From NCBI GenBank assembly GCA_052168235.1, contig JBQLZK010000015.1, forward strand, positions 32,001-96,000: a DNA stretch of 64,000 nucleotides, written 5' to 3'. Every line of letters starts with the position of its first letter. The first letter of the stretch is position 1. The position numbers and the translations under genes are program-made. A model generated the notes under the pieces. It was not told the origin of the DNA. It worked only from the letters and a program-made list of their open reading frames with translations, and searched no databases. This document shows positions 1-64,000 of the stretch, piece after piece. The stretch is from Thainema sp. (GTDB lineage: Bacteria > Cyanobacteriota > Cyanobacteriia > Phormidesmidales > Phormidesmidaceae).

Positions 1-674
1 TCCAGCGACCGCCACGCAATGACGTGATCCAGTTGGGAGGTACGAATCGGGGTCTGCGCCGCCCCGATCGTGAATTGTTCTGCTCGTCCCGCCTGACGAC
101 GCCGACCAAACGGCGGATTCGCGATCACCACGTCCTGGCTACGGGGTTCTGGCACAACACTCGTGGCATCGTTCTGCGTCACGGTAAATCCCTGGCGCAT
201 CAGATCAGCAGCCCGCTGGTCATCAAGCTCATTCACCGTAGCGGTTTGAGGATTAACCGTCATTAGCAAGGCTCCATGTCCGGCAGTTGGTTCGTAGACT
301 GTTGTATTGCCATCGATACCAGCCAACTGCAGTGCCAGGTAGGCAAGGGGCACGGGCGTGCTGTACTGCTGCTTCTGGATTGAGGTTGAGGAGCGAGTGC
401 CCAATCGTGGCTGTCGCTGGTACAGATCCACGAGCTGGTCAAAGGTATCAAGGGGTGATTGCGATTGATGAATGATCTGCTTGGCCGCGCCGACAATCCC
501 CTGCTCAATCGTTTCTTCCAGTTCCTTGGCCTCTTGTCTACCGCTGGTGAACGATCGCCCGATCAACTGCTGAGCAAACTTGCGAGCATCCATGATCGAC
601 GGGAATGCCTGCCCATTGAGAAAAGCATTCTCAAACCCCTCACGAATTGTCTGGCGCTCATCCGTACTCAGCAT
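1..674 (-). CDS. N-terminal part of an N6-adenine DNA methyltransferase domain protein, possibly a large methylase-helicase; runs off the window
   Basis: Not in the ORF track. ATG at 674 overlaps the TAA of the upstream ORF, with AGGAG just upstream. The frame is open to the edge and reads QQYSTPVPLAY, VYEPTAGHGALL (SAM motif I) and DVVIANPPFG (motif IV). Confidence 0.8.
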   Translation of the reverse strand, partial: MLSTDERQTIREGFENAFLNGQAFPSIMDARKFAQQLIGRSFTSGRQEAKELEETIEQGIVGAAKQIIHQSQSPLDTFDQLVDLYQRQPRLGTRSSTSIQKQQYSTPVPLAYLALQLAGIDGNTTVYEPTAGHGALLMTVNPQTATVNELDDQRAADLMRQGFTVTQNDATSVVPEPRSQDVVIANPPFGRRRQAGRAEQFTIGAAQTPIRTSQLDHVIAWRSL

Positions 675-877
675 TACTCTCCTGCAACGACTTGAACATA
701 GATGGGATAGGGATCATCGTCGAAATGGAAGGTGAGCAAACCAAAACCCGGACAAACTTGAGTTTCCAGCACAACTTGGCCGTGCTCAATTCGCAGAATT
801 TGCCGTCCATTCCAATAAGCTGAAACAGCATTGGGCTGCCGCTGTTGGGCTTTCCGTAGAAAAGAATGCATTACCAT
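674..877 (-). CDS. small hypothetical protein
   Basis: Stop/start overlaps with both neighbours (TGATG at 875-879, TAATG at 672-676). Confidence 0.6.
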   Translation of the reverse strand: MVMHSFLRKAQQRQPNAVSAYWNGRQILRIEHGQVVLETQVCPGFGLLTFHFDDDPYPIYVQVVAGE

Positions 878-2172
878 CAGTCCATCTCCATGCCTGCAGA
901 ACGATGCTGCTCGGCAGTCTGCTTGTGCTGGGTCGCCTGCAAATCCTCGGGAGAGACCTGACCTAGCGTTTGGAAGCGGATCTGGTCTTGCTCGCTCATA
1001 CCGTCCGTATCCAGCACCGTGCCGTCCCGTACCGCTACAAAACCACCCGTCTCCTGATTCTCAACAACCGTGATGCCTGCGGTACGGCTCATCATATAGG
1101 TGTTCCCTTGGGCAATGGTGGTTGCCCCCAGTGAGCTGGTTACACCGGCCTCATTGGCCACATTCATAAACTGCTCGGCATTGACAGCAATGTCTGTTTC
1201 CATCGGAGAAGCAAGGCCGTCTGCACTCGCATAGGCTGCCTGTAAAATCTCCTGATCCTCTGGGGACTCAGGATCACCGCCGGTTTGGGCTTGAATCCGA
1301 GCTGCTTTCGCAGCCAGATCGGCATCCACTCCAGCAGCCTCCAGCGCCTGCGTGGTGCGACCTTCTTCATAGGCTCGGCCTACTCGATCTTCAAGATATT
1401 GCTGGGCTTGCACCCGCTTTAGCTGTCCTTCTGGACTGTTCAAGTAGCGGTCAGCCTGCTCAACGCGCCGTTCTTGCGCCGCTGACTGTTCCCCACCAAA
1501 GACATAGTCCCGAGCTTTAATATCGCCAGCCGCTTGAGCTAACTGATTCGGAACTCCCGACGTTTTATAGTCTCGCCAAAGCTGCCGAGCAACTCCCTTC
1601 TGGCGCTGAATATCCGCAGCCTGCAACAGTCGCGCCTGTTTCTCAGTGGGTTCATTGCCGTACACCTGTTGGCCCGCTCGAATTTGAGCTGCTGAATCCA
1701 TCAGGTTACGACTACCCAGACCAGCCACATCATTCCGATAGTGCTCCTTGAGGTTGTTGATAGTGCGGCCATATTCCTTACGCTTGGCCTCAACGGTTGC
1801 CTCAGCGAGGCTGATAGCCTCTGCTTCATCGGTTGAAACAGGCTCACCTAAAAACTGATGTTGCTGTCCAACAGCTGCGATCGCAGCGGCTTCCGGTTCC
1901 ACACCGGCACGCTCATAGGCGTCCTGATAGCCCTGCTGCACTTCATCCGCTACCCGACCGACCAAGTTGGCATAGCCATCATCAGGCTCCTCGCCTAAGA
2001 CCTCCTGACGAGCTCTAGCATTGGCCAACGCAACCCGATTGTCATCGGTAACCACGTTAGGAATCTGCCGCCAAAACTGTTCACGGGTGGAAGCTAATGC
2101 CTGCTCCTGTTCCAGCCTACGAGCATCCTCAACGGCTTGACGGCTATTGAATTGTTGAATAGAACCAACCAT
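877..2172 (-). CDS. hypothetical helical-repeat protein, candidate T4SS substrate
   Basis: 431 aa, A/Q/E-rich, GGGAA upstream, internal repeats, C-terminus HRSAGMEMD. Confidence 0.75.
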   Translation of the reverse strand: MVGSIQQFNSRQAVEDARRLEQEQALASTREQFWRQIPNVVTDDNRVALANARARQEVLGEEPDDGYANLVGRVADEVQQGYQDAYERAGVEPEAAAIAAVGQQHQFLGEPVSTDEAEAISLAEATVEAKRKEYGRTINNLKEHYRNDVAGLGSRNLMDSAAQIRAGQQVYGNEPTEKQARLLQAADIQRQKGVARQLWRDYKTSGVPNQLAQAAGDIKARDYVFGGEQSAAQERRVEQADRYLNSPEGQLKRVQAQQYLEDRVGRAYEEGRTTQALEAAGVDADLAAKAARIQAQTGGDPESPEDQEILQAAYASADGLASPMETDIAVNAEQFMNVANEAGVTSSLGATTIAQGNTYMMSRTAGITVVENQETGGFVAVRDGTVLDTDGMSEQDQIRFQTLGQVSPEDLQATQHKQTAEQHRSAGMEMD

Positions 2173-2184
2173 AATTCCCCTTGA

Positions 2185-2574
2185 TTAAGTGCTCGCCTCA
2201 GTCGGCTCTGAAGTAGCTTCATCAGCCTCTTCATCACCTTTCACCGAGATCAGCTCAACGCGATCCACCGGATTAATCTGTAGACCGGCACGAGGCTCAT
2301 TGGAAGTGCTGGTAATGTAGGGTGAGGGCTCCATTGCGCCATAAACACAAATTAAGCTGCCCTTCTTCAGGTAGTCCAAAACTCGCCAACCCGGACTGCC
2401 TTCCCAGATGGAAAGATCCACTCGGAACGATTCCTCTCGATGACGACGATGACGAACATAAATCGCCGCTTCGGCTACCTGCGAGGTACGATTTCCTAGA
2501 TCAACGTCCTTGACCTCAACATCTGCAGCCAAGTTGCCTACGATGATGGACGTATTGAGTCCTGTTAATGCCAT
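2185..2574 (-). CDS. ssb: single-stranded DNA-binding protein
   Basis: SSB OB-fold pattern (IIVGNLAADVE, LSIW, YLKKGSLICVYG) and GAGGA RBS. Acidic tail lacks the canonical IPF end. Confidence 0.8.
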   Translation of the reverse strand: MALTGLNTSIIVGNLAADVEVKDVDLGNRTSQVAEAAIYVRHRRHREESFRVDLSIWEGSPGWRVLDYLKKGSLICVYGAMEPSPYITSTSNEPRAGLQINPVDRVELISVKGDEEADEATSEPTEAST

Positions 2575-2644
2575 CGATTCTTCCTCCTAGCTCAATTTAA
2601 TAGACAGATACTGTGTATTTACGCAATTGAAGTTAATCCAGCCA

Positions 2645-3526
2645 CTACAGCTCCAAATCAGGGCTGCGCTGCTGCCGATTTGGAGTCCGTTGAGCCTGCT
2701 CCTGCTGATGCTCTGCCTCACTCAACTGACGAATAGACTGCCAGGTCTGCTGATCGGTAATCGTTAGCCCATCAGCGACCTTGACTCCGGTTTCATCGCC
2801 TATGGTGATGCCCCCGGTCTGCCGATTCTCAACCCACATAACACCATCCGGTTGCAGAGTTACGGCGTACATTGTGTTCTCCGCCCGAAAGATACCTTCA
2901 GCATCTGGCTCAGCTCCTCGTGCGATCGCACTATCTATGACCTGACCAGCATGGTCTAGAATGCTTTGCGCCATCGCCTCCTGAGGATCGGTATCCGAAG
3001 GACTAGCCTCTCCATCGGCTGCTCTAGCAGCTGGTGATAAACCGGACGGATGGAGCGAATGTTGACGACTCTGCTGAATGATTCGCAGTGGATGGGTTGC
3101 CGTCTCTGAACGTTCAGGGCCAAACTGTAACCGTTCATCGGCAACCAACTCCTCGTCATACGGCACGCTATCCTCGGCTGTGCCTGTGGTCTCAGAATCG
3201 GATGATTCGGCCTCCGAAATGAAACCCAGCGAAATAGGATGCACGTGCGATCGCACTGACAAACTCTGTTCTGGAGCTTGTCCTGATACCTGTTGGGCAG
3301 TTCGTTCCATTACCTTCTGCTCATCCTCGGTTAGCTCATAGCCAGGTAAATCAGCCCGTCGCTGGTGACTCACTGCAACCTGCCACGTATCACCCGGTTC
3401 CACCCCCTGACAATTCAGGACATCAATGCGCTCAGCCAACCGCTGGCGCTGCAAATCGCTGAGAGCCGTCAGTAAGGCTCCAGCCGTTGTTGTGTTAGGT
3501 AGTGAAATTGTGGTTCCGGGTCGCAT
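2645..3526 (-). CDS. hypothetical protein, candidate T4SS substrate
   Basis: 293 aa, GAGGAGG RBS, C-terminal domain resembles that of 877..2172, ends RQQRSPDLEL. Confidence 0.75.
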   Translation of the reverse strand: MRPGTTISLPNTTTAGALLTALSDLQRQRLAERIDVLNCQGVEPGDTWQVAVSHQRRADLPGYELTEDEQKVMERTAQQVSGQAPEQSLSVRSHVHPISLGFISEAESSDSETTGTAEDSVPYDEELVADERLQFGPERSETATHPLRIIQQSRQHSLHPSGLSPAARAADGEASPSDTDPQEAMAQSILDHAGQVIDSAIARGAEPDAEGIFRAENTMYAVTLQPDGVMWVENRQTGGITIGDETGVKVADGLTITDQQTWQSIRQLSEAEHQQEQAQRTPNRQQRSPDLEL

Positions 3527-3536
3527 GCAAGCCTCC

Positions 3537-4148
3537 TCAGAAACGGTTCACATTCACGACTTCGGCATTCGCTTCATTCCAGGTCACGCCGTCGTAGCAC
3601 AGCGTAGTCTGGGCAATACCGATATCATCTGCACCAGCGCCCTGACTGACATCGTTGATCAGCAGACAGGGATAGCCACCACTATCGCGATCCGCAAGCT
3701 GTACAACTGGCACACCCTCCGGAAGCTGCTGATTGAGATAGCGATTGAAGATGCGATCGCCATCGTGCTCATAGATCACATAAAGCGACCCCAAACGCCC
3801 CGTCAGAATAGAGTTGTTGAAATCGACCAGTCTTAATCCTTCCTCTAACTCCGCAATCTGCATCGATTGCAGCAGGGAGTTCTGCTCAGCAGTAGACAAG
3901 GCCGACGAATTGGCGGCAAGAATATCCTTGGCTCGCTCTACGGTCACGACTTGGGTTGCCGATTGCCAGACAACCGAATCCTGACTGGCACCTGCCGATG
4001 CACATCCGAACAAGGTCAGCGATGACGCCAGTAAAAATAAGCCCGCCCCCAGATAAACAAACCGGAGAACCCGTCCCATCCAGTCCGGCAATTCAATATC
4101 ACCTGCATGGTGGCTTCGTCTATTTTTCTCATCGATATCAAGCTTCAT
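3537..4148 (-). CDS. membrane-anchored or lipoprotein-like hypothetical protein
   Basis: Hydrophobic segment ending LFGC; ATGA overlap with the upstream gene. Confidence 0.7.
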   Translation of the reverse strand: MKLDIDEKNRRSHHAGDIELPDWMGRVLRFVYLGAGLFLLASSLTLFGCASAGASQDSVVWQSATQVVTVERAKDILAANSSALSTAEQNSLLQSMQIAELEEGLRLVDFNNSILTGRLGSLYVIYEHDGDRIFNRYLNQQLPEGVPVVQLADRDSGGYPCLLINDVSQGAGADDIGIAQTTLCYDGVTWNEANAEVVNVNRF

Positions 4149-4663
4149 GACTGACTTCTCCTGATGTCTTCCAAAACATCCAATCTCTCTAGGGCGGCAG
4201 ATTCTTCGTCCAGCAGCGCTAACTCCGACAGATCAAAAGCAGTGATAAACGCCTCCCGTCCCATACGGTCAAGTCGCCTAGAAAATTGAATCTCGCGAAA
4301 TTTGACCGCTGCTTCAAACGGAACATAATCGGCATAGGCCAGAAAGTCACCCGGCGTATTCCACAACGCAACATCACAGGTTCCCGAGGCCGCTGAAACC
4401 AGGAGAGCCGATGGATATTGTGCTGCATCGGGTGAGTCTTCATAGGTGTAGATCAGGTAGTATTCAGTGCCTTCCACTGTTTCTGTTGCCATTAGTTCTG
4501 CGCCACCCGCTGCAAAGGGAGAGCTGCGGTCTATGCAGGATTCCGCAACCGGTGGAGCGGAATCGATTTGCGCTCTTACGGTTAGCGCACTACCGACCAT
4601 GACAGTTGCAATCAGGGCTGCGATCGCAAGTCGAATTTGAACAGATCTAAAACGATGTTGCAT
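4145..4663 (-). CDS. secreted hypothetical protein
   Basis: Signal-peptide-like N-terminus (basic, hydrophobic, VRA-Q); tight operon packing. Confidence 0.7.
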   Translation of the reverse strand: MQHRFRSVQIRLAIAALIATVMVGSALTVRAQIDSAPPVAESCIDRSSPFAAGGAELMATETVEGTEYYLIYTYEDSPDAAQYPSALLVSAASGTCDVALWNTPGDFLAYADYVPFEAAVKFREIQFSRRLDRMGREAFITAFDLSELALLDEESAALERLDVLEDIRRSQS

Positions 4664-4665
4664 AA

Positions 4666-6972
4666 CTAAAAGTTGATGAAGTTCTCTGGATTGACCGCCG
4701 TACTTTTAGGCGGAAAATTGGAACCGCTGTTCTCGTAGATGCCAAAATCTAGGTGGGGGCCAGTTCCATACCCCGTGTTGCCGGAAGCTGCAATCTGCTG
4801 CCCTTGGCTAACCTGGGTTCCCTCTGAAACGGTGTAAGCACTCAGATGGGAGTAGCGCGTCTGATAACCGTTACCGTGGTCAATCACAACGGTCTTGCCA
4901 TAGCCACCAGCCCGACCGACGTAGACTACCTGACCGCCGTCTGAAGCACTCACGGGTGTGCCAATTGGCGTTCCCACATCAACGGCTGGATGAAAACTGC
5001 TGCACCCACCACAGGGTCTTGCCCGACGCCCAAAATTAGAGGTGAGGACATACCCCGGTGCCGGATTGGCAAAATCCCCTGTTGCCTTGCCGGAGCCTTC
5101 GCCACCCGGAGGCACACAGGTTCCATCTGGACTCGCGATCGCAGTGGAGCTTGTGGCATAGTTCTCACGCACCTCAACGCCATAGTTGTAAATCGTGAGC
5201 ACCCCATTCCGATCGGAACCGCCACCGTCAATCGTGGAGCCAGGGCCACCAAACCACATTTGTCCCACCCGTTCGATTAGGCGATCGCCTGTAAACACTC
5301 GCCCCGTTTGAGGGTCAACTTGCCCCCGTGCCCGATCAAAGAGCTGTCCCATCTCTGCTCGATAAGCTCGCTCCTGAGCTGGTTTGGGAAAATAGCGCCG
5401 CACCTCAGCAGCAGACGGTTGGTATCCGCTCTGGATTTCGTTCAGCCAAGCTGATCCCCCCTCTACCTGCTTAATTTGAGCCTGCACTTCGGGCAAATAC
5501 GTCATCATTTGATAGCGGCCTAGCGCTCGTCCACCACCATTGCTAGCGACATAGGGACCAATAGCTGCATAGCCACCTGAGCCTTGCGACTCGATTTCAG
5601 CCAAGGCATTCGCTAACCGATCTAAGTTGACTCCCCCAATCGACTCACCCGAACACGGCCCAATCGTTGGACTGGCAAGAGGCGAAGTCGGAATGCCTGC
5701 CGGTGGCGCTGGAGCCGTCGATGAGCCGCCAGCTCCGTCCAAGGGGCCGACGAAGACCAGCGAGTTCACTTGATAGTCAAACCACGGCACTTTGAACTGG
5801 TTATACGGTGTACAGGTGCGTCCGACAGATGGCAGATCAGTACACCAACGAAAAATAAGCTTGAAGCTGATCTGATCGCTGCGCTCGTCAGGCTCCCAGG
5901 CCACAACTTTGAACACAGAGCCAAACGGATGCCGCCCCGTAGGCTCATACCCTGTTGAATAGCCCAGAGGCGATGGCACGTATTTCAGCGGGCCGAAGCC
6001 GCTTTCAACCTCGTGATACTTGCCGCTGATCCACTGTTTACCTTCAAATGATCCTTGAATTTTACGCCCTTCATTCTCCAGGTCATCCAGCGCGATATAG
6101 GCACATTCAACCGGATCATTCGCTTCCTGTGCTTCAGAAGGAGAATCGAATCCAGTTAGCTTCCCTTCAGCCGGACAGGGCACCTCAAAGCCTGCCTGAT
6201 AGCTACCTGAAATCGTATTGGTGCGGTCGGTTTCAGCGGTTCCCCAGACAACATCAATACGCGCGATGATACCTTCGAGGCCCGTAATTCCGGTAGGAAA
6301 ATCGCTCAGCGCAACATTTTCAAGCCCTGGCACCTCTGCAATTTTGGCTTTGTCCCACCCCTTCAAATCAATAATCGGCACCGCATCAATGTTGGGAATG
6401 TCTGCGATCGCAAATTCATCGAGCATCGTCTCACCTAATTGAATATCGCTCAAACCGGGATTGCGCTCCAAAAAACCTGAGATCGTCTCACTGCCAAAAC
6501 TAATCTGTCCGGTCGTTTCAGAGAGCAGCTGCTTGACCGGGGCTACTTCATCGACCCGGTAATCTCCGAAGTAAGGAATCGCATAGTCAAGATTGGATAA
6601 GGTTTGACGTTCTAGGAGATCGAAGCTCGATAAGCGAGCGTCGGTGTAGTTAGTTCCCGTAAGCTGATTGATCTGTCCTAGCGAGAGAGCCTGGCCATTC
6701 AATGAGGCCACATCCCCCAGCGTCAGAATGTTACTCACCGAATCGCCCACTTCCCACTGACGTTGAATCCCTTGAAATTCAAGGCGACCGCTATCTTCAA
6801 CCGTTCCCAAATCCAGGAAGGAAACAGTTTCAAAGTCAGGAATGACATCCTGATAGGCAGCACGTTGAGGCTGCGCGGTTGGCACAGGTTGAGCGAACGT
6901 CGGAACCGCTGATAGCAACCAAGCTCCGATCGCAACGAGGATGATGAGTAGGCATCTCAATAGGTTTAGCAT
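4666..6972 (-). CDS. secreted peptidoglycan hydrolase with lysozyme/transglycosylase-like and M23 peptidase domains
   Basis: ATG 6972 precedes a signal peptide and avoids overlap with the upstream gene. Motifs: LAEIESQG..GRALGRYQMM; M23 HPAVD, GYGKTVVIDHGNGYQTRYSHL, TGPHLDF. Confidence 0.85.
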   Translation of the reverse strand: MLNLLRCLLIILVAIGAWLLSAVPTFAQPVPTAQPQRAAYQDVIPDFETVSFLDLGTVEDSGRLEFQGIQRQWEVGDSVSNILTLGDVASLNGQALSLGQINQLTGTNYTDARLSSFDLLERQTLSNLDYAIPYFGDYRVDEVAPVKQLLSETTGQISFGSETISGFLERNPGLSDIQLGETMLDEFAIADIPNIDAVPIIDLKGWDKAKIAEVPGLENVALSDFPTGITGLEGIIARIDVVWGTAETDRTNTISGSYQAGFEVPCPAEGKLTGFDSPSEAQEANDPVECAYIALDDLENEGRKIQGSFEGKQWISGKYHEVESGFGPLKYVPSPLGYSTGYEPTGRHPFGSVFKVVAWEPDERSDQISFKLIFRWCTDLPSVGRTCTPYNQFKVPWFDYQVNSLVFVGPLDGAGGSSTAPAPPAGIPTSPLASPTIGPCSGESIGGVNLDRLANALAEIESQGSGGYAAIGPYVASNGGGRALGRYQMMTYLPEVQAQIKQVEGGSAWLNEIQSGYQPSAAEVRRYFPKPAQERAYRAEMGQLFDRARGQVDPQTGRVFTGDRLIERVGQMWFGGPGSTIDGGGSDRNGVLTIYNYGVEVRENYATSSTAIASPDGTCVPPGGEGSGKATGDFANPAPGYVLTSNFGRRARPCGGCSSFHPAVDVGTPIGTPVSASDGGQVVYVGRAGGYGKTVVIDHGNGYQTRYSHLSAYTVSEGTQVSQGQQIAASGNTGYGTGPHLDFGIYENSGSNFPPKSTAVNPENFINF

Positions 6973-6976
6973 GGCT

Positions 6977-8680
6977 CTAAAATTCGGAGCGTTCTCCATC
7001 CGCGAGCTGGACACGGCGAGAGTAGCGATTGGCCTGAACGCGATCGCGGGTAGTGAGGGCATCCTCATCAATTCCCATCAATGACTGTTCCGGCACAGCA
7101 AACCGCGAGGTATCTGGCCCGGATACCGGAATGGCATAATCTGCCCGATTGGCAATGGCAGCAATCTGGTCACTAATATCCCGCTGCGTTGCTGCTGGAG
7201 TAAACGTTTGGCGCTCCTCTAAGAGGCTCTCTAGCTGAAGCTGTGGTTTGTCAGGGCAAAAGCTGCCTCGGCGCATATCGCAGAAATAATAAGCATCAGC
7301 GACATGCCGCACTGCTTTGGCTACTTCAGCGGGCGTACAGCCGCGATATTCCCGCAGCAGAATGCGCCAATCTCGATCTGAGAAGTCGTACTCGAAATAT
7401 TGGCCGAGGTGAACCTTAAATACTTCCCAGAGCGAACCCGCGTGGGGCATGCCAAAGAAATGGATATACTCAAACCGCCGAATCATCTCGGCAGGCAGCA
7501 TCTGAAGGTGATTAATCGTGGCGAACATCACCACAGGCGAGGTGTGATCCTGCATCCAGCTCAGAAGCTGACCAGCCATCTTCCCCAGCACGCCACCTTC
7601 AACGCGAGTATCCCAACCGGAAAAGGCTTTCTCAAACTCGTCGAAAAACAGAATGCAGGTGCCAATTTCGTCTACAAAATCCAGTAAGCCGTTCAGGTTC
7701 TTCATTGACTCCTGAACAGTACGACCGACCAAACTATTCCAATCCGCACTCACGAGTGTGCCGCCAATATGTTTGGCCGCCAGCTTCGCCGCTAGCGATT
7801 TGCCAGTACCAGGAATACCCCACAGCAAAATGGCTTTCGGCGGCCTCAGGTGACGAGTTGCAGCTTCTGGCTGCAACAGCAAGCGGACTTTATCTAGAGT
7901 TTCGTAGAGCCGATCCATCCCGGCTGCGACAGGCACATCGGGTTCTGGCAATAAGTTGATACCGCGTCCTTTCAGCTTTTTGGTCTTGTAATTCATTACC
8001 AGATCGGTGATGGCGTCAATATTGACTACACCAGAAATCCGTGCAGTGGCCCGGTGCAGGGCAATCTCGATCTCACCTCGGGGTAAGCCAGAACATGCCT
8101 GGGTCAGTTGACGCTGACGGTTCCGATTTTCTTGGTTTTGCTCCATGCTGAACACATCCCAGCAAAATTCTGCTACCAAACGCTGCACAGCCTCTCGGCT
8201 TGGTAACGGATACTCCAGAGCAGGCAACAACGGATAAATATCCAGCGGAATGTGTGGATCCGAATCGAGCAGGATGATGTACTGCTCAATATTGGTTTGC
8301 CGCAGGGCAAAATGAGCATTCTGAATCTCATGCACCTGCCGATCGCTGATGTCCTTCAGCAGTCCAGCCAGCACAAATACGCCCGGTCGGAGCAAACTCA
8401 CCACCCGAGCAATTGTCCCTTCCGCTTCACAGCTCGGCAGCAACAGATCGGAATTCTGCAAATCCACCTGCCGACTGCCAGTACCAGGCGTCACCGTCTG
8501 CAGACAGTTGAACGCAATATTCCAGTAGTAAAGAGCCAACCCCTGCCCCTCGATAAACTGGAGGAGCTGCGCCAGGACAAAGTTGCGATCGCACACCGCC
8601 GACTTACAGGCAACGATGTACTCTTGCTCCTGTTGCAGTTTGGGCCAGATGGTAATGGAATTAAATGTTCTCTGGCTCAT
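6977..8680 (-). CDS. AAA+ ATPase (Ycf46-like architecture)
   Basis: Walker A GIPGTGKS, Walker B LFFDEFEK, SRH ATIN..LPAEMIRRF. Confidence 0.85.
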   Translation of the reverse strand: MSQRTFNSITIWPKLQQEQEYIVACKSAVCDRNFVLAQLLQFIEGQGLALYYWNIAFNCLQTVTPGTGSRQVDLQNSDLLLPSCEAEGTIARVVSLLRPGVFVLAGLLKDISDRQVHEIQNAHFALRQTNIEQYIILLDSDPHIPLDIYPLLPALEYPLPSREAVQRLVAEFCWDVFSMEQNQENRNRQRQLTQACSGLPRGEIEIALHRATARISGVVNIDAITDLVMNYKTKKLKGRGINLLPEPDVPVAAGMDRLYETLDKVRLLLQPEAATRHLRPPKAILLWGIPGTGKSLAAKLAAKHIGGTLVSADWNSLVGRTVQESMKNLNGLLDFVDEIGTCILFFDEFEKAFSGWDTRVEGGVLGKMAGQLLSWMQDHTSPVVMFATINHLQMLPAEMIRRFEYIHFFGMPHAGSLWEVFKVHLGQYFEYDFSDRDWRILLREYRGCTPAEVAKAVRHVADAYYFCDMRRGSFCPDKPQLQLESLLEERQTFTPAATQRDISDQIAAIANRADYAIPVSGPDTSRFAVPEQSLMGIDEDALTTRDRVQANRYSRRVQLADGERSEF

Positions 8681-8702
8681 AGTTCAACTTTGGGTTACGT
8701 CA

Positions 8703-9380
8703 TTACTCAGAGGAGAAAAACTCACGCTCTGAGGGTGGCTGCGTCCAGAGCAAGCAAAAGCCAGACTTCGCTTTGCGAGTGCCCATCTGGATCGTCACGC
8801 CGAGTTCTTTCACCTGCTGCTGGCATTCACCACCAAGCAAGTCTTCGTTCCATTCCAAGATTTGGCGAGCATACTGCCCTTCCGAGCTGGTCGCCCAGTC
8901 CAGAGCCTCAGCTTCATTGAGGGTAAGCTGGCGCGGTTCACCAGGAGCCATAGCGACCTGGGACTGTCGCCACTGTGCATAACTCCAGCCACTGAATAAC
9001 CCCAAACCAATTAGCCCCAGCGCGATTATTCCTGCCCCAATCAGCGATTTGAGCGTCACCTGCGCCTTACGCGCACCAGCCTTCTGCATCAGTTCCTTAA
9101 CGGACTCAGACACCTGCCGTTCAACTCCTCGACGCGCTGCCTGCTCATACTGATCGATGGAGTCAAGCACTTTTTGATGTGCATATTCAAAGGTTTGCCG
9201 AAAATGATTCGGAGCCTGCTCTAGCAACACCTGCACGCTGGAATTTGAAAGCAGTAGCAAAAACAAAGCATCATTTTCATCAATACCAAAAGCACTGACA
9301 ATGCGCCGAATCTGAGCCTCAGTCTTATCGTCAACCTGCCCCAGCAGCTCTTCTAAAATAGTTGTGGTATCAGCTGCCAT
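8703..9380 (-). CDS. membrane-anchored protein, DUF6753-like
   Basis: GIDENDALFLLL N-terminal motif, one TM helix, EALDWATSSEGQYARQILEWN; family recognised from memory only. Confidence 0.6.
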   Translation of the reverse strand: MAADTTTILEELLGQVDDKTEAQIRRIVSAFGIDENDALFLLLLSNSSVQVLLEQAPNHFRQTFEYAHQKVLDSIDQYEQAARRGVERQVSESVKELMQKAGARKAQVTLKSLIGAGIIALGLIGLGLFSGWSYAQWRQSQVAMAPGEPRQLTLNEAEALDWATSSEGQYARQILEWNEDLLGGECQQQVKELGVTIQMGTRKAKSGFCLLWTQPPSEREFFSSE

Positions 9381-9384
9381 TTAT

Positions 9385-10287
9385 CTACTGCGCCCCAGCT
9401 CCAGCCGGTTCGGTACGCTGCTTCTTTCCGCCCGACTTACCGTTTCCTTGTCCATTCGAAGACTTAGAAGACTTTTTCTTAGACGAGGTTGACGTACGCC
9501 AATCCTTTTGCTGCTCGAACCAGTTGGTTGCCGCTGCGTCAATGGCGTCAAACGTTGCGCTAATATTACGGATGAACGTCTGAATCCTCTGGGCTACAAG
9601 GAATTTACTGTTGCGATCGCTTTGCTCCAGTGCTCCTCGAAGTCCCAGACCGCTTTTATCGATGGTGTAGCGGGTTCCCGGCTCCATCGCTGGGAACGTA
9701 AAGACCCCGATTAAATTGGGCGATGATTTAATATTCTGGTAGATATCCTCCTCTTCCAGATAAGAAAAGTCAGCCGCGCTGACGCGCCCCTCATTCAGCA
9801 CTAAAATATGCGGAATCGAGTTGCCCAGCATTTCGACGCTTTTCTGAAGCTGGCGAATACTCTCCCAGCAACCATCACTGACAAAGATTTTGAGCAGCCG
9901 TACTCTGCCTTCAAAGCGCTGCTTTAAGCTTTCCACCACGCTGAGATCTTCCAACCATGCCTGAAAGACATCGATGATATTAGACGGTAGGTTAACCACT
10001 ACATCCTTATGGCTAACAACCGCAGTTTCGTAGATGACATCAGGATTTGAGCGCTTCGCCGGATCGTCGGAGATCGTAATAGTTTGAGTCTCCACCTGAT
10101 CCCGATACATTCGCCCAACATCGTCTATTTGAGCATCGGCTTCAATTAACATGAAGCTATCTTTCCCTCTTGTTTCTGCGTCAAGCAAATACTGACAAAG
10201 GGCTTGGCAAATTGCCGTTTTCCCAACGCCGCCTTTCTGTCCACCGACAATATAAATGGTTCTAATCGAATCTTGACTTGAACTCAT
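9385..10287 (-). CDS. ParA/MinD-superfamily P-loop protein (MobD/StbB-like)
   Basis: Deviant Walker A GQKGGVGKT, LIEAD, VVVNLPS; GGAGG RBS. Confidence 0.75.
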   Translation of the reverse strand: MSSSQDSIRTIYIVGGQKGGVGKTAICQALCQYLLDAETRGKDSFMLIEADAQIDDVGRMYRDQVETQTITISDDPAKRSNPDVIYETAVVSHKDVVVNLPSNIIDVFQAWLEDLSVVESLKQRFEGRVRLLKIFVSDGCWESIRQLQKSVEMLGNSIPHILVLNEGRVSAADFSYLEEEDIYQNIKSSPNLIGVFTFPAMEPGTRYTIDKSGLGLRGALEQSDRNSKFLVAQRIQTFIRNISATFDAIDAAATNWFEQQKDWRTSTSSKKKSSKSSNGQGNGKSGGKKQRTEPAGAGAQ

Positions 10288-10313
10288 TGAGATACCTCCG
10301 TTCCAACCAAATT

Positions 10314-10841
10314 TCAGGCTCCAAACATGCCTGAAATGTCGTTCATTCGCTCTCGATCGCTGTCACCGAGCTCACCGATGGCAGCCTCTTCTACTGTTTC
10401 AAACCCGTTGCCGTGACCATTAGAACTGGTCTCCCCAACAGAGGCAAAATCACTAATCTTCAGCCCCGCCAATGAATCATTTCCATGGCTGTCATGGGTT
10501 TTGACGGCTTGAGGCGTTCCTCCTAAGCGGCTCACCACGTCCTGTGGAGAGATACCACAGGCTGCACAAATCGATTCAATCGTTCCCCAGTGATGCCAAA
10601 TACTTTTCCAGCCTTCCTGAACCAAATGTTCTTTTTTATCCAGCTCACCCTTTGATTGAATGAGCGAATTCAAAGCCCGAACAAAAAACGAGTGATATAG
10701 AAATTCCTGTAACAAGAATTTGGGTTCAATAGGATGCTTTCTAAGATATTCAATGACATAAGCCATTGCAGTACCTTCTTGAGCACGGATTCGAGGAAAC
10801 TGAATTTTTAGCCTGTCATCTTTTCTGGTCTGGCTCATCAT
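10314..10841 (-). CDS. putative ParR-like adaptor
   Basis: Small gene directly downstream of parM, with a disordered acidic tail and terminal helix; function inferred from position. Confidence 0.5.
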   Translation of the reverse strand: MMSQTRKDDRLKIQFPRIRAQEGTAMAYVIEYLRKHPIEPKFLLQEFLYHSFFVRALNSLIQSKGELDKKEHLVQEGWKSIWHHWGTIESICAACGISPQDVVSRLGGTPQAVKTHDSHGNDSLAGLKISDFASVGETSSNGHGNGFETVEEAAIGELGDSDRERMNDISGMFGA

Positions 10842-10849
10842 TCATACGC

Positions 10850-11983
10850 CTATTTATGAACAGCAATCGCTTCTTGATACATCGCGAAATGCAGGGCATA
10901 AACATCACGAAATCTGACCAATAGAGACTCACTATCGGGGTGGTGAGACAGCAACTGTCTCAGTTCCTCAGAGCGCTCGTCAGCATTCCACGCAGGCTCA
11001 GCCCATGCAAACAGTTGGTCAAGTCTGTTTTTGAGATAGTAAGCCCCTCCGCCAGCAATAATCATTTCATCTAATTGCCTAGGTACCGCTGCTTCCAACC
11101 AGTTCGTGAGCAACGCCCAATACTCCTCTCTAGCATTTTCAATGACATCAACCAATGCTTTAGATTCCCGCTCAAAGTTCTCCGGATGAAAGGATTTCAA
11201 TAAAATTCTCAAGTTGGGATCATCCGACGTAATGCTAGATCCCATACCGTAAATGGCCTGGGTGAGCAATTCAGCATTATCAAGTGAAGAGCATTGCATC
11301 ACACTCTCAACCAACCTGATAAAGCCTAGGCTAGTCGTTTGGCTTTCATGAGTGAGGCTACCCTTATCAAACACCAGCAAACTGGTATTTCGATGGCCAC
11401 ACATCAGAACTACAATCTTTCGCTGAGCAAACCAGTTTTCACCATGTTTTCTGGCATAGCCTGCTATAAATCCAGCACCTTCGGGCAGGCACTTAAATTC
11501 ATCTGTGTAGACATTTATTTTTTGGTTCCGAAAATAATAATTTTTGGCCTCTTTTTGAAATTTCTCCTTCAACTGTTCGCGATTCGTATACTCTCCAAAG
11601 GGCAACAGCGTAGAGACAGCCACTTCAATTTCTCGATCCAGACCTTCTTTCTGAATAATGGCCCCAATAACGGCCATCAACTTCGCTGCGCCCTGTTCGA
11701 ACTTCAGTTGCGTCAGTTTTGGCGTACCGTGAAACTGCTTGGCTAAGTGTCCCAGAACAATGCAGTCGTCCGCTGTCTTCTTAAATGACAACCAGGCATC
11801 ATTCTCAGGCCAGGCATTATTCAAAGCTCCTCGGCTAGCCTTGTAGATATCAATGCTGGATTGAGGCAGAGTCAGAATCTGTGGCTCCATCACAACCACT
11901 CCAGTCCGCCCATCATTGACCTGATAAAGCGTCTTGCTGGCGGAGGAACCTTGGTCGCTAGAGATCATAAGCTTTGCTGCCAT
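10850..11983 (-). CDS. parM: ParM/StbA actin-like ATPase
   Basis: Phosphate-1 SDQGSSASK, LPFGEY, LPEGAG, phosphate-2-like MCGHRNTS, adenosine motif IAGGGA. Confidence 0.85.
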   Translation of the reverse strand: MAAKLMISSDQGSSASKTLYQVNDGRTGVVVMEPQILTLPQSSIDIYKASRGALNNAWPENDAWLSFKKTADDCIVLGHLAKQFHGTPKLTQLKFEQGAAKLMAVIGAIIQKEGLDREIEVAVSTLLPFGEYTNREQLKEKFQKEAKNYYFRNQKINVYTDEFKCLPEGAGFIAGYARKHGENWFAQRKIVVLMCGHRNTSLLVFDKGSLTHESQTTSLGFIRLVESVMQCSSLDNAELLTQAIYGMGSSITSDDPNLRILLKSFHPENFERESKALVDVIENAREEYWALLTNWLEAAVPRQLDEMIIAGGGAYYLKNRLDQLFAWAEPAWNADERSEELRQLLSHHPDSESLLVRFRDVYALHFAMYQEAIAVHK

Positions 11984-12107
11984 GTGAATCTCACTTGCTT
12001 ACGTCATCGCCCCTATCCTATGCAAGCTTACAATATTCGATAAATCCATCAATGGGTGAGTATCACAGAATCGGTGCTTTTTTACACCTAATCGTTAGAG
12101 AGCAACT

Positions 12108-12302
12108 GTGGCCTTTTCCGATAAATCGTGTCCGCTGATGGCCTTTTATGGCCGATTAAGACCAAAAATAAACAGTTTTTCAAAGATATAGGACTAAAAG
12201 TGCGGCAAAATATCTCAAAACTGCGCCCCTTCATGACCAAACTTGCCGTTATGCGATTTTTGATGCCCCAACGTGTCCTCCTATGACCAAACATGTCCGC
12301 AA
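12108..12302. repeat. two clusters of 10-bp-phased RTGNCC repeats, parC-like centromere candidate
   Basis: RTGNCC at 12108, 12128, 12138, 12148 and at 12233, 12263, 12273, 12283, 12293; near-matches in phase at 12158, 12223, 12243. Confidence 0.65.
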
Positions 12303-12319
12303 AAAAGAGGTTTGAGTAG

Positions 12320-12372
12320 TGCTTGATACCTTTTCGAGAACGGTCAAGCAATGGGCTTAAGGCACACACTTT
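12320..12372. other. candidate oriT inverted repeat
   Basis: TGCTTGA (12320) / TCAAGCA (12344) hairpin just upstream of mobC-relaxase; no nic site identified. Confidence 0.35.
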
Positions 12373-12427
12373 TTTACAACTTTAGATAAATAGGAATCCA
12401 ATTGCTTTCGTCTTAGCTTCGAAACAG

Positions 12428-12781
12428 TTGGGTCAATTCCATGCTGTGGTTAAACGAAACAATCGGATTCCGGTTCGGGTCACGCCGGACGAAAAGGCAA
12501 CCATTCAATCCAGTGCCAGTGCGATCGGCACTAACGTATCTCGCATGTTGAGAGTATTGGGCCTGAAAGCAAAGGAACTTCATCAACTCATCGTACTGAT
12601 CAGACGGATTACAGCCCGGCTATTGCGACTCAAGTCGCTCAGCTACCGACGGCAAGTTAATCCAGACGAAATTCGATCGGCTGTTGATGGAGCACTGGAG
12701 CCTTTACATGCCATCGAAAAGTCTTTGCAATCCCCTCCTGGATCAGAGGCTCATGAAAAACGTAAATCAACTGAACCATGA
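12428..12781 (+). CDS. mobC: MobC-like relaxosome accessory protein (RHH); start may be GTG 12446
   Basis: KRNNRIPVRVTPDEKATIQSSASAIGTNVSRMLR ribbon-helix-helix pattern; ATGA overlap with the relaxase. Confidence 0.75.
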   Translation: MGQFHAVVKRNNRIPVRVTPDEKATIQSSASAIGTNVSRMLRVLGLKAKELHQLIVLIRRITARLLRLKSLSYRRQVNPDEIRSAVDGALEPLHAIEKSLQSPPGSEAHEKRKSTEP

Positions 12782-14946
12782 TTGGTAACGTTACAACAAG
12801 CAACGATTTTCAGAAGACAACCCGATACATTTGTCGGGCTGGTTCTCAGCAAGTCTATGCCAACTTTGGAGCCGCCGTCACCAATGACGCTAACTGGATT
12901 GCGCAGGCGATGGCATCCACAGCCCAGCAGGGAGTCCGTGTTGAAAAACCTTGCTATCACATCTCGATTTCTCCTAGCCCAAAGGATGAGCTTTGCGACG
13001 GGGATTGGTACCGTCTCACTGAAGACTTTTTAGGGGAAATGGGATTGGCCGATCGGCAAGCCGTGGGATGGCTCCATCACGATGCGACCTTTCCAGACGG
13101 TCACCCTAGGTCCCACCTACATCTAGTCATCAACCGAGTTGGTGAACTGGGACAGACTTATTCGACCGCTTGGGATTATCGCAAAGTCGATCGGGTACTG
13201 AGACATCTAGAGGCTAGCTACCAGCTCGACTCAGTTAGACCAGCCAGTGAAGCCGCCATTAGGCGAGACACACCGGGGCAAATACATCGGGTCGCAGCTG
13301 AGCAAGCGCACTACCACGCAGCAGATCATCCCCGTTCGGACCCTCCTGAACCCAGTATCAGACGCCAGCTCCAATCTGCCCTTGATGCTGCGATCGCACA
13401 AACCACATCACCCGATAACATTGTCGAAATCCTATCGCAGCAGGGCATCGAAACCCAGATCAATGACCGGGGCTGGAGTTTTGCCAAAGATGGTGTCTAC
13501 CTGGCTGGCAATCAACTCGGACGGCGTTATTCACTAAATTCGGTAGAGCAGATGGTCGATCAGCAGCCTTCCTCTCAAGCTCAATCACCAAAGCCAAATC
13601 AACAGCCGGATCAAAAGCTGCTACAAAGTCGGCAACGGCAGCGCCGACTGACCATGCAGGAGATCATGCAGGAAAGCTCTGAAGCTCAGGCGGGATCGCA
13701 GCAGCGGCAGCGATCGGCTCGTAGCCTGAACTCAATGGGTCAGCACATGATGCGGGACTCCGATGAGGTCGATGGCCTGACGTTTATCGGCGGTGCGATC
13801 GCAACCGCTGGTGCTGCCGTTGAGATAGGAGAAGCTTTTTCCCAGCAGATTACGCAGGCTAGAGCCAAAGCCGAAGGTAAACGCGCTATCGAACAGGTCA
13901 AGAAGCTAGAAGAAATTGGCGATCGCACTACGGCTCTGGAAAATACCCTGGTTAAACAAGCCCACCAGATGAACCACTCTCAGAGAGAGAACCAATCGGC
14001 AATCAAATCACCAGAGAACACTCCTAGCATTGATGTTGCTGATTCGCCCGCCGCACAAAGCCTTAATCTCGCGAATGAGCGGTTAATGACGATTGGAAAG
14101 CAGCTCGGGGTTGAGTTAGCAGCAGCAGAACCGATTGAACTGGATCCGACTGCCCCCACGGGCAAACAACTCGACCAGATGGATAAAGCCATTGCTCAGT
14201 TGGATAAGCGTCTCGGCACGCTAGAAGAAGCGGTGGCCGAGATCACTCAGATGCCAGAACCTACATTCGCTCAGGGGGCTGATATTGCCCAATCACTGGA
14301 GCAGTTCATCCAGTCGAGGACTCAATTTAGAGGCGAGACCGAACCCAGCACCTTCATCAGCTCTGCGGGCGTGGTTACGCTGACCAGGGAAGGGTTTCAA
14401 CAGCAAGATGCTCGACTTACGATTACCGATGCCGACTACGGCACCGTCTTTGAAGCCGTTAAGCCCGTCGATCGCAACTGGGAAGCCCAAATTAACGAAT
14501 TACAGCCCGAACAGGCCGAAACGATCACCCAATTGCCCCAATCCGTTGAGGCATACAGCCAGTACAAACAGGGGCAGCAAATTGTCAGCGCCCTGCAATC
14601 CCTGGCATCTGGCGAGTTTGAGAACGATCACGGCCAAATTGACTGGAGCAGTCGAGCCTCTGGCTTCCGCTATCGCTTCAACATTAAACGACATCCTGAC
14701 AGCAGGCAGGAGGTAACGGGGCGTGATGCCAATAGTGACGATATTGTCTTCAACGCCACGATTAGCCGGGAGAACAACGTCTTCGTGGCCCAGAACAACA
14801 TTCCCAATCAACACAGCAACGAGCTGCTCAACCAACGTGAACCGGTATTAACTCCAGATTGGGAGCTATCACCTGAAGCAGACTCCCAAGGCATCATCTT
14901 GGGGATTCAGCCCCAACCATCCCGGCAACGAGAGCTGGAATTGTAG
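12778..14946 (+). CDS. relaxase (MOBP-like) with long C-terminal extension
   Basis: N-terminal Tyr (TTRYI), YHISISPSP, HHD..SHLHLVINRV HUH motif. Confidence 0.9.
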   Translation: MIGNVTTSNDFQKTTRYICRAGSQQVYANFGAAVTNDANWIAQAMASTAQQGVRVEKPCYHISISPSPKDELCDGDWYRLTEDFLGEMGLADRQAVGWLHHDATFPDGHPRSHLHLVINRVGELGQTYSTAWDYRKVDRVLRHLEASYQLDSVRPASEAAIRRDTPGQIHRVAAEQAHYHAADHPRSDPPEPSIRRQLQSALDAAIAQTTSPDNIVEILSQQGIETQINDRGWSFAKDGVYLAGNQLGRRYSLNSVEQMVDQQPSSQAQSPKPNQQPDQKLLQSRQRQRRLTMQEIMQESSEAQAGSQQRQRSARSLNSMGQHMMRDSDEVDGLTFIGGAIATAGAAVEIGEAFSQQITQARAKAEGKRAIEQVKKLEEIGDRTTALENTLVKQAHQMNHSQRENQSAIKSPENTPSIDVADSPAAQSLNLANERLMTIGKQLGVELAAAEPIELDPTAPTGKQLDQMDKAIAQLDKRLGTLEEAVAEITQMPEPTFAQGADIAQSLEQFIQSRTQFRGETEPSTFISSAGVVTLTREGFQQQDARLTITDADYGTVFEAVKPVDRNWEAQINELQPEQAETITQLPQSVEAYSQYKQGQQIVSALQSLASGEFENDHGQIDWSSRASGFRYRFNIKRHPDSRQEVTGRDANSDDIVFNATISRENNVFVAQNNIPNQHSNELLNQREPVLTPDWELSPEADSQGIILGIQPQPSRQRELEL

Positions 14947-14999
14947 GGAACAGACTTTTCAACACAGTTCAAAACAAGACGCAGTTAAGAGGTACCCGA

Positions 15000-15599
15000 A
15001 TGACCTTCGTTAAACGCAACCAACGCAAGCCTAACGTGATCCGATTTCAACTGCTCTGGAAAATAGTTAGTCTACATCGTAACGAAGTCAGACTCATTGC
15101 CACACTGGCAGCTATTACAGGCTATATGGTGTTCGCCAGTCCGGCAGTTTTGATGACCGCAATTATTATCGGCACGATTGCGATCGCATTTGGACTAATC
15201 AACCGCAGTGCTCAGTCCGTTGCGGGTCTGGGTTTGCCAATTCAAGGCTGGCATCTGGCCAGTATCGTAATTGCCATTTCCGCCCTAGTTGGAATGGGGT
15301 CAACTGACCCCGTCTTGGCCCAAATGTTCAACAACCTAGAGCAGTCAGTCAATGATGCCATCAACAACACTGGCGGCACCTCAATTTCTCCAGAAACCAT
15401 CACAACGATCTTCAATATTTTCCGCATCCTGATTGTTCTAGCCTTCCTGATTGGCGTGGTGATTGTCTTTACCCAGGCAACGCGAGGCGGAGACTGGCAA
15501 CCAATCGCCAACCTGCTCGCAATTGGGATAGCGTTCGTTATCGGTGTTGAGGTGATTTCCACCCTGATTATTGGCGGCGGAGCCAGTGCTGGTGGATAA
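15000..15599 (+). CDS. T4SS pilin-like membrane protein
   Basis: Multiple TM helices, VLA-Q processing-like site, first gene before virB4. Confidence 0.55.
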   Translation: MTFVKRNQRKPNVIRFQLLWKIVSLHRNEVRLIATLAAITGYMVFASPAVLMTAIIIGTIAIAFGLINRSAQSVAGLGLPIQGWHLASIVIAISALVGMGSTDPVLAQMFNNLEQSVNDAINNTGGTSISPETITTIFNIFRILIVLAFLIGVVIVFTQATRGGDWQPIANLLAIGIAFVIGVEVISTLIIGGGASAGG

Positions 15600-15627
15600 A
15601 AACGTTCTGTTAACTTGCATTTGAATC

Positions 15628-18600
15628 ATGACTCGTGACGTAGACAGAGATCCGATCCGCGTCAACAAGTTGCTAGGGGAACGAGCCCGGATTGGTCCGA
15701 TTCCCGCGGAACAACTGTTGCCCTGGGTCGCCATTGGTGGCATGAGCTTCTTTCTGTTCAAGATGCTCCTAGCTGTCTCCTTTATGGCCTGGTTACTGAT
15801 TTGGTTCTGGCTAAATGGTACCTGGTGGCTCCTCACCGGACGCAAAACCTATCAGTTCATCAAAAGCTGGGCACAGCCTCCCGGTTGGGACTGGACAAAC
15901 GGTGAAACTTTATTTTTTCGTGCTCACGAAGATGCAGTCATGTGGCAAAAATTTCGCAATTTTCTGAAACGAAACAAAAAAATTAAGCGAGAGACCCAAG
16001 CGGGTGAAAAGCAGTTTGCTCCCTTCCAAGATCTGACTCACCTACACTCCATCGCGGAGGTGGAATTGAGTGGGCACAAGTTTGCTTGTCTCCTGCTCTA
16101 TGATGCAGGCAAGGATCAATGGTCAGCAGAAATTCCGTTCAAGTTACAGGGCTTACACCCCCAGCTGTATCGCTCAGAAGTTGAAGATGCGATCGCATCG
16201 ATTCAGCAAGGAATGTCGGAAATTCTAGAGGGGGAGCGCCTGCGTTTCCATACTGACTGCCGGTCGTCTATTAAAACCCGTAAATCGGAGCTGCGTACTC
16301 TCTCGCGGACCACCCAGATGCCCTCAGTTGCCGTCATGCTGCTGGATGAGGAAGTCCGCACCCAAGAGCTAACTGAAAAGGGGGCACGGCAGGTTTGGTC
16401 ACAAACGGTATGGGCCACCTGGTCTACGGCCCACGCCAACGAACAGGGAACAGACGCTATCGGCAAAGCAGTTCTCCAGGCCAAAAAACTGATTGATCAG
16501 CGTGTTCGCAAGATTGCAGGTACAAAAGCCATCCACTTTCAGCGATTTTATCTGAAGCTTATTCGCCAGATTCACGACAGCGGCTATATCAACTGGCGCA
16601 ATATTTTAGAAACCAAAGCTCGGCTCAATATTGAACCGATGGATGCCCAGGAACTTTGGGAATGGCTCTGGTACCGCTTCAATCAGCGTAAGGCTCCTCA
16701 GCTGACTCAGTACATTCGAGTGCAGTCTACCGACGATGGCATTCGGCAGCGGATTCCACCTTCCGGTCAAAAAGACCTGGTAACACTACTGCTACAAGGC
16801 GATCGCGGTCAGTCTTCCTGCCCCAAGCATAAGCGACAACACGGCTACGTGTACGTTAATGGTCTGGTCGGAAAGGTCGCCGTCATTGAAGCTCCTCCAG
16901 AGCTATGGCGCAATACCCGGCAGCAGCTCAAATGGATTTGGGATCGACTCTCTCAAGCTTGGATTCGGGACACCGAATGCGTGGTAGAGGTCACTCACAA
17001 AGAAGCCTGGTCTACCCAAGATGAGCTGGAGAAAATGAACCGCCAAAGCTATTTTGAGGCTCAACGAGCAGCCGTGTACGGAACAGGTCAAGACGTATCG
17101 GCCAGTTTCCAGCGACAACAGGCAGAGCAAGCTCTGATAAAAATTTATGAGGGACAACGCCCCCTGCTGGTAGCCTGTACATTCATTGTCTGGCGAAAGA
17201 CGGAGCGGGCTTGTGATGAAGCGATCGCACAGCTCTGTAACTCATTTGGAGCCGCCGAAGCCGTCGTTGAAAATGATGTCTGCTGGCGGGTGTGGTTAGA
17301 GACCTTACCGATTAATACATTTCCGCTGCTGACGCGCTACAACGCCTTTTCTGAGCGACGCGTTGTTCTAGATACTGAAACCGTTGCTGGCTTCCTACCG
17401 CTAACCTGTCCTAAAGACATCCAACAGCGGGGCGTGGAGTTTCTGACCGAAGAAGGGGGAAAGCCGCTCTATGTGGATCTGTTCAGCGGCACGGGGCGGG
17501 TGCTGATCACGGGCACTACGGGCTCGGGTAAGTCTGTACTCGGCTGGCGGTTTATCGAAGATGCCCTGGCTCAAAATATTCCGGTCGTCGGGATTGACCT
17601 CAGTAGCGGCGGTGACTCAACCTTTCAGACGGCTGTGCAATCCCTCGGCAAGTACGGAGCCTATGTCGATATCCTGCACGAACGACTCAATCTGCTGGAG
17701 CCGCCCAATTTGCTTAATCTAGAGCCGGATGACCAGCTGCAACGGTTCAAGCGGTGGAAGGATTTTGTGCGGCAGGCCATTGTTGCGATCGCAATGGGGC
17801 AAATTAATGACCAGCAGTTGCTAGAGCGGGTCAACAGCATCGTTCTGCGGACGCTAGATGTCTTTTTTTCTGATGCTGAAATTACCGAACGCTACAACGA
17901 GGCAATCGAGCAAGGCTGGCAGTCGGATGCCTGGCAGAAGATGCCCACGCTTCATGATTTTTTGAAGTTTTGCTCACGAGAGCAGCTTGACCTCAAAAGC
18001 TATGAAGACATAGACGCACAAGCAATTAACCAGATTGTGGCCCAGGTAGGAGCCAAGCTAGTTGATCCAAATATCGGTGATGCCATTGGACGACCCAGTT
18101 CGGTAAATCCAGAGCCCCTGATCACGTTTTATGCGCTGTCGGGGCTAACTAACGAAAGTAATTCCTACATCATGGCGCTCTCCGCACAAATGGCAGCACT
18201 GCGCAATGCTTTGGCTCATAATCATTCCCTGTTTGTCGGAGATGAGCTGTCGGTCTTGCTGAGTAAACGAGGCTTTGCTGACATCGTGGGGGAAACCTTT
18301 GCCACCGGGCGAAAGGAAGGAATCAGCGCGGTGATTTTAGCGCAAGACCTAGATGCGATCGTCGAGTGTAGTGCTTCAGCCAAGATTTTAGCCAATATCA
18401 GCATCACCATTACTGGCAAAACCACCCATGCAGGCGGTAACGCCTATATGCAGGCATTAGACTATCCCGCCAATGTCATCAAATACAACGCCACCGAACG
18501 CTTTAAGGGTAGCAAAGCCGATTTATTTACTCGTTGGCTGATAGAAGAGCAAGGGCGCTTCTGGCGAACCCGGTACTACGCCAACCCACTGATGCTGGCG

Positions 18601-18840
18601 GCCCTGGCAAATAGCGAAGCCGAACAGCTCGCCCGCAGCCGGGTGATGGCCTTCTATCCACCAACTACTCGCGGCTACCTAGAGGGGCTAAAAGACTTTA
18701 CGGGTCAGTATGTTCAAGCCATGCGCGGGGTGATCAGTTTTGAGGACATTCAAGCATCACCGCAAGCCCGGCGTCGAACTCAAGCTGTAGATCCAGATAT
18801 GGGCAACATGAGCAATTTAGTAAAGACGAGGACAGTATGA
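15628..18840 (+). CDS. virB4: VirB4-like ATPase with N-terminal VirB3-like membrane segment
   Basis: Walker A GTTGSGKS, Walker B FVGDE, GRKEGISAVILAQD; 1070 aa within the tra operon. Confidence 0.85.
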   Translation: MTRDVDRDPIRVNKLLGERARIGPIPAEQLLPWVAIGGMSFFLFKMLLAVSFMAWLLIWFWLNGTWWLLTGRKTYQFIKSWAQPPGWDWTNGETLFFRAHEDAVMWQKFRNFLKRNKKIKRETQAGEKQFAPFQDLTHLHSIAEVELSGHKFACLLLYDAGKDQWSAEIPFKLQGLHPQLYRSEVEDAIASIQQGMSEILEGERLRFHTDCRSSIKTRKSELRTLSRTTQMPSVAVMLLDEEVRTQELTEKGARQVWSQTVWATWSTAHANEQGTDAIGKAVLQAKKLIDQRVRKIAGTKAIHFQRFYLKLIRQIHDSGYINWRNILETKARLNIEPMDAQELWEWLWYRFNQRKAPQLTQYIRVQSTDDGIRQRIPPSGQKDLVTLLLQGDRGQSSCPKHKRQHGYVYVNGLVGKVAVIEAPPELWRNTRQQLKWIWDRLSQAWIRDTECVVEVTHKEAWSTQDELEKMNRQSYFEAQRAAVYGTGQDVSASFQRQQAEQALIKIYEGQRPLLVACTFIVWRKTERACDEAIAQLCNSFGAAEAVVENDVCWRVWLETLPINTFPLLTRYNAFSERRVVLDTETVAGFLPLTCPKDIQQRGVEFLTEEGGKPLYVDLFSGTGRVLITGTTGSGKSVLGWRFIEDALAQNIPVVGIDLSSGGDSTFQTAVQSLGKYGAYVDILHERLNLLEPPNLLNLEPDDQLQRFKRWKDFVRQAIVAIAMGQINDQQLLERVNSIVLRTLDVFFSDAEITERYNEAIEQGWQSDAWQKMPTLHDFLKFCSREQLDLKSYEDIDAQAINQIVAQVGAKLVDPNIGDAIGRPSSVNPEPLITFYALSGLTNESNSYIMALSAQMAALRNALAHNHSLFVGDELSVLLSKRGFADIVGETFATGRKEGISAVILAQDLDAIVECSASAKILANISITITGKTTHAGGNAYMQALDYPANVIKYNATERFKGSKADLFTRWLIEEQGRFWRTRYYANPLMLAALANSEAEQLARSRVMAFYPPTTRGYLEGLKDFTGQYVQAMRGVISFEDIQASPQARRRTQAVDPDMGNMSNLVKTRTV

Positions 18841-19895
18841 TTCGACATCGATATCAACAACTCACTGTGACGCTGACGGCAGCTTTACTCCTGAGCGCCA
18901 GCATGGGAAAGGCCGTCTATGCCCAGGCTACACCTCCCTTTAATCCCAACGCCGATAGCCCAGTCGATGACCTTGACTTAGAGGATATCGATACCGGGGA
19001 TGGAGAATTGAATGACATAGAAGAGGCAGCGGCGGATATTGAAACTGTGACTCGCGATGTGGATACCGCTATTCAGGATCAGCTCAGCAACATTGGGAGC
19101 ACCATTGAGGAGACGACGGGCGACCTCCTGGACGAAAACGGCACGATTGGCGAGGTAAAAGATACGCTTGACGCCGTGGGAGCAGTACAGGATGCTTTTG
19201 CCTCGCTAGAACAAACGATTACGTCCATTTTCGATATCAACCGATTATTTGACCTACTCAACCTCGACCTGCTCGATATGGTTGAAGATCCCCTCGGCGG
19301 TCTTGCCAATTCTGGCAGTGGCAAGAAGGGCAGCAATACCATCGAAATTTCCACTGGCGCACTGGGTTTACCCGACCCCAAACAGATTGAGCAGGAAATT
19401 GAAAATGCTCAACCCTCCGCATTTGAAGAGGTCGCAGCCACCAAAACCGGCGGCAGCGGCTCACCAGTCATCAAGCGCGACCTCGTTACCCAATTCGACC
19501 GACAGATGACTGATGAAGTGGCTGATCAGACAGCCCTCACCCAGGCTGGGCAGCAAAAGCTTCGAGAGAATGCCGAAGCCGCCAAGGTCGCGCTCAAGAC
19601 CTCTCAAGAGTTAGCCACTGACTCTGAAGAACAGGATGTTTCTCAGAACATTCTGCGAAATCTGAGTGCACAACTGGCAGCGCAGCAGCAAACCAGCACC
19701 CTCGACAGCGTGGGACACCAACTCCGAGCACGGGATGATGCACTGAGAAATAAGATGCTCGTCGATGCAGTTAGAGAGCTACAAGGCGACCGGATTCAAG
19801 ACCGGCGGGAAACCGCAGCGGCTTACTCCAGAAGCATTGTCCAGGGCGGTCAGATCATCATGCCAGGAGTGGGCATCAATCCAGGAGGAGTGTAA
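18837..19895 (+). CDS. secreted T4SS component (VirB5/TrbJ-like position)
   Basis: Signal peptide, helical Q-rich C-terminus, ATGA overlap with virB4. Confidence 0.55.
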   Translation: MIRHRYQQLTVTLTAALLLSASMGKAVYAQATPPFNPNADSPVDDLDLEDIDTGDGELNDIEEAAADIETVTRDVDTAIQDQLSNIGSTIEETTGDLLDENGTIGEVKDTLDAVGAVQDAFASLEQTITSIFDINRLFDLLNLDLLDMVEDPLGGLANSGSGKKGSNTIEISTGALGLPDPKQIEQEIENAQPSAFEEVAATKTGGSGSPVIKRDLVTQFDRQMTDEVADQTALTQAGQQKLRENAEAAKVALKTSQELATDSEEQDVSQNILRNLSAQLAAQQQTSTLDSVGHQLRARDDALRNKMLVDAVRELQGDRIQDRRETAAAYSRSIVQGGQIIMPGVGINPGGV

Positions 19896-19898
19896 CCC

Positions 19899-21053
19899 AT
19901 GAGTGAGCTAACCCACGCTCTGATCCTGGCTCAGCAGGGATCGGAAGCTGCCGCCGATGTCATTCAGGGAGCACTCCAATTAAGCGAGGACACGATCGCG
20001 TCCTGGAATGAAACCTGGATTGATCTGATCCGAGCCGATTCCCCGTTCTGGCAAACCATTGTGCAGTTTTCTCGGGGCATCCTGGCGCTCTGCTTCCTGT
20101 ATATGTTCGTTCGCTTTGGCAACGAGATTATGAAATCGCGCTATCTCGGTACAGTGGTCGAACTTTTTACCTTTCCGCTAGTGGTGCTGCTGTTTCTGGG
20201 CAACAACGGCAGACTTTTATCGGAGTCAGTTTTAGTGCTCCGGGCCGTAGGTTATCGCCTGACAACTGGACTTCTCTCTCAGCAAATTGTGGGATATACC
20301 CTTCAGGATGCTATCACCCAGTTTGGACTCAATAACCTAGGCATTCAGCGTATCAAGCAGATTTATAGCGAATGTGAGGGATTAACGGGTGATCCTTTTC
20401 TGGAGTGTTGGGACAGTAAGGCGGAAGAGGTGCAAGCCATCTATCAAGCTTTAGAAGCCCAAAACGGCAATATTAGTTTCGGTCCGCTGGAAGCGTTTGC
20501 CGAATCGGCGATTAACCGAACCGGCATCTCTGCCATCGGTGATTTAGTTGAGGTTGGCACTGGCACACTTCAAGGGGACTTCAGCGGGGCTTTTGCTAGC
20601 GTGCTGCAGGATCGGCTACTACCCATTATTCAGACAATCTTGTACGGACTTCAGTGGGCCTTTGTCAACATCGTGGAAGCGGCCTTACTGATTGCAGCGG
20701 TACTCGCTCCGATCGCGCTGGCACTTTCTATTTTGCCTGTCGCTGGTCGGCCCATCTGGGCCTGGCTCTCAGGCTTCGTCGGCCTGATTGGTCTTCAGAT
20801 TGGCTACAACCTGCTCGTTGGCATTGTCGCGGCAGTGTTAGCCAATACGCAGGGCGGAGCACTGGAAGTTTCCCAAAATCTAGGGTTCCTACTCTTTATC
20901 TCAATATTTGCGCCCGGTCTAGTCACCGCATTGGCTACCTGGAGTGCCACGTCCTTGTTCTCAGCAATTAGTCGTCGGGCCAACAGCATTGCCAGCACCG
21001 TTACAGGGGGGCTTTCGACCGCCGCAAAATTTGCAGTTCTCAAATCAAAATGA
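19899..21053 (+). CDS. VirB6-like polytopic membrane protein
   Basis: Many TM segments, VLAPIALALSILP motif, position in the operon. Confidence 0.7.
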   Translation: MSELTHALILAQQGSEAAADVIQGALQLSEDTIASWNETWIDLIRADSPFWQTIVQFSRGILALCFLYMFVRFGNEIMKSRYLGTVVELFTFPLVVLLFLGNNGRLLSESVLVLRAVGYRLTTGLLSQQIVGYTLQDAITQFGLNNLGIQRIKQIYSECEGLTGDPFLECWDSKAEEVQAIYQALEAQNGNISFGPLEAFAESAINRTGISAIGDLVEVGTGTLQGDFSGAFASVLQDRLLPIIQTILYGLQWAFVNIVEAALLIAAVLAPIALALSILPVAGRPIWAWLSGFVGLIGLQIGYNLLVGIVAAVLANTQGGALEVSQNLGFLLFISIFAPGLVTALATWSATSLFSAISRRANSIASTVTGGLSTAAKFAVLKSK

Positions 21054-21874
21054 TGCAGCAGTTAAAAGGATTGGTTCGCAACCAGCAGGATGATTCCCAA
21101 TTCACCACCATGCTGGCGGCAGGGAAAGAAACGGAGATGAATGGCACCGATATCTCGGCACCAGAGCAGCCGGTATATCTGCCGATCAAAAGCGAGAATT
21201 CGCTCATCATCGTCATGGGCATACTGGGCATCGGTCTACTCATCAGCGTCTTTGCCAATCTCTTCTTGCTCTTCAACAATCGAGCACTGGCACAACGAGA
21301 CAGCATCTATGTGCAGCAATCAGACGGCACCACGGCCAAAGCAACGGAATTTAATGTTACTCACCGTGAGGCGGAAGTGATTAAGAACACGGCAGTGCGC
21401 TGGATGCAGCTCACATTCGAGTGGGACAACCAGATTCCGGGCTCCAATGCTGAGGATCAGGGCTATGCCATTGAAGGCACTACGCAAAAGATTCCTACAG
21501 AAGTTTATCTAGCGTCGTACCTCATGGATAAAGGGTTTCGACAGGAATTTCTGCGGCTGATGGGTACTGAGAAAATCTCTCCCGGCGTCTTACAGGGACG
21601 CATCAAATCCTCTGTGCGCTTCTTTGCAGTCTCTGATCCTCGCCAGGTCGGTGAGGGGCTTTGGGAAGTGGATATTGTGGCGACGCGTATTGAGCGTGAC
21701 CGAAATCAGGAGGTCGCAGAGATCCCGATGAATCGAACCATCACGATGCAGGCTATTCCGCCCGTCGAGCCGGTGTTTGATGACCTAGAACCCTTGGCCT
21801 GGCGCAAGCAGATGTATGACCTACTGACCAACGGCCTAATCATTGTCAAAGTTGAACCTCTGGAGGTGGATTAG
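21050..21874 (+). CDS. VirB8-like bitopic T4SS protein
   Basis: Single TM followed by a soluble domain (WEVDIVATR, NGLIIVKVE). Confidence 0.6.
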   Translation: MMQQLKGLVRNQQDDSQFTTMLAAGKETEMNGTDISAPEQPVYLPIKSENSLIIVMGILGIGLLISVFANLFLLFNNRALAQRDSIYVQQSDGTTAKATEFNVTHREAEVIKNTAVRWMQLTFEWDNQIPGSNAEDQGYAIEGTTQKIPTEVYLASYLMDKGFRQEFLRLMGTEKISPGVLQGRIKSSVRFFAVSDPRQVGEGLWEVDIVATRIERDRNQEVAEIPMNRTITMQAIPPVEPVFDDLEPLAWRKQMYDLLTNGLIIVKVEPLEVD

Positions 21875-23611
21875 ATGGAGCAACATGATCAAACCCCCAA
21901 TCTGTCCTCTTTCGCAAACAAGGAGACCGAATTCACTGGCAGCCGGATCGAAACGGCTCCGGTTGAACCTGCAACGGCACAAACCGAACACCAGCAAAAC
22001 GGCAGCACAGAGGATGATATTTCCTATGAGGAGCGGGCTCAGTTTGCCGGAGTAGACACCGATTATGATGATGAACTTGTCACAACAGATGAACTGATTG
22101 ATGGCCCCAGCACAGCTAGGGAGAGGGGTGTGGAAAACTCACCCCTCTCCAGACTGGGATTCGTTACGAGTGCGTTGGGCGTGATCGTAATTATGATTTG
22201 GATATTCTCCGGCTTCTTTACTGGAAACAGCCAACAGGCTCAAGAGCAGGATAATGAACGCCCCCTCCCGTCAGAATCCGCTGCTAGCTATGGCGCTGAT
22301 GACCAGATGCGGGCAGAGCTGGCCCTAGTTGAGCAGGAGCGATCGCAACCTCAGCAACGGTTAGCAGAAACACCGCAACAGCCCACACCAGAAGCAGAGG
22401 AATCCTCGCCAGAGGAATCTGAGCCACCTCCTACGACACCAACACGAGTTGTGCGATCGCAACCAACACCCGCACCAACACCTGCACCCGCTCGGCCTAT
22501 TGCCTCTCCGCCCAGAGAACGAGCGGTAGCATCACCAACCCTGAGCTCGTCACGGCCATCCGAAGACACGGTCGATCCACTGGAGCGATGGACACGACTA
22601 TCGACCGCTGGAGCATCGGGCGCGGAAGTGGCTCTGGGATCGGAACCTGCAATCGACGCATCAGAAGCAAATCGGACTCAGGCAACACTAAACAGATTAG
22701 AGGCTGAACAACAATCCGCATCCTTATCACTTCCAACAGATACGATAGGCGACGCCCCAATTCCATTACCAATCGGTGGAGACACTAGAGAGAATACGCC
22801 TACCCTTCGAATGGTCAGCCAGCAGCAACAAAACCCTAATCGAGATGTGCTAATTTCCTCGTCGACACCGGGAGCACAAGGCATTATCCAGCAGCGTCCG
22901 GTCACAGCAGCGGAGGAAGATGGGACAGATACGACAGAAATAACTCGCCGTCATCAAGTGGCCATCGGTACTTCAACGACAGGAGAGGTTATCGTTCCGG
23001 TAGTTTATGCTGGCGGAGAACTGTCTGCTCAAGGGCGATTTGCGATTGAGCTATCAGAACCACTGATGGATATTAACGGCCAAGTTGCCCTTGAAGCAGG
23101 CACAGTACTGATTACTCAGCTCACGGAGATTTTAGACGCCAACATTTTACGGCAGCAGGTGGTGGCGGTTATATATCGAGATGCCAAGGATCAAGTCAGA
23201 CAGGAAACTGTTGAGCCAGGCGTACTGATGGTTCGCGGGAAGGATAATAGGCCCCTTGTGGCCCAGGTCAAAAATGACGATGGTAGCCGCGATTTTGGGG
23301 AGGATCTGCTAGTCGGTACGCTATCGGCACTTGGCAATATTGGGGCGGTATTGAACGCGCCTGATGCCGTTACCACCGCCACCTCAGAAACTGGAGAGAA
23401 TACGACAACCAGTACAAGCACAACTGTCACGAGTGGTCAGGATGATAATGTGGTCGCCGCTGCGTTAGACGGCTTTTTCACACCAGTGAGTGAGCGGGTG
23501 ATAAACCACATTGAGGGGCAAAACCAAACGTCATCCTCTCCCTACCTATTTGTTCCAGAAGGACAAGAGGTTTCAATTTTTGCGAACGGACTGCTGGAGG
23601 TGATTCGATAA
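21875..23611 (+). CDS. TrbI/VirB10-like protein
   Basis: TM, Pro-rich linker, C-terminal beta domain (VAIGT..GEVIVPVV, VPEGQEVSIFAN). Confidence 0.75.
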   Translation: MEQHDQTPNLSSFANKETEFTGSRIETAPVEPATAQTEHQQNGSTEDDISYEERAQFAGVDTDYDDELVTTDELIDGPSTARERGVENSPLSRLGFVTSALGVIVIMIWIFSGFFTGNSQQAQEQDNERPLPSESAASYGADDQMRAELALVEQERSQPQQRLAETPQQPTPEAEESSPEESEPPPTTPTRVVRSQPTPAPTPAPARPIASPPRERAVASPTLSSSRPSEDTVDPLERWTRLSTAGASGAEVALGSEPAIDASEANRTQATLNRLEAEQQSASLSLPTDTIGDAPIPLPIGGDTRENTPTLRMVSQQQQNPNRDVLISSSTPGAQGIIQQRPVTAAEEDGTDTTEITRRHQVAIGTSTTGEVIVPVVYAGGELSAQGRFAIELSEPLMDINGQVALEAGTVLITQLTEILDANILRQQVVAVIYRDAKDQVRQETVEPGVLMVRGKDNRPLVAQVKNDDGSRDFGEDLLVGTLSALGNIGAVLNAPDAVTTATSETGENTTTSTSTTVTSGQDDNVVAAALDGFFTPVSERVINHIEGQNQTSSSPYLFVPEGQEVSIFANGLLEVIR

Positions 23612-24459
23612 TGCGTGCCTTTCAATTCATTCCCTGGCTGCTCCTAAGCGGCATCGTTTTGACAGCGACTGGTAGCAAAGCTCAAGCTCAGCAATTGGGT
23701 TCTCTACCGGATATCCCCATACCCAATCCGAGCGAAGCCATCCCAGCCACCAGCGTCGTGTCGCAAGAACAAGCCAGGAATTACGCCTCGCCAGTGATGC
23801 TCTATCCCGGTCGCAACAGTGTGATTGACTTCTCTAGCACGGGCGAAGTGATCACTTACATACAGCTCAGCGACCTATCTCGGATTGTCTATGATACCAA
23901 TGCTCCGATCGATAGTGGAGCTGCTCGCACAATCATTCTGCGCCCAATTCAGGCTCTCCACATCGACGGAACGTATACTGCGGCCATTCCCAATCTAGTC
24001 GTAACGACTGTGGATGCAGCGGGCAAGACCTACACGTATCTGTTTGACCTCTACCGAAGCCCAGATCGCTTTCCTGAGCAAAATGAATCGAGCGGCATTG
24101 CGATCGCACCATCTGTAGAGATTAGAGAGATACAAGTCCTCAATGCAGAAACTATTCAACCCAACGTATTTAGCACTGAGGCAGGTGAAGCCACCCTAGA
24201 GGATATTGAGCAGGGATTGACCGTTGCTATTGCAGAGAACTATACGCCATCCGATGATCCGATTGTCTTTGCAGTGCGGCAGGCCATTGCGATGGCCCGC
24301 AATGGCCTGCCACTGAGAACCGCAGCTCATCAGCTCCAGATCAATATGGCGGTTCTGTCATCTTTAGGAGAACTCGGTATTGAGGCCAATATTGAGGACG
24401 CGGCTGACGAGGTGCCAGAGTCTCAACCCTTAAATAGCAGGTGGAAGTCGAGGATCTAA
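23611..24459 (+). CDS. secreted T4SS core component (VirB9-like)
   Basis: Signal peptide, beta-rich domain (IDFSSTGEVITYIQLSDLSRI), TAATG overlap. Confidence 0.55.
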   Translation: MRAFQFIPWLLLSGIVLTATGSKAQAQQLGSLPDIPIPNPSEAIPATSVVSQEQARNYASPVMLYPGRNSVIDFSSTGEVITYIQLSDLSRIVYDTNAPIDSGAARTIILRPIQALHIDGTYTAAIPNLVVTTVDAAGKTYTYLFDLYRSPDRFPEQNESSGIAIAPSVEIREIQVLNAETIQPNVFSTEAGEATLEDIEQGLTVAIAENYTPSDDPIVFAVRQAIAMARNGLPLRTAAHQLQINMAVLSSLGELGIEANIEDAADEVPESQPLNSRWKSRI

Positions 24460-24463
24460 TTTG

Positions 24464-26263
24464 ATGCTATTGGCCAATGCATTTACCGAGCCCTTGATCG
24501 AAGCGTGGCAGGTGATTACCGATATCCTCTGGTCGCCTCGGGGACTGCTGATGATGGGGCTGGTGATTGGGGTTTATATTCTGACTGCGCTGACTCCTCG
24601 TAAGACTCACCTCACGTCTGGACGGTTTGCGGGACGAGGAGACAAATTGAAAGCGAGCAACACAGCCTACCGACAGCTCAAAAATGATGATGTGGATGAC
24701 GTCGTGCTCTGGTGTGGATCACCGCCCAACTGGTTACACAATGGCTGGATGGCAGGGCTAGCAACAACCATCACTGGACAACCACCCACGGTCTATGTTC
24801 CAGAGGCAAATCGCAGTTCAGTGGTCATTGGCAAGGCCGGATCAGGCAAGACGTTTTCAGTGATTGATCCAATGGTTGCTTCGGCGGTGGAGCAAGGCCA
24901 TCCCATTCTGCTCTACGACTACAAAGCGGATGAATATGGCAAAGGAGGACAGCTCAGCTATCTGGCCACTTTGGCCGCTCGGTATCAGTACAATGTCCAG
25001 GTCTTTGCACCGGGAAGGCCCTATAGCTGCATCATCAATCCTTTGGATTTCGTAAAAGATGCCAACGACAGCACAACCGCTGGGGTACTAGCCGAGGTAT
25101 TTCACCGCAATCTGACTCGTGGGGGCGGTAAAGCGGATGCGTTCTTTGGACCTGCGGGGCAGCGCCTGATTCAAGCCTTGCTTCAGTTTGCTAAGTCTAC
25201 TCAGTATCCCGATTTGGCGATGGCGTTCTGCGTCGTGCAGTTGCCCAACTTAGTCAAGCGACTATCCTATGCAGCCAAAGAGGAACGGCTACCTTACTTT
25301 GTTCAGGTCAACTTTGCCCAGTTTATGAGCACGGGAGCCAGCGAAAAAACCGCTTCGGGTATTCTCGCTACCGCCAGCGATGTCCTGACCCGATTTATGT
25401 CACCCGATCTCTTGCGATCGCTGCTGGGCAGTACCAACGTTTCAGCCATCCTCGAACGTCGGGAAATCTTGGTCTTCCAGTCTGACATTTTCCGGCAAGA
25501 TGTGATTAATCCGCTGTTAGCTGCCATCATCAATGTGGTCGTGAATCTCAATTGTTCTATACAGCGCCAGGCTCCGTTGATTTTCAGTGCGGATGAGTTT
25601 CCGACTATCTACATGCCTCAAGCTCCAAGCTGGCCCAATCAACATCGCTCTAAGGGCTTCACGGGCATCTTTGGCTTCCAGTCCTTTCCGCAGATTATTG
25701 AAACCTATGGGCAAGAGCAAGCCAAGGCACTCTTATCAGCCTGTAGTACCCGCTTCTGGTTTAATCCAGGGGATGTCCAAACTGCCCAGCGATACAGCGA
25801 TGAGATGGGGGAAACAGAAGTCACCTACCGAACCCGCTCCTATAGTCGCAGTCGAGGAGATGATTGGGGACGCAATCGCTCTGTATCGGAGCAGATCCGC
25901 ACCAAGAAGCTCATCACGCCAGATGAGGTCATGCGATTTGGAGTCGGGGAATGCCTCTACATCAATCCGGCTTACAACCAGTGGCCAATCCACTACGACC
26001 GGATTCCGATTCCTAAAACCGACATCCAGCTCAAGAAAGAGTGCGAAGGGCTGTGGGAGACCATCCGCGATCGCATGATTCGACGAGAGCAGAACCGCAG
26101 ACCTAATCTCAATATGGAGGAACAAATTCGTATCCGGCTTCAGGAGGCAGATCGGTTACTGCCCATGCCGCCAGAGGACGAAGAGGTTGATAGCTACAGC
26201 ACAGGACAACCAACGCAACCAACAACTGGCGTCATCAATCTGCCCGATGGGCAAGAGTTCTAG
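24464..26263 (+). CDS. virD4: type IV coupling protein
   Basis: N-terminal TM, Walker A GKAGSGKT, YDYK, Walker B SADEFPT, GFQSFPQI..YG. Confidence 0.9.
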   Translation: MLLANAFTEPLIEAWQVITDILWSPRGLLMMGLVIGVYILTALTPRKTHLTSGRFAGRGDKLKASNTAYRQLKNDDVDDVVLWCGSPPNWLHNGWMAGLATTITGQPPTVYVPEANRSSVVIGKAGSGKTFSVIDPMVASAVEQGHPILLYDYKADEYGKGGQLSYLATLAARYQYNVQVFAPGRPYSCIINPLDFVKDANDSTTAGVLAEVFHRNLTRGGGKADAFFGPAGQRLIQALLQFAKSTQYPDLAMAFCVVQLPNLVKRLSYAAKEERLPYFVQVNFAQFMSTGASEKTASGILATASDVLTRFMSPDLLRSLLGSTNVSAILERREILVFQSDIFRQDVINPLLAAIINVVVNLNCSIQRQAPLIFSADEFPTIYMPQAPSWPNQHRSKGFTGIFGFQSFPQIIETYGQEQAKALLSACSTRFWFNPGDVQTAQRYSDEMGETEVTYRTRSYSRSRGDDWGRNRSVSEQIRTKKLITPDEVMRFGVGECLYINPAYNQWPIHYDRIPIPKTDIQLKKECEGLWETIRDRMIRREQNRRPNLNMEEQIRIRLQEADRLLPMPPEDEEVDSYSTGQPTQPTTGVINLPDGQEF

Positions 26264-26267
26264 CTAG

Positions 26268-27356
26268 CTAGTCCTGTTCCTGCAGAGCCTCAATGAGTTC
26301 ATTCGCTAATGCCTGCAAGCGTTGAAACTTCTTCTTCAGCTTTGAATCTGCTTGAATACGATTCCATGCAGTCTTACTATAAAGCTGTTGAGCAGAGCGA
26401 CGAAACTCCTGTGGGGGATCTATATCAGCGCCACAACTATCATCAAAGTTAGCCTGCTTTAGCTCTTTAACACGCTCTAGTAGCGCACGTTTAGCCAGAC
26501 CCGCCTCGGCTTCTCGCAGCAAGTCAGCCTGAACGTCTGATGGCAAATTAGAGCGGCGAATCACATCTGCTTTAGAAAAAGCGACTCGCCCTTCTCGAAC
26601 CGCATCTAACAACTGCTCAGGCATCTTTTGCACAGCAATCAGTCGATTGGTCACGAAACTTTCCAGTGTTAGACCAAATTGGGTAAAGATTCGATCCAGT
26701 TGTGAGAGCACATCTAAGGTTATTATTCCGGAATAATAGTCACTCATTTCCTCGACAACTTGTTCATCATCCAGACGACGAGCGCGGCGCAGATTTTTAA
26801 TGCGAATCAGAGCCTGAGACAGGCTTTCGGTGTCTAGCTTAAACTTAAGGCCGATTAGCGCAATGATACTATCTGTCTCTTCAACAAGATTTAGGTTCTC
26901 GCGAATCAGGTTAGAGATCAGCGCAATTTCAAGTGCCTGTTCATCATTGAGGTCACTTTCAATCGCGGGTAATGTCTCTAACTTCAGGCTTTTACCACAT
27001 CGCCAGCGGCTTTCACCCGAGACGATTTCAAGCTTACCGTCCGCTCCACGTCGCACCAGCAACGGTTCTCTGACACCCACTTTGGCAATAGATCGTTGTA
27101 GCTTTTCAAGTGCAGCCGGATCAAAATATTTACGCGGCTGAGTTAACCCATCGCCCAGTCGGAGGGGAACAAAATCCTGAATGGGATAATGTGGAACTCC
27201 GCCTGCAGAGGAAGGAGCGTTTTGCAGATCTTCAAGCTGCTGTCGAAGCTGAGCGATCTCTTCATCACGCTGCTGAAGCTGCCCCATCTGGGCAACCCCG
27301 ACCTGTTGAAACTTTTGCAAAATTGGCTGCTGAGTTGCCTGACGTTTTTGTGCCAT
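26268..27356 (-). CDS. parB: ParB partition protein
   Basis: QPRKYFD, PLLVR, IVSGESRWR (GxRR-like), ALISNLIRENLN. Confidence 0.9.
   Translation of the reverse strand: MAQKRQATQQPILQKFQQVGVAQMGQLQQRDEEIAQLRQQLEDLQNAPSSAGGVPHYPIQDFVPLRLGDGLTQPRKYFDPAALEKLQRSIAKVGVREPLLVRRGADGKLEIVSGESRWRCGKSLKLETLPAIESDLNDEQALEIALISNLIRENLNLVEETDSIIALIGLKFKLDTESLSQALIRIKNLRRARRLDDEQVVEEMSDYYSGIITLDVLSQLDRIFTQFGLTLESFVTNRLIAVQKMPEQLLDAVREGRVAFSKADVIRRSNLPSDVQADLLREAEAGLAKRALLERVKELKQANFDDSCGADIDPPQEFRRSAQQLYSKTAWNRIQADSKLKKKFQRLQALANELIEALQEQD
26721..26738. other. parS-like palindrome, copy inside parB
   Basis: TATTATTCCGGAATAATA, perfect 18-bp palindrome identical to 28218-28235. Confidence 0.6.
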
Positions 27357-27373
27357 TGTCTTACCTATACGCT

Positions 27374-28195
27374 CTACCGCACAGCCATGAGGGCTTGGGC
27401 AATTTCTTTGAAGTTCTGATTTGCTTTATGGCTGGGTCGATGGGCCCGCAGGGGCAGCCCAGCAGCAGCGGCATTGCTCACTTCAGCAGAATCCTTGATG
27501 TAGTTAAAGCAATGCACTCCAATCTGGCTTAACAAAGCCGGTAAGGTAGGAAAGCCATCCTCAGTAGGCTTCTCAGTCAAACCTAAATTATCTCGATGTA
27601 ACGCTCGATCCTGGACTCGATTCGGGACAACACCCAGAATTCTGGGAGCCGGACGAAGCCTAAGTTTATCGGACTTTTCCATCACCCAAGCTAGCAATGT
27701 TGCCGCGCTCATCATGTCTTTGGAGTCGGGTTGAATGGGAATGACAACGAAGTTGGCAGCCGTAAGTGCCATTTTATGGGCTAGATCGATCGTTCCAGGA
27801 CAGTCAAAGATCAGATAATCATGGGGAAGGGGATAATCTTCCAACCGATCCTTCAAGATTTCCGTTTTTCGATCAGCCGTCGAAAGCCGTTCAATCAGCT
27901 CACTCAAGGATTCATCTCCCAGCAGAACTTGCATCCTATCTTTTTGCCAGCAGTTATAGAGAGGCCAATTTCCGTTAAAGTCATCTTCGAGAATGCAGTC
28001 AATTTTTTCATCTGGGCCTGGATTCTCGCCCCCCAAACCAACAAATGCCTTCAGTGATGCGTTGGGGTCAAGTCCGAATAGGCAGACCGAGAAACCTGCC
28101 AAAAAAAGTTCGTAGCCAACATTGACCGCAAGAGTGGTTTTACCTGACCCTCCAGCGTTACTCATCAAAGCGACTCGGATCTGATTTTCATTCAT
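27374..28195 (-). CDS. parA: ParA partition ATPase
   Basis: SNAGGSGKTT, LDPNASL, IFDCPG; directly upstream of parB. Confidence 0.9.
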   Translation of the reverse strand: MNENQIRVALMSNAGGSGKTTLAVNVGYELFLAGFSVCLFGLDPNASLKAFVGLGGENPGPDEKIDCILEDDFNGNWPLYNCWQKDRMQVLLGDESLSELIERLSTADRKTEILKDRLEDYPLPHDYLIFDCPGTIDLAHKMALTAANFVVIPIQPDSKDMMSAATLLAWVMEKSDKLRLRPAPRILGVVPNRVQDRALHRDNLGLTEKPTEDGFPTLPALLSQIGVHCFNYIKDSAEVSNAAAAGLPLRAHRPSHKANQNFKEIAQALMAVR

Positions 28196-28217
28196 ATTTT
28201 TGTCGTCGAGACTCGCT

Positions 28218-28235
28218 TATTATTCCGGAATAATA
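28218..28235. promoter_or_regulatory. parS/operator-like palindrome upstream of parA
   Basis: TATTATTCCGGAATAATA, 22 bp before the parA ATG. Confidence 0.6.
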
Positions 28236-28346
28236 GGTACGCTCATCCAAATAGATGTCCCAATAGTACGGCAAAACATCGAAATTGGAACAGCAGCTTA
28301 GCGCCCTTATCAACCATACGGATAAATTGATTGGAGCTGAACAGGC

Positions 28347-29429
28347 TCAATCAATGGTCTCAGTCGTATTAGTAGAAATCTGAGCTTCAATCTCTTGAAT
28401 GGCGGTCTCCAATTCCACTTCCAACTGTTCTGCTGAAGGAAGCCGATCTCGCAATGTGGGTGGCAGTTCTTCCCGTAGTTTATAGGTCGAAACACCGATA
28501 GGATTTTGGACCGTTTCCAGCGCAAATTCTACCACTGTTCGCTTTTTGGAGCGACAGAGAACAATTCCAATCGTGGGATCATCGCGTTCGTCTCGCAGTA
28601 ATCGGTTCACTGCAGTGACATAGAAGTTCATCTTGCCAGCATATTCCGGTTTAAATTCTGTCATCTTCAGGTCAATCACGACATAGCAGTGCAGCTTCAG
28701 ATGATAGAGCAACAAGTCAATGAAATACTCGTCGCCCTCCACATCAAGACGATACTGGCTACCGACAAATGCAAACCCAACACCCAGCTCTAGCAAGAAA
28801 TCACGTATCCGCTCAACTAAAGCACGCTCCAAGTCCCGTTCTTGAGCGGCTGCATCCAAAGTTAAGAACGAAAAATTGTAGGGGTCTCTTAGGATCTGGC
28901 GGCTGAGGTCGGAGCGCTCAGGTGGCAAAGTTCGCTCAAAATTGGTAATGGCTTCGCCTTGGCGCTCATACAGTCCCGTCTCGATCTGCATCTCCAAAAT
29001 ATTGCGGCTCCAGCCATTTTGGAGCGTTTGCTGAACATACCACAATCGCGCCTGCGGGTCTTTGACCTGATCGAGCAGACGAACATTGTGCCCCCAGGGA
29101 ATTTGTGCAACAAGCTGTTGCACAATTTGTTCGTCCGGATACGCTTCAGCAAATGCCCGCATATATTTCAGGTTGCGAGGGGAAAACCCTTTCATATCGG
29201 GAAACTCTCGCTTCAGATCCTTAGCCAGACGGTCAATGACTTTGCTTCCCCAACTCTGTTGTTGCTGCCGTTGGAGGATATCCTGACCAATGTGCCAGTA
29301 GAGCAACACAAGCTCGCGATTGACAGCCAGCGCGGCTTTGATCTGCGCCTGACGGATGCGCGTCTTCAGGTCACTCAAAAAGGCAGCGTAATTTTCTTCT
29401 TCAGGAAACAGAGAGGGAGAGGTTGGCAT
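28347..29429 (-). CDS. DUF1016/YhcG-family PD-(D/E)XK nuclease
   Basis: VNRELVLLYWHIG, GFSPRNLKYMRAFA, RDPYNFSFL, FIDLLLYH..YVVIDLK..FKPEYAGKMNFY. Confidence 0.92.
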   Translation of the reverse strand: MPTSPSLFPEEENYAAFLSDLKTRIRQAQIKAALAVNRELVLLYWHIGQDILQRQQQQSWGSKVIDRLAKDLKREFPDMKGFSPRNLKYMRAFAEAYPDEQIVQQLVAQIPWGHNVRLLDQVKDPQARLWYVQQTLQNGWSRNILEMQIETGLYERQGEAITNFERTLPPERSDLSRQILRDPYNFSFLTLDAAAQERDLERALVERIRDFLLELGVGFAFVGSQYRLDVEGDEYFIDLLLYHLKLHCYVVIDLKMTEFKPEYAGKMNFYVTAVNRLLRDERDDPTIGIVLCRSKKRTVVEFALETVQNPIGVSTYKLREELPPTLRDRLPSAEQLEVELETAIQEIEAQISTNTTETID

Positions 29430-29960
29430 ACAGCAACAGTGTTGTTCGTCAGTCTAATTAGATGATGGAGTTAGGAGCAATTACGTTTGCGCAAGTGTGT
29501 GCTCCATGTGATTCAGTAGTGTGCTCTCACTCCCAGCAAGACACTAAACTCATCACTAGCACAAGAGCGCCACCCTGCAACTTACGCATCGAGGCCAAGT
29601 TTACTACAACGCATCCAAATCTTGTCCACCATTATCGCTAGCAAAAACTTCTTAGTACCTATCGCGGTGTTCCTACTACAACAACAAAGCACTATTAGTT
29701 TCAAATTCAGCCGCTGAAGACTCCCAACTGGCGCACCATGCGATTTTGCGGCAAACGATATATCGCTCAGCCATCTTCCCTGTTCAGCATGGCTTAATTT
29801 CCAACCTTATGAGAACCTGAAAGCCGCGGTGAGGTAGCGGAGTATCTACAGCGCTTTCAGCAGGTTCCCGACTGCTTGCCGTCTTCGATCCTCGTTGATG
29901 TATGGATCAAGACGAATGATTAATTTGGATATGTATAACAGAACCCGATCATTGGCAGTA

Positions 29961-30018
29961 GTCAATGCTAGTTGATGCTAGTTGATGCTAGTTGATAATT
30001 ACACTAAACATTACACTA
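29961..30018. repeat. short direct repeats
   Basis: GTTGATGCTA-type 10-mer at 29961 (degenerate), 29971, 29981 and partial at 29991; ATTACACTA at 29998 and 30010. Confidence 0.75.
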
Positions 30019-30138
30019 CGTTTTCAAGCAACAGATTTCAGTGCCATTAACCCAGATATATCAACCATGCTGATTCCACGTGGTGGGCACTTTTTATTGT
30101 TGAGTGCTACAAAGAGCCAGGTTCGTGTTTGCGTACTT

Positions 30139-30180
30139 ATTCGTGTTAGTTTAATAAATTGCCATAAAGAGGACACGAAT
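30139..30180. other. ATTCGTGT-N26-ACACGAAT site, copy 1
   Basis: 8-bp inverted arms with a 26-bp spacer; same geometry as 32913-32954. Confidence 0.65.
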
Positions 30181-30592
30181 GAATGCGCAACAGTTGGGCA
30201 TCCCCCCTCTTAGAATGGCCCACCTCTGCGATCGCATTACATGCTCAAGGTGAGATGAGCCATCTGCCTCCCTTAGGAATCGTAAACTTTGGTATCCGCC
30301 CTGCGGAATCCCCAACATCAACGGGGTAGTCTATTAGCAAGGAGCTAAAAAACTCCTCGTTCAAGGAACAATTCAATTGCTCAGTAAAAGGAGGTCAGTA
30401 TCGATTTCCGATTGAATCTGTTTCACATCCAACTAACGGCATCCAACTCGGTTGTTGATATTTCCTAAACTTAACGATAGAGAGTTTTGCTGCGCATTTG
30501 CAGCACTCTAGCTAGTCTCAACTCATGTAGGAAATCACTCAGCGTTGCCAGTCTGGATGCCGTTATTGTCATTTTTTTAGCATCAAAAATTA

Positions 30593-32812
30593 TCACAACT
30601 GATACTCGGAAATGTTGGCGTTGATGCGCCAGTCTAGCAGCGTATATCGCTGGCGATCGCGCACCTGTCCGACTGCGATCGCAACCGCTTTCTTGGGGCC
30701 AACAATAATCGCTAACTGCTTGGCGCGGGTGAGTCCGGTATAGAGCAGATTACGGGTCAGCATCAGGTAGTGCTGCGTAAACAGCGGCAGAATCACCACC
30801 GGATATTCACTGCCTTGCGACTTATGAATCGTGACCGCCCAGGCTAGGGTCAGTTCATTCAAATCGGCTGCGTCATAGGTGACCCACCGCTGGTCGTACT
30901 GCACCGTCACTGCCTGCTCCTCGGCATCAATCTCGGCGACGGTACCTAAGTCGCCATTGAAGACATCTCGCTCATAGTCATTCAACTGCTGCAACACCCG
31001 ATCGCCCACCCGCAGGATTTGACTGCCGCGATTCAGCTCTGCGGCTTGGGGATGGGCCGGATTCAACCAGGTTTGCAGCACCTGATTAAGATTACGAGTG
31101 CCCATCGTTCCCCGGCGGGAGGGACAGAGGACTTGCACATCGCGGACGGGATTGAAGCCTAAGGTTGGAATCAGTTCCTGGATTAGGTCTTTCATGCCTT
31201 GAATACCTGGTTCCGGTTCCGGTGCTCCGAGCCAGAGGCAGTCGCTACGCGGTCGGGGAGAGACTGATTCCAGCTGAGGAAAGTCGCCGTGGTTAATTCG
31301 GTGGGCATTGACGACAATCTGACTGGCCTGAGCTTGCCGAAACACCTGCGTCAGTCGCACCACGGGAATGCAGCCGGAGTCGATCAGGTCGCGCAGCACG
31401 TTACCGGGGCCAACGCTGGGCAACTGGTCAATATCGCCCACCAGCAGTAAGTGCGCCTGGGTCGGAATCGCTTTGAGCAGGGCATTGGCCAAAAACAGAT
31501 CCAGCATGGAGGCTTCATCAATCACGACGGCATCGGTATCTAAGGGGTTGGCTTCATGTCGCTGGAAGCTCAGGTGGCTGGGATCAAATTCCAAGAGGCG
31601 GTGAATGGTTTTAGCCTCTTTGCCCGTCATCTCACTCAGGCGCTGGGCCGCTCGACCGGTGGGAGCCGCCAGCAGTAGGCGTTTTCCCATCGCGTGCCAG
31701 AGGGCAACGATGGTGCGGGTGGTAAAGGTCTTACCGCAGCCGGGGCCGCCAGTCAGAATCAGCACCCGTTGGCTAGCGGCCATTTCCACGGCTTGCTGTT
31801 GTTCGAGGGAGAGCGGCAGACCCGTGGTGTCAATCACACGCTGAATCCAGCGCTGGACACGGGCTACATCGACTGCTACAGGGTGCGAGAGGAGCAGTTG
31901 CACCTGCTGGGCTAGGTGTTGCTCGGCGGCGTAGAAGGCGGGTTTGTAGCAGCAGGCTTGCTCATCGTGATGATGCAGGATCAGCTCTTGTTCGCTGGCC
32001 ATCTGCTCAATCAGCGGGTCTAGGACTTCGGGATGGGGCTGATGATCCTCAATCGTGAGCCGCTTCATCGCTGTCTGCACCAGTTCTGTTCTGGGCAGAT
32101 AGCAGTGGCCTTGATCAGCGGCTTCACTCAGGACATGAACCAGTCCGGCCCGGTAGCGGAATTCGGAGTTGGGGGCAATGCCCAGGTTACGGGCAATCGC
32201 ATCGGCGGTGACAAAGCCAATGCCGTAGACATCGGTGGCGAGACGATAGGGGTTATGGGTAACAACGGCGATGGCATCGTTGCCGTAGGTTTTATAGATT
32301 TTGACGGCATAGGTGGTGGAGACACCATGACCTTGCAGGAACAGCATCACCTCTTTAATCGCCTGCTGTTCGATCCAAGCAGCTTGAATTAGCTCAATCC
32401 GTTTGCGCGCGATACCGGGCACTTCAATCAGTCGCTCGATATCCTGTTCAATCACATCCAGCGTTTCTAGGCCAAAGTGATTGACGATGCGACGAGCGGT
32501 GACGGGGCCAACGCCTTTGATTAAGCCGCTGCCGAGGTACTTTTCAATACCGGTCAGAGTGGCGGGTTTGGTTTCCTGGTAGTGCTTGACTTGAAATTGG
32601 CTGCCGTATTTGGGATGTTCTCGCCAGAAGCCGAACAGCTTGAGGGTTTGGCCGGGTTCGATATGGGCAAAGGTGCCGACAATGGTAATCAGCTCCGGTT
32701 CGCTGGTGACGTTGAGGCGAGCGACGGTATAGCCGGTATCATCGGCATGGAAGGTGAGGCGTTCGACAACGCCATGCAGATGAATTAGGGCGGGCAGATC
32801 GGCAGCAGTCAT
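30593..32812 (-). CDS. recD2: RecD2-like SF1B helicase
   Basis: YLGSGLIKGVG, HhH region, GGPGCGKT, APTGRAA, IDEASM, VGDIDQLPSVG, TIHKSQGSE, LYTGLTRAK. Confidence 0.95.
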   Translation of the reverse strand: MTAADLPALIHLHGVVERLTFHADDTGYTVARLNVTSEPELITIVGTFAHIEPGQTLKLFGFWREHPKYGSQFQVKHYQETKPATLTGIEKYLGSGLIKGVGPVTARRIVNHFGLETLDVIEQDIERLIEVPGIARKRIELIQAAWIEQQAIKEVMLFLQGHGVSTTYAVKIYKTYGNDAIAVVTHNPYRLATDVYGIGFVTADAIARNLGIAPNSEFRYRAGLVHVLSEAADQGHCYLPRTELVQTAMKRLTIEDHQPHPEVLDPLIEQMASEQELILHHHDEQACCYKPAFYAAEQHLAQQVQLLLSHPVAVDVARVQRWIQRVIDTTGLPLSLEQQQAVEMAASQRVLILTGGPGCGKTFTTRTIVALWHAMGKRLLLAAPTGRAAQRLSEMTGKEAKTIHRLLEFDPSHLSFQRHEANPLDTDAVVIDEASMLDLFLANALLKAIPTQAHLLLVGDIDQLPSVGPGNVLRDLIDSGCIPVVRLTQVFRQAQASQIVVNAHRINHGDFPQLESVSPRPRSDCLWLGAPEPEPGIQGMKDLIQELIPTLGFNPVRDVQVLCPSRRGTMGTRNLNQVLQTWLNPAHPQAAELNRGSQILRVGDRVLQQLNDYERDVFNGDLGTVAEIDAEEQAVTVQYDQRWVTYDAADLNELTLAWAVTIHKSQGSEYPVVILPLFTQHYLMLTRNLLYTGLTRAKQLAIIVGPKKAVAIAVGQVRDRQRYTLLDWRINANISEYQL

Positions 32813-32909
32813 TAGGGCAGCAATCAGGCAAGAAATGGGGCTGGCTTAATCATAGCGAGGATGAATAAGGACATTATCAAAGTGCGATCGCACTTTCAAT
32901 GTCACAAAC

Positions 32910-32957
32910 TTTATTCGTGTTATTTTGGTTTCATGCAATTTAAGTAACACGAATAAA
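32910..32957. other. TTTATTCGTGTTA...TAACACGAATAAA site, copy 2
   Basis: 13-bp perfect inverted arms; the core 8-bp arms are separated by 26 bp. Confidence 0.7.
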
Positions 32958-32997
32958 TTGTCAGGCGGGCAGTCATGTGTAGAGATTGGTTGGAAGG

Positions 32998-33074
32998 TGA
33001 GATCGCAACTAAAAAGCCCAATCACGAAGACTAGGCTGAGGTGAGCTTGGTCATGGGGTGGAGTTGCGATCTCA
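32998..33074. other. long stem-loop downstream of the NRPS operon
   Basis: TGAGATCGCAACT (32998) / AGTTGCGATCTCA (33062) 13-bp perfect inverted repeat with partial inner pairing. Confidence 0.5.
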
Positions 33075-33237
33075 ATTCACAAAGGCAGTGCCAAACTGTT
33101 CTACAAGAAAATGGCGCAAGCGCTGATATCCCAACCGAGAATGGCGAAGGGAAACCGCTCAACGTAGACGATCAGAAAGATGAGCTGCCTCTGGGAGTCC
33201 CCCAGCAGAGCTGGGGGTTTACCCGATTAAATTATCT

Positions 33238-34665
33238 TTAATTCCCTTCTGTATTCAGATTAACCATGCTCTGCTGTACAGCAGCAAGAATTTGCTGTAA
33301 ATCCGCTTCAGTATGGACAGTCGAGAGAAACCCGCCACCACCCCGCAGTAAGATGCCTTGATGGAGCAAGTGATAATAAATCAAATCCGGCTGAGGGACG
33401 GTGAGCGAGCCGCTGAAAATCCGAGGTGCTTCTGTCGCAACTGGGCCAAATAGAGAACCAAAATGAGCCATTCGTATCGGGATATTCTCGGCTGCAAAAT
33501 AGGTATTCAGTTGCTTAACAAATTGAGCTGTTTTTTGATTCAGGCGTTCTTGTAGCGCTGGACCTTCATCAATGAGCCGCTGTAGCACAGCATGAGCGGC
33601 AGCCATTGCGAGGGGGTGTTTGCAGAAGGTACCTGCAAAAAAGGTAGGCTGGACAGTAGGAGCAGAGGCATCACCATAGTTCCACCTGCCACCATCAATC
33701 TGATCGAGATATCGGGCTTGACCTGCGATCGCACCAATGGGCAATCCACCACCGATAATTTTTCCGTACGTGGCTAAATCTGCTTGTACGTCAAACCAGG
33801 CTTGTGCACCACCGGGATGAATCCGAAATCCGGTGATCATCTCATCAAAAATTAGGACAATGTCAGCATCACGAGTGATTTGGCGCAAATCGCGCAGAAA
33901 ATCGGTGGGCTGGAGGTTAGGCCGAAATGTTTGCACGGGCACGACCAGAACTGCTGCCAGTTCTGAAGCCTGAGCCTGAATCTGTTCTAGAGCTTGAGGA
34001 CTGCCGTAGTCCAAAACTAGTACATCTTGCACCATGTTGGTCGGAGTACCAGGTGAGATCGCAACGGTCTGAGGTTGACCATCAACAGTTTGCTGTTGCG
34101 CAAGGGTGCCGTCAAAGTGACCATGATACGAACCCGAAAAGAGGGCAATTTTCGAGCGACCTGTGGCAGCCCGAGCTAAACGAATCGCGGTCATGACAGC
34201 TTCAGTTCCGGTATTGCTGAAGGCGACGCGCTCCATACCAGTCAATTGAGTGATGGCAGTGGCAACGGCTCCAGCCAGCTCAGTTTGCGGCCCAAGCTGA
34301 ATACCGCGATCCAGCTGTTCCATCAGAGCAGCTTTAATAAAGGGTGGATTGTGACCAAATAAGTTAACTCCCATACCCATCGTCACATCGATATATTCGT
34401 TTCCGTCAATGTCCCAAATCCGCGAACCTTGAGATCGCCCAGCCACAATGGGATAGGCCATTTCTTTAGTGAGCAAGTTAAAGCCCGATACTGCTCGCTG
34501 ATCGGCCAGAACGGGACGATAGGTTTCTGCCCAAGCTTTGGAGCGGCGAGTTCGCTGGGTGTAGTCGGCGATCAGCGCCTCAAGGTGTTGGCGCTGTTGC
34601 GGAGACAGTGCTTCAGCCGCTGAGGAGGGGATGAGCTGGGGAGAAGAAAGAGGTGTTGTAGACAT
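33238..34665 (-). CDS. class III PLP aminotransferase resembling PKS/NRPS AMT domains
   Basis: WDIDGNEYID, SNTGTEA, SYHG, LIFDEMITGFR, TYGKIIGGG; ATG 34665 preferred over the track start. Confidence 0.9.
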   Translation of the reverse strand: MSTTPLSSPQLIPSSAAEALSPQQRQHLEALIADYTQRTRRSKAWAETYRPVLADQRAVSGFNLLTKEMAYPIVAGRSQGSRIWDIDGNEYIDVTMGMGVNLFGHNPPFIKAALMEQLDRGIQLGPQTELAGAVATAITQLTGMERVAFSNTGTEAVMTAIRLARAATGRSKIALFSGSYHGHFDGTLAQQQTVDGQPQTVAISPGTPTNMVQDVLVLDYGSPQALEQIQAQASELAAVLVVPVQTFRPNLQPTDFLRDLRQITRDADIVLIFDEMITGFRIHPGGAQAWFDVQADLATYGKIIGGGLPIGAIAGQARYLDQIDGGRWNYGDASAPTVQPTFFAGTFCKHPLAMAAAHAVLQRLIDEGPALQERLNQKTAQFVKQLNTYFAAENIPIRMAHFGSLFGPVATEAPRIFSGSLTVPQPDLIYYHLLHQGILLRGGGGFLSTVHTEADLQQILAAVQQSMVNLNTEGN

Positions 34666-34733
34666 AGAATTTGTTGGATAAAGGGCGAGTTGTAGGAGAG
34701 ACGAATAGCGACTCGTCCTCACATGAAAATTTC

Positions 34734-37700
34734 CTAGACTGTTTGAGGCAAGTTAAAGAAGCCGCTGCGACTGAAATAGGTAAGATAGCGCTGCAACAGT
34801 GGCGGATCGATTGCCGGACAAGTGATTGCGCTGTCCATTAGTTCTGTGCAGGTCTTCTGACAGTCGAACTGCCGATCGTCAGCATCGAGCGACTGGGCAA
34901 CCGTGGCTGCTGTTGCTGAGTTCATGGCATTATCTACGGAAGTATCTGCAAACAGAATCATCAATGGATAGAGAGGATGATCCTGCACTCGATCATCGAG
35001 CGTTTTCAGGTGTGATTGCCACTGCTCGGTCAGGGTATGTTGCCACTGCTCATATGAAACAAGTCGTAGGGGATAGCTAAGTGCCTGAATCTGCTGCACT
35101 AAGCTGCACCAAGAGATCGAGCGGGGGTTGCACAGATGGAATGCCTGCCCCCAAGTGGTTGAACGTTGAGAAAGATGCACAATCGCCTGACTGATGTAGT
35201 CCACTGGCGTCATATCGACTTGGGTTTCAACTGCCGGAGCACAGCCCAAGTAGAGACAACCCCGCAACATCAGCGATAAGCGATCGCGCGTATTGCAAAT
35301 GCCCGTCTGCTGATGACCCAGAATGCGTCCGGGTCGATAAACAGCGACGGGAACACCGCGATCGCAAGCCGTCCAAAGTAAGTTTTCCGCAACCCATTTA
35401 CTGCGGGCATAGCCGCCAAGCGGGGGTGGCACTTGGGAAAGATTAGTCTCTTCGGTAATTGCACCTGCCGCAGAATCCAATCCCGAAAAGACGCTGAGGG
35501 TGGAAACATAGGCAATTGGTTTGAGTTTGACTTGAGTTGCCAACCTGAGCAATGCTTGCGTTCCGAGTACATTGGCGGCTCGCACAGCGGTGTAGGGATA
35601 AGCTAAATTGACCGATGCTCCATTGTGATAAATGCGATCAACTTGATAGGCTAACGCTTGAAATTCTGCCTCGGTCAAACCTAAGTTAGGCTGCGATAAA
35701 TCTCCCACCACAGGCGTGATCCGGTCGGCATAATCGTCTCGCCATAGCTGGTAGTGATGAAGATGCTGCCGAAGCCGCTGTTGAGCGCTGTCGTAATCTG
35801 CTGCTCGGATTAGACAGTGAATGTGAGCTGATGTTTGCTGAAGTAGCTCGTGCAGCAGAAACGCTCCCAGGAATCCGGTAGCGCCTGTCAGCAGCACATG
35901 TTCAGGTTGGGCTGACGGTTCAATTAAATCGGGGGTTGGTTGAATCGTGGTATCTAACTGGAGGTCTTGATGCAGCAGATCATCACGCTGTTTGAAATCG
36001 CACTGTAATGTTCTACTTTGGCACTGATTAATCCGCGCTCTCAGTGCTGCAATAAAGGCTTGCGCCAGAGTGGCAATAGTTTGTTCGTGATGTTGATGGC
36101 GGCTGTACGTCCATTCAACATAGAGCTTGCCGTCAGCAACCAGTCCCACCACTTCAATGAGGTGTGTTCGATGATTATGGGAACTGCGCGTCCGCCCTTG
36201 CGATTCTTCAGCGGGTTTGAACAGCTTGGACTGGGTAAAGACCTGATCAAACTGTCCCAAATAGTTGAACTTTATCTGAGGTTGCGGCAGTTGCATAATC
36301 GGTTGCTCAGCAGCCAAATAGCGTAGGGCACCATAGCCAATGCCGCGATTGGGGATGTGCTGGAACTGCGTTTTGATGGTCTCTAAAGCTGCTTGCCAAG
36401 TAGCGATTTGCAGCGGTAAACAGACTGGATAAACCGACGTAAACCAGCCCAACGTGCGAGACAGATCGACCGATGAGAACAATGGTTCTCGCCCGTGGCC
36501 TTCCAAGTCTACCAATACTGTAGGCTGATTGATCCAGGGCTGAAACGCTTGTGCTAGAGCCGTTAGCAGCACTTCATTAATATGAGCCTGATCGGCTTGA
36601 GGAACAGTCTGGAGTAGAACTTGAGTTTCCGCCGCTGTGAGTTCAACGGTAAACGTCTGAGTCGATGCGATCGCAGTTTGTTCCTCGGTCACATCCACTG
36701 GAATTGCCGTTACTCCAGCCTGTAAATTGGATTGCCAAATTGCTAATTCCTGCTGGAGTTCGGACGACTGAGCATACTGCTGAAGCTGGTTTGCCCACTC
36801 TTGAAACGAAGTAGTTTTGGCAGGAAGCTGAGCGACTTGCCCCTGACTCAGCTGCCTATAAACCGTCTGAAAGTCCTCCAGCAGAATCCGCCACGACACC
36901 CCATCAATCACTAGATGGTGAACGATAATCAGCAACCGCTGCGGTTGATCTGCACCGAGATTAAACAGCGCGACTCTCACTAAATCGCCAGAATCAAGAT
37001 TGAGATTACCTTGTAAGCGATTGGCATGAGATTCAATGACAGCCGCCTGTTCAGCACCGGGGCAATCAGCCAAGTCAATGACTTCTAGAACTGGATGAAC
37101 CCTTGAAGTGGGCAAAATTTCCTGCTGCCATCCGGATTCGGTGTGGACAAAGCGCGATCGCAAATTATCATGATGCTCGATTAAATGCTCAATTGTCTGC
37201 TCTAAGAGTCCTGAGTCTAATGTTTGACGGCACTCTAGCAGCACGGCCTGATTCCAGTGATGCGGCTGAGCAAACTCCTGCTCAAAGAACCAACGTTGAA
37301 TTGGTGTCAGCGGCACGATTCCAGTTACGTCTCCCTGTTCCGCTTGTGCTTGGCTCTCAGTCCCCGCTACAGATGCTAATCCTGCAATAGTCTGATGTTC
37401 GAACAGTTGCTTCGGCGTGAGACTCAGCCCAGCTTGATTGGCTTTGGCAATCACTTGAATGCTGAGAATTGAGTCACCACCGAGACTGAAGAAGTTGTCA
37501 TGAATGCCAACCTGCTCCAGTCCTAATACGTCTGCCCAGATTTGCGCTAGTACTTGCTCAGCTTGAGTTGTAGGTGGAGCGTAGGATGACTGAGACTGCA
37601 AAGTTTCTGGCACTGGTAGCACTTGCCGATCTACTTTGCCATTGGGTGTGAGCGGTAGTGCATCAAGAACTGCGATCGCACTTGGCACCATATAATCTGG

Positions 37701-40496
37701 TAACCGCTGGGCAAGATAGTCCTGAAGCGCTTGTGTGTCCTGAGTAGAATTGTTGACAACTACATAGGCGACCAGTCGCTTTTGCCCTGGTTGGTCTTCT
37801 CTTAGTACAACAACTGCACGCTGAACGACTGGATGTTGTTGGAGAACCGATTCAACTTCCCCTAACTCAATCCGATAGCCGCGTAGCTTCACCTGATCGT
37901 CCATGCGTCCTCGGAACTCAATCGTTCCATCCGCTCGATATACAGCGCGGTCACCTGTTTTGTATAGACGTGAGGCGTGAGGCGTGAGGCGTGAGGCGTC
38001 TAATGGATTGGGAAGGAAGCGTTCGGTGGTCAGGTCAGGTCGATACCAGTAGCCGCGAGCAACCGTTGCACCGCCGATGTAGAGTTCTCCCGGTACTCCA
38101 ATCGGCACAGGCTGCTGCTGTTGATCCAAGATATACACCTGGCTATAGGCCAAAGGTTGACCCAGGGGAACAATACCGGACTCCTCGATTGAATTAATCT
38201 CGTAGGCTAAAACACCGACAGTGGCTTCAGTGGGGCCATAGTGATTGAGAATGCGGCAGTTGGATAACTCACGGATATTCCTAATCAATTCCCAATGTGC
38301 CGCTTCACCACCCAGGATGAGGCACTGTTTCGGCAGCACTTGAGCCGGATGAGCAGCGGATGAGATCAAAGCTTGCAGATGAGAGGGAACGATCTTCAAG
38401 CAATCAATTTGATGCTGCTGGTTATAGGCCGCCAGGGCATCGGGATTAGAAGCTCGCTCTGTGCTAATCAGATGCAAACAGCCACCCGTACAAAGGGCTG
38501 AAAAGATAGCTGTATTACCCAGGTCAGCCGCAATGGTAGATACAGAAGCGTAGCTGGCTGATGATGAGAGATTCAGCCGCTTTTGAATACCATCGAGATA
38601 GTTCAGCACATGCCGATGCTCGACGGCAACACCCTTGGGTTGTCCGGTCGAACCAGATGTGTAGATCAGATACGCCAGATGCTCCGGTTGAATTGAACTG
38701 TTAGGGTTTTCGGTGCTGTAACGTGCGATCTCACTCCAGTCTCGATCCAGACAAACCACCTGAGCCGTCGTCTCTGGTAGCGTGTCGAGTAAGGACGATT
38801 GCGTCACAATCACAGGCGCTTGAGCATCATTTAGCCGCTGCATAATTCCTGCTGATGGGAGAGCCGGATCAAGCGGTAGATAAGCTCCTCCAGCTTTGAG
38901 GATACCCAGCAGACCTACCATGAGGTTGCAGGAGCGCTCTAGATAAAGTACGACAGGTGTATCGGCAGTGACGCCCTGCTGCTGGAGGCAGTGAGCCAGT
39001 TGGTTAGCCTGTTGATTCAGTTGAGCATAGCTGAGGTGCTGGTTTTCGTAGACAACGGCTAGCGCATCTGGAAATTGAGCGGCTTGAGCTTCAAAGTGCT
39101 GATGGATAAAGCCTTCTAGGATTTGTTCAGAAATAGAGGGATTGAACTCGACTAGTACCCGATGTCGCTCGGCAGCGCTCAGGATCTCCAACTCATCAAT
39201 GGGACGATCTGGATCTGCGATCGCACTTGCTAAAAGAGTTTGATACTGGCTGGCTAAACGCTCAATCGCATCTGCCGCTAGGCAATTCGCATCATAATTA
39301 AACTCACAGGTGAGACCATTAGCTTGGTGGTGGCACACTAAATGCACCTGATAGCGCTCGATGCAGACCCAGGACTGTTGGAGGCTAAATGTGGGACCTG
39401 ATGCACTCTGAGCCAACGAGGTTTGCCGATAGTCAAACCCAAACGGGAAGAACGAAGGCTCAGGGTTCGGCTGCCAACCATCCCAGGTGAAGTAGTCCTG
39501 CCACTGAGCTACCGTCTCCAGTTGCGCTCTGACCTGCTGCCAAGCCTGATTGAACGAATGCTCTGGCTTCAGCGAAATGTGAATGGGCAGGTATCGGGTC
39601 AAAAGACCGACCGCTGTTTCGAGATCATCATAGTGACGCCCATCAAACGCGGTTCCTACGACTAACTCATATTTTCCAGAGAGCCGTCCAAGCAGAATCT
39701 GCCAAGCCGTCAGCAGAAAGCTTCGCAAATTAGCGTGTCCAGCACTAGCTTTAAGCGATTGAACCAAATCACTAGATAACTGGATCGAAACGGATTTAGG
39801 AAAGAAGGAAGAAATGGCCAAGTGCGATCGCAGATCCCAAGGTAAACGTACTGTCAAAGCATCACCTGGGATTACCTGATGCCAATAGTTTCGACCGCTA
39901 GCAGTTTCTTCTGACTCCAAAAGTTCATGCTGCCATTCCGCCAAATCTGCATATTGAATTGGCTCATCTCCTGATGCTTCCTTGTCGATAGCGTCATAAT
40001 GGCGACTCAGTTCTTGAACCAATTGCTGAACAGTGGCAGCATCCGCACATAGGCCAGCCAACTTGAGGAGCAATGAGGATTCTTGGCTCGACTGACGAAT
40101 GAGGATAGCTTGCAGTGGTGCTTGCGAGTTCGAGCTGCTGGTGCGGTATAAATTCTGCCAGTACTGTTCAATAGCGGCTGTTTGTGCCGCTGGTTCTAGC
40201 ACTTGTAGATCATGACACGAAAACCAATCAGGCTCCGCTGTTGGAGATAGTGGATTGTCAATTATTTGCAGCGGAATCGTCATGCCCGGTAAGCACTGAA
40301 AACTCGTCCGCAGGATTTCATGGCGGTTGATTACCTGACGCAAAGCGTTAATAAGCTTAGCCTGATCCAGATGGCCATTTAGATGAACTAGGGCTTGAAC
40401 GTGATAGGGGGCCGCTGGATCAGCTTGTTGGAGACACCACAGGCGCTCTTGCTGGGGGGATAGCCGATATCCCTCAATCGTTTGGGGTTGCATCAT
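34734..40496 (-). CDS. terminal NRPS: interface(C*)-A(Asp)-PCP-E-R
   Basis: C-like domain lacks HHxxxDG (AGLCADA). A code read as DLTKIGHVGK. PCP GGDS, E domain HHLVIDGVSW, reductase LLTGATGFLG and YARSK. Start 40496 or 40493. Confidence 0.9.
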   Translation of the reverse strand: MMQPQTIEGYRLSPQQERLWCLQQADPAAPYHVQALVHLNGHLDQAKLINALRQVINRHEILRTSFQCLPGMTIPLQIIDNPLSPTAEPDWFSCHDLQVLEPAAQTAAIEQYWQNLYRTSSSNSQAPLQAILIRQSSQESSLLLKLAGLCADAATVQQLVQELSRHYDAIDKEASGDEPIQYADLAEWQHELLESEETASGRNYWHQVIPGDALTVRLPWDLRSHLAISSFFPKSVSIQLSSDLVQSLKASAGHANLRSFLLTAWQILLGRLSGKYELVVGTAFDGRHYDDLETAVGLLTRYLPIHISLKPEHSFNQAWQQVRAQLETVAQWQDYFTWDGWQPNPEPSFFPFGFDYRQTSLAQSASGPTFSLQQSWVCIERYQVHLVCHHQANGLTCEFNYDANCLAADAIERLASQYQTLLASAIADPDRPIDELEILSAAERHRVLVEFNPSISEQILEGFIHQHFEAQAAQFPDALAVVYENQHLSYAQLNQQANQLAHCLQQQGVTADTPVVLYLERSCNLMVGLLGILKAGGAYLPLDPALPSAGIMQRLNDAQAPVIVTQSSLLDTLPETTAQVVCLDRDWSEIARYSTENPNSSIQPEHLAYLIYTSGSTGQPKGVAVEHRHVLNYLDGIQKRLNLSSSASYASVSTIAADLGNTAIFSALCTGGCLHLISTERASNPDALAAYNQQHQIDCLKIVPSHLQALISSAAHPAQVLPKQCLILGGEAAHWELIRNIRELSNCRILNHYGPTEATVGVLAYEINSIEESGIVPLGQPLAYSQVYILDQQQQPVPIGVPGELYIGGATVARGYWYRPDLTTERFLPNPLDASRLTPHASRLYKTGDRAVYRADGTIEFRGRMDDQVKLRGYRIELGEVESVLQQHPVVQRAVVVLREDQPGQKRLVAYVVVNNSTQDTQALQDYLAQRLPDYMVPSAIAVLDALPLTPNGKVDRQVLPVPETLQSQSSYAPPTTQAEQVLAQIWADVLGLEQVGIHDNFFSLGGDSILSIQVIAKANQAGLSLTPKQLFEHQTIAGLASVAGTESQAQAEQGDVTGIVPLTPIQRWFFEQEFAQPHHWNQAVLLECRQTLDSGLLEQTIEHLIEHHDNLRSRFVHTESGWQQEILPTSRVHPVLEVIDLADCPGAEQAAVIESHANRLQGNLNLDSGDLVRVALFNLGADQPQRLLIIVHHLVIDGVSWRILLEDFQTVYRQLSQGQVAQLPAKTTSFQEWANQLQQYAQSSELQQELAIWQSNLQAGVTAIPVDVTEEQTAIASTQTFTVELTAAETQVLLQTVPQADQAHINEVLLTALAQAFQPWINQPTVLVDLEGHGREPLFSSVDLSRTLGWFTSVYPVCLPLQIATWQAALETIKTQFQHIPNRGIGYGALRYLAAEQPIMQLPQPQIKFNYLGQFDQVFTQSKLFKPAEESQGRTRSSHNHRTHLIEVVGLVADGKLYVEWTYSRHQHHEQTIATLAQAFIAALRARINQCQSRTLQCDFKQRDDLLHQDLQLDTTIQPTPDLIEPSAQPEHVLLTGATGFLGAFLLHELLQQTSAHIHCLIRAADYDSAQQRLRQHLHHYQLWRDDYADRITPVVGDLSQPNLGLTEAEFQALAYQVDRIYHNGASVNLAYPYTAVRAANVLGTQALLRLATQVKLKPIAYVSTLSVFSGLDSAAGAITEETNLSQVPPPLGGYARSKWVAENLLWTACDRGVPVAVYRPGRILGHQQTGICNTRDRLSLMLRGCLYLGCAPAVETQVDMTPVDYISQAIVHLSQRSTTWGQAFHLCNPRSISWCSLVQQIQALSYPLRLVSYEQWQHTLTEQWQSHLKTLDDRVQDHPLYPLMILFADTSVDNAMNSATAATVAQSLDADDRQFDCQKTCTELMDSAITCPAIDPPLLQRYLTYFSRSGFFNLPQTV

Positions 40497-40536
40497 GACG
40501 GTTTTCGTGTCTACGTTTGTTTGTAGGATTTCAGTC

Positions 40537-41574
40537 CTATGAAAGGGGTGAAACGGGTTCTGCCATGCCGACCAGTACTGTGCGATTACCCTGAAAAGGG
40601 TCACGTCCGTGGGCTGCCAGCATGTTGTCCAGCAGCAGAATGTCCCCGGCTTGCCAGGGAAAACGAATGGTCTCGGCGGCGTAGGCTTGCCGAATGGCAT
40701 CCAGAACGGTCGGTTCAATCTCCGAGCCGTCGCCATAGTAGGCATTGCGGGGTAAGACATCCCCCGACCGCAAAACCGCTTGAACAGAGGGTTTCAGGCT
40801 AGAAATATGGAATAAATGAGCCTGATTAAACCAGACCGCTTCTCCCGTTTCAGGATGGGTTGCGATCGCTTGGCAGACTTGGCGAGTGGTCAAGCGATCA
40901 TCCTGCCACTCCCATTCAATTTGAGCCTCCCGACAGTAGGCTTCGACTTGTACCTTATCCTGCGTCTGAAAGACCTGCTGCCAGGATAGATCCAGCCCAT
41001 CACCGTAGTTGCGGACGTACATGATCTGCCGTTCTTGTAAGCGATCGCGCAGCACAGGATTGAGTCGCTGGAATACACGGCGACTATCGGCAATCGGCGT
41101 AATTCCACCGGATGCGGCAGGCTGCACGCAGAAAAACGCAATTTTCATCGGCCAGTTGCGGCTATAGGCCATTTCATTGTGCAGGGGAATGGATTGATCG
41201 GCAGGATATTCTGTTGACGTGTAGATCTGGCCTTGCACCTGAGTTCGGGGAGTTGAGCCGTAGGAGTAGGTCAGCAATGGTCCCCCGATCGTTTGTATAA
41301 ACTGCTCAAATTCTGTGGCTCCTTTAACCTGAAAGTTGCGAAACAGAAGGCCACCCACCTGTCGGAGATGCTGGGAAATTAAATCCCGGTGGTTCCCTGC
41401 CCAAGTGACAAAGTTGAGTTCTGCGATCGCAGGTTGGATAACCAGCGGCAAAGGCTGATTCGGAGCAAGAGAATCGATTCGCACTAAATCGCTTTGGGTT
41501 AGGCTCATTGCCTTACGGCGCACAGCACCTAGCCGAGGTCTTGTAGGCGGAGTAGAGAAATCAGAGCGGGTCAT
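40537..41574 (-). CDS. stand-alone TauD/SyrP-like Fe(II)/2OG dioxygenase, probable Asp beta-hydroxylase
   Basis: LLFRNF, YTSTEYP, HNEMAY, WFNQAHLFH, DNMLAAHGR. Confidence 0.88.
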   Translation of the reverse strand: MTRSDFSTPPTRPRLGAVRRKAMSLTQSDLVRIDSLAPNQPLPLVIQPAIAELNFVTWAGNHRDLISQHLRQVGGLLFRNFQVKGATEFEQFIQTIGGPLLTYSYGSTPRTQVQGQIYTSTEYPADQSIPLHNEMAYSRNWPMKIAFFCVQPAASGGITPIADSRRVFQRLNPVLRDRLQERQIMYVRNYGDGLDLSWQQVFQTQDKVQVEAYCREAQIEWEWQDDRLTTRQVCQAIATHPETGEAVWFNQAHLFHISSLKPSVQAVLRSGDVLPRNAYYGDGSEIEPTVLDAIRQAYAAETIRFPWQAGDILLLDNMLAAHGRDPFQGNRTVLVGMAEPVSPLS

Positions 41575-41597
41575 AGGTCTAAATCGCGAATGGTATG

Positions 41598-44500
41598 TTA
41601 TCCCCGTAGGGTCTTGCGTCGGGTCTGCTTCAATCGTTGTAAACCCGTCGATTGCAGCGCCTGGGCTTGCTGCTGCTGTTGCTGACAATGGTGTTCAGCC
41701 ACCTGAGCTAAAGTCTCTGCCAGAGGTAAATCTGGGTTTCGGGCCAGCTTCTCCAGCAAGATCATGAAAGTGTTGGATAGGCGTTGAGTTGTTGCAGCCT
41801 CAAACAAATCGGCCTTGTAGTTCCAGAATCCAGCAATGCCCTCCGAGCCTTCCCAGAGGTTCAGCTTTAAGTCATAGCGAGCCGTGCCGTGATCGACCTC
41901 AACCGATGAAAGGGTCAGACCGGGCAGCTCCAGATCTGGTGCGGGAGCATTTTGCAGCACAAACCAGACCTGAAATAGAGGATTATGGCTCAAGGTGCGC
42001 TCCAGCTTTAGCTCATCAACTAGGCGCTCAACGGGCAAATCGGGATGAGCATAGGCTCCGAGAGTCGTTTCTCGCACCTGGCGCAGCAGCTCCCGGAAGC
42101 TCATCGTGCCCGACAGTTGAGATCGCAAGACCAGCGTATTCACAAAGAAGCCAATTAAGCCTTCCAGTTCAGCTTGGTTGCGATTGGCAATGGGCGACCC
42201 GACTAGAATATCCTCGGCCTGCGTGTAGTAATGCAGCAAGACATTGAATCCAGCCAGCAGTGTCATAAACAGTGTTGCCGATTCCTGATGGCTCAGGTCA
42301 GTGAGTGCCTGACTGAGTGCTGCGGTGAGTTGAATCGGCTGCTGGGCACCTCGAAAAGTTTGTACTAAAGGACGAGGGCGATCCGTCGGTAGCAGGAGAA
42401 CGGTTGGCGCACCCTCAAGCTGGTGCAGCCAGTAGTCCAACTGTTTAGGTAGCCAATCGTCAGCCGTCTGCTGTTGCCACGCTGCAAAGTCAGCATACTG
42501 AACCGTCAATGGCGGCAGAGCGGGAGTTTGATGCTGAATTAACGCTTGATACAGACTCGCCAACTCTTCAATCAGAACGCCCATTGACCACCCGTCCGAG
42601 ACAATATGGTGCATCGTCAACAGGACAATATGCTCCGTTTCCGCTAGCTTGAGGACTGTAATCCGGAATAACGGCCCCTGCTTGAGGTCAAAGGATTGCC
42701 GAACCTCCTTCAGACAAATTGCCTCGGCCTCAGACGTGCGATCGCAGTGATCCGACAAATCAATCACCGTGAGGGGAAGTTCTAGCTTGGGGGCAACTAC
42801 TTGAACAGGCTGTCCCTCAACCTGATCAAACGTGGTGCGGAGAGTTTCATGCCGCTGCACGAGTCGCTGAAAGCTCTCTTTCAGTGCGGGCAGGTTAAGG
42901 TTCCCGGTTAGTCGTACGGCTGCCGGAATATTGTAGAACGCGCTGCCAGGTTCCAGTTGATCGAGTACCCAAAGTCGTCGCTGGGCAAAGGAAACGGGAA
43001 ACGGTTGCCCAGTGCGAGGAACAGGTTGAATCGCAGCTTGAACGGATGGAGCGCTTGTCTCCTGAAGCTGAAATTCAATCACAGCCGCTAGTGCAGCAAC
43101 TGTCGGAGCCTCAAATAAACAGCGCATGGGTAACTCAATTTGACAGGTCTTGCGAATGCGAGTTACAGCCTGGGCCGCGAGTAGGGAATGACCACCAACC
43201 TCAAAAAAGTTGTCATGCAGACCAATAGACTCTAAACCCAGAAGCTGCGACCAAATCTCAGCTAAATACTTCTCCACCTGGGTTTGAGGGGCTGAGCTAA
43301 CCCCTGACCGTTCTGATTGCTCTGACTGAGACAACACCTCTGATGGAGCAGGCAGTGCGTTGCGATCGAGCTTGCCATTTAGGGTCAATGGCAGCGCCTC
43401 CAGCAGAACAAACGCGGACGGCACCATGTAGTCAGGCAACTGACGACGCAGCAGGGTTCGCAGTTCGGCTGGCAGGTTGTTATATGGTTCACGCGGCACG
43501 ACATAGGCAACTAGGCGCTGATCGCCGGGTTGATCTTCGCGTACCAAAACACTGGCCTCTTGAAGATTGGGATGCTGTCTTAAGACGGCTTCGATTTCAC
43601 CGAGTTCAATCCGGAACCCTCGAAGTTTGACCTGCTGATCAATGCGACCGAGGTATTCAAGTTCACCGTTGGGGCAGTAGCGGACGAAGTCGCCTGTTTT
43701 GTAGAGGAGTGAGGAGTGAGGAGTGAGGGGTGAATGGGTGGATGGGTGGATGGGTGGATGGGTGAATGGGTGGATGGGTGAATGGGTTGGGGATGAAGCG
43801 TTCGGTGGTGAGAGTGGGGTGGTTGAGGTAGCCGCGTGCAACGCCTGCGCCACCGATATAGAGTTCACCGGGTACGCCGACGGGGACGGGCTGCTGATTG
43901 GTGTCTAGCACGTAGAGCTGTAGGTCAGGAATGGCTTGACCAATTAGGCTTCCGGCTGCGGCATGAATGTCCGCTTGGCTAATGGGGCGATAGGTGACAT
44001 GCACGGTTGTCTCGGTGATGCCGTACATATTAATCAACTGTGGCGACTGATCGCCGTGGCGATCGCACCAGGGTTTGAGGCTGGCTAAATCGAGGGCTTC
44101 TCCGCCAAAAATGACGTACCGCAGTTTCAAGCAATCGGCATGAGTGCTAGCGATATCGGCTTGAATGAACTGCCGAAAGGCGGAGGGTGTCTGATTTAGA
44201 ACCGTCACTCCTTCTTGGCAAACCCACTGATGAAATGTCTGGGGATCACGGCTGAGGCAGTAGGGCACAATTAATAAGCGACCGCCATAGAGTAGAGCAC
44301 CCCAGATTTCCCATACGGAAAAGTCGAACGCAAAGGAGTGAAAGAGCGCCCACACATCGCGATCGCAAAATTGGAACCATTGATCCGTTGCCGTAAATAA
44401 GCGGGTCACATTACCGTGCGTGACCATTACTCCCTTGGGTTTGCCCGTCGAGCCAGAAGTATAGATCACATAGGCTAGGCTTTCGGGAGTCGCTTGGCTC

Positions 44501-46335
44501 ACTGGATTGGTCGTGGGAAAATGTGCGATCGCATCCCAGCCTGTATCTAGACAGAGAATTTGTACTCTATCCCGATCCTGATGATCTGGATGGTCTGCCC
44601 CTAAAGCGGGTAAAGAATCCGTCAGATGAGCCTGGGTCAGAATCAGCTCAAGCTGGCTATCCTCGATCATGAACGCTAATCGCTCAGGCGGTGCTGCCGG
44701 ATCGAGCGGCACATAGGCTCCTCCGGCTTTGAGAATACCCAGTATTCCCACGAGTAAATCTAGCGATCGCTCAACGCATAAACCGACTAAGCTGTTGGGC
44801 TGAATTCCTCGCTGCTGGAGCGCATGAGCTAGTTGATTAGCTCGCTGATTTAACCTGCGATAGGTGAGAGACTGTTCCTCATACACAACCGCAACGGCAT
44901 TGGGGGTTTGTTTTGACTGGGCTTCAAACCACTGATCTAGCGTTTGGTGGCAGGCGTAATTGCCCTGGAGCTGACTCCAGCCAATCAGTTGCTGCTGCTC
45001 CGCCTCGGTAAGCCAAGCTAGTTCTACCAGCCGCGAGTCAGGATTACGAACGATACTATCGAGGATCGTTTGAAAATGTCCCAACAGTCGAGTAATTGTT
45101 TCATCAGCAAAGCGCTGACGGTCATAGAGCAACCGTAGCTCTAGCGTTTCCCCTATTACGGCTAGGATAGTCAGCGGATAGTGGGTCTGCTCAAAGGTTT
45201 GCAGCGCACCAATCGTCAAATTACCGAGATGTGTACCCAAGGTTTTATCAACCGGATAATTCTGAAACAAAACCAAGCTCTCAAATAGCGGCAGTCCAGC
45301 CGGAACATCGCTCCACTGCTGCACTTGAGCCAGAGGGCTATATTCGTACTGACGCATCTCGGCTTGCTGCCGCTGAATCTGCTGTAGCCAGGGCACCAAA
45401 GGTGAATCGCACGGCACCTGAGATCGCAGCGGCAGCGTATTAATAAAGACACCTAGCATCGACTCAACACCTGCCAATTCCGGCGGACGACCGGAAGACG
45501 TGGTGCCAAAGACCAAATCAGTTGTCCCACTGTAGCGACTGAGCAAAATTGCCCAAGCGCCTTGAATCACAGTGTTTAGCGTGATCTGATGCTGCCGCGC
45601 AAACTGCTGTAAAGCATGCGTAAGCTGGGGTGAAAGATTCACCTGCTGTTTACCACGGTCGGGATCAAAAGGCGTATTACCGGACAGGCCATCAATGCGA
45701 AATTCTGTCGGTGCTGTGAATCCCTGAAGCTGCTGTTGCCAAAACCGTTGAGCAGCAGCGAGATCCTGCTGTTGCAGCCATACCAAATAGTCTCGATACG
45801 GACGGGGCTGCGGTCGTTCGAGCGATTGGCCCATCACATAGGCATGATACGCAGCAATCACATCTTGAAACAGCACCGTCATTGACCAGCCATCCAGTAG
45901 CAGATGGTGATACGTCCAGAGGAACTGGTAGCCTTGCTCTGTCGTACGAATCAAGCTCAGGCGCATGAGCGGTGCTTGAGACAGCTTAAATCCCTGAGTG
46001 CGATCGCACTTGCGTAACTGCTCAAGCCTCTGAATTTGCTCCTGACCGTCAACGCTTCGCCAGTCCTGCACTTTCAGGGGCAAGCTGATCTGCCGCTGCA
46101 CCACCTGCACGGGTTCTTTTAAGCCTTCCCAAACAAAGCGAGTTCGTAAGATGGGATGGCGCTCAATCGCATATAGCCAGGCTTTTTCAAAAGCAATGGT
46201 ATCCAATGAACCACTGAGCTGACACAGTAGCTGACCGCAGTAAGCATCGGCGTGCGGCTTATCCAGAGCATGAACGAGAATCCCTTGCTGGATCGGGGAC
46301 AGTGGATAAAAATCTGCAACGTTACCGTTAGGCAT
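41598..46335 (-). pseudogene. NRPS C-A(Thr)-PCP-C interrupted by a frameshift in a tandem-repeat insert (real lesion, switch or assembly error)
   Basis: Track ORFs 43663..46368 and 41598..43868 are two halves of one A domain, split between ERFIPNPF and LYKTGD. A code DFWNIGMVHK, PCP GGHS, C motifs HHLLLDG and HHIVSDG. Confidence 0.85.
43704..43787. repeat. composite tandem repeat: 4x GAGG(A/G)GT plus 7x G(G/A)ATGGGT
   Basis: Read directly: 7-mers at 43704-43731, 8-mers at 43732-43787. Confidence 0.9.
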
Positions 46336-46336
46336 T

Positions 46337-49300
46337 CTAGTCATCTCCAATAGCAGCCATAATGTCATTCAGGTCGTCTTGGTTCCAGTTGCTCCACTGA
46401 AACTCGGCAAAGTCAGACGGGGTAAAATGTTTCGTCGCTGGCTCCTGGCTGCTCTGAATCAGCGATCGCAGCGCCACTAAAAAGTGTTGCGCCAGGGCCT
46501 CAATCGTTGCTGCATCGTGTAAATTCTGGCTATACAGCCATTCCAGCCGCAGACTACCCTCAGTGACATAGCCAATGATTTCTAAAATATGACTGCGATG
46601 CCCGAAAGGACTACGGGTTGCTCCGTAGGATTCTGCCGCAGTCACAAATTCAGCAGTGGCGTTCATTCCCGGATCGAATTGCCCTAAATAGTTAAACTTC
46701 ACCTGCGGTCGGGGTAGGGACTGAAGTTGTGCGATCGCAGATTGATTACTGCCGTAACGCAACAGTCCATAGCCAATACCAGAATTGAGAATCTGCCGTA
46801 GTTGCTCTTTCACCTGCGGTCGGGCTAATCCGGATTCTGCTGAATCGACCGTCAGACAAACTGGATAGACTACTGTAAACCAGCCGACCGTTCGCGAGAG
46901 ATTCACACCTGGAAAGAGATCTTCCCGTCCATGTCCTTCCAGATCAATCAGAATTGAAGACCGCCCGATCCAGCGCTGAAAACTCTGTGCCAAGGCCGTT
47001 AGCAGCACATCATTGATGTGGGTATTGTAAGCAGTTGGCACATCCTGAAGCAGAGTTTGGGTTTCTGACGGTGAGAGTTCAACCAGCACTGTTTGAGTCG
47101 AGGCCACCGTGTTAGGCTGGCCTTCGCGATCCACAGGAATTTGAGGAGTAGCCTGAGTGAGAAGAAATTGCCATCTCTCAACCTCTGCCTGCCCGTCCAA
47201 CGACTGAGCGTATTGTTGAAGCTGGTTTGCCCACTCTTGAAAGGAAGTGGTTTTGGCAGGAAGCTGAACTCTCTGACCCTGACTAAATTGCCCATAGACG
47301 GTCTGAAAGTCCTCCAGCAGAATCCGCCACGACACCCCATCAATCACCAGATGATGCACAATGATCAGCAATCGTTGTGGTTGGTCAGCACCTAAATCAA
47401 ACAATGCAACTCGCACGAGATCACCAGAACCGAGATCCAAACTTTCTTGCAAGCAATTAGCATGAGATTCAAGCACAGCCGCCTGTTCAGCACGGGGGCA
47501 GTCAGCTAAGTCAATGACTTCTAGAATTGGACGAACCCTTGAAGTCGGTAAGATATCCTGTTGCCATCCCGATTTGGTGTGGACAAAGTGCGATCGCAAC
47601 TGATCATGATGCTCGATTAAATGCTCGATGGTTTGCTTTAAGAATCCTGCATCCAACATTTGGCGGCATTCCAGCAGTACCGCTTGATTCCAGTGATGCG
47701 GCTGAGCAAACTCCTGCTCAAAGAACCAGCGCTGAATCGGCGTCAGTGGCACGCTGCCCGTTACCTCTCCTTGCTCAGCTTGTACTTGACTCTCGGTTCC
47801 CGCTACCGCCGCTAATCCGACAATGGTCTGATGTTCAAATAGCTGCTTTGGCGTCAGATGTAATCCGGCTTGATTCGCTTTGGCAATCACCTGAATGCTG
47901 AGAATCGAATCACCACCGAGACTGAAAAAGTTGTCATGAATGCCAACTTGCTCAAGGCCCAATACGTCTGCCCAGATTTGCGTCAAGATTTGCTCAGATT
48001 GAGTTGTCGGTGGAGTGTAGGATACCTGAGATTGAATCATCTCCGGTACTGGCAGCGCATGTCGATCCACTTTGCCATTGGGCGTGAGCGGGAGTGCGTC
48101 AAGAACTGCGATCGCACTTGGCACCATATAGTCCGGAAACCGCTGGGCAAGATAGTCCTGGAGCGCTTGAGTGTCCTGAGTACAATTGTTCACAACTACA
48201 TAGGCGACCAGTCGCTTTTGTCCCGGTTGATCTTCCCTTAGTACAACAACAGCACGCTGGACGGCTGGATGTTGCTGGAGAACCGATTCAACTTCCCCTA
48301 ACTCAATCCGATAACCGCGTAGCTTCACCTGATCGTCCACGCGTCCTCGGAACTCAATTGTTCCATCGGCTCGGTATATAGCGCGATCGCCTGTTTTGTA
48401 GAGGCGTGAGGCGTGAGGAAGTGGATGGGTAGATGAGTGGATGGGTGGATGGGTGGTTGAGGAATTGAAAGGATGGGTGGATGGGTTAGCAAAAAGATTG
48501 AGGATAAAGCGTTCGGTAGTGAGGTCAGGGCGTTGCCAGTAGCCGCGAGCGACGGTTGCGCCGCCGATATAGAGTTCTCCCGGCACTTCAATTGGTACAA
48601 GCTGCTGCTGTTGATCCAGGATATAAACCTGACTATGGGCCAGCGGTTGACCTAGAGGAACGATGCCTTCATGGGCTATCTCATCAATTTCATAGGTCAA
48701 GACACCGACAGTGGCTTCAGTGGGGCCATAGTGATTAAGAATGCGGCAGTTGGATAACTCACGGATATTCCTAATCAGCTCCCAACTAGCCGCTTCTCCA
48801 CCCAGGATGAGGCACTGTTTCGGCAGGATATCCGCAGGATGAGCAGCAGAGGTAATCAGAACCTGAAGATGGGATGGAACGATCTTTAGGCAATCAATTT
48901 GATATTGCTGGTTGTAAGCTGCCAGGGCATCGGGATTAGAGGCTCGCTCTGCGCTAATCAGATGCAAACAGCCACCTGTGCAGAGTGCTGAAAAGATCGC
49001 TGTGTTACCCAAATCCGCCGCAATGGTAGATACAGAGGCGTAGCTGGCTCCTGGTGAAAGATTCAGCCGCTGTTGAATGCCATCGAGATAGTTCAGCACA
49101 TGCCGATGCTCGACGGCGACACCTTTCGGTACTCCGGTCGAGCCAGAGGTGTAGATCAGATAGGCTAGGTTGTCAGGCTTAACGGAGCTATGAGGGTTTT
49201 CGGTGCTGTAATGTGAGATCGCACTCCAGTCTCGATCCAGACAAACCACCTGAGCTGTCGTCTCTGGTAGCGTGTTGAGTAAGGACGATTGCGTCACAAT

Positions 49301-50968
49301 CACAGGTGCTTGGGCATCATTTAGCCGCTGCATAATTCCTGCTGACGGGAGAGCCGGATCGAGCGGCAGATAGGCTCCTCCGGCTTTGAGGATACCGAGC
49401 AGACCCACCATGAGGTTGCAGGAACGCTCTAGATAAAGTGCGACAGGTATATCGGTGGTGATGTCCTGCTGCTGGAGGCAGTGAGCCAGTTGGTTAGCCT
49501 GTTGATTCAGTTGAGCATAGCTGAGGTGCTGGTCTTCACAGACGACCGCTAGCGCATCTGGAAACTGAGCAGCTTGGACTTCAAAGTGCTGATGTAAACA
49601 GTCTTCTACGGTTTGTTCAGAGGGGACGGGATTAAACTCGGCTAGCACCCGATGTCGCTCGGCAGCACTGAGGATTTCTAACTCACGAATGGGGCAATTT
49701 GGATTTGCTAAAGCATTGCTCAGCAAAACTCGAAACTGATCGGCTAATCGTTCGATTACACTTGCGTCTAAAACCTGCGGATCATATTGAAACTGTAACA
49801 ATAACCGACCAGAAATGCAATGGCAGGAAAGATTGAGATGAAAGCGTTCGATGCAGCTGAAAATATGATCTAACGAAACAGTTAGATTCTGAACAGTGCA
49901 GGGCAGTAACCAATCAGTGTAATTAAAACTGACGGGCAAGTAATTTATTAATGTCTCAGCGCTCCAGTTTTGCCAAGTGAAGTATTCCTGCCATTGTGTA
50001 GCCATCTCACTCTGATCTTTTACCTGCTGTAGAGCCTGATCAAAAGACAGGTGGGTGTCTATAGCATAAAAAGGTAAATATGTTGTGAGTAGCCCTAACG
50101 CTGACGATAGTTCCTCGTAGCTTCGCCCATCAAAGGCGGCACTGATCAAGAAATTTTGATTGTCTACTAAGCGGCCTAATAAAGCTTGCCAGCAGGTTAA
50201 CAAAATATGCCTTTTTTCAACACCCACTGATTGCGATAGCTGGCAAAAATTTTCTATTAGTTGTTGCTGTTCTTCTGGTAAATCAATTTGGAAAATAGCT
50301 GGTTGAAACTGATCAGATACACGATGTTCAAACGGCAAAGAAACTACTTGTTTTTGCTTCAGCTCTACCCTATTCCAGTAAGCTTGTCCAGCCTGATAAT
50401 CTTCATCCTGAGTCGCTAATAGTTCATGTTGCCACTCGGAAATTTGGACATACTGGATGGATTCAGTTTCATACTCTGCATCAGCGTAGTTGGCCAAGAG
50501 CGCATCAATTAGAATGCTTAGCGTCGCAGTATCGGCACAGAGTGCAGGCAGACTAATCAGCAGCCAGAACTGAGCTGGGGCAGATTGAATGAGGTAGACC
50601 TGGAGCGGAGCTTGAGATTCCAAATCGGTCTGGTTTCCAATCTGGTGCAGCAATTCAATGAGCTGTTTCTGTTGCTTCGTAAACGTAGTATGACTCCAAT
50701 CGAGTTCAACCCAGCGGCCAACAGAATCTGATGACACGACCTGAAGCGGCCACTTCATGCCTGGTCGCCGGTGAAATGTAGTGCGTAGAATTTCATGCTG
50801 GTTAACTAGCTTTTGCAGTCCAGCCTTTAGGCGCAGCCGATCCAGTTCGCCCTCAAGCCGCAATACCCCTTGCACTCGATATATGGAATTTTGCCGCTGC
50901 AACGACCACAGCCGCTCCTGTTGAGGCGAGAGCCGAAATCCAGTGATCACTCTATCGAGTTGCTGCAT
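46337..50968 (-). CDS. NRPS: interface(C*)-A(Asp)-PCP-E
   Basis: C-like domain PALCADT lacks catalytic His; A code DLTKIGHVGK; GGDS PCP; E domain; COM-like tail FTPSDF. Confidence 0.9.
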   Translation of the reverse strand: MQQLDRVITGFRLSPQQERLWSLQRQNSIYRVQGVLRLEGELDRLRLKAGLQKLVNQHEILRTTFHRRPGMKWPLQVVSSDSVGRWVELDWSHTTFTKQQKQLIELLHQIGNQTDLESQAPLQVYLIQSAPAQFWLLISLPALCADTATLSILIDALLANYADAEYETESIQYVQISEWQHELLATQDEDYQAGQAYWNRVELKQKQVVSLPFEHRVSDQFQPAIFQIDLPEEQQQLIENFCQLSQSVGVEKRHILLTCWQALLGRLVDNQNFLISAAFDGRSYEELSSALGLLTTYLPFYAIDTHLSFDQALQQVKDQSEMATQWQEYFTWQNWSAETLINYLPVSFNYTDWLLPCTVQNLTVSLDHIFSCIERFHLNLSCHCISGRLLLQFQYDPQVLDASVIERLADQFRVLLSNALANPNCPIRELEILSAAERHRVLAEFNPVPSEQTVEDCLHQHFEVQAAQFPDALAVVCEDQHLSYAQLNQQANQLAHCLQQQDITTDIPVALYLERSCNLMVGLLGILKAGGAYLPLDPALPSAGIMQRLNDAQAPVIVTQSSLLNTLPETTAQVVCLDRDWSAISHYSTENPHSSVKPDNLAYLIYTSGSTGVPKGVAVEHRHVLNYLDGIQQRLNLSPGASYASVSTIAADLGNTAIFSALCTGGCLHLISAERASNPDALAAYNQQYQIDCLKIVPSHLQVLITSAAHPADILPKQCLILGGEAASWELIRNIRELSNCRILNHYGPTEATVGVLTYEIDEIAHEGIVPLGQPLAHSQVYILDQQQQLVPIEVPGELYIGGATVARGYWQRPDLTTERFILNLFANPSTHPFNSSTTHPPIHSSTHPLPHASRLYKTGDRAIYRADGTIEFRGRVDDQVKLRGYRIELGEVESVLQQHPAVQRAVVVLREDQPGQKRLVAYVVVNNCTQDTQALQDYLAQRFPDYMVPSAIAVLDALPLTPNGKVDRHALPVPEMIQSQVSYTPPTTQSEQILTQIWADVLGLEQVGIHDNFFSLGGDSILSIQVIAKANQAGLHLTPKQLFEHQTIVGLAAVAGTESQVQAEQGEVTGSVPLTPIQRWFFEQEFAQPHHWNQAVLLECRQMLDAGFLKQTIEHLIEHHDQLRSHFVHTKSGWQQDILPTSRVRPILEVIDLADCPRAEQAAVLESHANCLQESLDLGSGDLVRVALFDLGADQPQRLLIIVHHLVIDGVSWRILLEDFQTVYGQFSQGQRVQLPAKTTSFQEWANQLQQYAQSLDGQAEVERWQFLLTQATPQIPVDREGQPNTVASTQTVLVELSPSETQTLLQDVPTAYNTHINDVLLTALAQSFQRWIGRSSILIDLEGHGREDLFPGVNLSRTVGWFTVVYPVCLTVDSAESGLARPQVKEQLRQILNSGIGYGLLRYGSNQSAIAQLQSLPRPQVKFNYLGQFDPGMNATAEFVTAAESYGATRSPFGHRSHILEIIGYVTEGSLRLEWLYSQNLHDAATIEALAQHFLVALRSLIQSSQEPATKHFTPSDFAEFQWSNWNQDDLNDIMAAIGDD

Positions 50969-53900
50969 GAGAAACCTCCCCTACCTGTGAATTCTGTAAA
51001 TCGCGATCGCAAATCATTTCGCCCATCGTTACGACAATCTTGCGGGAGCCAACAAAGGGATTACGACCGTGCGCCACGAGCATGTTATCCAGCATCAGCA
51101 TGTCTTGCGCTTGCCAGGGAAACTGGACTTTAGCCTGTTCATAGACGGCATCAAGTTCAGCCAGCACTGATTCTTCAATCGGAGAACCATCCCCGTAGTA
51201 AACATTGCGCGGCAAGTTAGATTCACCGAAGAGGGAAAGCAGCGATTGCCGCACACTTGGCTCTAGGTAAGCAATATGGTGAAGCTGGATCTGATTGAAC
51301 AGTACCCAATCTCCCGTTTTGGGATGGGGCAACACAGCAGGACGAATTTGTCGCGTTCGTAATCCCTGATCGATCCATTCCACCTGCATTTGATGACGAC
51401 GACATTCTGCTTCTACCACAGTGCGATCGCAGGTTTGGAAAAAGCTCTGCCAGCTTACGTCTAGTCCGTCAGTAAAGTTACGAACATACATTAACCGCTT
51501 CTCTTGCAGGCGTTGCCGCAGGTTAGGACTAAGCAACTGATAGGCTTTACGGCAGTCAATGATTGGAGTTTCGCCCCCTTGCTGGGCAGCTTGGACACAG
51601 AAGAACCAAATCTTCATTGGCCAGCGATGAAGGTGAGAACTCTCGTTGTGGAAGCGGATGGCTTGCTCCGCTGGATAAGGCGTTGATCCGTATACCTTAC
51701 CACCCATACCTTCGCGAGGTAGATCGCCATAATCACCGAATAGAGAAGGACAGATAGCCTGAGCAACCTGCTCAAAATCGGTGGCTGACTGGAGGCCAAA
51801 TCCTCGGAATAAAATCGCGCCGTGCTGTTGAAGCTGCTGCTCTAGCCAAGGACGATTATGTTCAGCCCAGTCACTCAAATCCATTGCCTCATCTTTAGGC
51901 TGAATCACAAGCGGTAAGGATGATTCAGCGGACAGATAGCTGGTTTGAATTAACTCCTCCTCTACCCACTGAACGGGTTTTGGTTGGACGGCTTTAAAGG
52001 ACTTGATCTGCTTGAATTTACTGGATTTGCGGTGCGGTGCTGTCATAGCGTTTGAGGATATAGGTGAAAGACCAGCTAGCTCAGAAAGCGAAGCTTGAGG
52101 TTGATTCACAACCTGCTGTAAGAGTTTGATAAAGATTTGGGAGAATTGCGCCAGGGTTTCTGGCTTGAACAAATCGCTGCGGTAGTTCCATAAACCCTGA
52201 ATTCCTTGTTCTGTCTCAGTTAGGAATAAAGCTAGATCAAACTTCGCCGTACCGTTATCAACGTCTAGCGGCACTACCTTCACATTACCCAGATCTAGGG
52301 CTGACATCGGCGCATTTTGCAGCACAAACAGCACCTGAAAGAGCGGCGTGTGATTTAACGATCTCGTAGGATTCAGAGCTTCTACTAGCTTGGCAAACGG
52401 TAAATCCTGGTAGGCATAGGCGTCTAAAGTCACGTCTCGCATGCGGCTCAGCAATTCCTGAAACGTAGGGTTGCCAGACAGATCCGTTCTAAGCACGAGG
52501 ATATTCACCAAAAATCCGATCAGTGCCTCCGTTTCCGCTCGATTCCGATTCGCCACATCCGTGCCCACAACGATGTCTTCCTGCTGCGTATAGCGATAGA
52601 GCAGAATCTGAAAAGCTGCCAAGAGTGTCATAAACAGAGAAACTCCCTGCTGCTGGCTAAACCGATTTAGCGATCGCACGAGATCAGGAGGTAGCATAAA
52701 GGATTGCAAAGCTCCCTGATGACTCGGTTTAGCAGGCCGGGGAAAGTCGGTAGGCAATTGCAAGACGGGCAGTGGAGTTCTGAGCTGCTGCCGCCAATAG
52801 TCCAAATGCTGTTGCAGTGGTGATCGTCCAGTTGCATCAGCCGTCTGGAGCCACTGGCGCTGCCATACGGCGAAGTCGCCGTACTGAATCGGTAGTTCAG
52901 GTAAGGCAGGAGTTTTACCGTTGATTAATGCTTGATAGCACGTTGTCATTTCTTGCACCAAAACACCCATCGACCAAGCATCTGCGATGATGTGATGGAG
53001 CGAGAACAGCAAAATATGTTTGCTCTTACCAAGGCAGAGAAGCTGTGCCCGTAGGAGCGGCCCCTGCGCTAAATCGAAGGGTTGGCAGGCTTCTGACTGG
53101 ATTAGCTGCTGGACGGTAAATGACTGTTGTTCGGGTGGCAGCTCGCTCAGATCGGTGTAGTTAATGCTGATAAATAACTCAGATGCGATCGCCTGTACAG
53201 GAGAACCATCGACCATGACAAAGGTTGTTCGCAAACTCTCATGCCGCTGGATCACGATATTCAAGCTCTGCTCTAGGGCTAACAGGTTCAAGTCTCCCGT
53301 AAGTTCTACGGCAGTTGAGATGTTGTAGCTCGGATCGCCTGGTTGGAGCTGATCCAGTACCCACAGTCGTTCTTGGGCAAAGGATAGTGGCAGTGGCTGC
53401 ATTCGGCCAGCGGGTTGAATTACCAGAGAGTTTGACTGTGCAGCGTTTAAAGGCTCCGATAACGGCTCGGCTAAAAACTCTTGCTCAATTTGTTGAGCCA
53501 GCACTGCAATGGTTGGCGCTTCAAATAAAAGTCGAATAGGAAACTCCTGTTGAAAGGCCTGCCGCAGTCGTGAAATTACTTGGGTCGCTAATAAAGAATG
53601 CCCCCCTAGCTCAAAGAAATTGTCCTCTCTGCCAATGTGATCCAACTTCAAGACTTGTCGCCAGATAGCAGCAATCTGTTGTTCAGACTCGGTTTGCGGC
53701 TCCGCATTGAGAGACAGTTCTGATGGCTGGCAATTAGGTTTAGGCAATGCTTTGCGATCAACCTTACCGTTGGGGGTCAGCGGCAGAGCGCCCAGAGCGA
53801 CAAAAGCCGACGGTACCATATACTCTGGCAAGTGCGATCGCAGTTTCTTCTTCAGCTCCACTTGAGCTGGCTCACCCGATAGCACCACATAGGCCACCAA

Positions 53901-56876
53901 TCGCTGATCCCCTGGCTCATCTTCTCGAGCAACGACAACAGCTTCTTTGACCGCTGACAACTGCCGCAATACCGCTTCAATTTCGCCCAGCTCAATCCGA
54001 TAGCCGCGCAGCTTAATCTGGTGATCCAGTCGGCCTAGATGTTCGAGTGTGCCGTCGGGGCGGTAGCGGGCGAGGTCGCCGGTTTTGTAGAGGCGTGAGG
54101 CGTGAGGGGTGAGGCGTGAGGCGTGGGGAAGTGGATGGGTGGATGGGTGGATGGGTGATGGAGGTTTGGGGGTAAATGTTGAGTGTTGAGTGTTGAGTTT
54201 TGAGTGCTGGGGGCTGAGTGTTGAGGGTTGAGGGCTGAGGGCTGAGAGGTTGGAATCAAAGGTGGCGAACGGGTTAGGGATGAAGCGCTCGGTGGTGAGG
54301 TCGGGGCGATGCCAGTAGCCACGGGCGAGTCCGGTTCCACCGATGTAGAGTTCAGCGGGAACGCCGATGGGTGCGGGCTGTAAGGACTCGTCCAGGAGAT
54401 AAATCTGGGTGTTGTGAATGGGGCGACCAATGGGAATGCCGTTAGTTGTATCCGTAATGTGCTGGAGCGTAGACCAGATGGTTGTTTCAGTCGGGCCATA
54501 GAGGTTCCATAGCGCTTGGCTACGGGTCAGTAACTGTTCGGCTAGATCGGTTGGTAATGCTTCACCTCCAGAGAGGATGGTTAGATCGGATTTACCTGAC
54601 CAACCGGCATTGAGCAGCATTCGCCAGGTTGCTGGAGTAGCCTGCATGACGGTGGCCTGAGTCGTCTCTAATGCGGCAATCAACTGGAGTGCATCTTTGG
54701 TTGTGGAGTAAGGTGCGATCGCAACTTGAGCGCCCGTGACTAAAGGTAGTAAGAGTTCTAAGACGGCGATATCGAATGACAGTGTAGTGACAGCCAGCAG
54801 CCGATCCTGGGCAGTCAGATGCAGGTGGTGCTGGAGGGACAGGAGGAAGTTGACGACGGAGCGATGCTCAATCATCACGCCTTTGGGTTTACCCGTCGAG
54901 CCAGAGGTATAGATCAGATAAGCCAGGTTAGACGCATCAACTTGAACATCAGGAGTGCTCTGAGGCTGCTGGGATAATCGTTCTAAGGCTGTATCTAGAC
55001 ATAGAACCTGGGGCTGATAGGGCTGCTCCTCAACAGTTGCAAGCAACAGATCACTCAGGCTTGCTTGAGTGACGATAAGAGCAATTTGGCTATCCTGCAC
55101 CATGAAGTGCAGTCGTTCAGCGGGGAAGCTGGGATCAAGTGGCACATAGGCGGCTCCAGCCTTAAGAACAGCAAGGAGAGCAATCAGCATCAGGGGTGAA
55201 CGCTCTAGACAGATGCCGACCAGCGTTTCAGAGCCAACACCCAGTGTTTGGAGGTAATGAGCTAGTTGGTTAGCCTGCTGATTCAGTTCTTGATAGGTGA
55301 GATATTGATCCTCAAATACTAAGGCTGTGGCAGCGGGAGTGCGTTTAACCTGCTGCTCGAACAGAGCATGGATGCTACAGTTGGGCAGTGGCATAGGAGT
55401 CTGATTCCACTCCACCAAGAGCTGCTGCCGTTCGGTCGGAGGTAATATAGCTAGCTCTGAGAGTCGCTGATTGGGATTCGTAACAATACTCTCTAGCAGA
55501 GTTTGGAAATGCTGCTGCAAGCGAATAATGGCTGCATCATCAATGCGATCGCAACAGTATTCCAGCATTCCAGTTAGCCCTTGCGCCGTTTCCTCCATCG
55601 CCAAGGTTAGATCAAATTTCGATGTTCCGGAATGCAGTTCAGTGACTTCTAGAGTCAGATCCGGCAGCTCCAAATTGGCACGAGGAACATTCTGCAACGC
55701 AAACATCGCTTGAAATAGCGGCGTAGTGCTACGGTCGGGTTGAAGGCTTTCTACCAGTGCTTCAAACGGTAAATCCGCATGGCTATAGACATCGGTTGCT
55801 GTTGCTCGTAAGCGATGGAGAAAGGCGCGGAAATTGGGGTTGCCAGACAGATTGCTCCGCAGCACCACTGGATTAATAAAACAGCCAATTAATGACTCAA
55901 GCTGGGGCTGAGAACGGCCAGCAGTAGGAGTGCCAACGCAGATATCAGTTTGACCACTGTAGCGATAGAGCAACACCTGGAACGCTGCTAGCAAGGTCAT
56001 AAATAGGGTGACGCCCTCTTGCTGACTAAATTGCTGGAGTTGAGCGGTTAGTTTAGCCGATAGGCTAAATGTTTGAAGACGACCTAAATTTGCTTGAGGA
56101 CGTTGAGCAGACTGGTTTATCGGCAGTTGCAGAATGGGCAAAGAATCTCCTAACTGCTGCCGCCAATAGGCTAGATGAGCTTGAAATTCTGGGCTAGCCG
56201 CTTGTTGCTGCTGCCAAACCGCAAAATCTTTGTATTGAATAGATAATTCTCGCAGAGGAGACGGCTTACCTGCTAAAAAAGCTTGATACAGCGTCGCTAC
56301 CTCTTGAATCAGCAGCCCCTTCGACCAACCATCACTGACAATATGATGCAGAACCACCAGCAGCAGGTGATCATCGGCAGCTAGCCGCAGGAGCAGCATA
56401 CGGACTGGAGCATCTTGACTGAGATCAAACGTATGTTTAGCGATCGCATCTGAGTAACGCTGGATCTCGGACTGTTGTACCTCCGTTGACAAGCTCTGCA
56501 AATCGATGAGCGGCAAGGTCACGGGTTGCCACAGCATGATTGCCTGTCGTGGCTCGCCCTCCACAGTGATGAATCGACTGCGGAGAATGGTGTGTCGTTG
56601 CCGGACGGTATTTAAACTACGCTCTAAAATATCTGTCTGTAACTGACCACGTAGTCGAACCGCCGCCGCTAGATTGTAGAGAGGGCTTTGGGGATCAAGC
56701 TGATGCAGAAACCAGAGCCGTTGCTGAGCAAACGAGAGCGGATAGGTGGTATCGGCTGCTACAACCGGAATCGATGAGGGCGTAATATCCTGAGATTGTC
56801 GCTGTTTCAGCTTTTGTTCTAGCAGCGATCGCTGAGCTGGAGAGAGGGCGGCAATACGTTTAGACAGATCGTTCAT
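50952..56876 (-). CDS. NRPS: C-A(Gly)-PCP-C-TauD (fused beta-hydroxylase)
   Basis: HHIVSDG; A code DILQLGLIWK; GGHS; HHIIADA; C-terminal HNESSH..DNMLVAHGR. Confidence 0.9.
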   Translation of the reverse strand: MNDLSKRIAALSPAQRSLLEQKLKQRQSQDITPSSIPVVAADTTYPLSFAQQRLWFLHQLDPQSPLYNLAAAVRLRGQLQTDILERSLNTVRQRHTILRSRFITVEGEPRQAIMLWQPVTLPLIDLQSLSTEVQQSEIQRYSDAIAKHTFDLSQDAPVRMLLLRLAADDHLLLVVLHHIVSDGWSKGLLIQEVATLYQAFLAGKPSPLRELSIQYKDFAVWQQQQAASPEFQAHLAYWRQQLGDSLPILQLPINQSAQRPQANLGRLQTFSLSAKLTAQLQQFSQQEGVTLFMTLLAAFQVLLYRYSGQTDICVGTPTAGRSQPQLESLIGCFINPVVLRSNLSGNPNFRAFLHRLRATATDVYSHADLPFEALVESLQPDRSTTPLFQAMFALQNVPRANLELPDLTLEVTELHSGTSKFDLTLAMEETAQGLTGMLEYCCDRIDDAAIIRLQQHFQTLLESIVTNPNQRLSELAILPPTERQQLLVEWNQTPMPLPNCSIHALFEQQVKRTPAATALVFEDQYLTYQELNQQANQLAHYLQTLGVGSETLVGICLERSPLMLIALLAVLKAGAAYVPLDPSFPAERLHFMVQDSQIALIVTQASLSDLLLATVEEQPYQPQVLCLDTALERLSQQPQSTPDVQVDASNLAYLIYTSGSTGKPKGVMIEHRSVVNFLLSLQHHLHLTAQDRLLAVTTLSFDIAVLELLLPLVTGAQVAIAPYSTTKDALQLIAALETTQATVMQATPATWRMLLNAGWSGKSDLTILSGGEALPTDLAEQLLTRSQALWNLYGPTETTIWSTLQHITDTTNGIPIGRPIHNTQIYLLDESLQPAPIGVPAELYIGGTGLARGYWHRPDLTTERFIPNPFATFDSNLSALSPQPSTLSPQHSKLNTQHSTFTPKPPSPIHPSTHPLPHASRLTPHASRLYKTGDLARYRPDGTLEHLGRLDHQIKLRGYRIELGEIEAVLRQLSAVKEAVVVAREDEPGDQRLVAYVVLSGEPAQVELKKKLRSHLPEYMVPSAFVALGALPLTPNGKVDRKALPKPNCQPSELSLNAEPQTESEQQIAAIWRQVLKLDHIGREDNFFELGGHSLLATQVISRLRQAFQQEFPIRLLFEAPTIAVLAQQIEQEFLAEPLSEPLNAAQSNSLVIQPAGRMQPLPLSFAQERLWVLDQLQPGDPSYNISTAVELTGDLNLLALEQSLNIVIQRHESLRTTFVMVDGSPVQAIASELFISINYTDLSELPPEQQSFTVQQLIQSEACQPFDLAQGPLLRAQLLCLGKSKHILLFSLHHIIADAWSMGVLVQEMTTCYQALINGKTPALPELPIQYGDFAVWQRQWLQTADATGRSPLQQHLDYWRQQLRTPLPVLQLPTDFPRPAKPSHQGALQSFMLPPDLVRSLNRFSQQQGVSLFMTLLAAFQILLYRYTQQEDIVVGTDVANRNRAETEALIGFLVNILVLRTDLSGNPTFQELLSRMRDVTLDAYAYQDLPFAKLVEALNPTRSLNHTPLFQVLFVLQNAPMSALDLGNVKVVPLDVDNGTAKFDLALFLTETEQGIQGLWNYRSDLFKPETLAQFSQIFIKLLQQVVNQPQASLSELAGLSPISSNAMTAPHRKSSKFKQIKSFKAVQPKPVQWVEEELIQTSYLSAESSLPLVIQPKDEAMDLSDWAEHNRPWLEQQLQQHGAILFRGFGLQSATDFEQVAQAICPSLFGDYGDLPREGMGGKVYGSTPYPAEQAIRFHNESSHLHRWPMKIWFFCVQAAQQGGETPIIDCRKAYQLLSPNLRQRLQEKRLMYVRNFTDGLDVSWQSFFQTCDRTVVEAECRRHQMQVEWIDQGLRTRQIRPAVLPHPKTGDWVLFNQIQLHHIAYLEPSVRQSLLSLFGESNLPRNVYYGDGSPIEESVLAELDAVYEQAKVQFPWQAQDMLMLDNMLVAHGRNPFVGSRKIVVTMGEMICDRDLQNSQVGEVSHAATR

Positions 56877-59800
56877 GACTTTGCTAACAGTGCTTCAAGG
56901 TCTTCGGGAGACAGTCCCTCAAGGTCGTCTAAGATGTCTTGAACAGCATCCAGATCATCAGATGGCGACTGACTGGAATAATCGGTTGGAGATAGTTGAT
57001 CTGCGATCGCAGTTGCTAAACCCGCAATCGTTGGTTGCTCAATTAACAGGATTCGCAGGGGCAGCTCAACCTGAAAAGCTTCCCGAATCCGAGACATCAC
57101 CTGTACTGCTAACAGGGAATGACCACCGAGTTCAAAAAATGATGTGTGGATGCCGATAGTATCAATGCCGAGTAAGTCCTGCCAAATCGTTGCAACGGTT
57201 TTCTCAATTGCATTACGGGGTTGATCACCAGCTACACCATCCTCAGGAGAACCCCCAGCAGAGGCTTCAGTAGAGGCCGTGGGCGCTGATATACTCCGGC
57301 AGGCTTGCTGCTGAATGCGAGTAGCTAAGCTCGTCGTGGAGACCACAACTTGAGGGATGTTCCGTAGGGTGAGAATTCGCTTGAATGTCTCAATTCCTTC
57401 ATCAGGTGATAGCGTTGCTGTGGCTGTCAGCTCTTGAGCCGAACCCCCACTATGCTGCCAGAAGCGCCAACCTTCCCAATTCACACTGATCCAGGGAGTT
57501 GGCTGAAGCTGGTTGAGGGCTGGAACGAGAGCATCCATAAACCAATTGGCGGCAGCATGGGCAATAAAACCGCCCAGTTGAGACGCAATGGAAGACTGAA
57601 CTACGCAAAAATCGAGATACTTGGGAGCTAGAACCTCAGCTAAAACCTGTAATCCTTTGATTTTCGGCGCAAACTGCCACTCACTTTCCCGCCGTCCCGT
57701 TTGCCGAATCGGTCGAAAGGAAGCTTCTGCCGTCGTTTCTGCCGTATGCAGCACACCATGCAGGCTGCCCCAACGGGCTTCAACTTGGGCAATGGCCGAT
57801 TGCATTTGCTTTAAATGGCTAATGTCAGCCGTACAGACCAAAACTTCGGCTCCTAGCGATTCCAAATGCTTAATATGACGGATTTTGCGGCAAATAGGAT
57901 GGGATTCGGGTTGGGCTACAAGCCATTGAGACCATTCAGCCCGAGGAGGCAGCGCTTCAAATTCAATAAATGCTAGTTTCGCCTGTACGGCTTGAGCTAG
58001 GTATTCTGCCAGCGCTGCGCCAATGCCAGCCAAACCGCCTGTGATTAAGTAAACACCTTGCGATCGCAACTGACTTAATGGCTGCTCAGATGCCGGAACT
58101 TGCAGTGGCTCAAAGGTTTGAACCCATCGATGCTGACTGCGGTAGGCAATAACGCGGTCGGCGGTGGGATGCATTAGCTCAGCCTGTAGGCAGGACACGA
58201 TGCGGTTAGTTAGGTCAGTGGTGAGAATTTCTGGAACAGCGATGTCTAAGCTGCGGCATTGAATCGTGGGGCATTCTTGAGCGATCACGGCATGGGTTCC
58301 CACAACCGTGGCTTGCTCAGGACGCAGCAGTTCAGCCCCTGTTACATCATGTACCTGATTAGTCAGAAGCCACAGCGTCAGAGGTCTTGAGGGTTCAGCC
58401 TGCTGAATTGCCTGAGCTAAGTACAGCACACTGTAGAAGCCCAGATCCTGAGCTGCATTAAACCGATCGATGTCAAATTGGTTAAAACCAAATGCCGCAG
58501 AGGATGCGGAAAGGCTCCAACCGTGAGCAATCACATCAGGAAACTGTCCGGCTTGGATCAGCGATCGCACCAGTAGCTGATAGTCCTCTGGCTGGCATGG
58601 ATCGAGCCAGTAGCGGTTGTCCTGCTGCTGAAACTGCGTTCCAACCTGCACCGAAATAATCGTTTGATTCATTGCGCTGAGCCGCCGCGCCAGCCGTTCA
58701 CCGATCCCTCGCTCATCCAAAAATAACAACCAGATTTGGCGCGAGGAGTCAGACGTTAGTGCATAGGGAATGTGCGATCGCACCCAGGTTGGTAAGTAGA
58801 ACCACTGATCGATAGGTGCCCGGAGTTCCGGTGCTGCCGTGGATCTGATTGGCATAGAAGCAGGCTCAATCCAATACCGCTGTCGTTCAAAGGGATAACT
58901 GGGCAGCAGCACCCGCTGTCGCTGCTCGTGGACATAGAACGTTGACCAGTCAACAGTTACACCCGCTAACCAAAGCTGGCCCATTGCGCGGAGCAAAAAC
59001 GCTGTATCAGAGACGGAATCCTGGGGATGGCGCAGTGATGAGAGGATTTGAGTGTCACCTAAAGGCTGCTGTCGTGCCAGTGTTGCCAAGGTATGCCCAG
59101 GCCCCACTTCCAACAAGATACTGGGTTGTTGATGCAGCAGCTCACTCATACCTTGACTGAACTGTACAGGCTGCCGCAGGTGATTGACCCAGTAGTCTGA
59201 ACTAGTGGCTTCCTCTGCTGTCAACCAAGTGCCCGTAATGTTTGAAATCAGGGGAATTTGCGGTGGATGCAGCCTCACTTGGCTGACAGCGCTGCGAAAT
59301 GGTTCCAAAGCCCCGTCCATCAACGGAGAGTGGAACGCATGGGACGTTTTTAGCCGACGGCAGAAAATGCCATCCTGCTCTAAGCGTGTTTGCAAAGCTG
59401 CGATCGCAGTTGCAGTTCCGGAGACGACGCAAAGCTGCGGCGCATTGTTGGCGGCCAACCAAAGTTCATCACCTAAATAGGGCTGAATCTGATCGGCGGA
59501 TAGGGCAACCGACAGCATTTGTCCCGCTGGCATCTGCTGCATCAGTTGTCCGCGTACGGCGACCAAGTGCAAAGCATCCGATAAAGAAAAGACACCTGCC
59601 AAACAGGCAGCAACATATTCCCCTAGGCTGTGACCCAGAAGCGCCTGGGGTTGAATTCCCCACTTGATCCAGAGCTGAGCTAAGGCGTACTCTACGACGA
59701 ACAACGCCAGTTGGGCAGTTGCCGTTGCTTGTAGCTGTACCTGTGCAGATTCAAGCTGATCAGGATGCGGGTAGATCTGCGATCGCAAATCCCAGTCGAG

Positions 59801-61492
59801 CTGTGATTTCAGAAGTTCCGAGCAGTGGTCAATGATTTGTCGGAAGTCTGGTTCGGTTTCATAAAGCTCCTGCGCCATCTGAACGTACTGCGTACCCTGG
59901 CCTGGGAACAGAAAGGCCACCGTTGGCTGCTCCTCAGCTTGGGCAGTTGGCTCCAATCGGCTAGCCTGCAGAGCCGCGATCGCGTCGCCGCGATTTTGAC
60001 ACACCACCATCCGTCGATGGGCAAAATCGACCCGTCCTACTTGCAGCGTATAAGCGACATCTGCCAAGTTGATATCTGGTTGGGATTCAAGATGCTGCGC
60101 TAAATTATGAGCTGCCTGCTCCAATGCCTGGGCAGTCTTGGCCGATAGCATCAGCACCTGCCAGGATCGAGATGAATGAGATGAATTGGATTGAGATCGC
60201 ACAGGTGCTTCTTCCAGCACCACATGGGCATTAGTGCCGCCGATACCCATGGCGCTCACCCCAGCTCGACGCGGTGCTGTCGCCTGCCAGTCTTGCAGTT
60301 GGGTATTAACGTAAAACGGGCTATTGACAAAGTCAATCTGGGGATTGGGTTGCTCGAAATGCAGACTAGGTGGAAGTTGGCGGTGATGGAGTGCCAGAAC
60401 GGTTTTAATCAGTCCAGCAATCCCAGCCGCCGCATCTAAATGACCAATGTTGGATTTAACTGAACCAATGGCGCAAAACTGACGCTGTGAGGTGTTAAAT
60501 GCTTGAGTCAAGGCTGCAATCTCAATCGGGTCGCCTAGAGCAGTGCCAGTACCGTGAGCCTCAATATAGGAAAGGGTTTCTGGCTCCACCTCGGCTAAAG
60601 CTAATGCTTCTGCGATCGCAGCTGCCTGTCCATCTACACTGGGCGCAGTGTAGCCCACTTTATCAGCTCCATCGTTATTGATGGCTGCACCACGAATCAC
60701 AGCATAAATAAGATCTCGATCTGCGATCGCATCGTCTAAGCGCTTGAGAACGACTATGCCAACGCCATTGCCGCCGACCGTGCCCTGAGCTTGAGCATCG
60801 AAGGCGCGACAGTGGCCATCGGGTGAGAAAATGCCGCCAGCCTGATAGCGATAGCCTGCAGTTTGGGGCGTATGAATCGAAACGCCCCCAGCCAGTGCCA
60901 TATCACACTGATACGTGAGAAGACTTTGGCAGGCTAGAGCTGTTGCTACCAGAGAGGTTGAGCAGGCTGTCTGCACTGTCAAACTCGGACCTTTCAAATT
61001 TAACTTGTAGGAAACGCGGCTGCTGAGAAAATCTTTGTCGTTACCCAAAAGGGTTTGGTAGTTCCCCACAGTTGCCGTCAAATCAGGCCGAGCCTGTAAA
61101 ACCTGCCAGTAGTCATTGCTGCTAACGCCAGCGTAGACCCCAACGCGATCGCGGCACTGGGTCGGTGCATAGCCTGCGCGTTCCAGAGCTTCCCAAGCAC
61201 ATTCTAGAAAAACGCGCTGCTGCGGATCCATTAAGGTAGCTTCCTTAGGGCTATAGCCGAAAAAGGCAGCATCGAAGCAATCAACATCTTCCAGAGGCGC
61301 TCCAGCCTTAACATAGTTTGGATCACGCAGACAGGCTGGATCAACGCCAGCAGTTAGCACCTCTGCATCGGTAAACGTGCAGACGGATTCAATCCCAGCC
61401 GCAAGATTGTGCCAAAACTGTTCCACGCTGCCCGCTCCAGGAAAGCGCCCGGCCAAGCTGATGATGGCAATATCATCGGGTCGATTAGTCAT
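56873..61492 (-). CDS. type I PKS: KS-AT(malonyl)-KR(degenerate)-ACP
   Basis: KS QTACSTS, EAHGTGT, NIGHL; AT GHSLG and HAFHS; KR ITGGLAGIG but HAAAN in place of YAAAN; ACP GGHSL. Confidence 0.92.
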   Translation of the reverse strand: MTNRPDDIAIISLAGRFPGAGSVEQFWHNLAAGIESVCTFTDAEVLTAGVDPACLRDPNYVKAGAPLEDVDCFDAAFFGYSPKEATLMDPQQRVFLECAWEALERAGYAPTQCRDRVGVYAGVSSNDYWQVLQARPDLTATVGNYQTLLGNDKDFLSSRVSYKLNLKGPSLTVQTACSTSLVATALACQSLLTYQCDMALAGGVSIHTPQTAGYRYQAGGIFSPDGHCRAFDAQAQGTVGGNGVGIVVLKRLDDAIADRDLIYAVIRGAAINNDGADKVGYTAPSVDGQAAAIAEALALAEVEPETLSYIEAHGTGTALGDPIEIAALTQAFNTSQRQFCAIGSVKSNIGHLDAAAGIAGLIKTVLALHHRQLPPSLHFEQPNPQIDFVNSPFYVNTQLQDWQATAPRRAGVSAMGIGGTNAHVVLEEAPVRSQSNSSHSSRSWQVLMLSAKTAQALEQAAHNLAQHLESQPDINLADVAYTLQVGRVDFAHRRMVVCQNRGDAIAALQASRLEPTAQAEEQPTVAFLFPGQGTQYVQMAQELYETEPDFRQIIDHCSELLKSQLDWDLRSQIYPHPDQLESAQVQLQATATAQLALFVVEYALAQLWIKWGIQPQALLGHSLGEYVAACLAGVFSLSDALHLVAVRGQLMQQMPAGQMLSVALSADQIQPYLGDELWLAANNAPQLCVVSGTATAIAALQTRLEQDGIFCRRLKTSHAFHSPLMDGALEPFRSAVSQVRLHPPQIPLISNITGTWLTAEEATSSDYWVNHLRQPVQFSQGMSELLHQQPSILLEVGPGHTLATLARQQPLGDTQILSSLRHPQDSVSDTAFLLRAMGQLWLAGVTVDWSTFYVHEQRQRVLLPSYPFERQRYWIEPASMPIRSTAAPELRAPIDQWFYLPTWVRSHIPYALTSDSSRQIWLLFLDERGIGERLARRLSAMNQTIISVQVGTQFQQQDNRYWLDPCQPEDYQLLVRSLIQAGQFPDVIAHGWSLSASSAAFGFNQFDIDRFNAAQDLGFYSVLYLAQAIQQAEPSRPLTLWLLTNQVHDVTGAELLRPEQATVVGTHAVIAQECPTIQCRSLDIAVPEILTTDLTNRIVSCLQAELMHPTADRVIAYRSQHRWVQTFEPLQVPASEQPLSQLRSQGVYLITGGLAGIGAALAEYLAQAVQAKLAFIEFEALPPRAEWSQWLVAQPESHPICRKIRHIKHLESLGAEVLVCTADISHLKQMQSAIAQVEARWGSLHGVLHTAETTAEASFRPIRQTGRRESEWQFAPKIKGLQVLAEVLAPKYLDFCVVQSSIASQLGGFIAHAAANWFMDALVPALNQLQPTPWISVNWEGWRFWQHSGGSAQELTATATLSPDEGIETFKRILTLRNIPQVVVSTTSLATRIQQQACRSISAPTASTEASAGGSPEDGVAGDQPRNAIEKTVATIWQDLLGIDTIGIHTSFFELGGHSLLAVQVMSRIREAFQVELPLRILLIEQPTIAGLATAIADQLSPTDYSSQSPSDDLDAVQDILDDLEGLSPEDLEALLAKS

Positions 61493-64000
61493 GGCGTCCT
61501 CCTTGTCTCTGAAGTCTACGCCGCTGTAGAGCAGCCTTCTGGCGTTCAGCCTGCGCTTGAGCCGTAGCCACTAAGGATTCAGCAGGTTGGTCAAGATAGG
61601 CTGCGATCGCATGAATCGTGGGATAGCGGAAGAGATCCACCAGGGAAACCTCACGGTTGAGCTGTGTCTGGAGCTGGCTCTGCACCTGCACCAGCAGAAG
61701 GGAGTGACCACCTAGATCAAAGAAATTATCGTGTAGTCCCACTCGATCCAGGTTGAGTACCGATTGCCAAATATCTGCGATCGCGCGTTCCAGTTCAGCT
61801 TTAGGTGCAATATACGTATTGCCCAATTCAGGCCGATCCGTAGAGGGGGCGGGCAAGGCTTGGCGATCCACTTTGCCGTTAACCGTTAAGGGGAACTGAT
61901 CCAGAATCACGAAGGCTGCAGGCACCATATAGTCAGGCAACTGTCGCCGCAGCCAATTCCGTAGTTCAGCGATTTGAATCGAGGGTCTATCCGTACCCTC
62001 TCGCTTGGAGCTTGAAACCCCTACTAGATAAGCCACTAAACGGTGTTGCTCGGGCTGATCCGTACGGGCAATCACGACGGCTTCACGCACAGCGGGATGC
62101 TGGGTTAAAGCAGCTTCAATCTCACCCAGCTCAACTCGATAGCCGCGGATCTTGACTTGGTGGTCGATGCGGCCCAGAAACTCGATCGTGCCATCAGAAC
62201 GATAGCGGGCAAGGTCTCCGGTTTTGTATAAGCGTGAGGTGTGAGGCGTGAGGTGTGAAGCATGGGTGTTGGAGGGTGAGCGCTGAGTGCTGAGTGCTGA
62301 GGAGTGAGGAAGTAGATGGGTGGATGGGTGGATGGGTGGATGAATGGTTGAGGAATTGAAAGTATGGGTGGGTGGGTTAGCGAAAGGGTTGGGGATAAAG
62401 CGTTCGCGGGTCAGGTCAGGCCGATTTAAGTAGCCACGGGCAACTCCCATACCGCCGATATAGAGTTCGCCGACGACGCCAATGGGGACGGGCTGGAGCT
62501 GATCATCCAAAATATAAAGCTGGGTGTTGATAATCGGGCGACCGATGGGAATGGAGCCAGAGCGCGGATCGCCGGGTTGGACGGTGTGAACGCAGCAGCC
62601 GACAACGGTTTCGGTCGGGCCGTACTCATTGACCAGTTGCGTATGGGGAGCGCGATCGCGCCAGATATTGACCTGCTCAGCCGATAGGTTCTCGCCCCCG
62701 ATAATAAAGGCATGGGTGCGTTCAGACAGTTCATCGGCAGCAAGCTGGTGGCTCAGTAGTTCAAGCTGAGCCGGGGTAATCTTGACCAAGCTGAAGTTAG
62801 AGCGGCGGCGTAGCCCAGTGGCCAAGGCTTCTAGACCCCAGGCTTCCGGCAATAGCTCCACGGTCTGACCCGCCAGCAGCGGCGAGAACAGACTGGTGAT
62901 GGTCATGTCGAAAGAGATGGAGGAGTGGACGGGCGATCCCTGCCCAGCCTGAAGCGGATACGCCTGCTGACACCAGGTAAGGTAGTTTACCAGTCCCCGC
63001 TGTTCAATCATCACGCCTTTGGGTTTACCCGTTGAACCGGAGGTATAAATCACATAGGCTAGCTGATCAAGTGTGACAGTATGACCTAAATTGGTGGTGG
63101 GCTGCTGTGCGATCGCAATTGTCTGCGTATCCAGTTCAACTCGGTTCGGCGGCGTTTGGTCAGAGGTAAGCTCAAGCTGTGCCCAGGTCTCCGACTGGGT
63201 CAGCAGCACATCAAGCTGGCTGTCCTGCATCATGAAGGCCAACCGCTCTGGCGGATAGCTTGGATCAAGCGGTACATAAGCGCCACCTGCTTTCAAGATG
63301 GCGAGGAGACTCACCAGCAACCGAGGCGTTCGCGGCAGGCAGACTCCCACCAACTGCTCAGAGGTGACACCCATGCTTTGCAGATAGTGAGCCAGTTGAT
63401 TAGCCTGCTGATTTAGTTCGCGGTAGGTCAGTTGCTGATCCATATAGCGAAGTGCGATCGCATCAGGCGTTCGTTCCACCTGATCCTCAAATAGCTGATG
63501 AAAAGCTCCATCGGGAATGGGAGCAGCAGTCTGATTCCAGTCCACTAAAATTTGTTGCCGTTCGGGAGCCGTGAGCAGCGGCAACGTAGCAAGGGGCTGA
63601 TCTGGATCTGCCACAATCCCCGCCAGCAATTGCTGGAAATGCTGCATCATGCGGCGAATGGTTTCCGGTGCAAATAGATCAGTATTGTATTCCCAATGTC
63701 CCTGTATTCCTTGCTCTGTCTCAATCAGCGACAAAGTGAGGTCAAATTTGGCTGTTCCCGTTTCGACTTCGGCTAGATCAACGGTAAGATTTGGCCAATC
63801 GAGGCGAGTTGGCAACTGCTGTAAATCAAGCATGACCTGAACCAGTGGGCTATAGCTCGGATCGCGCTGAGGCTGTAGGGTTTCGACCAGGGTTTGGAAT
63901 GGGACTGCGGCATGACTGTAAGCATCTAGGGCAACACGACGCACCTGCTTTAGAAAGTTGCGGAATGATACCTGAGCAGACGGATGTGTGCGAAAGACCA
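61485..64000 (-). CDS. NRPS, 5' end outside the window: (C)-A(Asn-like)-PCP
   Basis: Frame open to the window edge; YTSGSTGKPKG; A code DMTKIGEVGK; GGHS PCP; basic C-terminal docking tail. Confidence 0.9.
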   Translation of the reverse strand, partial: VFRTHPSAQVSFRNFLKQVRRVALDAYSHAAVPFQTLVETLQPQRDPSYSPLVQVMLDLQQLPTRLDWPNLTVDLAEVETGTAKFDLTLSLIETEQGIQGHWEYNTDLFAPETIRRMMQHFQQLLAGIVADPDQPLATLPLLTAPERQQILVDWNQTAAPIPDGAFHQLFEDQVERTPDAIALRYMDQQLTYRELNQQANQLAHYLQSMGVTSEQLVGVCLPRTPRLLVSLLAILKAGGAYVPLDPSYPPERLAFMMQDSQLDVLLTQSETWAQLELTSDQTPPNRVELDTQTIAIAQQPTTNLGHTVTLDQLAYVIYTSGSTGKPKGVMIEQRGLVNYLTWCQQAYPLQAGQGSPVHSSISFDMTITSLFSPLLAGQTVELLPEAWGLEALATGLRRRSNFSLVKITPAQLELLSHQLAADELSERTHAFIIGGENLSAEQVNIWRDRAPHTQLVNEYGPTETVVGCCVHTVQPGDPRSGSIPIGRPIINTQLYILDDQLQPVPIGVVGELYIGGMGVARGYLNRPDLTRERFIPNPFANPPTHTFNSSTIHPPIHPSTHLLPHSSALSTQRSPSNTHASHLTPHTSRLYKTGDLARYRSDGTIEFLGRIDHQVKIRGYRVELGEIEAALTQHPAVREAVVIARTDQPEQHRLVAYLVGVSSSKREGTDRPSIQIAELRNWLRRQLPDYMVPAAFVILDQFPLTVNGKVDRQALPAPSTDRPELGNTYIAPKAELERAIADIWQSVLNLDRVGLHDNFFDLGGHSLLLVQVQSQLQTQLNREVSLVDLFRYPTIHAIAAYLDQPAESLVATAQAQAERQKAALQRRRLQRQGGRHD

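Follow-up and report, generated by a model that had tools for sequence, protein, structure and literature searches.

A composite 7- and 8-nt repeat array in a threonine-type adenylation domain, and the accompanying frame break in a siderophore-type cluster assembly

The cluster and its threonine module

The window analysed here, a stretch of 64,000 nucleotides from a draft Thainema genome (G000), carries part of an NRPS/PKS cluster of siderophore type. Its in-window genes encode an aminotransferase, a C-A-PCP-C-R protein, TauD, a threonine module, an aspartate module, a C-A-PCP-C-TauD protein, KS-AT-KR-ACP, and C-A-PCP (Table 1). Past the window the cluster continues, with a FAAL-ACP-C start and divergent uptake genes, and its setting is plasmid-like. 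The siderophore context proposed in the initial annotation of this DNA is supported by gene content: the FAAL start; two TauD hydroxylases; an AMIN-TonB receptor; a periplasmic binding protein; an MFS protein; and an acylase. Outside the threonine module, cluster and uptake genes alike are intact, with no second lesion.

Cyanochelin-type clusters, as outlined in the available descriptions, specify beta-hydroxy-aspartate lipopeptide siderophores in the Leptolyngbyaceae (PMC12628792; bioRxiv 10.64898/2026.07.24.740629). The FAAL-primed NRPS/PKS line, the TauD hydroxylases, the TonB-dependent uptake cassette and the acylase place the present cluster in this type, and its product is predicted to be a siderophore. 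Features shared with the described cyanochelin clusters (same sources) are the FAAL start; the hybrid NRPS/PKS line; two TauD-type hydroxylases together with Asp-like A domains; the reductive end; the divergent AMIN-TonB receptor, binding protein, MFS protein and Ntn-type acylase; and the plasmid or mobile-element setting. The module order differs from that of cyanochelins B and C, as given in their descriptions. The split module of cyanochelin C (ccsH_1/2 and ccsH_2/2, from a producing Myxacorys strain) was considered as a precedent and set aside: motifs A6 to A8 are contiguous and stop-free in three Myxacorys genomes, and the ccsH split as described therefore lies outside the A6-A7 loop.

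Table 1. Features of the cluster and its repeat loops (positions in the window)
Feature	Position	Strand	Basis and remarks
NRPS/PKS siderophore-type cluster, in-window part	33238..63998	-	Pfam
36-nt repeat loop, 7-mers (TRF unit CGTGAGG), last Asp-like A domain, in frame	37965..38000	-	TRF, frame; equal length in G001
Downstream reading frame from LYKTGD (A7): A-sub (AMP-binding_C), PCP, condensation domain	41598..43706	-	Frame reading, Pfam, ortholog alignment
Upstream ORF, 901 aa: condensation domain and adenylation core to motif A6	43663..46368	-	Frame reading, Pfam
Composite tandem-repeat loop, Thr A domain	43704..43779	-	After the ERFIPNPF F codon, before the YKTGD Y codon
Period-7 array	43704..43733	-	TRF; 4.3 copies, score 53
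Period-8 (period-16) array	43728..43787	-	TRF; 7.5 copies, 92% matches, score 99; as period 16, score 113
90-nt repeat loop, Asp-like A domain, in frame	48401..48490	-	TRF, frame
177-nt repeat loop (7-mers GAGGCGT, GTTGAGG; 8-mers), A domain of the C-A-PCP-C-TauD protein, in frame	54090..54266	-	TRF, frame
153-nt repeat loop, first amino-acid A domain, in frame	62229..62381	-	TRF, frame

The threonine module contains a minus-strand tandem array (43704-43787) that takes up the A6-A7 loop of its adenylation domain. This domain carries the motifs FDFSVWE and VIFGGE, and is 58% identical to the A domains of PvdD in a homologous-protein search. Its binding pocket is of the threonine type, for which we take the specificity code to be DFWNIGMVHK: residues D213, F214, W217, N256, G286, M312, V320 and H321 are invariant across 67 aligned relatives.

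Between the F codon of PNPF and the Y codon of YKTGD, the loop comprises 76 nt, built from six 8-mers (TRF unit GGGTGGAT on the plus strand) and four 7-mers (GAGGAGT, likewise on the plus strand), the last of which supplies the Leu codon of LYKTGD. This length is 3n+1, and the gene is therefore split into two reading frames, C-A(core) and A7 through A(sub)-PCP-C. The upstream frame, on the minus strand, runs through GELYIGGAGVARGYLNHPTLTTERFIPNPF into the repeat-encoded peptide, out of frame, and then through LLTPLQNRR LRPLLPQR to a TGA stop at 43663-43665, without meeting motif A7; LYKTGDFVRYCPNGELEYLGRIDQQVKLRGFRIEL sits in the +1 frame relative to it. Frame reading thus bears out the initial annotation, which had placed the threonine module out of frame at the repeat and LYKTGD in the +1 frame. 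The annotation was also right that the upstream frame ends in a stop, although this lies eight codons later than it stated. Its arithmetic holds for the loop length as well: removing one 7-mer or adding one 8-mer would restore a single C-A-PCP-C protein, as would changes of -1, +2, -16 or +14 nt.

Both halves are otherwise intact, as had been claimed. Pfam identifies a condensation domain and a full AMP-binding domain in the upstream half, and AMP-binding_C, PP-binding and condensation domains in the downstream half. In a sister species (G001) the orthologous module is one ORF of 1625 aa with motifs A6 and A7 in a single frame, which they are not in G000; the two halves align with it gap-free over 863/863 and 702/702 codons.

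The longest perfect stretches in the array are about 31 nt (3.9 copies of the 8-mer) and 25 nt (3.6 copies of the 7-mer). TRF scores for the arrays (Table 1) are read beside a control of 30 dinucleotide shuffles of the window, in which the top score was 59. By the TRF count this loop does have the longest 8-mer run of the five inserts in the cluster, with 7.5 copies versus 5.2, 4.0, 3.5 and none. The period-8 array, as delimited by TRF, extends 8 nt into the PNPF codons.

Repeats in every adenylation-domain loop of the cluster

Arrays occupy the same A6-A7 loop in all five A domains of the cluster, and the other four are in frame. Comparison within the genus covered one other genome, that of G001, whose six complete loops all have lengths divisible by three; pooled over both species, 10 of the 11 complete loops keep the frame. 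Unit counts vary at nearly every orthologous loop, and the lengths (153, 177, 90 and 36 nt in G000; 183, 36, 111, 93, 36 and 111 nt in G001) support a fast turnover in which the frame is kept. The threonine loop is the most rearranged with respect to its ortholog. They are separated by a 110-nt head, four 8-mers, four 7-mers and one C, and a single repeat slip, as had been proposed, cannot be singled out as the cause of the break.

Searches for closer relatives were negative within their scope: a contig scan of genomes (14 loci returned) yielded no further member of the genus; a 24-nt flank pattern gave 0 matches to same-species DNA in metagenome contigs; and exact look-up of the two half-proteins and the G001 ortholog in a protein collection gave no match.

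The insert site is ordinarily small. It corresponds to a loop of three to four residues in solved A domains (558 to 562 in LgrA), and loops of ordinary relatives, measured by tblastn on metagenome loci, are 12-42 nt long and all in frame in 79 of the 80 loci measured. In the NIES-3755 and L. boryana plasmids the A6-to-A7 stretch of the A domains is an ordinary loop of 20-27 residues, where the present cluster instead has arrays. An AlphaFold model computed for the G001 ortholog has low confidence at this site, with pLDDT values below 50 for residues 407-448; the whole-domain mean is 86.3.

The arrays belong to a genome-wide family. Repeats of period 7, 8, 14 or 16 form 472 merged loci, 401 of them outside any long frame; the unit ACCCATCC accounts for 46 arrays, ACTCCTC for 21 and ACGCCTC for 14. 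Each of the 67 other intragenic arrays is spanned by one open frame (12 are at least 84 nt long, and the maximum is 180 nt), and the threonine array is the only gene-breaking member of the family in the genome. Three other loci of frameshift-like appearance proved to be plain intergenic spacers.

The STRR heptamers are an older cyanobacterial example of dispersed repeats, and the Rickettsia palindromic elements are dispersed repeats that lie in frame within protein loops. The present family resembles the latter in occupying protein loops and in being kept in frame. However, it consists of tandem 7- and 8-mers in the A6-A7 loop rather than of palindromic single elements, and it adds ongoing length mutability and one copy that is out of frame. 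G-rich heptamer repeats are dispersed in cyanobacteria and Xanthomonas and under-represented in coding regions, and the available text of that study names no NRPS case (PMC4692102). As far as they are described there, those heptamers share with the present arrays their abundance and dispersal as 7-nt-class tandem repeats, a strong G/C skew, copy numbers that vary between relatives, and a mostly extragenic location. The present family differs from them in its units (GGGTGGAT, GAGGAGT, GAGGCGT and GTTGAGG), in its inclusion of 8-mers, and in the 67 arrays translated within genes.

Reality and origin of the frame break

Our preferred reading, with a probability of about 0.46, is a recent and incidental length change in a mutable array. 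The threonine module would then be a loss-of-function allele, in principle able to revert by slippage, and not an evolved switch. In the genus ancestor, dispersed 7- and 8-nt arrays may have colonised the A6-A7 surface loop of every A domain in one cluster. Stop-free on the coding strand, they would be translated as a disordered excursion rich in Pro, His, Ser and Thr that the enzyme tolerates. Unit numbers would change quickly, with selection holding each loop total to a multiple of three. At 76 nt the threonine array would have lost the frame before motif A7, to reach a stop 13 codons past A7; the assembly line would be interrupted partway through an A domain, leaving a non-producer with intact uptake genes. 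The frameshift would then be present in cells, with production presumably abolished and reversion possible.

Selection on the downstream half sets a limit on the age of the break. Between G000 and G001, dN/dS beyond the break is 0.130, and that of neighbouring genes is 0.11-0.17; the break is therefore either very recent or not real. The latter case would be an assembly or consensus artefact, in which the true loop is in frame (with one 8-mer more or one 7-mer less, for example) and a draft metagenome assembly has miscounted units or joined two strain alleles. This is a serious contender, at rather less than even odds, and the initial annotation's own caveat about assembly error is upheld. The draft genome comprises 205 contigs, its best-matching sequencing run is a metagenome, and strain mixtures at a hypervariable array could yield a chimeric consensus. 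(Among the 20 runs listed, one DNA run contains 0.91 of the words and 18, including three metatranscriptomes, contain small shares of 0.05-0.19; these matches are not counted as evidence for habitat, expression or alleles.) The absence of relaxed selection downstream, the lack of further cluster lesions and the in-frame state of all ten other complete loops are also what an artefact would look like.

The assembly itself speaks on both sides. Six 31-mers and forty 21-mers of the threonine array are repeated at other loci in the genome, whereas k-mers of 41 or more across it are all unique because the array is imperfect. Contig C160 of G001 terminates within such an insert, so assemblers do stumble at these arrays; however, the enrichment of arrays at contig ends is weak, with 5 of 472 lying at most 100 nt from an end versus 2.6 expected. 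The same assembly kept the frame of the 67 other intragenic arrays, including the 12 long ones, and of the four neighbours in the cluster. The array is also shorter than a common short-read length, which would count against an artefact. Overall, a real slip is modestly favoured over an assembly error. The possibility that the repeat had chimerically joined two separate loci was considered and ruled out, since the sequences on either side of it match a single G001 ORF in collinear order.

If the break is real it might still be bypassed, through low-level +1 ribosomal slippage on CCA-CCC-A(T/C) proline codons or through reassembly of separately made halves. The required shift is indeed +1 (76 = 75+1), the upstream frame within the array reads CCA CCC ATT and CCA CCC ATC, and proline codons of this kind are described as +1-prone sites (PMC4519876, PMC7577736). 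The downstream frame is open from 43868, if only because the repeat lacks stops. However, a conserved frameshift signal is absent, and neither the ortholog nor any of the ten other loops departs from the frame. Spontaneous +1 slippage occurs at about a percent or less, and we know of no functional precedent for an A core split before motif A7. Both points count against bypass, which we regard as very improbable.

The initial annotation had suggested an evolved phase-variable switch. Slipped-strand changes in unit number would toggle siderophore production reversibly and at high frequency, and would be selected as bet-hedging over a costly public good. The cluster has separate uptake genes, the unit lengths of 7 and 8 nt are not multiples of three, a change of one unit restores the frame, and unit number differs at nearly every loop between the two species. 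The array thereby resembles the SSR contingency loci described by Lin & Kussell (PMC3315296): an intra-ORF tandem repeat whose unit is not a multiple of three, with a frame that shifts, in principle reversibly, on a one-unit change. It departs from those described loci in its 7- and 8-nt units, in its short and imperfect tracts, and in its position within an enzyme loop in mid-gene, not near the 5' end of a surface-structure gene. According to Lin & Kussell, SSR mutability climbs steeply with length, and coding sequences generally suppress SSRs in mid-gene. The perfect tracts here reach only about 3.9 (8-mer) and 3.6 (7-mer) units. No OFF state was found at sister loci with the same repeats, the threonine loop being the sole exception among the 11 loops and 67 other intragenic arrays checked. 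Because the repeat family is chiefly intergenic, the copies within genes look like an invasion that is tolerated. A literature search for switching of this kind in NRPS genes of cyanobacteria found no report. Cyanobacteria are commonly polyploid, which would blunt recessive OFF alleles and counts against a switch. An evolved switch is accordingly unlikely. Equally doubtful is a real and length-polymorphic frameshift that sustains a standing mixture of interconverting producers and receptor-keeping non-producers, as a contingency locus in a cyanobacterial secondary-metabolite gene; were it so, the five cluster loops would act as five independent mutable "fuses".

Non-producers and a tolerant loop

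Natural non-producers include Planktothrix with inactivated microcystin synthetase genes, and siderophore non-producers in Pseudomonas communities that keep the receptor. Under the preferred reading, an incidental length change, the present organism would resemble them: one lesion would interrupt an NRPS cluster that is intact elsewhere, and the retained uptake genes would leave the siderophore of neighbours usable. The lesions in Planktothrix and Pseudomonas are insertion elements, deletions and point mutations, whereas here the lesion is a putative change in tandem-repeat length. If real, it would be a natural example of such a change disabling a public-good pathway but sparing the genes for uptake. 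The lesion would be revertible by its nature, making producer and non-producer dynamics in biofilm cyanobacteria testable.

A firmer result, whether or not the break is real, is the presence of dispersed 7- and 8-nt repeats, translated, in one and the same surface loop across all A domains of the cluster. Such arrays would represent a class of hypermutable sites able to break biosynthetic genes. They also carry a warning for genome mining: where a metagenome-assembled genome shows a module split at such an array, the split may be an artefact. The A6-A7 loop itself appears to be an insertion-tolerant site, of potential use in NRPS engineering.

Frame split within the Thr-module repeat

The Thr-module gene lies on the minus strand. 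Its upstream ORF encodes a condensation domain and a full AMP-binding core (Pfam), and runs through adenylation (A) domain motif A6 and ...ERFIPNPF into a repeat-encoded peptide that ends in a stop at 43663-43665. Motifs A7 and A8 (LYKTGDFVRY..GRIDQQVKLRGFRIEL) are in the +1 frame relative to this upstream half; the downstream frame encodes AMP-binding_C, PP-binding, and condensation domains (Pfam). The initial annotation had placed the A6 and LYKTGD sides in different frames, split at the repeat, and this is borne out. It was right also that the upstream frame ends in a stop, but the true stop lies eight codons later. The proposed repair, loss of one 7-mer or gain of one 8-mer, agrees with the arithmetic: 76 nt separate the F codon of PNPF from the Y codon of YKTGD, and 76 mod 3 = 1. 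The loop consists of repeat units throughout (six 8-mers and four 7-mers), and any 1-nt loss within it also gives back the frame.

TRF rows of period 7, 8, 14, or 16 number 20 in the window, against a mean of 2.6 in 30 dinucleotide shuffles, whose top score for such rows was at most 59.

The Thr domain contains FDFSVWE and VIFGGE, and is 58% identical to the PvdD A domains. Residues D213, F214, W217, N256, G286, M312, V320, and H321 are unvarying across 67 aligned relatives. Against the Thr-type specificity code, the pocket residues match a threonine-type A domain.

Coordinates of features (window positions unless a locus or contig is named; G000, Thainema sp. source genome; G001, sister species; G012, genome of another genus; L, retrieved locus)
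Feature	Position	Source or method
Relaxase, MobA/VirD2	12778-14946	
Coupling protein, TraG/TrwB	24461-26263	
ParB and ParA	26268-28195	
YhcG nuclease and RecD2-type helicase	30593-32812	
Class-III aminotransferase gene, next after last NRPS	33238-34722	
Last NRPS: C-A-PCP, second condensation domain, reductase; one PP-binding match	34734-40760	Pfam
Thr period-7 array, unit GAGGAGT, 4.3 copies	43704-43733	TRF
Thr period-8 array, unit GGGTGGAT, 7.5 copies, score 99 (113 as period 16)	43728-43787	TRF
TonB-dependent receptor, N-terminal AMIN domain	L026:3901-6558 = G000:C15:99901-102558	Pfam
Long in-frame arrays (examples)	C17:56222-56401, C36:7053-7176, C11:19366-19502	G000
Contig end within A-domain repeat insert	L023 (G001:C160), about 6895-6964	
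A6-A7 loop repeats AGAAGGC x3, CAAAATC x3, 16-mer x3	L019 (G012:C8), about 1400-1560	

Translated arrays in the A6-A7 loop

The more solid finding, mildly novel, is that in each A domain of the cluster the A6-A7 loop holds translated 7/8-mer arrays. All five amino-acid A domains carry them, with loops of 153, 177, 90, 76, and 36 nt, and all but the 76-nt loop are in frame. G001 is the sole other genome of the genus. Its six complete loops (183, 36, 111, 93, 36, and 111 nt) are all in frame, and its Thr ortholog is one 1625-aa ORF with a 61-residue insert. A seventh loop is interrupted by a contig end inside the insert, and the cluster is spread over at least four contigs; such arrays fragment short-read assemblies.

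Among 173 family genomes, just two have the junction of 7-mer and A7 codons: G000 at 5 sites and G001 at 6. A6-A7 spacing is normal in G000 A domains outside the cluster (21-28 residues), and is 20-27 residues in those encoded on two finished Leptolyngbya plasmids. The PNPF-LYKTGD gap was measurable in 79 of 80 metagenomic Thr-type relatives: it spans 12-42 nt (mode 21 nt), always in frame. In an NRPS A domain of G012, from another genus of the family, a different tandem-repeat composite lies in the same loop, in frame, which suggests that this loop is a recurrent tolerated site.

The insert site corresponds to a connection of 3-4 residues in solved A domains (LgrA 558->562). An AlphaFold model of the A domain of the G001 Thr ortholog is confident overall (mean pLDDT 86.3), with insert residues 407-448 below 50. 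The arrays thus act as disordered insertions in the loop that are translated and tolerated.

Two insert head types, ANPSTHTFNSST... and ATxDSNLSAL..., occur at 48401-48490, 54090-54266, and 62229-62381, and in G001 loci L021 and L023-L025. They are common to non-orthologous modules and unlike between orthologs; the G001 Thr insert has the ATxDSNLSAL... head, and the G000 Thr insert neither. This distribution hints at gene conversion between modules.

The loop arrays come from a repeat family that occurs throughout the genome and has spread into this one loop. Whole-genome TRF identified 472 merged loci of period 7, 8, 14, or 16 in G000, the commonest units being ACCCATCC (46 arrays), AAAATCC (25), ACTCCTC (21), and ACGCCTC (14). 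Arrays count as intragenic when one open frame runs through them and continues for 60 codons or more on either side; there are 67 of these, reaching 180 nt, and 12 have a length of 84 nt or more. Their coding strand is the C-rich one in 49 cases. Another 401 loci fall outside such a frame, and in being chiefly intergenic the family resembles the G-rich heptamers of Nostoc and Xanthomonas (PMC4692102). Only four loci look like frameshifts. Three are plain spacers between neighbouring genes, so the Thr-module array is the sole gene-breaking array in the genome.

Frameshift, assembly error, or switch

The best reading of the lesion, with a probability of about 0.46, is a recent incidental repeat-length frameshift; a real change is somewhat favoured over an artefact. 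Several observations argue for a real change. All 67 other intragenic arrays in the same assembly keep the frame; some of them are longer, and the four cluster neighbours are among them. Because the Thr array is imperfect, every k-mer of 41 or more across it occurs once. Enrichment of arrays at contig ends is slight (5 versus 2.6 expected). Finally, no other loop is as rearranged against its G001 ortholog as the Thr loop, which is without a 110-nt head and one C of the junction unit, and has four 8-mers more and four 7-mers fewer.

An assembly error that makes the loop look out of frame is a serious contender, at something over one chance in three. The run best matching the G000 draft is a metagenome, and mixed strains with hypervariable arrays are prone to chimeric consensus; the sister assembly, too, is broken inside a similar insert. 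The rest of the cluster is undamaged, and in comparison with G001 the part downstream of the break has a dN/dS of 0.130 and the part upstream 0.171; neighbouring genes range from 0.113 to 0.155. With the downstream value like that of the neighbours and no further damage, the break is therefore very recent, if real. Neither a flank-pattern search of metagenome contigs for the Thr loop nor an exact look-up of Thr-module proteins in the protein collection gave a match.

The initial annotation had proposed a phase-variable switch. An evolved switch is not supported: the tracts are short (the longest perfect ones are under four units), the site is mid-gene, all sister loci are ON, and the family is chiefly intergenic. 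This comparative pattern speaks against a contingency locus that evolved as such. Repeats are generally avoided in coding sequences, and their mutability climbs steeply with length (PMC3315296). Within a limited library, the literature searched describes neither repeat-driven switching of cyanobacterial NRPS genes nor tandem repeats in A-domain loops. A slip-born break is more revertible than an ordinary mutation, and unit numbers turn over between G000 and G001 with the frame kept; a modest form of the idea, an OFF allele able to slip back, is therefore possible.

Ribosomal slippage of +1 within the array could yield trace full-length protein. The frame correction needed is +1, and the upstream frame twice meets CCA-CCC-A, proline codons known to be +1-prone (PMC4519876, PMC7577736). 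There is no sign of programmed slippage.

Siderophore-type cluster and its setting

The window is G000:C15:32001-96000. The 7.54-Mb G000 draft (205 contigs, 50% G+C) contains 8,963 copies of GCGATCGC, an abundance that we take as a cyanobacterial signature (HIP1). Genes around the Thr module form a FAAL-primed NRPS/PKS line (Pfam) that includes two TauD hydroxylases adjoining Asp-like A domains, a terminal reductase, and a class-III aminotransferase. Divergent genes beside it encode an AMIN-TonB receptor, a periplasmic binding protein, an MFS protein, and a penicillin-amidase-type acylase. With its N-terminal AMIN domain, the TonB-dependent receptor fits the class that a 2026 preprint names for cyanochelin uptake (10.64898/2026.07.30.741596).

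The cyanochelin C preprint gives one module of a producing Myxacorys strain as two ORFs, ccsH 1/2 and 2/2 (bioRxiv 10.64898/2026.07.24.740629). That split does not lie in the A6-A7 loop: A6-A8 matches are all contiguous in the Myxacorys genomes G189-G191.

The cluster adjoins a plasmid or conjugative-element module (12778-32812); the relaxase, coupling protein, and ParA/ParB all lie in the window's left half. The cyanochelin B cluster, too, is on a plasmid (PMC12628792). Published descriptions of cyanochelin-type clusters fit the Thr-module cluster (PMC12628792; bioRxiv 10.64898/2026.07.24.740629). Given this gene content and the plasmid-type neighbours, the siderophore, public-good setting first proposed is therefore reasonable for what is a predicted product.
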